A stretch of DNA of 64,000 nucleotides from Eledone cirrhosa (Eukaryota), in the NCBI GenBank assembly GCA_964016885.1, contig OZ024744.1:58590001-58654000 (forward strand). Reading direction: 5' to 3'. The position numbers and the translations under genes were made by a program. The notes below the pieces were generated by a model that was not told the origin of the DNA, searched no databases, and was given only the letters and a program-made list of their open reading frames with translations. Of the stretch, positions 1 through 64,000 are shown in pieces; the stretch's first letter is position 1; each line of letters opens with the position of its first letter.

Positions 1-690
1 TAGCCCCGATAATAAACACATTAAAAGCTATAGCAATGTGGAAGACACCCATGTACATAGTATGAAGAGTACTGGTGGAATATTCCAGTAAAAACCCCAA
101 TAAAATACAGGCATAACAGACCAGATATTATGATATGGGACAGGGAGAAGAAAACATGCACAGTAGTGGAAATTAGCTGCCCAGCAGATGCCAATATAAT
201 ATCAAAGATTAGTGAAAAGGAGAATATTTATGCAGAACTGATGAGAAATCTGCAGATACTCCACACTGATTACACCTTCAGATTTATGCCTGTGATTATT
301 GAGGCACTGGGGTATGTTAGTAACTGCCTCAATACAAATCTTGAGAAGCTAGGCTTCACAGGAACAGAAAGAACACAACGAGTTAGGAAATTACAAGTAC
401 AATCCATTAATGGAACAGTAAAAAATATGTAAAACATTCGAAACATTTTGCATCTAACAACTGCATATACACATGTACAGATGCAAAGCATATACACATG
501 CACACATACAACTCAAAACATACACATCCACACATACAATAACATCCATATCTACACATGCATGCATACATAATCTACCTAGTTGATGTTGTGTAAATTC
601 CAATGAGAGAGTCTTGTGTCTATGTTAGAAACCGACTCTCTCTTTATTGGGAAAAACTTTGTGAAATTATAAAACCAGAAGAACATACAT
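1..690 (+). mobile_element. 3' end of R4/Dong-like RLE non-LTR retrotransposon (degenerate), followed by (CATA)n
   Basis: Frame from 61 reads YEEYWWNIPVKTPIKYRHNRPDIMIWDREKKTCTVVEISCPAD, an RHN-RPD...E.S.P restriction-like endonuclease motif. Stop at 432, then 3' UTR, then (CATA)n from ~685. Confidence 0.85.
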
Positions 691-786
691 ATATACATAC
701 ATGCATGCATGCATACATACATACATACATACATACATACATACATACATACATACATACATACATACATACATACATACATACAT

Positions 787-1390
787 GGTGGCTGCCAACT
801 CGTTGTCGAGTACGGCCACTACTTTATATCCATGTAGGAGAACTCCTACCGATGCGCTGAACGAGTGTGACTTTTTAGTCCAGCCAGCGACTTGAAAACT
901 CTGGTACAAACACTACACTTGTGACAATTATTGACACATAGTGCTGGGCTCATGGTACCATGTGACGACAAGTGCAGAGAGATCTCCAGATATAAAGCAA
1001 TGCCTGTGCCGTGAAGCTTTTATAGTGAGCAAAGGCACTGCACAAATCCAGTCCCACTCTCTTAACCAAGATGATATTTACCAAAAAGAACAAGTCAACA
1101 TCATTGGATACCATCAGGGTTTCATGTGTTATATCAGTTTTCCTTCTCCTAGAATTCTGCCTTGACAAAGGCTAAGGGGTCATCTCACCCGGTGATTTTG
1201 GATGGCCATTGACTCTTAAGAGCTCCTTTTCCCTTTAACAGGTTTTGTTTTTAGTCCTGCAGGATGTCCAAAGTCACCCTCATCACCAAGAAACCTTGGT
1301 GGGGCTGCTAGTTTAGTCGCCAACGACCCGACCATGAGACAGGTTGTACTGGGATACATGTTACCAGTAGCACCAACTGGTGACCTGACA
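787..1390 (-). mobile_element. Non-autonomous RTE-derived ~600 bp element (family N1), full length, (TATG)n tail at 697-786
   Basis: Near-identical to 5325-5933 and 31317-31926. The 3' part encodes the C-terminal C2H2 finger [25 protein letters not shown]. The 5' part resembles an RTE 5' UTR. No RT is encoded. Confidence 0.75.
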
Positions 1391-1480
1391 CAAATACATA
1401 CATACATACATACATACATACATACATACATACATACATACATACATACATACATACATACATACATACATACATACATA

Positions 1481-1840
1481 GTGGCTGCCAACTCATTTTC
1501 GAGTACGGCCACTACTTTATATCCATGTAGGAGAACCCCTACCGATGCGCTGAACGAGTGTGACTTTTTAGTCCAGCCAGCGACTTGAAAACTCTGGTAC
1601 AAACACTACACTTGGACAATTATTGACACTTAGTGCTGGGGCCATGGTACCATGTGACGACAAGTGCAGAGAGATCTCCAGATATAAAGCAATGCCTGAG
1701 CCGTGAAGCTTTTATAGTGAGCAAAGGCACTGCACAAAGCCAGTCCTACTCTCTTAACCAAGATGATATTTACCAAAAAGAAGAACAAGTCAACATCATT
1801 GGATACCATCAGGGTTGCAGGTGTTATATCAGAGTTTTCC
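1481..1840 (-). mobile_element. RTE-derived N1 element, 5'-truncated, (TACA)n on both sides
   Basis: Matches 787-1145. (TACA)n at 1394-1480 and 1841-1950. Confidence 0.8.
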
Positions 1841-2559
1841 TACATACATACATACATACATACATACATACATACATACATACATACATACATACATACA
1901 TACATACATACATACATACATACATACATACATACATACATACATACATACGTATACACCATCCATACAATTACCACATGGATTCGAACCAATAAACTCA
2001 ATATCTACACTTCTTACAAACTTAACACAGAAAATATATAGTGCAGTAGTTGGGTGCGGAAAATAGGGGGTTTGTTCCACCCAAGGGTCAGAGAAGGTTT
2101 GACAATAGATTTTAATACCTGAGAACCACCTGATGAACCAAAATAAGTTTTCAGCGTTGAAGTATGAAATAGGTTTTAATTCCAAGTTAAGAGAGGTTTT
2201 TGTGAGTTTTTGTTACGCAACTATAGATATCTGCATGGAATCGAAGCTGGCCCCTTTATCAAGTTTGTCTTCTCTCTTTTAATGGCAAAAAAAAAAAATG
2301 TTCAAAATAGAAAATTTAAGCAAACCATCAATAAAAGTCAAGCAAGACAACTTTGTTGTTTTGTGGGGTCATTGTGTCGGAGTATGTATGTAGTGTTATC
2401 ATCAGCTAGGCGGAGATGACTAGGTATAACTGAAAAGATAGATTTATGGGTCACAACTCCTCCTCGTTCGGTCGACTACTTGCGCACCAAAGGACAGCCC
2501 CATTAAAAGCTGAATTGAGACTACACAACACATTCCCTTCCTACTTCCTTTTCTCTCCG

Positions 2560-2885
2560 TCGGTATTGAAAATGAATGTCCCAGTTGTTCAATCAATGGA
2601 ACTGCCTGTTCATGAAATTAATGTGTAAGTGGCTGAGTATTCCACAGAAGTATATATACCCTTAATGACATTCTCAGGGAGATTCAGCGTGACTCAGTGT
2701 GTGACAGTTACAGTTCATGAGACAAATTTCCAAACAATTTCCATCTACCCAATTTCACTGACAAGGCTTAATGCGATCGAAAGCTGTAGTAAATGAGACT
2801 TGTTCAAGATACATCGGAGTGAGATCGAATCCAGGACCTAATGATTGCGAAGCAAACATGTTAACCACTTGGCTACTATGCATCC
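2560..2885 (-). mobile_element. Two degenerate tRNA-derived SINE fragments
   Basis: 2560-2710 resembles the body of the SINE at 4200-4510. 2720-2885 has a reverse tRNA-like head (gatcgaatcc..., aaccacttggcta) and resembles the 9180-9515 family. Confidence 0.5.
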
Positions 2886-3341
2886 CCAGTAGCATCAGCA
2901 CTACTACAAACATCAACAACAACAATATCACCAACAGCACTACTACCTCTATCAGTAGGAATGGCAGACAACTACCGTCTTTGTATAAATGCAGGGGCAG
3001 ATTTGGACAAAGACGCGATGGTCGTGGCTGGATCTTAGGGGGTGACTTGTAAGCTAAACAACAACAACAACTATAGTACTATAACTACCACAAACAATAC
3101 CACCGGTACAACTAGTACCACCACCATCACTTCTACTGTCACCGCCACCATCGCCAGAAAAGTGTAATATATCATATCTAGCAGGCGATGTATTATTTAA
3201 TCTGTGTTGTCGCCGTGGTGGTGGCTGTGGAGACGAGTGGGTGGTGGCATTGTCGTCGTTCCAACAATTCAGGTCAACTCACCTTATACTTTTTTTTTTT
3301 CATGTTTAAGTTATTTAACTGTTGCTGCTGCTGCTGCTGCT

Positions 3342-3394
<53 letters not shown>

Positions 3395-4199
3395 TACTGC
3401 TGCTGTTGTTGCTGCTGCTTTAATTAAAATGTACACGCTTTTTAGACACGTCAAATATGTCGTTCTTAACCCTCCTCCCCCCACCGGTTGGCCTTGCCTA
3501 CTCTGACCTTCTAGGTCCCATCCACATTCCCCAACACCGTTTACCTGGTTTGGTTTGGTTTTTGTTTGTTGTTGTTTTGTTTTGTTTTCTTATGACAGGA
3601 AAAGGAGAAGAACCGCTTTAAATGAGTTCCCAGTTCAATATAGTAGAGAATGGTATATTCATTTAACGCAAGTAACAGTTCAAAGAGATCGATAAAATAA
3701 GTACCAGACGTGAAAACAAGTGTTTTGGTCGACATGATCGGCTAAATACCTTCACGCCTGTGCCCCAGTGGTGTTGGTGGTGGTGGTGGTGGTGTTGGTG
3801 GTGGTGGTGGTGTTGGTGGTGGTGGTGGTGTTGGTGGTGGTGTTGGTGGTGGTGGTGGTGAAGAGGTACTGAAGCTGGCGCTGCTGTTTTGATTTTAAGT
3901 TGCATGGTTTGTAATGCCAATAACAATAGTAAATCATCGCTGACTCAGTTGACCCTGACTGTATATAGGTAAAATGAGTAAGTAGATGCAGCTAACCGCT
4001 GTAGACGATGGATACACTATATGCTTTCGAACGTTTTTTTTTTTTTGTAGTGGTGGTGGTGGTAAGTTAGCTTGCAATGCTGAGTTCAAATCACCAAATT
4101 GCATACGAAATCACAGAATGTAGTTTCAGTGCAGAAGTCAACCATTGCATCTAGAGACATATTTACAGACTACCACATGTGGAAGTTGATCTGCGACTG

Positions 4200-4510
4200 T
4201 CTGTCTGGAAGGCACTCCATCGGTTACGACGACGAGTGTTCCAGTTGATCAGATCAACGTGCAAGTGACTGAACATTCCACAGACACGCGTACCATTAAC
4301 GTAGTTCTCAGGGAGATTCAGCGTGACACAGAATGTGACAAGGTTGGCCCTTCGAATTACAGGTACAACTCATTTTTGCCAGCTGAGTGGACTGGATCAA
4401 CGTGAAATAAAGTGTCTTGCTCAAGGACACAACGTGCCGCTGGGAATCGAACTCACAACCTTACGATTGTAAGCCGAATATCCTAAGCACAAAGCCATGC
4501 ACCTTCACAC
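4200..4510 (-). mobile_element. tRNA-derived SINE (TGTCCTTGAGCAAGACACTT-core family)
   Basis: Minus strand has A-box tggctttgtgctt and B-box gagttcgattccc, then gtgtccttgagcaagacactttatttcacg. Related copies at 11311-11547, 17865-18130 and 39430-39578. Confidence 0.75.
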
Positions 4511-4539
4511 TAATCTATGTTAATCTACAGACCACAGAC

Positions 4540-4647
4540 ACCACCGCCGCCACCACAACCTCTACCACTACCAAAAACAAACAACAACAAAGACAGCAAC
4601 ATCGATAACATCATCATCAACTACATCAACAACATCAACAACATCAA

Positions 4648-4708
<61 letters not shown>

Positions 4709-4865
4709 GCCACCACCGCCACCACCAACAACAACAACGACTACTACTACTACTATTGTTATAACAATCATCAACATCATTATCAACATCATCAACAACA
4801 ACAACAACAACATCATCATCAACATTATCCTCATCACCACCACCACCAGCCCCACCCCCACCACT

Positions 4866-4897
<32 letters not shown>

Positions 4898-4930
4898 CAA
4901 AAACAACGACTACTACCACTGCTACAACAG
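4540..4930. repeat. Compound trinucleotide microsatellite (CAA/CAT/CAC/CTA)
   Basis: Visible mixed triplet runs. Confidence 0.9.
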
Positions 4931-5191
4931 CAGCCATGAAGAGTCTTGTCGATGTAAACACAGGGTGAGAGAGATTCAAGTGGATTTCAAACGGACCTGG
5001 CTGTATTAGCTTGATGGAAGTTTACTTGTCACACAGCAGCATTCACTACTGTTTCTATCGGGTATGTACCGTGAGTGTGGCTAAATAGATACTCGGCATT
5101 AAGTAAATTGTCAATAAGCGATCTTATCTTTATTGACTTACTTGTACTGTATATATGTGCATATCTGACTCTGAGTGATTATGCATATATG

Positions 5192-5238
<47 letters not shown>

Positions 5239-5324
5239 ACACACACACATGTATGTATGTATGTATGTATGTATGTATGTATGTATGTATGTATGTATGT
5301 ATGTATGTACGTATATATATATTA

Positions 5325-5933
5325 TGTCAGGTCACCAGTTGGTGCTACTGGTAACATGTATCCCAGTACAACCTGTCTCATGGTCGGGTCGTTGGCGACT
5401 AAACTGGCAACCCCACCAAGGTTTCTTGGTGAGGAGGGTGACTTTGGACATCATGCAGGACTAAAAACAAAACCTGTCAAAGGGAAAAGGAGCTCTTAAG
5501 AGTCAATGGCCATCCAAAATCACCGGGAGAGATGACCCCTTAGCCTTTGTCAGGGCAGAATTCTAGGAGAAGGAAAACTCTGATATAACACCTGCAACCC
5601 TGATGGTATCCAATGATGTTGACTTGTTCTTCTTTTTGGTAAATATCATCTTGGTTAAGAGAGTGGGACTGGCTTTGTGCAGTGCCTTTGCTCACTATAA
5701 AAGCTTCACGGCACAGACATTGCTTTATATCTGGAGATCTCTCTGCACTTGTCGTCACATGGTACCATGGGCCCAGCACTATGTGTCAATAATTGTCACA
5801 AGTGTAGTGTTTGTACCAGAGTTTTCAAGTCGCTGGCTGGACTAAAAAGTCACACTCGTTCAGCGCATCGGTAGGAGTTCTCCTACATGGATATAAAGTA
5901 GTGGCCGTACTCGACAACGAGTTGGCAGCCACC
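5325..5933 (+). mobile_element. RTE-derived N1 element, full length
   Basis: Reverse complement of 787-1390. Preceded by (TATG)n at 5250-5310. Confidence 0.8.
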
Positions 5934-5977
5934 ATATATATATATATAGACACACACATATATACATACATACACGC

Positions 5978-6052
<75 letters not shown>

Positions 6053-7078
6053 CTAGCCGAATTACCCGCGCCTTGCTGCGTTTCACACATTTTTTTTGTA
6101 AGAAAATGATGATTGATTTTAAATCAGTGATTTATGGAGAAAAACTCTGCAATGCAATAATACTCAATGTAAAATGTATTCATTGAAAAATTATTTTTTG
6201 TAATATATCAAGTCAAAATTACATTATTAAATTTTATTCTTATTTTGTTTCTTGTAAATAATTTTTTTCAAAATATCTATTCAAAACTTGATCATTTCAT
6301 TTTTGTGTCAAGCATTATTTTCAAATTAGAAATTCAAAGTTTAATTATTTAATTTTAACATAATAAATACATGAAAATATATTTCATACTTTGTCCAAAT
6401 GAAGAACTTCAGGGTAAACAATATTTCTTGTCTTTCCTTGATTGGCTAAAATGTAGAGGTTTTTTTAAGTTCCAGTCCTTGAAACAGTCACATAAAACAT
6501 GCCATGACTGAAACATGGGTTTGTCAGATCTATACCAATAGTTTTAAAAGTTTGACCTTGACTCTTATTGTTGGTCATGGCAAAACATGGCCTCACCGGG
6601 AACTGCAGCCTCTTAAATGTAAAAGGCAACTTGCTATCACTTGGTATAAGTGGGATGCTCGGAATGAGAAGAGCTTGACTTTTGTAAGCCCCAAATATAA
6701 TGGTTGCTTCAATCAAGTTCTCATGCAATCTTGTTACAACACAGCTTGTTCCATTTATTGGCCAAAACTTTCACTATAGGAGGTTTAACCCCCATTAGGA
6801 TGTCTTAATATTATTGAAATTTGCTGAAATTTTGGGAATAGGCACATTATCTTGTCATTTACCTATGGTTTAAATTTCATATAAATCGAAGGGAAAAGAT
6901 TTTCAGTGGGGTTTGTGCCCCCGGGGAACCCTTTCATTAAAATGAAATATACTTATCCAAGTACCCTGGGCAATGTACTTTCAGAATATATATGGTTATG
7001 GGGGGGTCTATCTCCAAAACCATAGGAGACTTTCGTGAACAAACAAACAGACAGGAACTACAACTTTATATATATAAA
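6053..7078 (-). mobile_element. Non-autonomous Helitron (~1 kb) carrying a PIF1-helicase fragment
   Basis: The minus strand ends in a GC-rich segment then CTAG|T. It begins A|TTTATATATATAAAGTTG (a mutated TC 5' end) followed by gtctgtttgtttg. Contains an internal helicase fragment. Confidence 0.75.
6465..6728 (-). pseudogene. Helitron RepHel C-terminal PIF1-like helicase fragment
   Basis: IPLIPSDSKLPFTFKRLQFPVRPCFAMTNNKSQGQT...FSHGMFYVTVSR corresponds to PIF1/RecD helicase motifs V-VI. Confidence 0.85.
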
Positions 7079-7081
7079 TAT

Positions 7082-7520
7082 CGAAAAGAAATAAGTGACA
7101 TAGTCACTACTTTAAAACTGATAGCGCAAGGTCTTCTAAATGGTTTTAATTAAACATACGGTGTATTGCCAAATATACTGTACATACATTCATGTATACA
7201 TCACTATTTCAGAGCACCAATACTAATACCTAATTTTTGTTGGACCGACAATCGTTCTGTATAATAGGCTCCTGATTATTACAGGAATTCTATAAAAATC
7301 CAGCTTCTATAATTTTCGGCGAAAGCAGGGGAGTACGTGGCTCTGATGAAAGCAGGGGAGTACGTGGCCAGCGTGAAACAGACTGTCAGCTTCTCTCCCT
7401 TATTTCGCCGAAAAGAAGTAAGTGACATAGTCACTACTTTAAAATTGCTAGCGTGTATCTTCTAAATGTTTTTAAATAAACATACGGTATATTGCCAAAT
7501 ATACCATACATACATTCATA
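7082..7520 (+). mobile_element. Partial-tandem 327 bp hammerhead-containing unit (Penelope pLTR or retrozyme-like)
   Basis: Direct repeat cgaaaagaa-taagtgacatagtcactactttaaaa at 7082 and 7409. CTGATGA at 7343-7349 and GAAA-CAGACTGTC at 7375-7387. Confidence 0.6.
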
Positions 7521-7540
7521 TATATATATATATAACTGTT

Positions 7541-7660
7541 TCTACTTTTGGCACAAGGCCAGCAATTACCCAGTGTATTACTGGTACTTTATTTTATCGA
7601 CCCCGTAAGGATGAAAGGCAAAGTTAACCTCGGCGGGATTTGAACTCAGAATGGCAAGGG
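7541..7660 (-). mobile_element. tRNA-derived SINE (GCCTTTCATCCTT..GGGGTCGATAAAATAAAGTACC-core family)
   Basis: Same core as 16752-16935, 17357-17545, 18617-18810, 22640-22830, 25972-26105 and 42043-42165. Confidence 0.8.
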
Positions 7661-7661
7661 C

Positions 7662-7975
7662 CGTTATATAACGGCGATGAATTTGTTTTGCGAGGTTTTT
7701 GATATGAAATCGTGTGTCGAAACAAATATTGTTATACTTAGGGAGGGTCATATTGTTATAATAATATTGCCAGAAATAATAACAGAACACACTCACTGTT
7801 TGGTTGGTTTTCGCTTCTGCATCTTTTATCATTGCATTGTTTATCATTGCAATGTTTATCATTGATTGACCAACGGTCAAAAATACAGATATAAATATAC
7901 GTATATAGTCTAACAAACTTCTTTCATTGCACATCTGCAACATCATCAGTGGTACCATTATCATGTTTCCCCTAC
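7662..7975 (-). mobile_element. Short hammerhead-bearing Penelope-like pLTR (family A)
   Basis: Homologous to 11080-11585 and 21740-22005. Minus strand reads CTGATGA-t-gttgca-gatg-tgcaat-GAAA. Confidence 0.6.
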
Positions 7976-8016
7976 TGTATTGTATGTATTGTAATGTCTA
8001 CATACAATACATACAA

Positions 8017-8460
8017 TACATCATCGGTAACTACTGAGCCGCAGGTTTTATATCAGAGTTATTCCAGTTTCCTGAGTTGCCTTCTCCTAGAAGAATGCCC
8101 TGACAAAGGCTAGAGATTCTTTACTCCCAGTGGTTTAATCGTGCGATCGGGTGTCCAGCCCGACTATTTCTATGTCCCCGTGCATATACATACACATGCA
8201 CCCATGTATATACACATATACATATACATACATATGTACATGTGTATATACATATTTACACACTTTTGGATGGCCGTTGACTCTTATGAGTTCTTCCGCC
8301 CTTTCTCAAGTTTTGTTTTTTTTTGTCCTGCAGAGTGTCCACAGTCACCCTCCTCACCAAGTAAACTTGGTGGGGTTGCCGGTTTAGTCGCCGACGACCC
8401 GACCATACGACAGGTTGTACTGGGTTACATGTTACTAGTAGCACTCAAGAGTGGCTCGAC
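8017..8460 (-). mobile_element. Non-autonomous RTE-derived element, family N2 (5' half)
   Basis: 5' end homologous to N1 (ggcgactaaaccggcaacccc), with an internal (TA/CA) tract. Other copies at 19130-19440, 19918-20016, 20661-21173 and 34150-34375. Confidence 0.65.
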
Positions 8461-9179
8461 ATATGCAAACATACATGCATACATACATATATAAATATAT
8501 GCAAACATACATACATACATGCATACATGAATATATGAAAACATACATACATACAAACGTACGTACATACATTCATTAGTGAAGGTATCTAATTATGAAT
8601 GAATGCTTGTATTTTAGCTACTACATGTCGTTAAAGTTTGAGGAAACGTACAATGAATGAGGCTCCAGACAAGTATTTTTTTTCTTTTACTCTTATACTT
8701 GTGTCTGACATTAGACTGTGGTCATGTAAATATTTAGTTGAATTTATCGCCGCCCCCTCCACTAACAGTAATTACGTTTCGATGTCTGTTCTATCGCTTT
8801 TTGTCAAACTGCTTTTGTTACAAAACACACACACACACTTGCAGATGTATGTGTGTGTGTTTCTGCTCAGTTTCAATCATCCAAATTTGTCTCATAAGGT
8901 GATTGATCAACCCGAAGCTACAGTAGCTTTGAATTGCAACTATGGTACGAAAGCTACAGTAGCTTTGCATTGCAACTATAGTACGAAAGTTATAGTAGTT
9001 GTCAAACAGTGAGACTGAACCTGGAACTACATGGTTGAAAATTGAGACCCTTAACCATACGACCATACCAACTTGTGATACTTAAACACTGAGTTACGTC
9101 AAAATTTAAAACTTAGCCAACACGATTACAGAGAACGATCAAATATGTAACCGACTTAGATTTTAGTTTAACTCTCTAA

Positions 9180-9515
9180 TTCCTTTACTGGCTTCAATCA
9201 TTAGATAGCGGTCTTGCTGGTACAACACTTTGATGAAATCGAGCCTAGTACGTCTTTTACTTTTTAAACTGTAGTTTTAATTTTATCGAACTTCTTTTTT
9301 TTTTTGTCGAAACGCTATGTTGCGTGACATTAACACAGATACAAGCATAAACGTAAATACAAACACAGGCACACAGGCTTGAGTGTGTACTTATAGGACG
9401 GGCTTCTCCAAATTCCATTCCCGAAATTTCACTCACAAATCATTTGCCAACTGGAGGTGCTACTGAACCCCAAATCACGTGGTTGCAAAGAGAACGCCTA
9501 AACCACACAGCCACC
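9180..9515 (-). mobile_element. Degenerate tRNA-derived SINE
   Basis: Reverse head gtggctgtgtggtttagg...ggggttcagt and body motif aatttcactcacaa shared with 2720-2885 and 8850-9070. Confidence 0.5.
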
Positions 9516-9518
9516 GAT

Positions 9519-9899
<381 letters not shown>

Positions 9900-9921
9900 C
9901 ACTACCTCTGACAGTCGGCAG

Positions 9922-9987
9922 GTGAACAGTGAACTGTACTGATGAAGGGTGATACCCAGAAACATTAGTGTCTGCAGTTTTGTTTAC
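9922..9987 (+). ncRNA. Type I hammerhead ribozyme motif
   Basis: Stem I AACTGTA/TGCAGTT, extended by GTGAACA/TGTTTAC. CTGATGA 9939-9945. Stem II GGGT/ACCC. GAAA 9959-9962. Stem III ACA/TGT. Predicted cleavage after GTC at 9972. Confidence 0.7.
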
Positions 9988-10229
9988 ATGCCAACACAAG
10001 AGCAAGAATGAGGGGCTCATTCTACTGACATGGCATTAAAAATGAGGCTTGTTTGCATAATTGTAAACGAATCGAATATTATTATTAATATTCGAAAAAC
10101 TCAGATTATATATATATAAATCCCTCTCTTTTCCCCCCAAACTTTCTCTCCCTCCCTCTCTCACACACTCTTTCACAGTTTTCTTGGGTCCCTCCCTGAA
10201 TCCCACACTGCTTACCTATATCTCGCACA

Positions 10230-10364
<135 letters not shown>

Positions 10365-10625
10365 TTCTCCCTATCTCTCACTCTCACTCACCCTCTCTCT
10401 CTATCGCTATCTATCTATCTATCTCATCCTCGCTCTGTTTCTCTCTTAATTCACTATATTGCATAAATTTAACAGAGAAGTATGAAGTGTGGAAAATATT
10501 TGTAGAGGATTATATACAAAATGTAATTACCATCATCCATTGTCTTCGTTGGTATATGTATATATACATATACTTACGGTAAATATTGATGCAATTCAAA
10601 TCAAGCACTGTACGTACTTAGTGAG

Positions 10626-10739
<114 letters not shown>

Positions 10740-11079
10740 CACACACACACACACAGAGGGAGGAAGCGAGACGGGGTAGAAACTCGACCACGATACCTAT
10801 CTTAAAACGAAACCGCCTGGCGTCACGGTCGGGTTTCTACTTTCCAGTATACCCACTCTGTTTCTTCCCGTGCTTAGAGCACACACACACACGCACGCAC
10901 ACACACTCACACATATATATGGTATATATATATAATAACTAAATGTGTACGCTCTGAATCACGGACTGGCGCTTCGGAAGTGGAAGTCCCGTGAATTCAT
11001 TGAGCTAGTGGGAAAGTTCAATGTACAAGCAAAAACTCAGTTTGCTTGGTTTGTTACACTTATATATATATATATATAA

Positions 11080-11583
11080 CGGGAGGAAACATAATAGTAC
11101 CACTGATGATGTCACAGACGTGTGACGAAAGAACTTTGATAGACTATATATATATATTTATATCTGAATGTTTTAACTGTTGGTCAATCAATGATAAACA
11201 TTGATTGCCAGATAAATTAAATATGGATATATAAAAGATACAGAAGCGAAAAGCAACTTAACCAAACAGTGATTGTGTTCTGTTATTATTGCTGGCAATA
11301 TTGTAACAATGTTTTTTTGTTTTTTTTTGGAACGATCGAATTTCGTCAAATTGGATCGAGGAAACAATGTTTCCGCTGGTCTTTCCAATTGCTAATACTA
11401 TCTATCGGTCGCAGCTCCAGGTAAAAGGAGCAACGTAAAATAAAGTGTCTTGCTAAAGGACATAACGCATAGTCCGGTCCAAGAATCGAACTCACAACCT
11501 CACAATTGCGAATCCAATTCTCTAACCACTCAGCCACACGCCTTCACTTGTAACAATATGACACTCCCCAAATATAACAATAC

Positions 11584-11585
<2 letters not shown>
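11080..11585 (+). mobile_element. Family A hammerhead-bearing pLTR interrupted by a SINE
   Basis: CTGATGA 11103-11109, stem II GTCACA/TGTGAC, GAAA 11127-11130. The family sequence resumes after the SINE. Confidence 0.65.
11311..11547 (-). mobile_element. tRNA-derived SINE with 10 bp target-site duplication
   Basis: TTGTAACAAT at 11301-11310 and 11548-11557. A-box tggctgagtggtt and B-box gagttcgattc on the minus strand. Confidence 0.8.
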
Positions 11586-11628
<43 letters not shown>

Positions 11629-11693
11629 CATACACATATATATATATATATATTAAAATATAAGTATTAATAAAATAGATGTTATTTTGATCA

Positions 11694-11756
11694 ATTACAT
11701 TTTATTATACATATTTCGGATGTACAACAGTACGTTCTCATCAGACAAAATATAAT
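11694..11756 (-). ncRNA. Type I hammerhead ribozyme in the inverted pLTR
   Basis: Minus strand: attatattttgt-CTGATGA-gaacgta-ctgttg-tacatcc-GAA-ATATGTAT-A-ataaaatgtaat. Confidence 0.7.
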
Positions 11757-11810
11757 GATACATGGCATCCCTGAGATGTTAAATGGTTAAGATTTAATCA
11801 AGGTAGTGAT

Positions 11811-13213
11811 ATCAAATGAAATAGATATAATTTTAACAGCTAGAAGAACTCTCATTAACTTCAATAACGAACTTTGGACACGCTCAGATAGAGATAGAAA
11901 CTTTGATATCACTATGGGGGCATCTGATTCCGCGCAAATCACAGATCTTCTGGGAATTTTCATATTAAACATGATAAATAGAAAACTGCCGGAGATTACC
12001 GGTGGTTTATATAGAGATGACATTTTATTTACGGTGGTCAAACACAATAATATAGAATTAAATAGAGTTAAGAAAAGTATAATAGAATTCTTTAAAATGT
12101 ATGACCTTAAATTAGAAGTAGAAAATGGTACCAAAATAGTTAATTTCCTTGACGTTACCTTTAACTTAAACACTCGCTCCTATTACCCTTTTCATAAGCC
12201 TAATGAAAACTTAAACTATGTTAGTAACTATTCAAATAACCCTAGATCTGTAAAAAAAAAAAGCTATAGTAAATAGTGTGCAAAAACGTATTAATAAAAT
12301 ATCAGCCAATAAAGATATATTTGATAAAAATGCGGAATATTACAACAACGCTTTAAAAAGAGCAGGATATATGAATAATATAGAATATGTAGATAATAAC
12401 AATCCAAGTATTATTCCTAATAATAATAATAAAAATAATAACACATATAAGAGTAACTATAATAACTATAACTCAAACACACATACGCTAAATAAATCGA
12501 GAATACGAACTAGATCTAAATCAGTCATATGGTTTGCACCCCCTGCTTCGGTCGCAGTTAAAACACCAATTGCAAAACTATTCTTTAAAGCTCTTGACAC
12601 CTCTTTCCCTGCTCAACATAAATACCATTCCATTTTTTATAGACATACCATTAAATTCGCAAATTCTACAACCAGTAACATGGCCCAAAACATCGCCAAA
12701 TTAAACGCCAAAATCCTAAAACAAAACCAACATAATGATCATAATAATAGAGTTAACATTAATGATACTAAACCAAATTGTAATTGTAGAACTAAAAGTA
12801 ATTGCCCTTTGCAAAATAATTGTTTCGATAGTAATTTGGTTTATACATGCACCGTAAAAACTGACCATAAAACATACATTGGATCAACCTCGTCCACATT
12901 CAAACTTCGTTTCGCGAATCATAAATGCTCATTCTCGAACTCTAAGAAGAAATCATCCACGTCTTTATCATAGCTCATATGGTCTTTAAAAGAGAATAAT
13001 CTAGAATACTCCATTCTTTGGACAAAACTTCGGAACTGTGGAATTTACCGCAACTCTAGTATATCAAATAAATGCCCGCTCTGTACAATGGAGACCCTGT
13101 TGATTATTAATAATTATGAGACCCTAATTAACCAAAAAAGTGAATTATTCTCTAATTGCCTCCACAAAGCTACGTCCACTTTTTTAGCCTCACATAAAAC
13201 GAGAAAGAAATGA
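11811..13213 (+). pseudogene. PLE reverse transcriptase / GIY-YIG endonuclease, disrupted (frameshift ~12255, TAG 12971-12973)
   Basis: DITMGASDSAQITDL; GLYRDD; CNCRTKSNCPLQNNC (CxCx5Cx5C); LVY..TYIGST..FKLRFANH. After the TAG the frame continues through KCPLC...ELFSNCLHK to TGA at 13213. Confidence 0.88.
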
Positions 13214-14740
13214 ACCAATTAACAACTCGGTTACCAGGAATATATAATCAACAGTAAAAAACATCAATTTTATAACTATCTATAGAAAAAACAACGTCAG
13301 AATGAATGACAATATTTCAATTAGCATGCCTAAACATTGATACACACAACTTTATTTGTTAACTTAGATCAACACCATCATTTATCTACAAGTTAGTACA
13401 ATACCTAATTCTTACATATCTATTGAATTTATTTAACTGTGAATGTTTAATACATTTGTGATCTCTTTTAAATTTTAGTTTAATACCCAATCCAAAACTT
13501 TTATGAAACTTATCTATAACTCCAAATGTTTAATGACTTTTTGATCTATTATTTATAGTATAATCTAGCATATATTTCTTTTTAAATATACTTACTGCAC
13601 TATAATATCTAAATTTGAGACATATTCAAACTTATATATAAATGTGAATTTTTCGCTGTACTTTCGATCTCTTATTTATTTATTTATAATATAATGTATA
13701 TATGTAGTTATATATATGTAGTTATATATTGTATTTTATATTTTTTTTTTAATATTTTTAAATATACCTACCATACTTCTATATACATGATTCAAATATA
13801 GAGAAAATATCCAAACTAAAAAATTATTATGAACTTTATATTATACATGCACTCATTGTTTGTTTTTCTTATATGTATATATATATATATTTAAATGTAA
13901 CACGTTGTTAAGAGTATAACTGTTATCATTTACCTAAAGTATACTACATTAATAATACCTAATATATATATATATCCCTATATCTAATAATATGCTGATA
14001 TCTTGGTTGAAGAATAATTAGTACATTTACACCCAGTTATACATATGTATATATTTATCTGTAACATATTATTTTATTTTTATCTTCGTCGGTATTATTT
14101 ACCTTAAACATACTGGTTCATTAATATATACCTATATACATAATAGTTATTCAAATATTTATAACAATAAGTACTTCAAAAGCTTTACATACCTAATATG
14201 TTGGGATATTTGTTAAAGTTTAGATTTAGGTAATTAATCAACAGTATAATATTTCATTCTTTATATGCCAGCTAAATCCTTTAAAATGTTATTCTCACAA
14301 TTCAGAAGTTTAGAAATGATAATACACTTATCGAATTTATATAAATAATATATAAATAATTAGCAAATAATCCTGAAATCTGGAGTCTTCACCTTAATAT
14401 TATAAATTAAATATTTTCAAATCTAACCGTTTAACTTTCGACCCCCCCCCCCCCCACACACACACACTTTATCTTTCCCTCCTTATAAATCTTTTTCCAG
14501 TGGCTATCACTGGCTGTTATGATTCATGAGACGTTTCCCTAGATATATTGTAGTATCATACACTTTAAAATTTTAGAACACTTACAGTATGCAACGTGTT
14601 TTCTTACTCACACATTCTCTAATGAATTCATTATGTTTTCGCACTTTCACACAGATATTATATAAGTAAAATTTTCTATCGGGTAATCACTACCTTGATT
14701 AAATCTTAACCATTTAACATCTCAGGGTATGTCATGTATC

Positions 14741-14803
14741 ATTATAATTTGTCTGATGAGGACGTATTGTTGTACATCCGAAATATGTATAATAAAATGT
14801 AAT
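14741..14803 (+). ncRNA. Type I hammerhead ribozyme in the 3' pLTR
   Basis: CTGATGA 14753-14759, stem II GGACGTA/TACATCC, GAAA 14780-14783, palindromic stem III, stem I TTTGT/ATAAA. Confidence 0.75.
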
Positions 14804-14958
14804 TGATCAAAGGAACATCTATTTTATTAATACTTATATTTTAATATTAATAACTCCTGAAAATTTATTTTCAGTTGAGTGCTTCCAATCTACTGTAAAA
14901 CTCATTCTTTGACATAATCATCGAATATTGTTTAACAACTTAATATATATATATATAT

Positions 14959-15510
14959 AAACGGAAAAAATGAAACGAAATTTCATTTCTCACTCTTAGT
15001 ACGGCTGTTACTTAAATATAAGTATGTATACATACATATATGTATACAGACGTACAGTAGTATGTATATATATATACATACATAGATGCACACATATATA
15101 TATATGTACGTATGGATTCACCGAGCATTTATTATAATGCTCGGTGTGTTTGTAAACAAACATCCCGAATTAAGCCGTACAGTGTCTAGCAACCATCGTT
15201 GCTCATTTGTTCAACACTGACAAAGGAACGCTGTACTAGTTTCAAGCTTATTAGCTATCGTCAGCAACGTATACCTTCCTGCCAGATGATTGAACGTCTG
15301 AAAGTATATACTTTCCTTATGCATATTAACGGCTGAGCAGCCTAATTTGCATATCAAGTGAGTTAATCGGCCGGGCGCACCGAAAACGATAAACGGAAAA
15401 AATGAAACGAAATTTCATTTCTCATTTTTTCAGTTTCTCGTTTTCGGTGCGCCCGGCCTATTATCGTCCGTTTATCGTTTTCGGTGCGCCCGGCCGATTA
15501 ACTCACTCGA
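14959..15510 (-). mobile_element. Hammerhead-containing partial-tandem unit with fold-back end, within (TA)n
   Basis: Direct repeat aaacggaaaaaatgaaacgaaatttcatttctca at 14959 and 15391. Inverted copies of gagttaatcggccgggcgcaccgaaaacg at 15438-15508. A related fragment lies at 40987-41095. Confidence 0.6.
15223..15277 (-). ncRNA. Type I hammerhead ribozyme motif
   Basis: Minus strand: aagg..acgttg-CTGACGA-t-agct-aata-agct-t-GAA-ACTAGT-A-cagcgt-t-cctt. Confidence 0.75.
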
Positions 15511-15919
15511 TATATATATATATATATATATACTTAAGGTAAATATTGATGCAATTCCGTTCAAACACTCAACGTACGTTTTCCACATAGGAATGACGGA
15601 GTATATATCGAATAAGAAAAAGCGAAGTAGTTTCAGATGTTAAAGTCCTTTAATGATAATGCTGTGATACATATTTCAATGACAACAGTGGCCACACGGT
15701 TCGGTGTGCCCAGTGCCGTGACATCATCAGACAGCTTGTTACATAATAAGGTTATGTTTCCGAGGCAATCCAAATTGAATAGACATGGGAACGGACAAAG
15801 CGTGTGTTCTTGAATTCTTCGCCCGTTCCCCTGTTTGTCCCAATTCACTTGTTTGTTTGTTTTTGTGGCAAGATAAACATCATATTAGATTTCATTGAGC
15901 ATTCAAACGATCTACAAAG

Positions 15920-16068
15920 TCATATATACATACATACATATATGTGTGTGTGTGTGAGTGCGCGTGTGTGTGTGTGAGTGCGTGTGTGCGTCTGTGTGTG
16001 TGCGTGCGTGGAGTGTGTATGTATGTGTATGTGTGTGTGCGTGTGCGTGTGCGCGTGTGTGTGTGTAT

Positions 16069-16135
<67 letters not shown>

Positions 16136-16213
16136 AGATAGAAATGCGTGCAATAGTTAACGTATAAAATCCAATGTCACTGCTGAGTGTACTATTATTA
16201 ATATGTATGTACG

Positions 16214-16250
<37 letters not shown>

Positions 16251-16540
16251 GTGGGTGTGTATGTGTGTATGTATGTATGTATCGGTGTGCGTGAGTGTGT
16301 ATGTATTTATGCATGTATGTATATATGTATGTATGTATGTGTGTATATATGTGTATGTATTTATGTATGTATGTTTATATGTATGTATGTATGTATGTGT
16401 ATGTATGTATATATGTATGTATGCGTGTATGTATGTATGTATATGTGTATGTATGTATATATGTATGTATCTATGTATGTATTATGTATATGTATGTATG
16501 TATATATGTATGTATCTATGTATGTATTATGTATATGATC
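15920..16540. repeat. Compound (TG)n/(TATG)n microsatellite
   Basis: Visible low-complexity runs. Confidence 0.9.
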
Positions 16541-16751
16541 GGCAGTGAAACATATGTAATATGTAATTAAATATGTATATGATGCAATACTGATTCTTTG
16601 TTCCCATTATTATTTTGGCAGTATCGGTAGAGGGTCGGACACCATGCTTTAACGCATAGAGTTACGGCCCTTTACGGGGTCGATTTAATCGACTTTCCCC
16701 TCCTCCAAAATTGCTGGCCTTGTGCCTATATAAGAAATCATTATTATGTGG

Positions 16752-16935
16752 ATTGGCAGTATTGGTAGAGGGTCGGACGCCATGCTTTTCAGCAAAGAGT
16801 TACGGCCCTTTATGGTCTGAGTTCAAATCCCGTCGAGGTTAACTTTGCCTTTCATCCTTACGAGGTCGATAAAATAAAGTACCAGTAATGTACTGGGATA
16901 ATTGCTGGCCTTGTACTAAATGTAGAAACAATTAT
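16752..16935 (+). mobile_element. tRNA-derived SINE with (ATT)n tail
   Basis: A-box tggcagtattggt, B-box gagttcaaatcc, core gcctttcatccttacgaggtcgataaaataaagtacc, tail attattatt. Confidence 0.8.
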
Positions 16936-16936
16936 T

Positions 16937-16997
<61 letters not shown>

Positions 16998-17027
16998 AGA
17001 TCAAAAGATGGTTAAAGGAGTTCCATG

Positions 17028-17098
17028 TATTTTATTATGCGCATTTCAAAAACAAACATCATCATGCAATAATATTTGTGTTTTCATCAGATAAAACA
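17028..17098 (-). ncRNA. Type I hammerhead ribozyme motif in a (TA)n-bounded 220 bp insert
   Basis: Minus strand: tgttttat-CTGATGA-aaacacaaatat-loop-atgtttgttttt-GAA-ATGCGCAT-A-ataaaata. Confidence 0.75.
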
Positions 17099-17214
17099 GG
17101 AGAACATGATATGAAGGCTATCTTATATTATGTATACTCCAGTCCTACAAACTGTAGAGTGCTTCTTATCCGATATCTGCATTGCTTTATTGTACTACAA
17201 TAAAACTCACCTCC

Positions 17215-17356
<142 letters not shown>

Positions 17357-17545
17357 GGGCGGTGAATTAGCAGTATCGGTAGGTCTGACGCCATGCTTTG
17401 CAGCAAAGAGTTACGGCCCTTTATGGTCTGAGTTCAAATCCCGTCGAGGTTAACTTTGCCTTTCATCCTTACGAGGTCGATAAAATAAAGTACCAGTAAT
17501 GTACTGGGATAATAGCCGGCCTTGTGCCAAAAGTAGAAATAATTA
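17357..17545 (+). mobile_element. tRNA-derived SINE
   Basis: Near-identical to 16752-16935. Confidence 0.8.
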
Positions 17546-17670
17546 TATATATATATATATATATATAGTAATAATAAATGCGAAGACAAAAATCCGAAGG
17601 GGGCTCGATAAGGGTGAAAGCAGCGATTCTTTGCTTAAACTTTAATTTGTTATTATAATATAAGACGCGT

Positions 17671-17731
<61 letters not shown>

Positions 17732-17817
17732 CCCACCAACACCCCACTCTCCAGAGCGTGAAATTAATAAACATTCGTTGTACTGCCTCTCTGTTTTGTC
17801 CCTGTTCAAATTTTTCC

Positions 17818-17861
<44 letters not shown>

Positions 17862-17864
17862 ACG

Positions 17865-18130
17865 CGTCTGGCTTAGTTAGAAGGTTTGGCTCATGATCGT
17901 AAAGGTCACGAATTCAATTTGCGGTGGCGCCTTGTGACATTGAGCAACACACTTTATTCCGCGTTGCTGTAATCCACTCAGCTGGTTAAATATATGTTCT
18001 ATTTGTAATTCAAAGGTAAAGTCCAACTGTATCGGACACTGTGGTCACACTGAGAACTACGTTAAAGTTATAACGTATCTGTAGAATGCTCAGCCACTTG
18101 CACGGTAATTTCCTGTTTCATTGCTGGAAC
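17865..18130 (+). mobile_element. Degenerate tRNA-derived SINE (4200-4510 family)
   Basis: tggcttagttag head, then gacattgagcaacacactttatt..ccactcagctgg. Confidence 0.6.
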
Positions 18131-18431
18131 AAATGGAACACTTGTGTGTGATCGGAACGGACAGTGATCCGAGACAAATATATGCATATTTTGTTATGCT
18201 GATTCTCCAGGAGAATGGCGCTAATGATATACGTGTCTGTGATTCAATCATACAGCCTTGTCACTTATTGTGTCGCGTTGATTTAACCGTGAAGGTTACG
18301 TGAATGGTAGACAGAAGTGTCTGTGGAATACTAAACATTTATATCATAATTCATGAGATGAACGTTGAGCTTGATAGCAAAATTGAATGCTCATGAAAAC
18401 CGGTGTTTTCATCACTACCATCATCACCACC

Positions 18432-18463
<32 letters not shown>

Positions 18464-18470
18464 AATCATC

Positions 18471-18502
<32 letters not shown>

Positions 18503-18616
18503 CATCATTATCATCATTATCATCATCATCATCATCATCATTATGTATATATGTATGTATATATGTATGTATATATATATATATGTATATATCATGTATA
18601 TATGTATGTATACACC

Positions 18617-18810
18617 AGGGCGGTGGATTGACAGTATTGGTAGCGGGCCGGACGCCATGCTTTGACGTAAAGAGTTACGGCCCTTGCCATTCTTAGTTCA
18701 AATCCCGCCGAAGTTAACTTTGCCTTTCATCCTTACGGGGTCGATAAAATAAAGTACCAGTAATACACTGGGTAATTTGCTGGCCTTGTGCCTAACGTAG
18801 AAACAATTAT
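18617..18810 (+). mobile_element. tRNA-derived SINE
   Basis: Same family as 16752-16935. Confidence 0.8.
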
Positions 18811-19129
18811 GTATATATATGTATGTATATATGTATGTATATATATATTATCATCATCATAATCATCGTCATCATCAACATAATCATCGTCATCATCATC
18901 ATCATCATCATCATTAGCATCATCATCATCATCATCTTACACATACGGTGAACAGAAATAAAATCATGGAAAAGAGACAACGAAAGGTAAACTGACAATT
19001 TATGACATGTACCCAATGTCAACAACGCAAATCCTAACGGGGTCGATAAAATAAAGTACCAGTAATACACTGGATAATTGCTGGCCTTGTGCCAGATGTA
19101 GAAACACTTTAGACATGTTACGTGTATAT

Positions 19130-19440
19130 ATGAAGATATTTTTTAAAGTGAGGAAAGGCTGTGCACTGAGCCAATCCCACACTCTGAGCGACAGTAGCTA
19201 TAACCCGAAAAGAAGAAAAGATCAACATCATCGGTAACTACTGAGCCGGAGGTTTTATATCGGAGTTATCCCAGTTTCCTGAGTTGCCTTCCCCTAGAAG
19301 AATGCCCTGACAAAGGCTAGGGTCCTTCACTCCCAGTGGTTTAACCGTGCGATCGGGTGTCCAGCCCGACTATTTCTATGTCCCATGCATATACAGATAT
19401 ACATATACACACATATGTACATGTGTATATACGTGTATAT
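19130..19440 (-). mobile_element. RTE-derived N2 element fragment
   Basis: Matches 20750-21060. Confidence 0.65.
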
Positions 19441-19500
19441 ATATACATACATACATACCTACATACATACATACATACATACATACCTACATACATACAT

Positions 19501-19859
19501 GGTGGCTGCCAACTCGTTTTCGAGTACGGCCACTACTTTATATACATGTAGGAGAACCCCTACCGATGCGCTGAACGAGTGTGACTTTTTAGTCCAGCCA
19601 GCGACTTGAAAACTCTGGTACAAACACTACACTTGTGACAATTATTGACACAGTGCTAGGCCCATGGTACCATGTGACGACAAGTGCAGAGAGATCTCCA
19701 GATATAAAGCAATGCCTGTGCCGTGAAGCTTTTATAGTGAGCAAAGGCACTGCACAAAGCCAGTCCCACTCTCTTAACCAAGATGATATTTACCAAAAAG
19801 AAGAACAAGTCAACATCATTGGATACCATCAGGGTTGCAGTTGTTTTATCAGAGTTTTC
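19501..19859 (-). mobile_element. RTE-derived N1 element, 5'-truncated
   Basis: Matches 787-1145. (TACA)n on both sides. Confidence 0.8.
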
Positions 19860-19917
19860 ATACATACATACATACATACATACATACATACATACATACA
19901 TACATACATACAAAAAA

Positions 19918-20016
19918 AGATCTTCACGCACAGGCATTGCACGATAGCTTAATTGATAATTATTAATAATGTTATATCATGCAATGGCCATACTCGATAA
20001 CGAGGGGCAGCCATCA
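19918..20016 (+). mobile_element. RTE-derived N2 element 3' end with (TATG)n tail
   Basis: Reverse complement of 20661-20760. Confidence 0.65.
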
Positions 20017-20660
20017 TGTATGTATGTATGTATGTATGTATGTATGTATGTATGTATGTATGTATGTATGAATGTATGTATGTATGTATGTATGTATGTA
20101 TGTATGTATGTATGTATGTATGTATGTATGCATGTATGAATGTATGTATGTGTGTATGTATGTATGTAGCTATACAGACATAATGTGCGTGTTTTATGTT
20201 TACGTCATATTTTTTCAGACACTTTTGCTTGGATTCCTGTACATACATACACACGCACACACACATATTCACACATGAACACACACACACGCGCGCGCGC
20301 GCGCGCATACATATAGAAATACATGCATACATGCATATAAACACACGCACAACGACTCACATACACATGCGCACACACATACATGCATATATGCATCCAA
20401 ACATACACACATACACACATACATACATACATACTTGCATACATACATATACATACATACATGCATACATACATACATTCATGCATACATACATTTATAC
20501 ATACATACATACATGTATACATACATATATACATACATACATGCATACATGCATGTATGTATGCATGTATGTATGTATACATACATGCATGCATACATGC
20601 ATGCATACATGCATGCATATATATATATACATACATATATACATACATATATACATACAT

Positions 20661-21173
20661 GATGGTTGCCCCCCTCGTTATCGAGTATGGCCATTGCCCG
20701 ATATACCATTATTAATAATTATCAATTAATGCTATCGTGCAATGCCTGTGCATGAAGATATTTTTTAAAGTGAGGAAAGACTGTGCACTGAGCCAATCCC
20801 ACTCTCTGAGCGACAGTAGCTATAACCCGAAAAGAAGAAAAGATCAACATCATCGGCTACTACTGAGCCGCAGGTTTTATGTCGGAGTTATCCCAGTTTC
20901 CTAGAAGAATGCCCTGACAAAGGCTAGGGGTCCTTCACTCCCAGTGGATTAACCGCGCGCTCGGGTGTCCAGCCCGACTATTTCTATGTCCCCGTGCATA
21001 TACATACACATGCACCCATGTATATACACATATACATATACATACATATGTACATGTGTATATACATATTTACACACTTTCGGATGGCCGTTGACTCTTA
21101 TGAGTTCTTCCGCCCTTTCTCAGGTTTTGTTTTTTGTCCTGCAAGGTGTCCACAATCACCCTCCCCACCAAGT
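20661..21173 (-). mobile_element. RTE-derived N2 element, near full length
   Basis: 3' end ctcgataacgaggggggcaaccatc plus (TATG)n parallels the N1 end ctcgacaacgagttggcagccacc. Confidence 0.65.
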
Positions 21174-21419
21174 AATTATTATTATTACTATATATATATA
21201 CAGATATAAATATATATTTATATGCAGATATAGATTTAGATATATATATATATAACTTAACGGTTGGACAAAATATGATCAATAAAATTAGTCACTGATC
21301 AACAAAATTAAGGTTGTGCCCCAACATGGCCGCTGTCAGATAACTAATACCAGTAAAAGAATAAAGCAAAATGAAAGTGTACATGTATATATGTGTGTAT
21401 ATATATATATATTCTTACT

Positions 21420-21493
<74 letters not shown>

Positions 21494-21501
<8 letters not shown>

Positions 21502-22003
21502 ATACTTTGGGAGGGTCATGTTGCCAATAAGAAACACACGCACCAGTTGCTTTCACTTCAATTTATTATATATTTATAAATTTATAAGTTTGTAGATTTG
21601 TAAATTTATAAATTTACAAATCTACAAACTTATAAATTTCTGGTTGGTTGGTTGGTTCCACAACCAGATAGTTGTTTATATATAGTCATAGTCCTTTCGT
21701 CACACAGTAACAGCACAGAAACAAAGAAAGGAATCCCCAGTCACTGAAGAGGTCACAGAGTGTGTGACGAAAGGACTATGACTATATATAAACAACTATC
21801 TGGTTGTGGAACCAACCAACCAACCAGAAATTTATAAGTTTGTAGATTTGTAAATTTATAAATTTATAAATATATAATAAATTGAAGTGAAAGCAACTGG
21901 TGCGTGTGTTTCTTATTGGCAACATGACCCTCCCAAAGTATAACAATATCGGTTTCAACACACGATTTCAGATAAAGAATCTTGCTAAACAAATTCAGAA
22001 ACG

Positions 22004-22005
<2 letters not shown>
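21494..22005 (+). mobile_element. Fold-back family A Penelope-like pLTR with minimal hammerhead
   Basis: Inverted arms 21494-21706 and 21761-21949, tail to ~22005, (TA)n flanks. Motif agtca-CTGAAGA(21744)-g-gtcaca-gagtg-tgtgac-GAAA-ggac-TA-tgact. Confidence 0.75.
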
Positions 22006-22062
<57 letters not shown>

Positions 22063-22639
22063 TATGAACTGCTCCTATGTTTACAAGTCGAAGGCTCATT
22101 CTTTCGTAATTACAATACACACCCAGGTAACTATATATATATATATATATATTTATACAATGGTGTGTGTGTATGTATGTATACGCTATTATACATACAT
22201 ATACATACATTAACAGAGACATTTGTAATTGTATGTGTGTGTTGTACATTTCATGTATGTTTTGCATGTTGTAACATAAATGCTTTAAGTGCCTGTGTAC
22301 AGTATGTGTGTGTGTGTGCATATGTGTGTACACATGTGTGTGTTTACATGTGTATGTGTAAATATGTGCATGTACATATGTATGTACCGATGTACCGTGT
22401 GTGTATGTGTGCATGTGTATCTATCTATGTTGTTGTATGCATATTTTTAGCTCCCTGCGTTATGTTAAATGGCAGCGTAAATAGTTGTAAACCCACCACC
22501 GTGTATGTAACATGCGTAGTGTATCTATGCGTGTGTATGTGTTCATGTTTTGTTGTTGTTTTTTAATGTGTATATCTCTATGTGGGTGTGTTTGTGTGTA
22601 TCTGTTACATTATGTTATGTTTATATTATTATAATATTC

Positions 22640-22830
22640 TAGTTAACTTTACCTTTCATCCTTACGGGGATCGATATAATAAAGTACCAGTAATACACTA
22701 GAATAATTGCTGGCCTTGTGCCAAAAGAAGAAACAATTATTACACATAATCTTTACGGGATTCGATATAATAAAGTACCAGTAATGCACTAGGATAACTG
22801 CTGGCCTTGTGCCAAAAGTAGAAACAATTA
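22640..22830 (+). mobile_element. SINE 3' half with tandem duplication
   Basis: Two copies of ttacgggga.tcgatataataaagtaccagtaat...ggccttgtgccaaaag.agaaacaatta. Confidence 0.7.
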
Positions 22831-23049
22831 TAATATTCTAGTTATATTTTTTATTTTAGTTAATTTAAACTTACCGTTTCGTCGATGGCAGCAGAATCCC
22901 CAAAAATAACTTTCTTTTATTATTTTTTTGTTGTTGTTGCATTTGTTGTTTTTGGTGGTGGTCGTCGTTGTATTGGTAATGTCATTGGTGTTGTTGTTTG
23001 TCGTCGTTGTTGTTGTTGTTGTTGTTGTCGTCGTTGTCGTTGCTGCTGC

Positions 23050-23081
<32 letters not shown>

Positions 23082-23512
23082 CTGTTCCCTTCTTTTCAAC
23101 AACCAACAACAACAACAACCCCCCCAAAAACAAAATTAAAATAAATAAAATGAAATAAAATAAAATAAAATAGAAATGTCTTGTTGAGGACCAGTGACTG
23201 ACGACCGCTACACGAGAAGCTCCATGTGAAAGTGTGAAAGTTGTTGTTTATAATACTTCATTAAGAACAGTAATAATAATTTCTCCAGGTATGTTATATA
23301 TTATTACCTTAACTTTCAATGTTTAGCAGCTTTTTCTTGTCCTGCTACTTCCACTACATAAAGTCCTTCTTACCTTTCATAAAAGTAAAATAGCTTTTGA
23401 TACATTTAAACTCTTCCTCTCTCTCTCTCTCACTCTCTCTCTCCACCTCTGTCTGCTTCTGTCTATATCTCCCCTTCCCTCTTTCTCTCTATCTCTCTCT
23501 TATTCGCTCTCC

Positions 23513-23567
<55 letters not shown>

Positions 23568-23603
23568 GTTTGCTTCATTGTTTTGTTGTTGTTATTGTTC
23601 TGC

Positions 23604-23676
<73 letters not shown>

Positions 23677-23838
23677 TTTCCTTATCCTATACTCTTCCTT
23701 ACTCTCTCACTCTCAATATTTTTTTAGTTTTTCTTTTTTCTTCTCTCCTACTACATTTTTCTCAGTTCCACCCTCTTTATATGTGTGTGTGTGTATTTGT
23801 ATGTGCGTGTGTGTGTGTATGTGAGTGTGTGTGTATAG

Positions 23839-23876
<38 letters not shown>

Positions 23877-24073
23877 TTGTGTGTATATGTGTGGAGGGAA
23901 GGTTTCAAACTGTGTTTGTTCTTCACACAGGGATTGTTTCTTAACAGGCTGACCACTACCTCTTCCGCCTCACACGATCTCTTCTCTTCATCCCTATTTT
24001 GTTTCATTCTTTCTTTCTTTCTTTCTCACTTACTCTCACTCACTCTCTCTCTCCTTCTCTTTCTCTCTCTCTC

Positions 24074-24119
<46 letters not shown>

Positions 24120-25147
24120 AGACAAACAAACTCATCCTTTCTCAGGGTATGTTTCTCTCCTGCTTCTCTCCCCTTCAAATTATACAATTTGCCGCCAGAC
24201 AGACAGGTTAGCAACCCTTCATAAAACAGATTGTCAAAACAAGTGTCTTATCTCCTCCACCCCACATACTCTCTCTCTCCCTCTCCCACGCCCCCACTCC
24301 TACTCTCCCTCGCCTTGTCTCCTTTCTCTCTTTTTTTTCTCTCTCTCTCTATCTTTCGCTCTCCTTATTTCTCTCTCCGATGTCAAAAATTAACAAAAAC
24401 AAAAAATGACAAAACTTCTCATTGCGTGTGTGTGTGTGTGTGATTACAATTTAGTTTCTGGCTTTAAGTCTGCTAGTTGTATATACGTATATACGATAGC
24501 TCAGAGAAAGGCCTTCCAACAATGATGTATGGTATGTGATGTGAAGATGATATAGCACATATATCGTAATCAAGGCCGGTAGCTAGGTATTTAGTTGTAA
24601 AACTTGTGTCCATTTCTCTCAAATAAAATACTTTCAGCTTACAAGTTTGGTAATCTAACGGACCTAATTAAGTTTCTAACGAACCTACTTATCTTCCTGC
24701 TGTGACCATACCGAACCTTCATTTTCCACTACAAAGTGCACACTCACCCATGCCAAATCATGTGACATGACAGGTCACAACATTATACGACCCTCTCCAC
24801 CAATGCTGCTATACGGCAAAAATGCTTAGTGATTTATTTATTGATCACATGAAATTATTATATATTTAATTTAATTATACAAATATATAAATATATTTTT
24901 TAAACTGTGATCCTTTCAGGTTCAGAAATGTGCCATTTCAGGCCTGCTCCTTCAACGGCTGCCTAGTTAGCGTTAAGGGTGGCACTGACCTTGGGTGTGC
25001 TGTGATGTGATCTGGGCTCCTAGGATAAAGTTTAGTTAGCCTTATAAATAATACTGTTCTGATTTAGACATGTCTACTTCACCTATTTCTTTTCATTTCT
25101 TTTCAATGATTGATAATACCTTATCGGCGCCATTCGAGTAATGTAAA

Positions 25148-25312
25148 TTATTTAACCCATAAATGGGGCCCTAACAGGTACTTCTGCTCCGGGCCAGAGC
25201 AGAGCTGGGAGTTATAACAACTAAGGGGTAACTCTACATTCCCCACAGGTCCTGAACTCCCGAACTGGAGCCTTGCCATTGGATACAGTTTAATGTCATA
25301 CCCAGGACGCCT
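25148..25312 (-). mobile_element. Probable SINE fragment of another family
   Basis: gggccctaacaggtact...ctggagccttgccatt.gatacagtttaatgtcatacccaggac resembles an interspersed repeat I recall from octopus DNA. Single copy in this window. Confidence 0.4.
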
Positions 25313-25851
25313 ATAACATTTGTTATACTGTCTCACTTGGCCGTATTAGCCATGGCCAGGTACTTAGGCTCTAGATTATTTGGGGGATCCTCTGCTGTTT
25401 CAATCCTATAGCAACAGCAACAAACAAAAATTTGACCAGACCCTTGTCTCTGTGGATGGAGTTAGGGGTGTCCCTCGGCATGAACCTAGAGAACTTTATG
25501 AAAAATACTCTCATGAATGCGATGATGATATAGCAGGAGATATGTCCTAATTATTCTCGAAACGTCCTGTTAATAACAATCCGTGTCATAACAATGAAAA
25601 GAACGGAAGAGAGACTGCTGTGTTACGACCGAACACCTTACCGGGATTGATATTTCAATTCAGACATTTTTTTTCTACTTTGTTATTATGATTATTTTTA
25701 TGCATATTTTATTATATATATATATATTTTTAAAACTTTTGCTTTTGTATCGTTTATGTACAAAACACCGCACCTTTGTGTGTTTGTGTATATACGTGTA
25801 TATATTACACACACACATACACACGCACATATATATGTGCGTGTGTGTGTG

Positions 25852-25935
<84 letters not shown>

Positions 25936-25971
25936 ATATATGTATATATACATATATACATATATACATAT

Positions 25972-26105
25972 CGGCGAATTGGCAGAGTCGTTTGAACCTC
26001 AGCTCTCTGTGCTCTAAGTTCAAATCCCACCGGGGTAAACTTTGCCCTTCATCCATTCCAGGTCGATAAAAAAAAAGTACCAGTCTAGTACTGAGGTCGA
26101 TTCTT
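25972..26105 (+). mobile_element. tRNA-derived SINE fragment
   Basis: tggcagagtcgtt, gttcaaatccc, cttcatccattccaggtcgataaaa..gtacc. Confidence 0.7.
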
Positions 26106-26981
26106 CCTCTATATCTCTTTCTCACTTCCTTTCTCTCACTCTCTCTATCCTTCTCTGGAAGAAATCTACTGTATTCAGAGCTGGAGAGGAGATTGGATCA
26201 ACCGGGTTTTAAAAAAGGCCCCAAAATCGCCGTATATTAATACAACGCCCCTACGACTCCTTCAGAGGTTACGGCACAATGCATGCGTATATGTATATGT
26301 ATATGTAAATATGTATATATGTATGTGTGTGTATATGTATTTCTTTCTTACTGCTTCCCCTTTCTCTGTGTATCTCACTTTCTTTTTACCCCCTCTGCCA
26401 GTCACTCTCTCAGTTAGCCTCTTCCTCACACTTTCACTCACTCACTCTCTGCTACTCCCTCTCCATCACTTCCTCCCGTTTGACCTGTGTGAAATCCTTT
26501 TCTCGCTCACATTTCACCCAGGTTGGATTGTCTTTATCTCTCGCCTACGATTTCACAGAACTTAAGTTCATCGATTTCAGGGACGTGACTCCTTCTTCCT
26601 CACTTTTCGTTCCATTACCATCTTTGTTTGTTTACATGTCTCGCTCGTTTCACCCTATTTTACGTGTCCCAACGACTTTCTTTAGCCGTTGCTCGCACCA
26701 ACCAGAGGTATATGATCTTTAAAGCCATGAAATACCAATGAAGGATGGAAGATCACTGATGAAGGACTAATTTTATTCATATATATACACAAAACGAAGG
26801 AAGTGTGGGCGAAGGAAGTGGTTGGGCGTGCATGGCCACTGGCATATCACAATGATTGCATAACTGCACCAATGATTGCGAAAGCAACTGACGAAGTCAC
26901 ATGAATAACCATGTAATAAACAATTATGGTGAATTAATCCCGTCTTAACTACCATTATTTGATATACATATATATATATAT

Positions 26982-29900
26982 CTTTCTTTATTTGCCACAA
27001 AAGTGGGACATTACAAGACGTGACGACGGGGGTTTTACATAAAATCTTTAACAATGATAAATAACAATAAACTATATAATAATAAAACAATATTGAAATC
27101 CCCATTGGGGGGGGGGGGGTAACGCTACTGCGGGGTTGTTTTACACCCCGTGGATAGAACAACCCTCAACACCAGGAACACGTTTTGTAGGTGTTCCCGT
27201 CTTCCCTCTGTTTATCTTCCTCAACATACAGGTTTATATACAGAGAAGGCCCATTCTCCCGGGCCATTTTCGCCACATTCACCCACCTTTCAGCGAATTT
27301 ACTGGGGTGTAGCACCTCTCTCTCTACTCTCACCTTCCTTCTGAAGTGGTATTTAAAGAAGGGGATGAGTTGTTGTCCAGAGAGAAAGGTGTTTGCCCTC
27401 AGTCCTTTTAACCTCGTCCACCATATTACCTCTTTCGTCATAGCCACCAGACAGAGAAAAATCGCCTCTCCTTCATTCTTAAATGAAGGTGGCGAGGTGA
27501 TCCTCACGATGGACTCGGCTGACAACTGGATGCGTCCTACGCGTGACTGTAGCTGTTCGACATAATTCCATAGGTCGGATACTCCTGGGCACTGAACAAT
27601 TGCGTGCAGAACGGTTTCGATGTCCTGCTCGCATCTTGGACAGGTCCTCTTGGCAGGATCTCTTCCAGGGCGTCCGTGCCTGTAGAGTTTGTCTCGAACT
27701 GGTAGAGCTCCTCAGTAGCACTGCCAGGCCAATGACCTCTGGAAGTTATCCATAGGCCCTTGGCGGAAAGTCCTCCCGAACAGACTGGTCAGTTCGTCTT
27801 CCTCGATGCCTAGAATTTCCCCGAGAACCTCGTCGCACTTATCCTCCACTAATCCCTATAGAATGTCGAAGTGGAGTCTCCGCTGATTGCCGTTTCCACT
27901 TGGTCAAGGGCTGTGAGCGCCTGAAAGCACTCGAGGTGCCAGGCGCCCATTTTCGGTCTTCGATTGACCCAGGACTGCAGCTCTGTTAGTTAGACGAGTT
28001 GTGGAAAAGCTCGTCTTACAAACGACAGCCACGCCGGTTCGCCGGTCAGGAATACCTGGAGACGGCGTAGCCTCAGCGCGTGTTTGCACATCATCAGCTA
28101 CGGCATGCCCAGCCCTCCGTTAGAAAAGTGTTGATAGCAGATGGATCTCCTCACCAATGGAGCCTGTTTCTTCCAGAAGAACTTAAAGAGTAGGCGTTCC
28201 ATTTTGGTGAGGTATTCGCGGGGACAAGGCACGACTGTCAAGCGGTAGTAGATGACGGACGCTATGTAAGCGTTCGCCACCTCCGCTCGACCTTTCAAGG
28301 AGAGTTTGCACTCATCCCACTTCTGGGTGAGTGCAAACACCCCGAGCAATTTCACCGGTCCTTCCGTCCAGCGTCCAACGACACTATCAGAAGGCATGGG
28401 TTTGCCTCTCCATGTGCCGAGTTGCAAACCGACAGACTTGTTTCGGCTTAGTCTTGCTCCTGTCAACGGTTCGTATTCCTGTAATAGGTTGCCGATTACT
28501 CCGATATTGGTGTGCATGGCAGCGATCCAGCCTCTGAAGACGGGACCGAAGCCGGCCGCCTTGAGAACCGCTTCCAAGTATTGATGGTCGACCCTATCAA
28601 ATGCTTTAGACTGATCTAAATTGATCAGAGCCCCACCGAAGCCAGGTTTACACACCACCCTCTCTATGATGTATCGCATGAGGTGGAGGTTGTCGTGTAT
28701 GCACCTGGTCGTGATTGCACACGTTTGCGCTTCCCCTACCAGGTTCTCGACCACAAGCGCCAGCCTAGCTGCTAACACATTGGCCAAAATCTTTAACTGT
28801 GCTGAGCAGAGCTATGGGCCTGAAATTGCTTATCTCATTCCCCTTGTTCTCATCTTTCCTGATCAACGTTACTACGCCTCTACCTACAGAACTGAGAATC
28901 CTCCTGTTCTGCTGCCAGTTGCAGTAGACCGCTTCGAGAACGCCAGAGAACAAGTCTGGCATGCCTATGTAAAACTCATAGGGTAGACCATCTAAACCGG
29001 GTGATTTGCGTTTCCCGCAGCGGCCTAGGTCATCTTCTATTTCGCCCGCTGTGATAGGCCTTTCGCAGCTTTCTGCATCCGTGCTCGAGAGTCGTGGTAC
29101 GCCGTTGAGGTAGGAGCTGAAGTCCATCACCTCCCTTGACGTACCGCTTTGCCTGAACAGTTGTGCAAAATGCTGCTGGAAGTCCGTGCACATTTGCTTG
29201 GATTCAAGTAGAATGCGTCCATCTTTGTCTTGCAAAGACCGAATTGTGGATTTATTGCCACTTTTCGCCTCTGCCACTCGGGCCCAGCTAACAGCTTTGG
29301 CTCCCTCGTTTCTTAGAACACGTGTTCTACTTCTGAGAATACAACCTTCGTGTTTCACGTTGACGAACTGGTCTAGTGCCGTTCTCGCCGCTAGCACGTC
29401 AGCTGTACTGCCATTCTTAAGTGCCTCTTCTACTTTAGCTACCAGTTCCTTTTCGGTTTTGTTTTTTTCTAAAGCTACTTCCTTGCTAAATGCTATCGAT
29501 TCTATTCTAATTGCTCTCTTGAGAGAGCTCCACCACCTGTTGTTGACGATCGCCCCCGTCAACAGGCACTTAACTAAGGTGCTAATCTGTTTACTGTAGG
29601 CCTTACGTGCCGGAAGCGACATGTTTAGCTTCCAGTATCCGGGTCCCTGTCTATGTGTTCTATCAAGCTTGACTATGCAGGTGACTAATTTGTGGTCTGA
29701 ATAAGCAACCATGTGCATTTGTGGACAGCTTAATATTTCCTTATCATTCTGTCTAATTAAAAATCTATCTAAATACGATCTAGAAGACCCAGTGCGGTTG
29801 CTCCATGTCCACAGTGGTGCACTTGGGAAGTCTAGTCGATATCTATCAGCCAGTTGGAATTGGCTAATGAGATTTGTTTAGGCTATTACACCCCCCTCTA

Positions 29901-31247
29901 TTATCACAAGCTCCTACATTGTCCCAACGTGCATCTAAGATGCCATTCCAGTCCCCCGCTAACGCTAAGGAGTGAGACGTTCCCAGGAATGGCTTCAGAC
30001 GCTTGAAGAACTCTGGTCGCGATATCCCAGTCGGGGCATATACGGCCACCAGTCTGAAAGCTCCACCTTCACTGCCATTCACGTCCAGGACCACCAAGCT
30101 GCCCTCCGAGTCCAAGTGAATTGTCTGTGCTTTGAGATCCAAGTGTTTTCGAAACAGAACAGCAACTCCTCCTCCACCTCCTGGCTGACAGAGAGATGCG
30201 TAGATCTCAAAGTCATCGAACATGGGGGTTAGCTGCTGCTTGTCGTGAATCCTGGACTCGGTGATGGCTATCACATCTATACAATGAGACCTGAGATCAT
30301 TTAAAAGCTGGCCCTGTTTCCATGGCATTTCCAGACCACGTACATTCAGACATCCAACTTGTATAGTCGCCATGTTGGTGAAGAAGAGTTAGGGAGAGAT
30401 AAGGCAGGAACACTTACCTTTTCGTTTCCTGGAGGTCGGGTTGTTCGATCTCCATGTCCAGATTGAGGATGTTTGGGGAGGGAGGGAATCCTTTTAGCAG
30501 GACATGGTTAAGGGGTTTTTGGCAAGGGGGAGCCCACATCATGTGGGAAGGTCCCTTTCAATCTTTCATGTTGTAGGGTTGTTACCCTGATCAGTTTGAG
30601 GTTTGGGGGGTGGGTCGTTGGTGGGGAAGGTTTTCCCTTCCGTTTGGATAGTAGGGTCATTTCGGACAGTTTCTACTAGTTCTTTGTTTTTTTATCTTTA
30701 TGTATGTGTAATGTGTTTTGTTTTATATGTGTACTGTTTCTGTTTGTAGTTTTTTTTTTTGTGGTTGGGGTTTGTGATTGTGGTGGTGTGGGTGTTTGTT
30801 TTGTTGGTGAAGTGTTTGGTGGTGATTGGGCTGTTGGTGTGTTTGTCGTTTGTGGCGGTGTATTTATGGTGGGCTGGGGTGTATGCGTGTTTTATGTAGA
30901 TGTTTTTGTTTTTTGGAATTTTGGGGTTCCTCTTCATTCTCACTTGGAGATGTTGAGGTTCCCGTGTCTGAGACTTCTGAATCAGGGGTAGATGGGCGGG
31001 GTATGTTGTGTGGTGGAGTGTTTGTGCAGGTGTTTGTGGAAGTATTTGACAGGAAGGGAGGAGGCAATGGATGGTTTTTCAGTGGGATTTTGTGTGTGTG
31101 GTTGTCTCTGGTCTGTGGTGGTGTGGGAGTGGATATTGCAGGTTTTTGTGTTGTGTTTGGTTTGGGGTGTTGATATTGGGGTTTTGGTGTTGGTAAAAAC
31201 ACCTTGTTCGTCCTCGATTTGTTTAAGAGGGGAAAAAAGGCCTTTAA
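26982..31247 (-). mobile_element. Degenerate Tx1/L1-clade LINE (sister family), 5'-truncated in ORF1
   Basis: ORF2 fragments: APE 29864-30373 (MATIQVGCLNVRG, VYAP, GDWN), 28765-29718 (SDH, GYWKLN, KSPGLDG), RT 28098-28787 (DQSKAFDRV, with the QG/YADD segment deleted), C-terminus 27166-27525. The 3' end AATAAAGAAAG abuts (AT)7. Confidence 0.9.
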
Positions 31248-31316
31248 GACACACATACATACATACATACATACATACATACATACATACATACATACAT
31301 ACATACATACATACAT

Positions 31317-31926
31317 GGTGGCTGCCAACTCGTTTTCGAGTACGGCCACTACTTTATATCCATGTAGGAGAACCCCTACCGATGCGCTGAACGAGTGTGA
31401 CTTTTTAGTCCAGCCAGCGACTTGAAAACTCTGGTACAAACACTACACTTGTGACAATTATTGACACATAGTGCTGGGCCCATGGTAACACGTGACGACA
31501 AGTGCAGAGAGATCTCCAGATATAAAGCAATGCCTGTGCCGTGAAGCTTTTATAGTGGGCAAAGGCACTGCACAAAGCCAGTCCCACTCTCTTAACCAAG
31601 ATGATATTTACCAAAAAGAAGAACAAGTCAACATCATTGGATATCATCAAGTTTGCAGGTGTTATATCAGAGTTTTCCTTCTCCTAAAATTCTGCCTTGA
31701 CAAAGGCTAAGGGGTCATCTCTCCCGGTGATTTTTGGATGGCCATTGACTCTTAAGAGCTCCTTTGCCCTTTTCCAGGTTTTGTTTTTAGTCCTGCAAGA
31801 TGTCCAAAGCCACCCTCCTCACCAAGAAACCTTGGTGGGGTTGCCAGTTTAGTCGCCAATGACCCGACTATGAGACAGGTTGTACTGGGATACATGTTAC
31901 CAGTAGCACCAACTGGTGACCTGACA
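31317..31926 (-). mobile_element. RTE-derived N1 element, full length
   Basis: Matches 787-1390. Tail at 31253-31316. Confidence 0.8.
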
Positions 31927-31997
31927 TATATACATATATATATACACACACACATACACACACACATATACATATATATATATATATATGTATATAC

Positions 31998-32630
31998 CAT
32001 CATCACCACCATCATCAACGCTTAACGTCCGTGTTCCACGCTTGCATGGGTTTGAACGGGGGTAGTCCCACTTGAGGCAAGAGTGATTATCTTGCTCGCA
32101 TAGGACTATCTGGCGGGTTTTCTACAGCTGGATGCCCTTCCTAACACCAACCACATTTACAGTGTGGAGCTGGGAGGTTTTTACCGTGTTGCCTACACGG
32201 CCACATTACAGCGTGGACTGTCTGGCGGGTTTTCTACAGCTGGATGCCCTTCCTAACACCAACCACATTTACAGTGTGGGGCTGGGAGGTTTTTACCGTG
32301 TTGCCTACACGGCCACATTACAGCGTGAACTGTGTGTTTTTTGACGTGACACCTACACGATCTCATTTGTTTCGGCCTGGATGTTGTGGCACCAACATAA
32401 CTTTACATTGAAAGGGGCGGTGTGGATGGGGTGGGGGTGGTGGGACAGGGGTGTATTTTGTTAGAGATGCCTACTGACTGTAGTAGGTTTTACTTAGCAT
32501 TTAGGTAAGGCGGGTCTTCTCTATTACTGAGTACCGCCAAAGATCTCGGTCCAGTGACATTGTCTTGGTGAGGTGTAAGTGTGTGAGGTCGGAATTTATC
32601 AGCTCGTCCCAGGTTTTTCTGGGTCTGCCT
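31998..32630 (-). mobile_element. 3' end of an RTE-clade LINE with (GAT)n tail and ~112 bp internal duplication
   Basis: [22 protein letters not shown]-terminus. ggttggtgttaggaagggcatccagctgtagaaa is duplicated (32109, 32221). Ends ggacgttaagcgttgatgatgg. Confidence 0.7.
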
Positions 32631-32903
32631 ATATACATATATACATACACATATATATATATACATATACATATATACATATACATACATATATACATAC
32701 ACATACATATATACATACACATATATATACACACACACATCTATACACATATATTACATATATACATGTATATATACATACATATATACACATATATATA
32801 CGCATATATATATATGGACATATATATACATATACATATACATATATATATACGTATATATACACATGGACATACACATACATATACATATACATATATA
32901 TAC

Positions 32904-32936
<33 letters not shown>

Positions 32937-33146
32937 CACATATATACATATACACATACACACACATACACACATACATACATATACACATACATATATA
33001 TATATGGAGGCACATGGTTTAGTGGTTAGAGCATTGGCCTTGCAATCAAAAAGTTGTCAGTTCAACTCTCAGACATACATACATACATACATACATACAT
33101 ACATACATACATACATACATACATACATACGTACATACATACATAT

Positions 33147-33659
33147 GGTGGCTGCCAACTCGTTTTCTAGTACGGCCACTACTTTATATCCATGTAGGAG
33201 AACCCCTACCGATGCGCTGAACGAGTGTGACTTTTTAGTCCAGCCAGCGACTTGAAAACTCTGGTACAAACACTACACTTGTGACAATTATTGTCACATA
33301 GTGCTGGGCCCATGGTACCATGTGACGACAAGTGCAGAGAGATCTCCAGATATAAAGCAATGCCTGTGCCGTGAAGCTTTTATAGTGAGCAAAGGCACTG
33401 CACAAAGCCAGTCCCACTCTCTTAACCAAGATGATATTTACCAAAAAGAATAACATGTCAATATCATTGGATACCATCAGAGTTGCAGGTGTTATATCAG
33501 AGTTTTCCTTCTCCTAGAATTCTGCCTTGACAAAGGCTAGGAGGTCATCTCTCCCACTGATTTTGGATGGCCATTGACTCTTAAGAGCTCCCTTGGCCTT
33601 TGACAGGTTTTGTTTTTAGTCCTGCAGGATGTCCAAAGTCACCCTCCTCACCAAGAAAC
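33147..33659 (-). mobile_element. RTE-derived N1 element, 5'-truncated
   Basis: Matches 787-1292. (TACA)n on both sides. Confidence 0.8.
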
Positions 33660-33689
33660 ATACATACATACATACATACATACATACAG

Positions 33690-34143
33690 ACATTGGAAAA
33701 TCCTATTCAATATTCGAAGATAAAAGAAATGGACCAATTTATAGAGAAAGTTGTACATGGGTACCTGAGACGAAGCACACAGACCATAGAGGGAATAAAT
33801 CATTCAAAAAGCCTGGCATGGAGTTCCGACAAGTTTATAACATCCCACCTTGAAGGATATCTTTATGCAATATAGGAACAAGAAATCCTGACCAAATATC
33901 TGCTACACAAAAGAGGAGGGCCATCAGTGGACAATAAATGTAGGCTATGTAAAACAAAGTTCGAAGATGTTAGCCACATTGTTGCCAACTGTGAAAGAAT
34001 GTCGTCTCGTTACTGCCTTCCAATGAGACACCATGTGATAGCTAGAACCATCTGGAACGCACTTAGGAAAACAAAATTAAAAACAAATGAGGAGGAATAT
34101 GTTGAGATAGATGACACTAAAGAATACTGGTGGAACCTGAAAA
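33690..34143 (+). mobile_element. Internal fragment of R4/Dong-like RLE element
   Basis: Homologous to 35680-36135 (VHGYL, CRLC..HIV..C, EYWWNLK). Starts directly after (CATA)n. Confidence 0.85.
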
Positions 34144-34149
34144 TATATA

Positions 34150-34375
34150 CACATATACATATTTATATACATATTTACACACTTTTGGATGGCCGTTAAC
34201 TTTTATGAGTTCTTCCGGCCTTTGTCAGGTTTTGTTTTTGTCCTGCAGCGTGTCCAAAATCACCCTCCTCACCAAGTTAACTTGGTGGGGTTGCCAGTTT
34301 AGTCGCCGACGACCCAACCATACGACAGGTTTTACTGGGTTACATGTTACCAGTAGCACTCAAGAGTGACCCGAC
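34150..34375 (-). mobile_element. RTE-derived N2 element 5' end
   Basis: Matches 8245-8460. Confidence 0.65.
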
Positions 34376-34436
34376 ATACATACATACATACATACATACA
34401 TACATACATACATACATACATACATACATACATACA

Positions 34437-34468
<32 letters not shown>

Positions 34469-34489
34469 CATATATACATACATACTTAA

Positions 34490-36568
34490 CCTGTTCTTAC
34501 AGGGTGCCTTAACCTGTTCTTACATGATCACTGTGCTACCAACAACATCATAACACCTGAGCAGGCTGGTGGAAAGAGGGAGGTGAGGGGTTGCATAGAT
34601 CACCTACTAACTAATAAAATGATTCAAGAAAAAACAACAATCGCAGAAACATGACTGGACTATCAAAAACATGGCTGGACTATCAAAAAGCATTTGATAG
34701 TGTACCTCATGGGGGTATTGTTAAGGCTTTACAGTTAGCCAAAGTCCCACAACCACTGGTAGCTGCTGTTGAACGTCTGACCAAGAACTGGTACACCAAT
34801 TTGATCCTTAGAGGTGAGAAGGAGCAGGTTAAGACTGATAAGATACATTACCAGAAGGGCATCTTTCAGGGTGATAGCTTGTCAGTGCTACTCTTCGTTC
34901 TCTCACTAAATCCACTATCTTACCTACTCAGGAAACAAGGTGGACAAAGAAGTGGGTCCAGAAGTATCTCCCATCTTTTCTTTGTTGATGACCTGAAGTT
35001 GTATGGGCCAAATATCAATGACATTAAGAAACAATTGGACCTCATTACACAATTTTCAACAGACATCAAAATGAAATTTGGGGAGTCCAAGTGTGCATAT
35101 TTGGCAGTAAAACGTGGAAGAGCTGTGCCCTCCTCTAGAAATCTAGAGATGAACGGCTTGACAATACAACCTCTAGAGTCAGGTGACAACTACAGATATC
35201 TTGGACAGGATGAGAATGTCAGATATGATGGACCCATAAATAAGGAGAGAACCAGAACTGAATACTTCAGAAGAGTAAAGAAAATATGGTCATCAGAACT
35301 GTCAGCGTACAACAAATACATTACCCACAATACTTATGCTGTACCAATACTAACGCCAACATTTGGCTTGCTGAACTGGTCATTGCAAGAACTAAGTGAG
35401 ATGGATGTTAGAACTCACAAACTTCTCAGTGTTACTGGGAACTTTAATATCAATGGTGATGTGGATAGGCTATACTTCTCACGCAAGGAAGGTGGCCGGG
35501 GTCTAAAATCCATATTAACATCATATGAGACCCGGATAGTAACACTGAAGCAACATCTTCAACAGAGGAAAAAGGTTGGCAACCATCTTGCCCAGGTTTA
35601 TGAGCATGAAAAAAATATATCATTATGATCTGGAGGAGAGATATGGAATAAAGCCTGATATAAATCTCTCACCCAGAGAAATCGGAAGATCCTATTCAAT
35701 GTTCAAACAAGATGAAAAAATTGACCAATTTACAGAAAAAGTTGTGCATGGATACTTGAGGCATAAAACACAGACCATAGAGGGGATAAACCACTCAAAA
35801 AGCCTGGCATGGAGTTCCGACAAGTTTATGACATCACACCTTCAGGGATATCTCAATGCAATACAGGAACAAGAACTCCCTACCAAATATCTGCTGCACA
35901 AAAGAGGAGGGCCATCAGCTGACAATAAATGTAGGCTATGTAAAACAAAAATCGAGGATGTAAGCCACATTGTTGCTAGCTGCGAAAGAATGTCATCTCG
36001 CTACTACCTCCCCATGAGACACGATGGGATAGCTAGCACCATCTGTAACGCACTTTGGAAAACAAAATTAACAACAAACGAGGAAGAATATATTGAGACA
36101 GGTGGCACTAAAGAATACTGGTGGAATCTGAAAATAAAAACTGCCACCAAATTAAAGCACAACCGGCCTGATATTGTTGTTTGGGACCACACATTGAAAA
36201 CGTGTTCTGTTGTGGAGATCAGCTGCCCACTTGATGTAAACGTTGTCGGAAAAATACAGGAGAAGGAGGACATCTACGGACCATTGATGAGGAGTTTACA
36301 AATCCAGTATCCAAGATACACCTTTAGCTTCATACCCATCATTATTGGAGCTACGGGTTATATACCAACCCGCTTGGACCAAAGTATGACTGTACTTGGA
36401 TTTGCGGACAAAAAGCGCAGCTCCCTAATTCATAGTCTACAAATGGCTGCGATAGCTGGCACCTTCAAAATTTGCAAAACATTCTTGCGATTCAAGGGAT
36501 GACAATTTCTTTTCTTTTACAACCTTGCCGGTCAAAAAAATATACGCGAAATTAAGATAAAGAGATAA
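34490..36568 (+). mobile_element. R4/Dong-like RLE non-LTR retrotransposon, 5'-truncated, flanked by (CATA)n
   Basis: RT 34651-35628 (WLDYQKAFDSVPH, GIFQGDSLS, LFFVDD, GGRGL). Frameshift ~35612. CCHC finger CRLC..HIVASC, then RHD, KHNRPDIVV and EISCP to the stop at 36502. Confidence 0.9.
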
Positions 36569-36574
36569 CATACA

Positions 36575-36824
36575 TGATGGCTGCCAACTCGTTTTCGAGT
36601 ACGGCCACTACTTTATATCCATATAGGAGAACCCCTATCGATGCACTGAACGAGTGTGACTTTTTAGTCCAGCCAGCGACTTGAAAACTCTGGTACAAAC
36701 ACTACACTTGTGACAATTATTGACACAGTGCTGGGCCCATGGTACCATGTGATGACAAGTGCAGAGAGATCCCCAGATATAAAGCAATGCCTGTGCCGTG
36801 AAACTTTTATAGTGAGCAAAGGCA
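36575..36824 (-). mobile_element. RTE-derived N1 element, 3' fragment
   Basis: Matches 787-1037. Encodes [25 protein letters not shown]. Confidence 0.8.
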
Positions 36825-36897
36825 CATACATACATACATACATACATACATACATACATACATACATACATACATACATACATACATACATACATAC

Positions 36898-38378
36898 GTA
36901 TGGATCTCATTACCCAATTTTCTACAGACACTGGGAGGAAATTTGGTGAATCATTTTTGACAATAAAATTTTTGACAATAAAATGTGGAAAAGTTGTGTC
37001 CTCCTCTGGAAATCTAAAAATGAACAGTCTGACAATACAACCTCTAAAGTGAGGTGACAACTACAATTACCTTGGACAGGATAAGACTGTCAGATATGAT
37101 GGACCTATAAATAAGGAGAGAACTAGGAATGAACAGTCTGACAACCTCTACAGTGAGGTGACAACTACAGATACCTTGGACAGGATAAGACTGTCAGATA
37201 TGATGGACCTATAAATAAGGAGAGAACTAGGAATGAACAGTCTGACAACCTCTACAGTGAGGTGACAACTACAGATACCTTGGACAGGATAAGACTGTCA
37301 GATATGATGGACCTATAAATAAGGAGAGAACTAGGAATGAACAGTCTGACAATACAACCTCTACAGTGAGGTGACAACTACAATTACCTTGGACAGGATA
37401 AGACTGTCAGATATGATGGACCTATAAATAAGGAGAGAACTAGGAATGAACAGTCTGACAACCTCTACAGTGAGGTGACAACTACAGATACCTTGGACAG
37501 GATAAGACTGTCAGATATGATGGACCTATAAATAAGGAGAGAACTAGGAATGAACAGTCTGACAATACAACCTCTACAGTGAGGTGACAACTACAATTAC
37601 CTTGGACAGGATAAGACTGTCAGATATGATGGACCTATAAATAAGGAGAGAACTAGGAATGAACAGTCTGACAATACAACCTCTACAGTGAGGTGACAAC
37701 TACAATTACCTTGGACAGGATAAGACTGTCAGATATGATGGACCTATAAATAAGGAGAGAACTAGGAATGAACAGTCTGACAACCTCTACAGTGAGGTGA
37801 CAACTACAATTACCTTGGACAGGATAAGACTGTCAGATATGATGGACCTATAAATAAGGAGAGAACTAGGAATGAACAGTCTGACAACCTCTACAGTGAG
37901 GTGACAACTACAGATACCTTGGACAGGATAAGACTGTCAGATATGATGGACCTATAAATAAGGAGAGAACTAGGAATGAACAGTCTGACAATACAACCTC
38001 TACAGTGAGGTGACAACTACAATTACCTTGGACAGGATAAGACTGTCAGATATGATGGACCTATAAATAAGGAGAGAACTAGGAATGAACAGTCTGACAA
38101 CCTCTACAGTGAGGTGACAACTACAGATACCTTGGACAGGATAAGACTGTCAGATATGATGGACCTATAAATAAGGAGAGAACCAAGAATGTAAACCTCA
38201 GGAGAGTAAAGGTATTATGGTCTTCAGAACTCTCGACACAAAACAAAGACATTGCCCATAATATGTTTAGTGTACCCACAATAAAACTAACATTTGACCT
38301 GAACTGGTCATTGCAAAAAATGAACAAGATGGACTTGAAAGCTGATCAGTGTTACTGGAAACTTTAACATCAATGGAG
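36898..38378 (+). mobile_element. Degenerate R4/Dong-like RT fragment containing an internal tandem array
   Basis: 36900-37020 matches 35035-35150. 38180-38378 matches 35248-35457. Confidence 0.8.
37019..38187 (+). repeat. Minisatellite, 11 units of 104/109 bp
   Basis: Unit starts at 37019, 37128, 37232, 37336, 37445, 37549, 37658, 37767, 37871, 37975 and 38084. Confidence 0.95.
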
Positions 38379-39080
38379 TAGTTATATACTATATTTAGGT
38401 GATGGAGATTTTTAATGAGAAACATAATCGATATATATTTCATATGAATCGATTAAACGTAAATATAACTACTCCATATTTTTTTTAATTTAAGTTCTTA
38501 ATGGGACCTGTTCGGAGCTATCTTTAGCACTTCTTACGGCCTGTTCTGTAATATCTGCTCACCTGTTAAACGTTATTTTAACACCACGTGGAGAACATTT
38601 CAAATTTCTTTCCTATGCAGGTTACTAGTAATTTGTGTTGTGTGAGATATATATAGAAAAACCTGACCTTAATATGATTATTACCAAAATCGATAATTGG
38701 TGATTGATACTAATTACTAAAATTGATTGTGTCTTTTCTGTGGGTTTTATAAAACAGATTTAGACCTGTACCATCTTGAAGTAAGTATATTTACTTACAT
38801 ATTAATTGTTCTGTAAATATATACAAAATACTAACAGTTTTTGAATTATATATACTGTATATCTTGTTTTGTATCATTTAAACTTGGTGTTTAAAGATGG
38901 TTTGAAGATGGTTTAAAGATGGTTTGAACTAATGTTCATGGAGCTTTTTTTATTGAGAAACATAATCGATGTATATTTTATATGTATCGATTAAACTTAA
39001 ATATCGTATATATATGTGTGTGGTTGTTGAAACGGCAAGAACGCAGCCATCGACTCTTTATAATGTATATATATATATAA

Positions 39081-39410
39081 ATCACAGAAAAAAGAGAATC
39101 AGTGTTGCGACGAAAGGAATTTATTTGACATATTACAAATGTTTCTCGGACGACCAGCTCGAAGCTCGATCGATGTGGTGACCAAACCTGACTCTGATTT
39201 CAGAGTCAGATTTCAGAGTCAGGTTTGATCAGCACATCAATCGTGCCTCGAGCTGGTCGTCCGAGAAACAATTGTAATATGTCCAATAGATTCCTTTCGT
39301 CACAACACTGATTCCCTATTTTCTGTGATATCATACTCTGTTCTACGAGGGCATCGAGTGCTCATACGGCCTACCGCATACGGACGCTTTAAGCATCCAA
39401 CACCAATTAT
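39081..39410. repeat. Imperfect palindrome (~115 bp arms) with one-sided tail, within (TA)n
   Basis: atcacagaaaa..gaatcagtgttgcgacgaaaggaat... / ...attcctttcgtcacaacactgattc..ttttctgtgat. Confidence 0.85.
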
Positions 39411-39429
39411 ATATATATTGCTTTTACTT

Positions 39430-39578
39430 TCTATCGGTCGCAACTCCAGGTAGAAGGAACAAACATGAAATAAAGTATCTTGCTAAAGGACATAACGCAT
39501 CGCCCGGTCCAGGAATCGAACTTACAACCTCACGATTGTGAATCCTATTCTCTTACCACTCAGCCACGCACCTTCACA
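39430..39578 (-). mobile_element. tRNA-derived SINE 5' half
   Basis: Near-identical to 11400-11547. Confidence 0.75.
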
Positions 39579-39579
39579 T

Positions 39580-39696
<117 letters not shown>

Positions 39697-40036
39697 TGTA
39701 TATATATATATGTATATATGTATATATGTATATATGTATATATGTATATATGTATATATATGTATATATGTATATGTGTGTATATATATTCGAGCAATCT
39801 TTGAAGTGTAGGGACTGCTGGAAAGCTTCCATTACTCATACTCCTCGCCTCCTTCACCACCTCTTCTACGGCTTCGATATAAATACCCCCTCCGCCTCCG
39901 TGGTATTTTCTTCGGGGTTATAAGAGGCTTAGCTCTGTTTCTCGACCGTTATATCGCGTGACTATCTCCCCCTCCGCCTTTTGGGATTCTTTCTCACGTC
40001 GTGTAGACGCGTTCTTGAGACTAGTAAAATGAGGTA

Positions 40037-40126
40037 TCCTCTTGATAAGTCGGCAGACCTCGCAAGGACTCTATATCTTTATGATGTATTGTTTTTGTTT
40101 ATGCCACGAAACTACGTAGTCGAGGA
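40037..40126 (+). ncRNA. Hammerhead ribozyme motif with mutated core
   Basis: tcctc-TTGATAA-gtcggca..long loop..tgccac-GAA-ACTACGTAGT-C-gagga. Confidence 0.55.
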
Positions 40127-40242
40127 ATTTAGAAGCAGTTTAGGTATGATACATTTTATTACTAATTATATCTAAATGTTTCTTCTCTCTTCATAATGTA
40201 TATATATATATATATGTGTGTGTATATATATATATATGTATA

Positions 40243-40285
<43 letters not shown>

Positions 40286-40293
<8 letters not shown>

Positions 40294-40534
40294 AATTAAT
40301 ATCTAGTAACATATATATACATACAGATGCATACATACAGATGCATATCAATGCTACCAAATATATAGGTTTTGTCTTAGTAACTTTGTGGTTCAATGCA
40401 TGGGGTTGCAGAACAATATTGTTCTGCAACCCCATGCATTGAACCACAAAGTTACTAAGACAAAACCTATATATTTGCTAGCATTGATATGCATCTGTAT
40501 GTATATATATGTTACTAGATATTAATTCTTTATA
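40286..40534. repeat. Near-perfect palindrome centred on ~40416
   Basis: ...ggggttgcagaacaat|attgttctgcaacccc... The arms extend to tataaagaattaatatctagtaac / gttactagatattaattctttata. Confidence 0.9.
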
Positions 40535-40796
40535 ATTATCTCCAAATTATTTGTCGAGCAATATTGGCCATGACTGCTGCTATGGTAGCAGGCCGCTGTC
40601 TTATTAACAAACCACTTTCCACTGATTGACCTCGATGTCACGTGATTGATTCTTTTTGAATTTGCCACCGACGCAGAGGCAGTGATTTTCTCAATGGCTA
40701 GGAATTCAGTCCACGCTTTGCTATTTCCTATCCACTGAATTATTTTTTAATAAGTTTCCAGTGTCCACGCTTTGCCTGGATACTTTGATGAGAATA

Positions 40797-40879
40797 GACC
40801 TCCCTGACGACGGAATGCTTCTCTGTATCTTCTTCGGAAAATATATTTATTCCATTCCAGAAACTAATTAGTTGGAAGT
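40797..40879 (+). ncRNA. Type I hammerhead ribozyme motif
   Basis: acctcc-CTGACGA(40804)-c-ggaatg..cattcc-a-GAA-ACTAATTAGT-T-ggaagt. Confidence 0.6.
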
Positions 40880-40924
40880 GATATTTTAGTAAGTAAGTTA
40901 ATTTTATAATTTTCTTATTTTACG

Positions 40925-40979
<55 letters not shown>

Positions 40980-41093
40980 TTGTAATAAAATGAAAACGAA
41001 ATTTCATTTCTCACTCTTAGTACGGCACTTACTTAAATGTAAGTATGTATGTATACGTACATACATATATGTATACAGACGTACAGTAGCATG

Positions 41094-41171
<78 letters not shown>

Positions 41172-41205
41172 TGCTACTGTACGTCTGTATACGTATACAT
41201 ACATA

Positions 41206-41235
<30 letters not shown>

Positions 41236-41241
<6 letters not shown>

Positions 41242-41975
41242 GTATACGTAGCCGATCTCTTAAAGCTTTGAGAAGATAAAATGAATATAAAGAATGAAGT
41301 GCTTATGCTCGGAAGTGATATAAAATGGCTTATAAAGAAGGCTGAAGATTCTTAAAAGACGGAAAAGGAAGTTGCCATTAGCCACTATAAGGAATCAAAA
41401 TCCATATTTGCTAGATATCGTCTAGCTGCTTCAACCATTAAGCCAAGGGACAGTGACATATTTTACTGTCTTAAATTATATAGCTGTCTTGTCGGGAGAT
41501 ATGGGGTTCGATTCCTCATAATCGCAGATGGCAACTTCTTTTTCTGTCTTTAAAGGGGTCTTCACCCTATTTTATAAGCTATTTTATAGCATCTCTTGGC
41601 ATGAGAACATCATTCTTTATATTAACTTTATCTTCTCAGCGTTTTATAAAAGTCTGAGAGATCGGCTACATATACACAATATAGGACAAGTATAGGAAGT
41701 ATTGAGCCTCCAGGAGTCGTTGGGCTCCACCATACTACAAATTTTGGCAGAAACTGTAACAATTTATTGGTCTTCATATAACTTCCTTTTTACATACAGT
41801 GTCTGTAATTCAGCTATATAATTTAAGACGGTAAAACTTTTCACGGCCTCTTGATTAATGGTTAAAATGCCTAGCCAGTATCTGGGAGGTATGGGTTTCA
41901 ATTCCGCATAGAGACCAATGGTAACGTTTTTCTGTCTTTTAAGGGTCTTCACCTGATTTTATAAGCTATTTTATT
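41236..41975. repeat. Three diverged copies (one inverted, two direct) of a repeat with an internal tRNA-like module
   Basis: Minus 41236-41486, plus 41487-41682, plus 41811-41975. A-box tggcttaatggtt and B-box ggttcgattcc. Confidence 0.6.
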
Positions 41976-42042
41976 CTTTGATTTAAATATATGTATTCGT
42001 GAGTGGGATACCAATAATATTATAATGATATTATTAATATTC

Positions 42043-42165
42043 GGTCTGAGTTCAAATCCCGCCGAGGTTAACTTTGCCTTTTATCCTTACGGGGTCGATA
42101 AAATAAAGTACCAGTAATGCACTGGGATAATTGCTGGCCTTGTGCCAAAAGTAGAAACAATTATT
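42043..42165 (+). mobile_element. tRNA-derived SINE 3' part
   Basis: Same core as 16752-16935. Confidence 0.8.
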
Positions 42166-42263
42166 AATATTCGATTCGTTTGCAAGCAAACAGCCTCATA
42201 ACACCATGCGTGTTTTCTAGACGACTGACGTCATCCTTTTGCTCCAGCGGTAGCAGAGAGAAA

Positions 42264-42308
42264 ATAGTCTACAATTGTTTCGGAGTTATTGCTCCTTATC
42301 AAAACTAT
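42264..42308 (-). ncRNA. Hammerhead motif with mutated core inside a ~35 bp inverted repeat
   Basis: Minus strand: atagtt-TTGATAA-ggag-caataa-ctcc-GAA-ACAATTGT-A-gactat. Flanking inverted repeat 42207-42241 / 42314-42348. Confidence 0.55.
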
Positions 42309-43599
42309 GTATTCAAAAGAATGATGTCAGTCATCTAGAAAACACACATAGTGAAGGCAGAACAGAATACTGAAAGTAGAGTTGGATAGGATCTTTATCC
42401 AGTCTTAAAGACAGAAAAATCTGCTGTGTAAGTTTCATAATCAAGCGGTGATTTGAACTTTCATAGTTTAGAAATTTGCATACCATCAATTCATCAGATG
42501 AAACCAAAATGGCTATTCACGAGAAAGAGCAAGAAAAACCGAGAATATAAAGAAAAGGTGATAATTCTCTTTCTGTTATTCTAATTATGCCCTTGTGTAT
42601 TTCCAATATTAAAATATAAAAGGATTAGAAATGTGTTATTTGTTTGACAGATGTAGTCTGTAGGTGTTTTGAAAATAATCAAAAACTAGAGGGATTTCGT
42701 AATATAACTAATCTTCTCATTTTGAAATTGGTCTTTGGCGCAAAACAGACAGTTTTATATTGGAGAACCAGACGGTTTCAGTCGGTTTGGTATCAAACGG
42801 GTTAAAGTAACATTAATTTATATAAAACATAAATGAATGCATGTGTTAGACGTGTATGAAAATCTGAGTGTACTTGAGTTGATGAATTGTGGTGGTCAGT
42901 TTTTTTTTTGGGGGGGGGGGGGCATATGATTAATAGTGATACCTTCCTGGCGTAATGATATGTTTAAACGTGTTGTCTATGTAATATGATATGTATTTAA
43001 AAAAATGTCTGCTATTAATGTAAATTGTATGAAGGTTTAAAAGGGTTTCGAAAGTGTTAAAAAGTGCCAATGTCTGATATCTGATAACTAGTGTAATATG
43101 AGTGTTCAGCTAGACTGGATGGTATCGAGTACTTGCAAGGTTAATAGAATTTTTCATTGTGTGTGCACATTAAGGAAATCATCCCTGGTCTTTTAGCAGT
43201 TGCCAGAGTTATTTTTTAACATATCAAACATGTGCATATTTTCTGTCATAAATAGTTGACATTTCGTAACCTCATCGGAATATAGTTTGCATCTTTCTAG
43301 AATTTTCCCCCGATGCACTAAACCACGTTGAGCTCTTTTAGTTTCCAAATATGACTGGTCAATATCATGTAAGCCCGCTTGTGAATGTCTCCTAAGAACA
43401 TATTATGATTATAAATCCTCTGCTTGAATTTGCCCTCTATGTCTATAAATTGCTTCTTCTTAAGCGGTTAGTGTGATATGTCTGAGATGACATACAATAC
43501 GCCGAGTCCACGTTTTATGTTTGCTTATTTATTCATTTACTACCGTTACTATTAATAGGGTTGTAGGTTATCGAATTCATTAGAGCACCAAAATGCCTT

Positions 43600-43782
43600 G
43601 CTGTATTTAATTTCGATCCTTAAGTTCTCAAAACAAATCTCGCTGGTGTCAACTATCTCTTATGAAATAGATAAAATAAAGTACCAGTCAAGTACTATGG
43701 TCGATTTAATCGACTATAGTACTCCTCTCAAATGTGAAAGCTTGTGTCTATGTTCGAATATATTATTATTATTATTATTATT
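43600..43782 (+). mobile_element. Degenerate SINE whose (ATT)7 tail precedes the LINE cluster
   Basis: gataaaataaagtaccagtcaagtact..ggtcgatttaatcgact..cttgtgtcta, then (ATT)7 at 43762-43782. Confidence 0.6.
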
Positions 43783-43997
43783 GAATGCCATGGTTGACGG
43801 AGGCTCGGCTCTGTAAGGTATAGTAATTTTTAACCGTTAAAACAATTGTAAATTATTTAAAACTTGAACCAAATTGTTGATAAAGACACCCTCCTCCTCG
43901 TGAGAGGGGTCTTTCTGTCCGTTATTTGGCCCTTCGGGGTTAAATAATCAGTTATTGGGGTTTTGTACCCAAAATTTCATTTTAAACAAAAAACAAC

Positions 43998-46095
43998 ATG
44001 GCTACGAAAAAGAAATTTCATACGTCACTCCCACTCATTCCGTCTTCTTCTTCCTCAATCATCACTACAGCAGAGAGAAGATTGTCTCTCTCCCTCCCTT
44101 CTTTAAATGTGTCTCTCTCCCTCCCTTCTCTTTCGCAAGTGACGAAAGAAAAGAAAAGTCTCGTGCAAAGCGTGCAAGGTTTCTCCACGACGACGACGAC
44201 AGCGACGAAACAGGTGTGCGGGAAATACGAAAACCCAGTTCATTCGTCTGACGTCAGGAATAATAGCAGTAGCAGCCGTAATAACAACAGCAACAGTGAC
44301 AATGAAAACAACAGTAGCAGCCGCAACAGCATCACCAGCAGCATAAACAACAACAGCATTAGCAGCAGCAACACCAACAACAACCACAGCAACAGCGGCG
44401 GAGGCAGTAGTCGTAGTACCTGCAGCAACAACAAAAGTACCAGCAGCTCTGACGACAACAACAACAGCAGAGAAAAACCAATCTCATTTGCAGGTATTGC
44501 GAAAAACTTGGAAACAATCCTCATAACAAATGAGGAATTAGAGGAAGCGAAGAAGATGGTGACAAAGAACGGACACCGAGCAATCTGCAAGGCAGCGAAA
44601 AATGTTTTCGAAACCCAAGAGCACTGTACGGTCACGTACCGTACAGTAAGTAACAAAATCCCGTAGGGTGGAAAGAGCCACAGAGGCCCAAATACAAAAA
44701 GCCTTGGGGTCTGTGTGGCAGCGGAAAACGCACATCACCCGAGGCAAAAAATATGCCACCGTAGACGTACTTTTTGCCACACCCCAGGAGGCAAAGGCCC
44801 AATCAGTAGTTACCCTAAGGAGCGAGGAAATGGTGTTGGTGCCCTCCTACTGTGGGCAAAAAATTGTGAGGGTCAAACTGACCCACGTCCCCCCCGGAAT
44901 GACCCCTTCTTGGCTGGCCGCGTCTGTCCTCGTCGGAATCGAGGACAAAACAACTGTACTGCAAGTACAGAAAAAAGTAAGAGAAGATTGGGTCGGCTCC
45001 TCCATTGAGATGCTAATCCAAACCAACCAGGAGTGCATCGAAGCTATCCCGGATGTGATAGACTTCGATAACGGCACTCAACTGCCCGTAAGTGTTGAGG
45101 GCAAACGCCCGAAATGCTTTCGCTGTGGATCGAAGACTCACCTCAGGGCCTTCTGCAACGAGAAGACCCTGAGAAAGGAGAAAACCCCCCTCCTTCCGAA
45201 TCCGGCTCCACGGCTACCAGCAACAGGACAAGCGGCAACCAGGAACGATAGGCCCGTGGCACCCATACCCACTCCACGGAAATCAAAAACAGCAGCAGCA
45301 GTGGAAATACTAACAACAACAACAGCAATACCAAATGCAGCCGCAACAGAGACTCCAGTGCAAACATCACCAACAACAACAAGTGAAAGAGTGGAGTTGG
45401 TACCCCTCCCCGACCTCACAGAATCAGACATCGAGTGTGAGGTGGGAGAGAGATGGCAAAAGGTCGTAAGAAGGCACAAACGCAGAAGCAGCGCATCGTC
45501 GCCTTTGAAAAGGGAGGAAAGAAATGAGAAAAGGGTAAAGTCTACTGCAAAGAGACCCACAGCAGCAACAACACCAACACCATCACCACCCACACTAGCG
45601 CCACCATCACCACCGGCGACAACCCCACCGCCAACAACACCTTCAACACCACCACCACAAGCACCAACATCGCAAACACAACAACAAAACACACACACCC
45701 AGCAACAACGACAAGAAAATAGCAGAACCACACCCCACCCCCAGAAAAACAAATGCACGGCAATAAATACACACAACAAGAAACTAATGACTTACATAAT
45801 TGAACACACAGACATTTCACAACAGGACTACATAATACCAGCACCAATCAAAACGCCAACTAACATAAGACTGCTAAAAATAGCACAGAAACAATACACA
45901 AATATTAAAACGAAATTCCCCAACGCAGTTGGTGATTTCAGGGACCTAGGAGGAACCATCAATCGAAGAGTATACTCAGACATTCTCTTAGAAGAGCCGA
46001 CGACCAGCCGAAGGGACGATTCAACGGTCCCTTCACCAGACGATCAAGTGAAAAGGGATGTAAAAACCATCCCTCCTCTACGAAAAGTACGGTAA
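43998..46095 (+). pseudogene. ORF1 of Tx1-like copy A, frameshifted
   Basis: ORFs 43998-44666 and 44668-46095 together match ORF1 of copy B. Confidence 0.85.
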
Positions 46096-46130
46096 GTGGT
46101 CTTTCCCATCTTTTCCACTCTATTTTAAAC

Positions 46131-49100
46131 ATGACCTCACTCAGAATAGGCAGCATAAATGCGCGTGGCTTGGGGTCGTCATGGAAGCAAGGTCACCTGC
46201 TCAACGACCTCAGGTCACTAAACATAGATGTAGTGGCCATCAGCGAGACCAGAATCTCCGAAACACGGGCCTTCGCACCGATCTTCGGCGGCTACGATGT
46301 GTACGCATCTCCCAGCCGTCCTGGATCCGGTGGAGGAGTTGCTGTACTTTTTCGGAGAGGTTTGGATCTCGCCATACGGGCCATCTTCCTGGACCCAGAG
46401 GGTAAGCTGGTGGTGCTGGACGTGACCAGCGGAGACGGGCAAGCTTTCAGGCTAGTGGCCGTCTATGCCCCGACAGGAGCAGGGCGGCCTGATTTCTTCC
46501 GGCGTCTGGAGACCTTTCTTGGAACGTCGCGCTCTTTAGTGTTAGTGGGCGACTGGAACGGGATCTTAGATGCACGCTGGGACTGTGTGGGATTAGCGGA
46601 TAGGGGTGGAGGGTGCAAGAGCCTCACCAACCTGCTCAGGCGTTTTGAACTGTCTGACAGGTACCGATTGGATTTCCCGAATGTGCCAATGTGGACTTGG
46701 ACAAACCGCATAGGGTCATCCAGATCATATCTAGATAGAGTATTTTGTAGGGAAATAGATAGGTCTAGCATAGGCTGTCCACAATTCAAGATAGTCAGCT
46801 ACACGGACCACAAATTCGTGACCTGTGTGCTTGACTTAGATAGGCTTCATAGACGAGGACCCGGCTACTGGAAGCTAAACGCGTCCTTACCAGCGCGCAA
46901 GGCCTACAGAGACCGGATTAGCGAACTAGTTAAGCGGGCGTTGACGGGGGCCATCGTCAACAACAAGTGGTGGTTTGCTCTGAAAAGAGCGATTAGAATA
47001 GATCGATTAGGTTTAGTAAGGCTTTAGCAATAGAGAAAAATAGAGCAGAGGGAGAACTAGTTAGAAAATTAGACGAGGCGCTTAGCAAAGGCATTGCGAC
47101 CGACGTGCTTGCGGCGAAATTGGCCCTTGACCAATTCTTCAATGCAAAGCACGAAGGCTGCGTTGTCAGAGCTAGGGTGCGTGCTCTCAGACACGAGGGG
47201 ACGAAAGCCGTTCAATGGGCCCGAGTGGCGGAGGCGCGTCGTGGCAACAAAACCACGATCCGGTCTTTGGTGGACCACGACGGGCGCATGCTACTCGATC
47301 CCGGGCAAATGTGTGAAGCTTTTCAGCGACACTTCGCTCAGCTGTTCGGGGGCAGCGGGGGGCCGGGTAGAGGGATGGACTTTAGTGTCTACCTCGACGG
47401 ACTGCCGCGGCTCTCGGCCACTGAGGCGAAGTGTTGCGAAAAGCCGATAACAGCCGCTGAAGTACGGGAGGCAATGACTGGCTGCACAAGGGGTAAATCG
47501 CCTGGTTTGGATGGTCTGCCCTATGAACTTTACGTACAGATGCCAGACTTGTTCGGAGGCCTCTTGGCGGACGTCTACTGCAACTGGCAACAGAACGGGA
47601 GAATTCCCAGTTCTGTGAGCCGAGGAGCGGTGGCACTGCTGAGAAAGGATCCGAACAAGGGGGATAACATAGACAATTTCCGGCCCATAACTCTGCTAAA
47701 CACAGAGTTTAAGATTTTGGCCAAGGTGCTAGCAAAGAGGTTGGCGCTTGTCGTTGGTGGTCTGGTGGGAGAGGCGCAGACATGCGCCATTCCCGACAGA
47801 TCCATCCACGACAACCTCCACCTCATGCGATACATCGTAGAGAGGGTAGCTAGGGAACCTGGCACGGGTGGGTCCTTGATCAATTTAGATCAGTCGAAAG
47901 CTTTCGATAGGGTCGACCATCGTTACCTAGGCAGTCCTGAGGGCGGCTGGCTTTGGGCCCGTCTTCAGAGGCTGGATCGCTGCCATGCACAGCGACATCT
48001 GCTCTGTGGTGAGAGTGAACGGTCACCTGTCGGAACCGTTCAACATCATGCGCTCGGTCCGCCAAGGATGTCCCCTCTCGTCCCTCTTGTACGTATTGAC
48101 TCTCGAGCCATTACTGCACAAACTGGAGACGTTGAGGGGAGTCCCGCGCGAACTAGGATGCGGAAGATCCGTGTCAGCATATGCGGACGATGTCACCGTA
48201 GTGGTGTCGAACGCCAAACACATCGAGGCGATCGGCACTACACTAAGAGAATACGAAGCGGTGACAGGAGCAATGATCAACCAGGAAAAGTCAGTGGGCC
48301 TGCAGCTCGGCACCTGGAGAGGCAGGTCCATGCCGTCCAACAGCGTCGTCGGGCGCTGGACGGACGGACCGGTTAAATTGCTAGGGGTCTGGTTCGGTCC
48401 GGACCTCCAGACGGACAAAAACTGGGACGAGGTGACGAGCAGGGTGGCTTCTCTCACCCAGAAATGGGCGGAGAGGAAGCTATCCCTGAAAGGTCGAGCG
48501 GAGGTGGCTAACGCGTACATCGCGTCTGTCATCTGCTACCGCCTAACCGTCGTACCTTGTCCTAAGCCTCGCCTGACTGCGCTGGAGCGTTTGCTCTTTC
48601 GCTTTTTGTGGAAGGGGCGTGCTCCGATGGTCAGGCGGTCCATCTGTTGTCAACACCCGCTACGTGGTGGGCTGGGCATGCCGTGGCTGATGATGCGCAG
48701 GCACGCGCTCAGGCTACGACATCTCCACCTCTTCCTCGACGGTGATCAGGTGTGGTCGCCGTTTGCTAGACGCGTTTTTCCCCAGCTCGTTTCCTTGACG
48801 GAGCTGCAGTCCTGGGTCAAGCGAAGACCGAGAGGGTGCGCCTGGAGACTGGAATGTCTTCAGGCGCTCACAGCCCTCGACCAATCGGGCAATGTGATCG
48901 GTGGAAACTCCACCTCGGCGTTCTATAGAGGATTAGTGGAGGGGAAGAGCGACGACGTACTTGGGGAAACTCTAGGCGTCGACGAAAATCAACTAGCCAA
49001 TCTCTTCGGAAGAACTTTCGGGCCAGGGCCTATGGACAACTTCCAGAAATCTCTGGCCTGGCAGTGCTACCGAGGAGCCTTGCCAGTTCGGGATAAACTC

Positions 49101-49547
49101 TACAGGCATGGAGGTGCCGTCAGCCGGGCATGTCCGAGATGCGCGCAGGGCGACGAAACCGTCCTGCACGCACTCGTCCAGTGTCCGAAAATTGCTGACT
49201 TGTGGGTTTATGTCGAACACCTGCTGTCGCGTTTAGGACGGATCCAGCTATCATCTGAGTCTATCGTGAGGATTGCCCCGCCCTCCTCCTTTAGCCGGGA
49301 AGGGCAGGCAGTTTTTATCTGTCTGGTGGCCATGGCGAAAGAGATAGTATGGTGGACACGTTTGAAAGGGCTGAAGACGAGCACTTACCTCTTCGGTGAT
49401 GCTCTGATTGACTTTTTCAAATTTCATTTGAAAAGGAAAATCAGAGTAGAGAAGGAAGTGCTCTCTTCCCAGCATTTTGTTGAAAGATGGGTGAGAGAAG
49501 CAAGAATGGCCCGAGTGAATGGGCCGACTCTGAGTATATATCTGTAA
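46131..49547 (+). pseudogene. ORF2 (APE-RT) of Tx1-like copy A, two frameshifts
   Basis: ORFs 46131-47027, 47105-48376 and 47985-49547 tile ORF2 of copy B. Confidence 0.88.
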
Positions 49548-50040
49548 ACTAAAGGTGGAAAACTGGGAGAGGGCACTTGCCTTGGTGGTCAGGGTCATTG
49601 TGGCTTTTCACTGGGCTTTCTCCACAAATGTCCCTCCGAAGTCTCCCCCCTATTGGGGAATTTTTCATTGTTATTTTCATTGTTATTTTTGTTACATCCT
49701 CTGTTTTTGTTTTTTTACACGCAGAAATGCCCATTTGTACCGTCCTGCATTGTCCTGCACTGTCCTTAATGTCTACTTTATGTAAACCCTTGTGGTTAAT
49801 AAAGAAATCATTATTATTATTATTATTGAATGCCATGGTTGACGGAGGCTCGGCTCTGTAAGGTATAGTAATTTTTAACCCTTAAAACAATTGTAAATTG
49901 TTTAAAACTTGAACCAAATTGTTGATAAAGACACCCTCCTCCTCGTGAGAGGGGTCTTTCTGTCCGTTATTTGGCCCTTCGGGGTTAAATAATCAGTTAT
50001 TGGGGTTTTGTACCCAAAATTTCATTTTAAACAAAAAAAC

Positions 50041-52140
50041 ATGGCTACCAAAAAAAAAAAATTTCATACGTCACTCCCACTCATTCCGTCTTCTTCTTCC
50101 TCAATCATCACTACAGGAGAGAGAAGATTGTCTCTCTCCCTCCCTTCTTTAAATGTGTCTCTCTCCCTACCTTCTCTTTCGCAAGCGACGAAAGAAAAGA
50201 AAAGTCTCGTGCAAAGCGTGCAAGGTTTCTCCACGACGACGACGACAGCGACGAAACAGGTGTGCGGGAAATACGAAAACCCAGTTCATTCGTCTGACGT
50301 CAGGAATAATAGCAGTAGCAGCCGTAATAACAACAGCAACAGTGACAATGAAAACAACAGTAGCAGCCGCAACAGCATCACCAGCAGCATAAACAACAAC
50401 AGCATTAGCAGCAGCAACACCAACAACAACCACAGCAACAGCGGCGGAGGCAGTAGTCGTAGTACCTGCAGCAACAACAAAAGTACCAGCAGCTCTGACG
50501 ACAACAACAACAGCAGAGAAAAACCAATCTCATTTGCAGGTATTGCGAAAAACCTGGAAACAATCCTCATAACAAATGAGGAATTAGAGGAAGCGAAGAA
50601 GATGGTGACAAAGAACGGACACCGAGCAATCTGCAAGGCAGCGAAAAATTTTTTCGAAACCCAAGAGCACTGTACGGTCACGTACCGTACAGTAAGTACA
50701 AAATCCCGTAGGGTGGAAAGAGCCACAGAGGCCCAAATACAAAAAGCCTTGGGGTCTGTGTGGCAGAGGAAAACGCACATCACCCGAGGCAAAAAATACG
50801 CCACCGTAGACGTACTTTTTGCCACACCCCAGGAGGCAAAGGCCCAATCAGTAGTGACCCTAAGGAGCGAGGAAATGGTGTTGGTGCCCTCCTACTGCGG
50901 GCAAAAAATTGTGAGGATCAAACTGACCCACGTCCCCCCCGGAATGACCCCTTCTTGGCTGGCCGCGTCTGTCCTCGTCGGAATCGAGGACAAAACAACT
51001 GTACTGCAAGTACAGAAAAAAGTAAGAGAAGATTGGGTCGGCTCCTCCATTGAGATGCTAATCCAAACCAACCAGGAGTGCATCGAAGCTATCCCGGATG
51101 TGATAGACTTCGATAACGGCACTCAACTGCCCATAAGTGTTGAGGGCAAACGCCCGAAATGCTTTCGCTGTGGATCGAAGACTCACCTCAGGGCCTTCTG
51201 CAACGAGAAGACCCTGAGAAAGGAGAAAACCCCCCTCCTCCCGAATCCGGTTCCACGGCTACCAGCAACAGGACAAGCGGCAACCAGGAACGATAGGTCC
51301 GTGGCACCCATACCCACTCCACGGAAATCAAAGACAGCAGCAGCAGTGGAAATATTAACAACAACAACAGCAATACCAAATGCAGCTGCAACAGAGACTC
51401 CAGTGCAAACATCACCAACAACAACAAGTGAAAGAGTGGAGCTGGTACCCCTCCCCGACCTTACAGAATCAGACATGGAGTGTGAGGTGGGAGAGGGATG
51501 GCAAAAGGTCTCAAGAAGGCACAAACGCAGAAGCAGCGCATCGTCGCCTTTGAAAAGGGAGGCAAGAAATGAGAAAAGGGTAAAGTCTACTGCAAAGAGA
51601 CCCACAGCAGCAACACCACCAACACCATCACCACCCACACCAGCACCACCATCACCACCGGCGACAACCCCACCGCCAACAACACCTTCAACACCACCAC
51701 CACAAGCACCAACATCGCAAACACAACAACAAAACACACACACCCAGCAACAACGACAAGAAAATAGCAGAACCACACCCCACCCCCAGAAAAACAAATG
51801 CACGGCAATAAACACACACAACAAGAAACTAATGACTTACATAATTGAACACACAGACATTTCACAACAGGACTACATAATACCAGCACCAATCAAAACG
51901 CCAACTAACATAAGACTGCTAAAAATAGCACAGAAACAATACACAAACATTAAAACGAAATTTCCCAACGCAGTTGGTGATTTCAGGGACCTAGGAGGAA
52001 CCATTAATCGAAGAGTATATTCAGACATTCTCTTAGAAGAGCCGACGACCAGCCGAAGGGACGATTCAACGGTCCCTTCACCAGACGATCAAGTGAAAAG
52101 GGATGTAAAAACCATCCCTCCTCTACCAAAAATACGGTAA
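50041..52140 (+). CDS. LINE ORF1 gag-like nucleic-acid-binding protein (699 aa)
   Basis: ATG at 50041. Zinc knuckle CFRCGSKTHLRAFC (CX2CX4HX4C). S/N-rich and P/T-rich low-complexity regions. Confidence 0.9.
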   Translation: MATKKKKFHTSLPLIPSSSSSIITTGERRLSLSLPSLNVSLSLPSLSQATKEKKSLVQSVQGFSTTTTTATKQVCGKYENPVHSSDVRNNSSSSRNNNSNSDNENNSSSRNSITSSINNNSISSSNTNNNHSNSGGGSSRSTCSNNKSTSSSDDNNNSREKPISFAGIAKNLETILITNEELEEAKKMVTKNGHRAICKAAKNFFETQEHCTVTYRTVSTKSRRVERATEAQIQKALGSVWQRKTHITRGKKYATVDVLFATPQEAKAQSVVTLRSEEMVLVPSYCGQKIVRIKLTHVPPGMTPSWLAASVLVGIEDKTTVLQVQKKVREDWVGSSIEMLIQTNQECIEAIPDVIDFDNGTQLPISVEGKRPKCFRCGSKTHLRAFCNEKTLRKEKTPLLPNPVPRLPATGQAATRNDRSVAPIPTPRKSKTAAAVEILTTTTAIPNAAATETPVQTSPTTTSERVELVPLPDLTESDMECEVGEGWQKVSRRHKRRSSASSPLKREARNEKRVKSTAKRPTAATPPTPSPPTPAPPSPPATTPPPTTPSTPPPQAPTSQTQQQNTHTQQQRQENSRTTPHPQKNKCTAINTHNKKLMTYIIEHTDISQQDYIIPAPIKTPTNIRLLKIAQKQYTNIKTKFPNAVGDFRDLGGTINRRVYSDILLEEPTTSRRDDSTVPSPDDQVKRDVKTIPPLPKIR

Positions 52141-52175
52141 GTGGTCTTTCCCATCTTTTCCACTCTATTTTAAAC

Positions 52176-55100
52176 ATGACCTCACTCAGAATAGGCAGCA
52201 TAAATGCGCGTGGCTTGGGGTCGTCATGGAAGCAGGGTCACCTGCTCAACGACCTCAGGTCACTAAACATAGATGTAGTGGCCATCAGCGAGACCAGAAT
52301 CTCCGAAGCACGGGCCTTCGCACCGATCTTCGGCGGCTACGATGTGTACGCATCTCCCAGCCGTCCTGGATCCGGTGGAGGAGTTGCTGTACTTTTTCGG
52401 AGAGGTTTGGATCTCGCCATACGGGCCATCTTCCTGGACCCAGAGGGTAAGCTGGTGGTGCTGGACGTGACCAGCGGAGACGGGCAAGCTTTCAGGCTAG
52501 TGGCCGTCTATGCCCCGACAGGAGCAGGGCGGCCTGATTTCTTCCGGCGTCTGGAGACCTTTCTTGGAACGTCCCGCTCTTTAGTGTTAGTGGGCGACTG
52601 GAACGGGATCTTAGATGCACGCTGGGACTGTGTGGGATTAGCGGATAGGGGTGGAGGGTGCAAGAGCCTCACCAACCTGCTCAGGCGTTTTGAACTGTCT
52701 GACAGGTACCGATTGGATTTCCCGAATGTGCCAATGTGGACTTGGACAAACCGCATAGGGTCATCCAGATCATATCTAGATAGAGTATTTTGTAGGGAAA
52801 TAGATAGGTCTAGCATAGGCTGTCCACAATTCAAGATAGTCAGCTACACGGACCACAAATTCGTGATCTGTGTGCTTGACTTAGATAGGCTTCATAGACG
52901 AGGACCCGGCTACTGGAAGCTAAACGCGTCCTTACCAGCGCGCAAGGCCTACAGAGACCGGATTAGCGAACTAGTTAAGCGGGCGTTGACGGGGGCCATC
53001 GTCAACAACAAGTGGTGGTTTGCTCTGAAAAGAGCGATTAGAATAGAATCGATTAGGTTTAGTAAGGCTTTAGCAATAGAGAAAAATAGAGCAGAGGGAG
53101 AACTAGTTAGAAAATTAGACGAGGCGCTTAGCAAAGGCATTGCGACCGACGTGCTTGCGGCGAAATTGGCCCTTGACCAATTCTTCAATGCAAAGCACGA
53201 AGGCTGCGTTGTCAGAGCTAGGGTGCGTGCTCTCAGACACGAGGGGACGAAAGCCGTTCAATGGGCCCGAGTGGCGGAGGCGCGTCGTGGCAACAAAGCC
53301 ACGATCCGGTCTTTGGTGGACCACGACGGGCGCATGCTACTCGATCCCGGGCAAATGTGTGAAACTTTTCAGCGACACTTCGCTCAGCTGTTCGGGGGCA
53401 GCGGGGGGCCGGGTAGAGGGATGGACTTTAGTGTCTACCTCGACGGGCTGCCGCGGCTCTCGGCCACTGAGGCGAGGTGTTGCGAAAAGCCGATAACAGC
53501 CGCTGAAGTACGGGAGGCAATGACTGGCTGCACAAGGGGTAAATCGCCTGGTTTGGATGGTCTGCCCTATGAACTTTACGTACAGATGCCAGACTTGTTC
53601 GGAGGCCTCTTGGCGGACGTCTACTGCAACTGGCAACAGAACGGGAGAATTCCCAGTTCTGTGAGCCGAGGAGCGGTGGCACTGCTGAGAAAGGATCCGA
53701 ACAAGGGGGATAACATAGACAATTTCCGGCCCATAACTCTGCTAAACACAGAGTTTAAGATTTTGGCCAAGGTGCTAGCAAAGAGGTTGGCGCTTGTCGT
53801 TGGTGGTCTGGTGGGAGAGGCGCAGACATGCGCCATTCCCGACAGATCCATCCACGACAACCTCCACCTCATGCGATACATCGTAGAGAGGGTAGCTAGG
53901 GAACCTGGCACGGGTGGGTCCTTGATCAATTTAGATCAGTCGAAAGCTTTCGATAGGGTCGACCATCGTTACCTAGCGGCAGTCCTGAGGGCGGCTGGCT
54001 TTGGGCCCGTCTTCAGAGGCTGGATCGCTGCCATGCACAGCGACATCTGCTCTGTGGTGAGAGTGAACGGTCACCTGTCGGAACCGTTCAACATCATGCG
54101 CTCGGTCCGCCAAGGATGTCCCCTCTCGTCCCTCTTGTACGTATTGACTCTCGAGCCATTACTGCACAAACTGGAGACGTTGAGGGGAGTCCCGCGCGAA
54201 CTAGGATGCGGAAGATCCGTGTCAGCATATGCGGACGATGTCACCGTAGTGGTGTCGAACGCCAAACACATCGAGGCGATCGGCACTACACTAAGAGAAT
54301 ACGAAGCGGTGACAGGAGCAATGATCAACCAGGAAAAGTCAGTGGGCCTGCAGCTCGGCACCTGGAGAGGCAGGTCCATGCCGTCCAACAGCGTCGTCGG
54401 GCGCTGGACGGACGGACCGGTTAAATTGCTAGGGGTCTGGTTCGGTCCGGACCTCCAGACGGACAAAAACTGGGACGAGGTGACGAGCAGGGTGGCTTCT
54501 CTCACCCAGAAATGGGCGGAGAGGAAGCTATCCCTGAAAGGTCGAGCGGAGGTGGCTAACGCGTACATCGCGTCTGTCATCTGCTACCGCCTAACCGTCG
54601 TACCTTGTCCTAAGCCTCGCCTGACTGCGCTGGAGCGTTTGCTCTTTCGCTTTTTGTGGAAGGGACGTGCTCCGATGGTCAGGCGGTCCATCTGTTGTCA
54701 ACACCCGCTACGTGGAGGGCTGGGCATGCCGTGGCTGATGATGCGCAGGCACGCGCTCAGGCTACGACATCTCCACCTCTTCCTCGACGGTGATCAGGTG
54801 TGGTCGCCGTTTGCTAGACGCGTTTTTCCCCAGCTCGTTTCCTTGACGGAGCTGCAGTCCTGGGTCAAGCGAAGACCGAGAGGGAGCGCCTGGAGACTGG
54901 AATGTCTTCAGGCGCTCACAGCCCTCGACCAATCGGGCAATGTGATCGGTGGAAACTCCACCTCGGCGTTTTATAGAGGATTAGTGGAGGGGAAGAGCGA
55001 CGACGTACTTGGGGAAACTCTAGGCGTCGACGAAAATCAACTAGCCAATCTCTTCGGAAGAACTTTCGGGCCAGGGCCTATGGACAACTTCCAGAAATCT

Positions 55101-55595
55101 CTGGCCTGGCAGTGCTACCGAGGAGCCTTGCCAGTTCGGGATAAACTCTACAGGCATGGAGGTGCCGTCAGCCGGGCATGTCCGAGATGCGCGCAGGGCG
55201 ACGAAACCGTCCTGCACGCACTCGTCCAGTGTCCGAAAATTGCTGACTTGTGGGTTTATGTCGAACACCTGCTGTCGCGTTTAGGACGGATCCAGCTATC
55301 ATCTGAGTCCATCGTGAGGATTGCCCCGCCCTCCTCCTTTAGCCGGGAAGGGCAGGCAGTTTTTATCTGTCTGGTGGCCATGGCGAAAGAGATAGTATGG
55401 TGGACACGTTTGAAAGGGCTGAAGACGAGCACTTACCTCTTCGGTGATGCTCTGATTGACTTTTTCAAATTTCATTTGAAAAGGAAAATCAGAGTAGAGA
55501 GGGAAGTGCTCTCTTCCCAGCATTTTGTTGAAAGATGGGTGAGAGAAGCAAGAATGGCCCGAGTGAATGGGCCGACTCTGAGTATATATCTGTAA
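52176..55595 (+). CDS. LINE ORF2: AP-like endonuclease + reverse transcriptase + C-terminal CCHC finger (1139 aa)
   Basis: SINARG, SET, VYAP, GDWN, YLDR, TDH; KSPGLDG, FRPITLLN, DQSKAFDRV, RQGCPLS, YADD; CPRC..ETVLHALVQC. Confidence 0.96.
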   Translation: MTSLRIGSINARGLGSSWKQGHLLNDLRSLNIDVVAISETRISEARAFAPIFGGYDVYASPSRPGSGGGVAVLFRRGLDLAIRAIFLDPEGKLVVLDVTSGDGQAFRLVAVYAPTGAGRPDFFRRLETFLGTSRSLVLVGDWNGILDARWDCVGLADRGGGCKSLTNLLRRFELSDRYRLDFPNVPMWTWTNRIGSSRSYLDRVFCREIDRSSIGCPQFKIVSYTDHKFVICVLDLDRLHRRGPGYWKLNASLPARKAYRDRISELVKRALTGAIVNNKWWFALKRAIRIESIRFSKALAIEKNRAEGELVRKLDEALSKGIATDVLAAKLALDQFFNAKHEGCVVRARVRALRHEGTKAVQWARVAEARRGNKATIRSLVDHDGRMLLDPGQMCETFQRHFAQLFGGSGGPGRGMDFSVYLDGLPRLSATEARCCEKPITAAEVREAMTGCTRGKSPGLDGLPYELYVQMPDLFGGLLADVYCNWQQNGRIPSSVSRGAVALLRKDPNKGDNIDNFRPITLLNTEFKILAKVLAKRLALVVGGLVGEAQTCAIPDRSIHDNLHLMRYIVERVAREPGTGGSLINLDQSKAFDRVDHRYLAAVLRAAGFGPVFRGWIAAMHSDICSVVRVNGHLSEPFNIMRSVRQGCPLSSLLYVLTLEPLLHKLETLRGVPRELGCGRSVSAYADDVTVVVSNAKHIEAIGTTLREYEAVTGAMINQEKSVGLQLGTWRGRSMPSNSVVGRWTDGPVKLLGVWFGPDLQTDKNWDEVTSRVASLTQKWAERKLSLKGRAEVANAYIASVICYRLTVVPCPKPRLTALERLLFRFLWKGRAPMVRRSICCQHPLRGGLGMPWLMMRRHALRLRHLHLFLDGDQVWSPFARRVFPQLVSLTELQSWVKRRPRGSAWRLECLQALTALDQSGNVIGGNSTSAFYRGLVEGKSDDVLGETLGVDENQLANLFGRTFGPGPMDNFQKSLAWQCYRGALPVRDKLYRHGGAVSRACPRCAQGDETVLHALVQCPKIADLWVYVEHLLSRLGRIQLSSESIVRIAPPSSFSREGQAVFICLVAMAKEIVWWTRLKGLKTSTYLFGDALIDFFKFHLKRKIRVEREVLSSQHFVERWVREARMARVNGPTLSIYL

Positions 55596-55855
55596 ACTAA
55601 AGGTGGAAAACTGGGAGAGGGCACTTGCCTTGGTGGTCAGGGTCATTGTGGCTTTTTACTGGGCTTTCTCCACAAATGTCCCTCCGAAGTCTCCCCCCTA
55701 TTGGGGAATTTTTCATTGTTATTTTCATTGTTATTTTTGTTACATCCTCTGTTTTTGTTTTTTTACACGCAGAAATGCCCATTTGTACCGTCCTGCATTG
55801 TCCTGCACTGTCCTTAATGTCTACTTTATGTAAACCCTTGTGGTTAATAAAGAAA

Positions 55856-55911
<56 letters not shown>

Positions 55912-55913
<2 letters not shown>

Positions 55914-57844
55914 AGTTGCATTTATCTTGCTTTATGTTCATACGAGTTATCAGCAAGTCACAACCAGTGACCTCAAGAGACAACAAGGTCCGCCATGTTC
56001 AAGAAAGAACATACAGACACATGCATCTTTAGGTGTTTAGACTTGTGATGACCTTATATTGACAGAATCTTCCTTAGTATATGGGCAGTTCCCATTAGTA
56101 CTATCTTTTGTATTTCTCCTATACGCGGGTTTCCTGGGATTTGCGATAAGTAATCATTAGACCCCTTAGGTATCATTCCTGGAGCGCCTACAACCACTGG
56201 TATTGTTTTAGTTCTCAATTTCCACATTTTTCCAATTTCTATCTCCAGGTCCTTATACTTGCTCAATTTTTCAAATGTTTTTGTAGATACATTCTTGTCT
56301 ATTGGAACGGAAATATCAATTAGCAGGCATACCCTCTTTTTAAAGTCCTTCAGTATTATATCAGGTCTATTTGCATCTATTTTTCGGTCTGTTTGGATGC
56401 TAAAGTTCCACAAGATTGAGATGTGATCTTTTTCAAGTATGGGAGGTGGTTGATGCTCCCACCAATTCTTTGGATGGGGCAGGTCAAAATGCTTACACAT
56501 TATCCAATGTATGTATTGTGCAGCTCTGTCATGCCTGTTTAGGTATTCGGTTGGAGCTATAGTACTGCACATTGAAATTATATGATCAATGGTCACTTGT
56601 TGTTTTTTACATACACGGCATAATGGGTTGCATCCATTTTTTATTATGTTGGCTTGATAATTTTTTGTTGGCAGAAACTGATCTTGTGCTGATATAATCA
56701 GTCCCTCAGTCTCCGATTTCAGTCCAGAGGATGCAAACCACTGATGGGTTAAAGTTTTGTCAACATCAGGATTGTTAGCTCTTTCTGGGTATTTTCCATA
56801 CAGAGGCTTTTCTTGCCATTTCTTAGCCAGTTTCTGTAGCAGTTCTTCCTTCGCAGTTACTTTTACCTGCTTTGCTTTTTCTGTGTTTTCCATTTCAGCA
56901 GTAAATGGGACTTCTGAAATTTGTAGTCCATTACTGTATCTTTGTGCATCTTTTGTAATGGAATATGATCTTTTGATGCTTTCGTGTTTCAAAACGAGTT
57001 TGATCATCCAATCATGTGATTCCCTTAGATATGTAGATAATCCAATTGTTGCAGTTTTCAACGCAATGTCTAACTGGACTAACCCACGTCCTCCTTCTTT
57101 CCTAGGGAGATATATTCTATCTATATCTGCCTTAGGGTGATGCATTCTGTGCATGGTTAAGAATTTTCGAATTTTTGTATCGAGCCTACGGATCTCTGTG
57201 CTTGACCAGTTGATGACATTGTAACTGTAGGTTATTACTGGTATGGCAAGCGTGTTTATGGCATCGATCCTATTCCTTGCATTCAATTCCGTTCTTAAGA
57301 TTGCTCTTACTCTGCGGTAACATTCCTTCCTTATCCTTTCCCTCATTGTCGAGTGCTTGATTCCGTCTCCTTCACAAACACCTAGATATTTGTAAGTTTT
57401 TCCTTGATCAAGTTCTCTTATCACGTTCCCCCGATCAAGATTAATGTCTGAACTCTTCAGCAGCTTTCCTCTGGTGAACGTTGCTTTGGCGCATTTATCT
57501 AGTCCAAACTCCATTTTAATGTCATCACTGAACTGCTCCACAGTGGATAATAGCCCTTGCAATTGTTCATCATTTTTTGCAAATAGTTTCAGGTCATCCA
57601 TGTAGAACAAGTGATTAATGGTTTTGTCATAGACTCTATATCCATGTTTTGTTTCATTGAGCATTTTACTTAATGGTATAAGTGCGATGCAGAATAAAAG
57701 CGGTGATAAAGAGTCACCCTGAAAAATTCCACAATTAATATTAACTTCTCCAGCTTCCAGTGATTTTGTTTCACTATTCAAAAGGAGTGTCGTTTTCCAT
57801 GTCTTCATACTGAATCACAAAAACCTCCTGACAACGGGAGATAT
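55912..57844 (-). mobile_element. R4/Dong-like RLE retrotransposon, 5'-truncated, flanked by (TAA)n
   Basis: Contains the open frame 56054-57808. (ATT)18 at 55858-55911 and (TTA)n at 57845-57870. Confidence 0.92.
56054..57808 (-). CDS. RT C-terminal half + CCHC + restriction-like endonuclease (N-terminally truncated)
   Basis: GIFQGDSLSP, LFYMDD, GGRGL, CRVC..HIISMC, RHD, ANRPDIIL, LIDISVP, KLSKYKDL. Confidence 0.85.
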   Translation of the reverse strand: MKTWKTTLLLNSETKSLEAGEVNINCGIFQGDSLSPLLFCIALIPLSKMLNETKHGYRVYDKTINHLFYMDDLKLFAKNDEQLQGLLSTVEQFSDDIKMEFGLDKCAKATFTRGKLLKSSDINLDRGNVIRELDQGKTYKYLGVCEGDGIKHSTMRERIRKECYRRVRAILRTELNARNRIDAINTLAIPVITYSYNVINWSSTEIRRLDTKIRKFLTMHRMHHPKADIDRIYLPRKEGGRGLVQLDIALKTATIGLSTYLRESHDWMIKLVLKHESIKRSYSITKDAQRYSNGLQISEVPFTAEMENTEKAKQVKVTAKEELLQKLAKKWQEKPLYGKYPERANNPDVDKTLTHQWFASSGLKSETEGLIISAQDQFLPTKNYQANIIKNGCNPLCRVCKKQQVTIDHIISMCSTIAPTEYLNRHDRAAQYIHWIMCKHFDLPHPKNWWEHQPPPILEKDHISILWNFSIQTDRKIDANRPDIILKDFKKRVCLLIDISVPIDKNVSTKTFEKLSKYKDLEIEIGKMWKLRTKTIPVVVGAPGMIPKGSNDYLSQIPGNPRIGEIQKIVLMGTAHILRKILSI

Positions 57845-57870
57845 TTATTATTATTATTATTATTATTATT

Positions 57871-58908
57871 TTTCGCCGTTTGCTAGACACGTCTTTCCCC
57901 AGCTCGTTTCCTTGACGGAGCTGCAGTCCTGGGTCAAGCGAAGACCGAGAGGGAGCGCTTGGAGACTGGAATGTCTTCAGGCGCTCACAGCCCTCGACCA
58001 ATCGGGCAATGTGATCGGTAGAAACTCCACCTTGGCGTTCTATAGAAGATTAGTGGAGGGGAAGAGCGACGACGTACTTGGAGAAACTCTAGGCGTCGAC
58101 GAAAATCAACTAGCCAATCTCTTCGGACGGACTTTCGGGCCGGGGCCTATGGACAACTTCCAGAAATCCCTGGCCTGGCAGTGCTACCGGGGAGCTTTAC
58201 CAGTTCGGGATAAACTCTACAGGCATGGAGGTGCCGTCAGCCGGGCATGTCCGAGATGCGTGCAGGGCGACGAAACCGTCCTGCACGCACTCGTCCAGTA
58301 TCCGAGCATTGCTGACTTGTGGGTTTATGTCGAACACCTGCTGTCACGTGTAGGACGGATCCAGCTATCAGCTGAGTCCATCGTGAGCATTGCCCCGCCC
58401 TCTTCCTTTAGCCGGGAAGGGCAGGCAGTTTTTATCTGTCTGGTGGCCATGGCGAAAGAGATAGTATGGTGGACACGTTTGAAAGGGCTGAAGACGAGCA
58501 CTTACCTCCTCGGTGATGCCCTGATTAACTTTTTCAAATTTCATCTGAAAAGGAAAATCAGGGTAGAGAGGGAAGTGCTCTCTTCCCACCATTTTGTTGA
58601 AAGATGGGTGAGAGAAGCAAGTATGGCCCGAGTGAATGGGCCTACTCTGAGTATGTGTCTGTAAATTAAAGGTGGAAAACTGGGAGAGGGCACTTGCCCT
58701 GGTGGTCAGGGTCACTGTGGTCTTTTAATGGGCTTTCTCCACAAATGTCCCTCGGAAGTCTCCCCCCTATTGGGGAATTTTTCTTTGTTATTTCATTACA
58801 TCCTCTGTTTTTTTTTACACGCAGAAATGCCCATTTGTACCGTCCTGTATTGTCCTGTACTGTCCTTAATGTCTACTTTATGTAAACCCTTGTGGTTAAT
58901 AAAAAAAA

Positions 58909-58909
<1 letters not shown>
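57871..58909 (+). mobile_element. Tx1-like copy C, 5'-truncated (~1 kb)
   Basis: ORF2 C-terminus 57912-58664 and 3' UTR. (ATT)n on both sides. Confidence 0.92.
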
Positions 58910-58953
<44 letters not shown>

Positions 58954-58954
<1 letters not shown>

Positions 58955-61900
58955 TGAACAAAAACCAATTATTACACTACATCCAACACAACACCAGCAT
59001 CACAGAAAAAGACTACACAACACCCCAAAAACTCACACCTCCTCCACACATACAAATCACTCGAATCACACAAAAAACGTACACGACACTAAAATTAAAA
59101 TTCCCCAAGGACATGGGAGACTTCCGACAAACACTCCCCAGGATGATTTATAAAGACATCCTTCAGGAGGAGGCCACAAGCAGTGAGAAGGACAGAAAAG
59201 CCATCCTTCCTCCACAAGAAGTAAGAAGAGTGGTCTTTCTCATCTTTTTCCACTCCTTTTCAACATGACCTCACTCAGAATAGGCAGCATAAATGCGCGT
59301 GGACTGGGGTCGTCCTGGAAGCAGGGCCACCTGCTCAACGACCTCAGGTCACTAAACATAGATGTGGTGGCCATCAGCGAGACCAGAATCTCCGAAGCCT
59401 TCGCACCGTTTTTCGGCGGCTATGATGTATACACATCTCCCAGCCGTCCTGGATCGTGGGTGGGGGGGGGGGCTTTTTCGGAGAGGCTTGGATCTCGCCA
59501 TACGGACCATCTTCCTGGACCCAGAAAGTAAGTTGGTGGCGCTGGACGTGACCAGCGGAGACGGGCAAGCTCAGGCTAGTGGCCGTCTATGCCCCGACAG
59601 GATCAGGGAAGCCTGATTTCTTCCGCCGTCAGGAGACCTTTCTTGGAACGTCCCGCTCTTTAGTGTTAGTGGGCGACTGGAACGGGATCTTAGATGCACG
59701 CTGGGACTGTGTGGGATTAGCGGATAGGGGTGGAGGGTGCAAGAGCCTCACCAACCTGCTCAGGCGTTTTGAACTGTCTGACAGGTACCGATTGGATTTC
59801 CCGAATGTGCCAATGTGGACTTGGACAAATCGCATAGGGTCATCCAGATCATATCTAGATAGAGTATTTTGTAGGGAAATAGATAGGTCTAGCATAGGCT
59901 GTCCACATGTCAAAATAGTCGACTACACGGACCACAAATTCGTGATCTCTGAGGTTGACTTAGATAGGCTTCATAGACAGGGACTCGGCTACTGGAAACT
60001 AAACGCATCGTTAACAGCGCGCAAGGCCTACAGAGACCGGATTAGCGAACTAGTTAAGCTGGCGTTGACGGGGGCCATCGGCAACAGCAAATGGTGGTTT
60101 GCTCTGAAAAGAGCGATTAGAATAGAGTCCATTAGGTTTAGTAAGGGTTTAGCAATAGAGAAAAATAGAGCAGAGGGAGAACTAGTTAGAAAATTAGACG
60201 AGGCGCTTAGTAAAGGCATCGCGACCGACGTACTTGCGGCGAAATTGGCCTTGACCAATTCTTCAATGCAAAGCACGAAGGCTGCGTTATCAGAGCTAGG
60301 GTGCGTGCTCTCAGACACGAGGGGACGAAAGCCGTTCAATGGGCCCGGGTGGCGGAGGCCGGTCGTGGCAACAAAGCCACGATCCGGCCTTTGGTGGACC
60401 ACGACGGGCGCATGCTACTCGATTCCGGGAAAATGTGTGAGGCTTTTCAGCGACACTTCGCTCAGTTGTTCGGGGGCAGCGGCGGGCAGGATCGAGGAGG
60501 ATTGTTGCGAAAGGCCGATAACAGCCGTTGAAGTACGGGAGGCAATGACTGGCTGCACAAGGGGTAAATCGCCTGGGTTTGGATGGTCTGCCCAATGAAC
60601 TTTACGTACAGATGCCAGACTTGTTCGGAGGCCTCTTGGCGGACGTCTACTGCAACTGGCAACAGAACGGGAGAATTCCCAGCTCTGTGAGCCGAGGAAC
60701 TGTGGCGCTGCTGAGAAAGGATCTGAACAAGGGGGATAACATAGATAATTTCAGGCCCAGAACTCTGCTAAACACAGAGTTCAAGATTTTGACCAAGGTG
60801 CTAGCAAAGAGGTTGGCGCTTGTTGTTGGTGGTCTGGTGGGAGTGGCGCAGACATGCGCTATTCCAGACAGATCCATCCACGACAACCTCCACCTCATGC
60901 GATACATCGTTCAGAGGTTAGCTAGGGAACCTGGCATGGGTGGGTCCTTTATCAATTTAGATCAGTCGAAAGCTTTCGATAGGGTCGACCATTGTTATCT
61001 GGCGGCAGTCCTGAGGGCGGCTGGCTTTAGGCCTGTCTTCAGAGGCTGGATTGCTGCCATGCACAGCGACATCTGCTCTGTGGTGAGAGTGAACGGTCAC
61101 CTTTCGGAACCGTTCAACATCATGCTCTCGGTCTGCCAAGGATGTCCTCTCTCGTCCCTGTTGTACGTATTGACTTCCAAGCCATTACTGCACAAACTGG
61201 AAAGGTTGAGGGGGTCCCACACAAACTAGGATGCGGAAGATCCGTGTCAGCATATGCGGACGATGTCACCGTAGTGGTGTCGAACGCCGAACACATCGAG
61301 GCGATCGGCACTATACTAAGAGAATACGAGGCGGTGACAGAAGCAGTGATCAACCAGGAAAAGTCGGTGGGCCTGCAGCTCGGCACCTGGAGAGGCAGAT
61401 CCATGCCGCCCAACAGCGTCATCGGGCGCTGGACGGACGGACCGGTTAAATTGCTAGGGGTCTGGTTCGGTCCGGACATCCAGACGGACAAAAACTTGGA
61501 CGAGGTGACGAGCAGGGTGGCTTCTCTCACCCAGAAATGGGCAGAGAGGAAGCTATCCCTGAAAGATCGAGCGGAGGTGGCTAACGCGTACATCGCGTCC
61601 GTCATCTACTACCGCCTGACCGTCGTACTTTGTCCTAAGCCCCGGCTGACTGAGCTGGAGCGTTTGCTTGACGGAGCTGCAGTCCAGGGTCTTGCGAAGA
61701 CCGAGAGGGAGCGCTTGGAGACTGGAATGTCTTCAGGCGCTCACAGCCCTCGACCAATCGGGCAATGTGATCGGTGGAAACTCCACCTCGGCGTTCTATA
61801 GAGAATTAGTGGAGGGGAAGAGCGACGACGTACTTGGGGAAACTCTAGGCGTTGACGAAAATCAACTAGCCAATCTCTTCGGAAGAACTTTCGGGCCGGG

Positions 61901-62641
61901 GGCTATAGACAACTTCCTGAAATCCCTGGCCTGGCAGTGCTACCGTGGAGCTTTGCCAGTTCGGGATAAACTCTACAGGCATGGAGGTGCCGTCAGCCGG
62001 GCATGTCCGAGATGCGTGCAGGGCGACGAAACCGTCCTGCACGCACTCGTCCAGTGTCCGAGCATTGCGACTTGTGGGTTTATGTCGAACACCTGCTGTC
62101 ACGTGTAGGACGGATCCAGCTATCAGCTGAGTCCATCGTGAGCATTGCCCCGCCCTCTTCCTTTAGCCGGGAAGGGCAGGCAGTTTGTATCTGTCTGGTG
62201 GCCATGGCGAAAGAGATAGTATGGTGGACACGTTTGAAAGGGCTGAAGACGAGCACTTACCTCTTCGGTGATACCCTAAGTAACTTTTTCAAATTTCATT
62301 TGAAAAGGAAAATCAGGGTAGAGAGGGAAGTGCTCTCTTCCCACCATTTTGTTGAAAGATGGGTGAGAGAAGCAAGTATGGCCCGAGTGAATGGGCCTAC
62401 TCTGAGTATGTGTCTGTAAATTAAAGGTGGAAACTGGGAGAGGGCACTTGCCCTGGTGGTCAGGGCCACTGTGGTCTTTTAATGGGCTTTCTCCACAAAT
62501 GTCCCTCGGAAGTCTCCCCCCTATTGGGGAATTTTTCTTTGTTATTTTATTACATCCTCTGTTTTTTTTACACGCAGAAATGCCCATTTGTACCGTCCTG
62601 TATTGTCCTGTACTGTCTTTAATGTCTACTTTATGTAAACC

Positions 62642-62642
<1 letters not shown>
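58954..62642 (+). mobile_element. Tx1-like copy D, 5'-truncated in ORF1, ORF2 disrupted
   Basis: Divergent ORF1 end at 58954-59268. ORF2 runs 59265 to 62419 with frameshifts and deletions. (ATT)n on both sides. Confidence 0.92.
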
Positions 62643-62686
<44 letters not shown>

Positions 62687-62698
62687 GTTGTTGTTATT

Positions 62699-62980
62699 CC
62701 TTGAATCTCAGTCATTGATGTTGGTTAACTGGAAAGTCCGTTGGATTGAATATCAAGCCACTACCTGCAGCCTCAGATATTCAGGACGTATCGGAGGGTT
62801 CTTGCTGTTCCAAGCAAGCATGCCTTTTGAAGCGTTCCAAAAAGCGTGAAGGGGCCGATTTTCTTTAACCATCCCTGGAAACTTTTGGAGATAGTCCCCA
62901 GTGCGCCTATGACAATCGGGATCACTTTGACTTCATGGCAGTTCCAAATCCTTTTCACCTCCCACTTTAGGTCCTGGTAT
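62699..62980 (-). mobile_element. R4/Dong-like element 3' end (~280 bp), flanked by (TAA)n
   Basis: Near-identical to 63010-63290. Encodes VIPIVIGALG..LQKACLLGTARTLR. Confidence 0.88.
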
Positions 62981-63009
62981 TTATTATTATTATTATTATT
63001 GTTGTTATT

Positions 63010-64000
63010 CCTTGAATCTCAGTCATTGATGTTGGTTAACTGGAAAGTCCGTTGGATTGAATATCAAGCCACTACCTGCAGCCTCAGATATTCAGGACGT
63101 ATCGGAGGGTTCTTGCTGTTCCAAGCAAGCATGCCTTTTGAAGCGTTCCAAAAAGCGTGAAGGGGCCGATTTTCTTTAACCATCCCTGGAAACTTTTGGA
63201 GATAGTCCCCAGTGCGCCTATGACAATCGGGATCACTTTGACTTCATGGCAGTTCCAAATCTTTTCACCTCCCACTTTAGGTCCTGGTATCGGTTAATTT
63301 TCTCCCTCTCCTTCTCTTGCACTCTCGTGTCGAACGGGCAGGCCACATCCACAATCAGACACGATCTTTTTTCTTTGTCCACAACCACCAGGTCAGGTCT
63401 ATTGTGTTCCAGTTTTTTGTCCGTCTGTATCCTAAAATCCCACAGCACCTTCACCTGATTGTTCTCCATCACCGCCTCTGGCCTATGCTCATACCATTTC
63501 TCAGAATGTGGTAAATTGTTTACTTTGCACAGGTGCCAGTGGATCACCCTGCCCATCACATCGTGTCTCCAGCCCTTATAGTGGGTCTGGGCTAGGTGTT
63601 TACACTCGGACACAATGTGAGCCACAGTCTCCTCTCTCTCTCCACAGATCCTGCACAGTGGGCTAGCCTCCTCCTTGTAGATATGGTGCTTCAACCACTT
63701 CGTTTTGAGGGCCTGCTCCTGCGCAGCCATTAGCATTCCTTCTGTAGCCTTTTTGAGGTCTCCTCTTCTCAACCAGTTCCATGTCTGTGGATCTCTAAAT
63801 TCAGTTTTCTCAAAGAAGGTACTATGAAGGGATTTTCCCTTAAGGCTGCTCTTCCTCCTTGATGTTATTTCCTCCTTGGACATCCCCTGGCCTACTGTCC
63901 CCTCCTTCAGTACAGTTCTGAGCATTGGCTCCTTACTATAGGTCACGTATTTGTATAGGTTGTTTTTCTCCATCTGAACACAGTCCTCTATGCTGATAAG
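63010..64000 (-). mobile_element. R4/Dong-like RLE retrotransposon 3' part, continues beyond the window
   Basis: CRICG..ETVAHIVSEC, WRHD, HNRPDLVV, IVDVACP. Frameshift near 63260. Confidence 0.9.

Follow-up and report, generated by a model that had tools for sequence, protein, structure and literature searches.

Two families of RLE-bearing retrotransposons of Eledone cirrhosa, termed A and B throughout this work, are joined to (CATA)n microsatellites across the genome in one fixed orientation. Both families likely recognise this four-letter target, whereas the known repeat target of their group is the three-letter TAA. The window, meaning the whole stretch of 64,000 nt that was analysed (contig OZ024744.1, 58590001-58654000), belongs to a 3.0 Gb genome that is rich in microsatellites. 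A first-pass annotation of the window had proposed a single R4/Dong-like sub-lineage that switched its target from (TAA)n to a tetranucleotide repeat. The association with CATA and the separation from the TAA-flanked families were upheld, while the single lineage was not, nor was the direction of the switch away from TAA, as the trees carry a midpoint root only.

Element Pieces and Arrays in the Window

Four pieces of families A and B were located in the window, along with two TAA-flanked RLE families, C and D, that served as controls (Table 1). Element starts had been claimed directly after (CATA)n at 33690 and 36898, and both were recovered within a base or two (33688 and ~36899-36901). The start that had been placed merely near the array at 34490 is in fact a direct junction at 34487, because the 15 intervening bases (34487-34501) duplicate element sequence and stand between the array and the copy proper. 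Ends before CATA repeats were also found where expected, namely at 36565, followed by ACATACAT at 36568, and at 684, followed by the array of 683-786. At every window junction the pieces lie on the CATA-reading strand, in agreement with the initial description.

Table 1. Retroelement pieces, (CATA)n arrays and control families located in the window.
Feature	Position	Strand	Remarks
Family B copy, 3' part (RLE domain and 3' UTR)	1..684	+	96% to family B reference 3404-4084
(CATA)n array between family B 3' end and RTE-derived repeat tail	683..786	+	
RTE-derived non-coding repeat (~600 bp family), 5'-truncated, TATG strand	33146..33658	-	
(CATA)7 array	33659..33688	+	
Family A-related fragment, CCHC knuckle to EYWWNLK, 5'-truncated, without 3' end	33688..34145	+	87.8% to intact L253 3315-3774
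Diverged RTE-derived repeat remnant, 5' part and internal TA/CA-rich tract	34146..34374	-	
(CATA)n array, ~28 units	34375..34486	+	
Family A copy, 5'-truncated, frameshifted	34487..36565	+	copy proper from 34502; 94.8% to L253 2134-4217
8-nt ACATACAT between family A 3' end (36565) and RTE-derived repeat	36568..36575	+	
RTE-derived repeat, 3' 250 bp only	36576..36824	-	
(CATA)18 array	36825..36896	+	
Old family A-related RT fragment (78-80%), without 3' end	36899..38376	+	start ~36899-36901
Control family C, TAA-flanked RLE	55913..57830	-	motif ILWN..RPD..DISVP
Control family D, TAA-flanked RLE, continuing beyond window end	63008..64000	-	motif VLWD..RPD..DVACP

The family A copy that ends at 36565 encodes RT, the CCHC knuckle and RLE, followed by a short 3' UTR, with open frames at 34618-35625 and 35549-36499 and a stop at 36500-36502. 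The family B copy at the left edge extends ~695 bp beyond the window on its 5' side, where it follows CATACATACG (upstream sequence in L036). The motif EYWWN..HNRPD..EISCP had been described as common to the pieces. It is present in the copies at 34502 and 1-684 and missing from the other two of the four, as the piece at 33688 is cut off behind EYWWNLK (34145), while that at 36901 stops short of the EYWWN motif. The TAA-flanked families are distinct in motif, as had been reported (Table 1). The pieces do not represent one family but two, since blastn matches the copy at 1-684 to no family A sequence within the window, the A and B proteins are only 46% identical and their monophyly is rejected (AU p=0.002). 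Most of the fragment that ends at 38376 consists of a 104-109-bp RT segment amplified in tandem (37019-38191). This fragment was also considered as a third family (36901-38376) and rejected, because a search with it led to a single 85% paralogue, which shares the amplification and lacks a clean junction with CATA, and otherwise to ordinary A copies.

Junctions Across the Genome

A junction counted as positive when a window of ~22 nt at this point included a perfect 8-nt stretch of the repeat unit. The samples comprised 40 of 40 hits for family A, 30 of 40 for B, 30 of 40 for C and 20 of 40 for D, and such top-hit samples are biased towards young copies. Top-hit copies of A and B contact (CATA)n at 89/99 3' ends and 79/92 5' ends, against 0.79% of the 119,760 background 22-mers drawn from 60 evenly spaced 10-kb stretches. 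None of the scored junctions carries (TATG)n, which accounts for 1.3% of the same background. The association with CATA, which had been put forward from the window, thus holds genome-wide and exceeds the background abundance of the repeat, and the orientation relative to the repeat is not random.

Specifically, family A presents CATA at 34/40 3' junctions and 33/39 5' junctions, and family B at 27/30 and 24/29, respectively. With both families pooled, CATA adjoins 61 of 70 3' ends and TAA adjoins none. For family C, TAA was found at all 30 3' ends and at 9/13 5' ends, and for family D at 18/20 and 3/5 (48/50 3' ends for both families pooled); neither presented CATA. A flank-blind protein query, taken from a distant relative, gave 150 scored matches among 41,453 first-look candidates. 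Thirty of these loci were examined and all belong to family A; CATA adjoins 28 of the 29 3' ends that are complete and 22 of the 24 5' ends that are visible. An unbiased sample of 600 kb contained no more than four copies, two each of A and B. CATA was present at two of the three 3' ends visible in this sample, and an old B copy there is flanked by a (CA)-like tract at the 3' end and by TATG at the 5' end. A few copies (L068, L075, L039) lie in TA-rich or (CA)n tracts. Target-site duplications are unreadable within the arrays.

The RTE-derived repeat of the opposite strand contacts all five window arrays listed in Table 1. Such contact would be expected if the arrays were owned by that repeat and the RLE elements co-accumulated with it; alternatively, the assembly could have joined repeats at microsatellites. 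Beyond the array, however, an RTE element or the RTE-derived repeat lies at only 18/70 3' sides and 17/70 5' sides of A and B, revealing that these families stack in shared arrays and do not depend on the RTE-derived repeat. Another A or B piece lies beyond the array at 12/70 3' sides and 11/70 5' sides. Contigs from two other sequencing runs show the same junctions (X4, a 3' loose end; X8, an internal 5' truncation), which argues against an assembly artefact. The junctions are also base-exact and recur in unrelated metagenome contigs. A passive or technical origin of the association is therefore largely refuted, and we consider it hardly credible.

The Repeat as Target and the Source of the Arrays

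The points of 5' truncation are scattered along the element, yet most of them adjoin CATA. Out of 59 truncated 5' junctions, the 28 with a perfect 8-nt array were scorable and the other 31 were excluded; microhomology of at least 3 nt was detected at 12 of the 28, against an expected 2.8%. Variable truncation at CATA and the excess of microhomology indicate that the repeat is a target and not only a tail, and a tail-only origin of the repeat was rejected on these grounds.

Another explanation is that the elements make the arrays, inserting at short CATA-like seeds or anywhere and depositing a (CATA)n tail, after which target-site duplication and slippage would let the repeat grow on both sides. 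Some 3' arrays of just 8-12 nt (L001, L018, L042) are compatible with this, as is the generation of microsatellites at the 3' ends of RTE elements, reported in one study (PMC2887409). Against it, very young full-length copies already possess long 5' arrays, the simple repeat has a median length of 43 nt on the 5' side and 37 nt on the 3' side, and of the 28 CATA arrays found in the unbiased sample, 17 have no contact with any tested element and only two touch A or B. We regard an origin of the arrays from A and B as quite improbable.

The ~600-bp RTE-derived repeat runs on the TATG strand, where its terminal part comprises a C2H2-like remnant followed by a hairpin and (ATGT)n. Its 3' end is matched by that of an autonomous element beside L054, the RT motifs of which are of the RTE type. 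In the unbiased sample, the repeat adjoins CATA at 3/10 tail sides and 6/10 head sides, the remainder being mainly (TA)n, and 10 of the 28 CATA arrays contact the repeat or an RTE element. RTE elements and their (ATGT)n-tailed non-autonomous copies are likely contributors to the target arrays, creating or lengthening some of them.

Anatomy and Age of Families A and B

Recovery of a full-length copy, suggested by the first-pass annotation, was achieved for family A and bore out the R4/Dong-like architecture, with a single ORF, RT, a CCHC knuckle, a C-terminal RLE and no N-terminal zinc fingers. Full-length A elements measure 4.0-4.2 kb and carry one ORF of 1167-1169 aa in 10 of 17 copies, which were chosen for long open frames. 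The bodies of ten full-length copies differ pairwise by a median of 0.42% (minimum 0.20%) and are all preceded by CATA; this near identity suggests recent or current activity. Synonymous and non-synonymous codon differences among eight intact copies amount to 297 and 518, respectively, the copies being too young for these counts to inform. Full-length B elements are ~4.1 kb, and the B copies examined were all broken. Both proteins are 29-33% identical to those of the TAA families over RT-RLE.

The A protein contains the Pfam domains RVT_1 and zf-RVT, and its nearest solved structures are R2 proteins. The 1169-aa ORF bears the motifs CRLC-x8-H-x4-C, RHD and HNRPD..EISCP..K, which we take to mark a CCHC knuckle and a PD-(D/E)-K RLE; an APE endonuclease is absent from this ORF. 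Neither the first 288 aa nor the alignment as a whole presents a CCHH or CCHC zinc-finger pattern, and the N-terminal region has no Pfam hit. The structural model of this region predicts three helices at 22-74 (pLDDT >89). Its best matches, the DNA-binding domains of Myb/SANT/trihelix type in Zeste, GT-1, LUX and TRF1, are weak (Z 5-6, best 6.0; rmsd 2.2-4.7; 52-64 residues aligned), and Foldseek returned no match at E<0.001. Apart from chance miRNA-like matches to repeats, an Rfam scan of five full-length loci detected nothing, including no ribozyme. The same five loci have no rRNA match, their flanks being microsatellite, and folding of the 5' ends gave no consistent signal (z -0.3 to -2.3).

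Relatives and Phylogeny

Among the 120 homologues of the A protein that were listed, the closest named relative is a hypothetical protein of Argonauta hians (62%), and no named Dong, R4 or Rex6 reference is included. Among 78 metagenome loci, five are 47-50% identical to A and the others 28-42%. L144 and L147 are both intact, the former bounded on either side by (CATA)n and the latter by (CTTA)n. L146 has its 3' end in (CTTA)n and shares the last stretch of its 3' UTR with L147, while L143 begins after (CTTA)n; no array is visible in L145. The CTTA contigs may originate from one host. The visible 3' ends of 21 distant metagenome loci that were listed mostly lead into (TAA)n, and one leads into (CAA)n.

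Families A and B and L143-L147 form one clade apart from the TAA-flanked rows, with a support of 100/100 (UFBoot/SH-aLRT) in a 38-row IQ-TREE phylogeny, and the same clade was obtained in a 120-row FastTree phylogeny (SH 100). Both trees hold unnamed relatives only and are midpoint-rooted with no outgroup. The phylogeny separates A and B from the TAA-flanked rows and at the same time denies their monophyly: A and B are not sisters (by the AU test given above), and B tends to join the CTTA elements (91/90). Since A and B share one fully supported clade with CATA and CTTA relatives, targeting of tetranucleotides is likely old. A recent switch confined to octopuses was rejected, as the clade includes metagenome relatives in both (CATA)n and (CTTA)n. 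Judging from the flanking sequences, the target of the clade is likely C(A/T)TA tetranucleotide repeats. The third predicted helix of the N-terminal domain reads LRDQA in the CTTA elements, LNEQA in A, LNERA in the L144 protein and LRQQA in B; these residue differences might point to target choice and are a lead only.

Proposed Mechanism of Insertion

By analogy with R2 and from the junction patterns, we find it fairly probable that the A or B protein binds the array, nicks its TATG strand, primes reverse transcription at the 3' end of the RNA and joins the 5' end by microhomology. Specifically, the N-terminal domain, weakly assigned as Myb/SANT-like, would bind the CATA array together with RLE. 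RLE would then nick the TATG strand, most simply after TATG, because the 3' ends join in the register of element followed by CATA (or by CTTA in the relatives). The 3' end of the RNA would be copied from the nick by target-primed reverse transcription, and microhomology of 1-5 nt would let the end of the cDNA anneal to the array upstream. An abortive jump may sometimes precede annealing and duplicate a few element bases.

The main rival to protein-bound targeting is that pairing of RNA with DNA sets the target. A read-through (CAUA)n tail would anneal to any nick on the TATG strand, so that each element inherits its own flank and the nuclease is only loosely specific for AT/CA-rich repeats. 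In its favour, the 3' ends pass straight into the repeat, strong 5' microhomology shows that annealing matters, some copies are placed in TA-rich or (CA)n tracts, and an unrelated nuclease brings the RTE-derived repeat into similar arrays. On the other hand, A and the TAA families do not cross at the sampled 3' ends in a genome full of both repeats, the class of target tracks the protein phylogeny over ~50% amino-acid divergence, and the C-first register is constant for both CATA and CTTA. Pairing by the RNA tail as the determinant of the target is in our judgement unlikely, and binding by the protein remains the preferred reading.

Comparison with Known Elements

Dong elements insert in oriented fashion into microsatellites, with (TAA)n as their target (PMC7998251, PMC3812793). 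Dong of Bombyx, DongAg and the snail DongBg resemble A and B in having a single ORF with RT and RLE, no zinc fingers and an oriented microsatellite insertion (PMC7998251, PMC3812793). Dong also carries an N-terminal SANT/Myb-like domain, for which A has a weakly matched candidate. They differ in their (TAA)n target from A and B, which use (CATA)n, or (CTTA)n in the relatives. Families C and D of this genome behave like Dong, and the TAA families are set on the opposite side of a fully supported branch from A and B. Waldo elements (WaldoAg1, WaldoAg2, WaldoFs1) of the R1 clade use ACAY repeats, including ACAT, which equals CATA (PMC3812793). ACAT arrays are thus found at A and B junctions too, but Waldo possesses APE, whereas A and B have a C-terminal RLE; the same target is reached by another nuclease. 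N-terminal zinc fingers are typical of NeSL/HERO-related elements and, unlike there, are absent in A. To that group belong Togen, with a (TG)n target, and those HERO families that target microsatellites, both with RLE (PMC4640811); their target unit is unlike the CATA of A and B. R4 of nematodes inserts into rDNA, in contrast to the microsatellite flanks of A and B.

Among molluscs, R4-Dong elements are nearly confined to cephalopods (PMC10294476). Dong-R4 is reported to be abundant in octopus, and Octopus vulgaris has five such families with 1129 recently active insertions; no target analysis was found in the text of that work that was examined (PMC13282606). A and B are probably some of these octopus Dong-R4 families. 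Microsatellite targeting is a known habit, and in the papers searched no RLE element with a CATA or CTTA target was found described; PMC13586686, PMC3124438 and PMC7650587 contributed nothing on a CATA target.

Taken further, the data might reflect an undescribed, ancient and widespread RLE clade that reads four-base microsatellites by protein contact, its natural one-base variants, CATA and CTTA, depending on a handful of residues in the N-terminal arm and the recognition helix, and its active octopod member parasitising RTE-seeded arrays of the opposite strand. We offer this broader picture tentatively and hold it, as a whole, to be possible rather than probable. As a practical matter, CATA microsatellite markers in these animals carry repetitive flanks and call for caution. 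The present work shows the insertion site of a large, probably active cephalopod LINE group. To our knowledge, change of target among RLE elements has been studied almost only in R2. Near-identical intact CATA copies, intact CATA and CTTA relatives and TAA families in the same genome provide a panel for domain swaps, and the same panel could separate read-out by the protein from pairing by the RNA.

RTE-derived repeats and other retroelements

The simple repeats of the window also hold a 600-bp non-autonomous repeat derived from an RTE element, which is present in many copies on the TATG strand, flanked on both sides by simple repeat and with 5' truncation points that vary. It accounts for ~1% of the sampled genome (60 evenly spaced 10-kb stretches) and a second variant for ~0.9%.

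Copies of the RTE-derived repeat in the window
Feature	Position	Strand
RTE-derived repeat copy	785-1392	TATG
RTE-derived repeat copy	1481-1842	TATG
RTE-derived repeat copy	5249-6035	TATG
RTE-derived repeat copy	19490-19858	TATG
RTE-derived repeat copy	31314-31990	TATG
RTE-derived repeat copy	33146-33658	TATG
RTE-derived repeat copy	36576-36824	TATG

At 37019-38191, an RT segment of 104-109 bp is repeated in ~11 tandem copies; elsewhere on this contig, at a distance of ~950 kb, a paralogue (L329, 85% alike) carries the same amplification. Additionally, RT/GIY-YIG ORFs, presumably Penelope-like, were detected at 11791-12970 and at 1902-5176 of L036, a locus reaching upstream of the window; one of them is a long frame immediately upstream of the window.

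Elements in the TAA/TTA arrays

Two tandem 6-kb APE-RT elements, 99% identical, and shorter relatives occupy 43762-55875 and 57873-62698, separated by (TTA)n; we take them to be L1/Tx1-like. RLE families C and D, which lie on the TAA strand, occupy the same arrays and point the other way, an arrangement that mirrors the CATA arrays, where RLE pieces and the RTE-derived repeat are likewise opposed. In L171, a termite-type relative within the TAA clade, the 3' repeat is (CAA)n instead of (TAA)n. The 3' end of family D (311 bp) is duplicated head to tail at 62670-63290, with (TAA)n in between. Finally, families C and D are near each other in two distant random stretches (L292 and L293) as in the window, which suggests that they share TAA arrays or form a composite unit.
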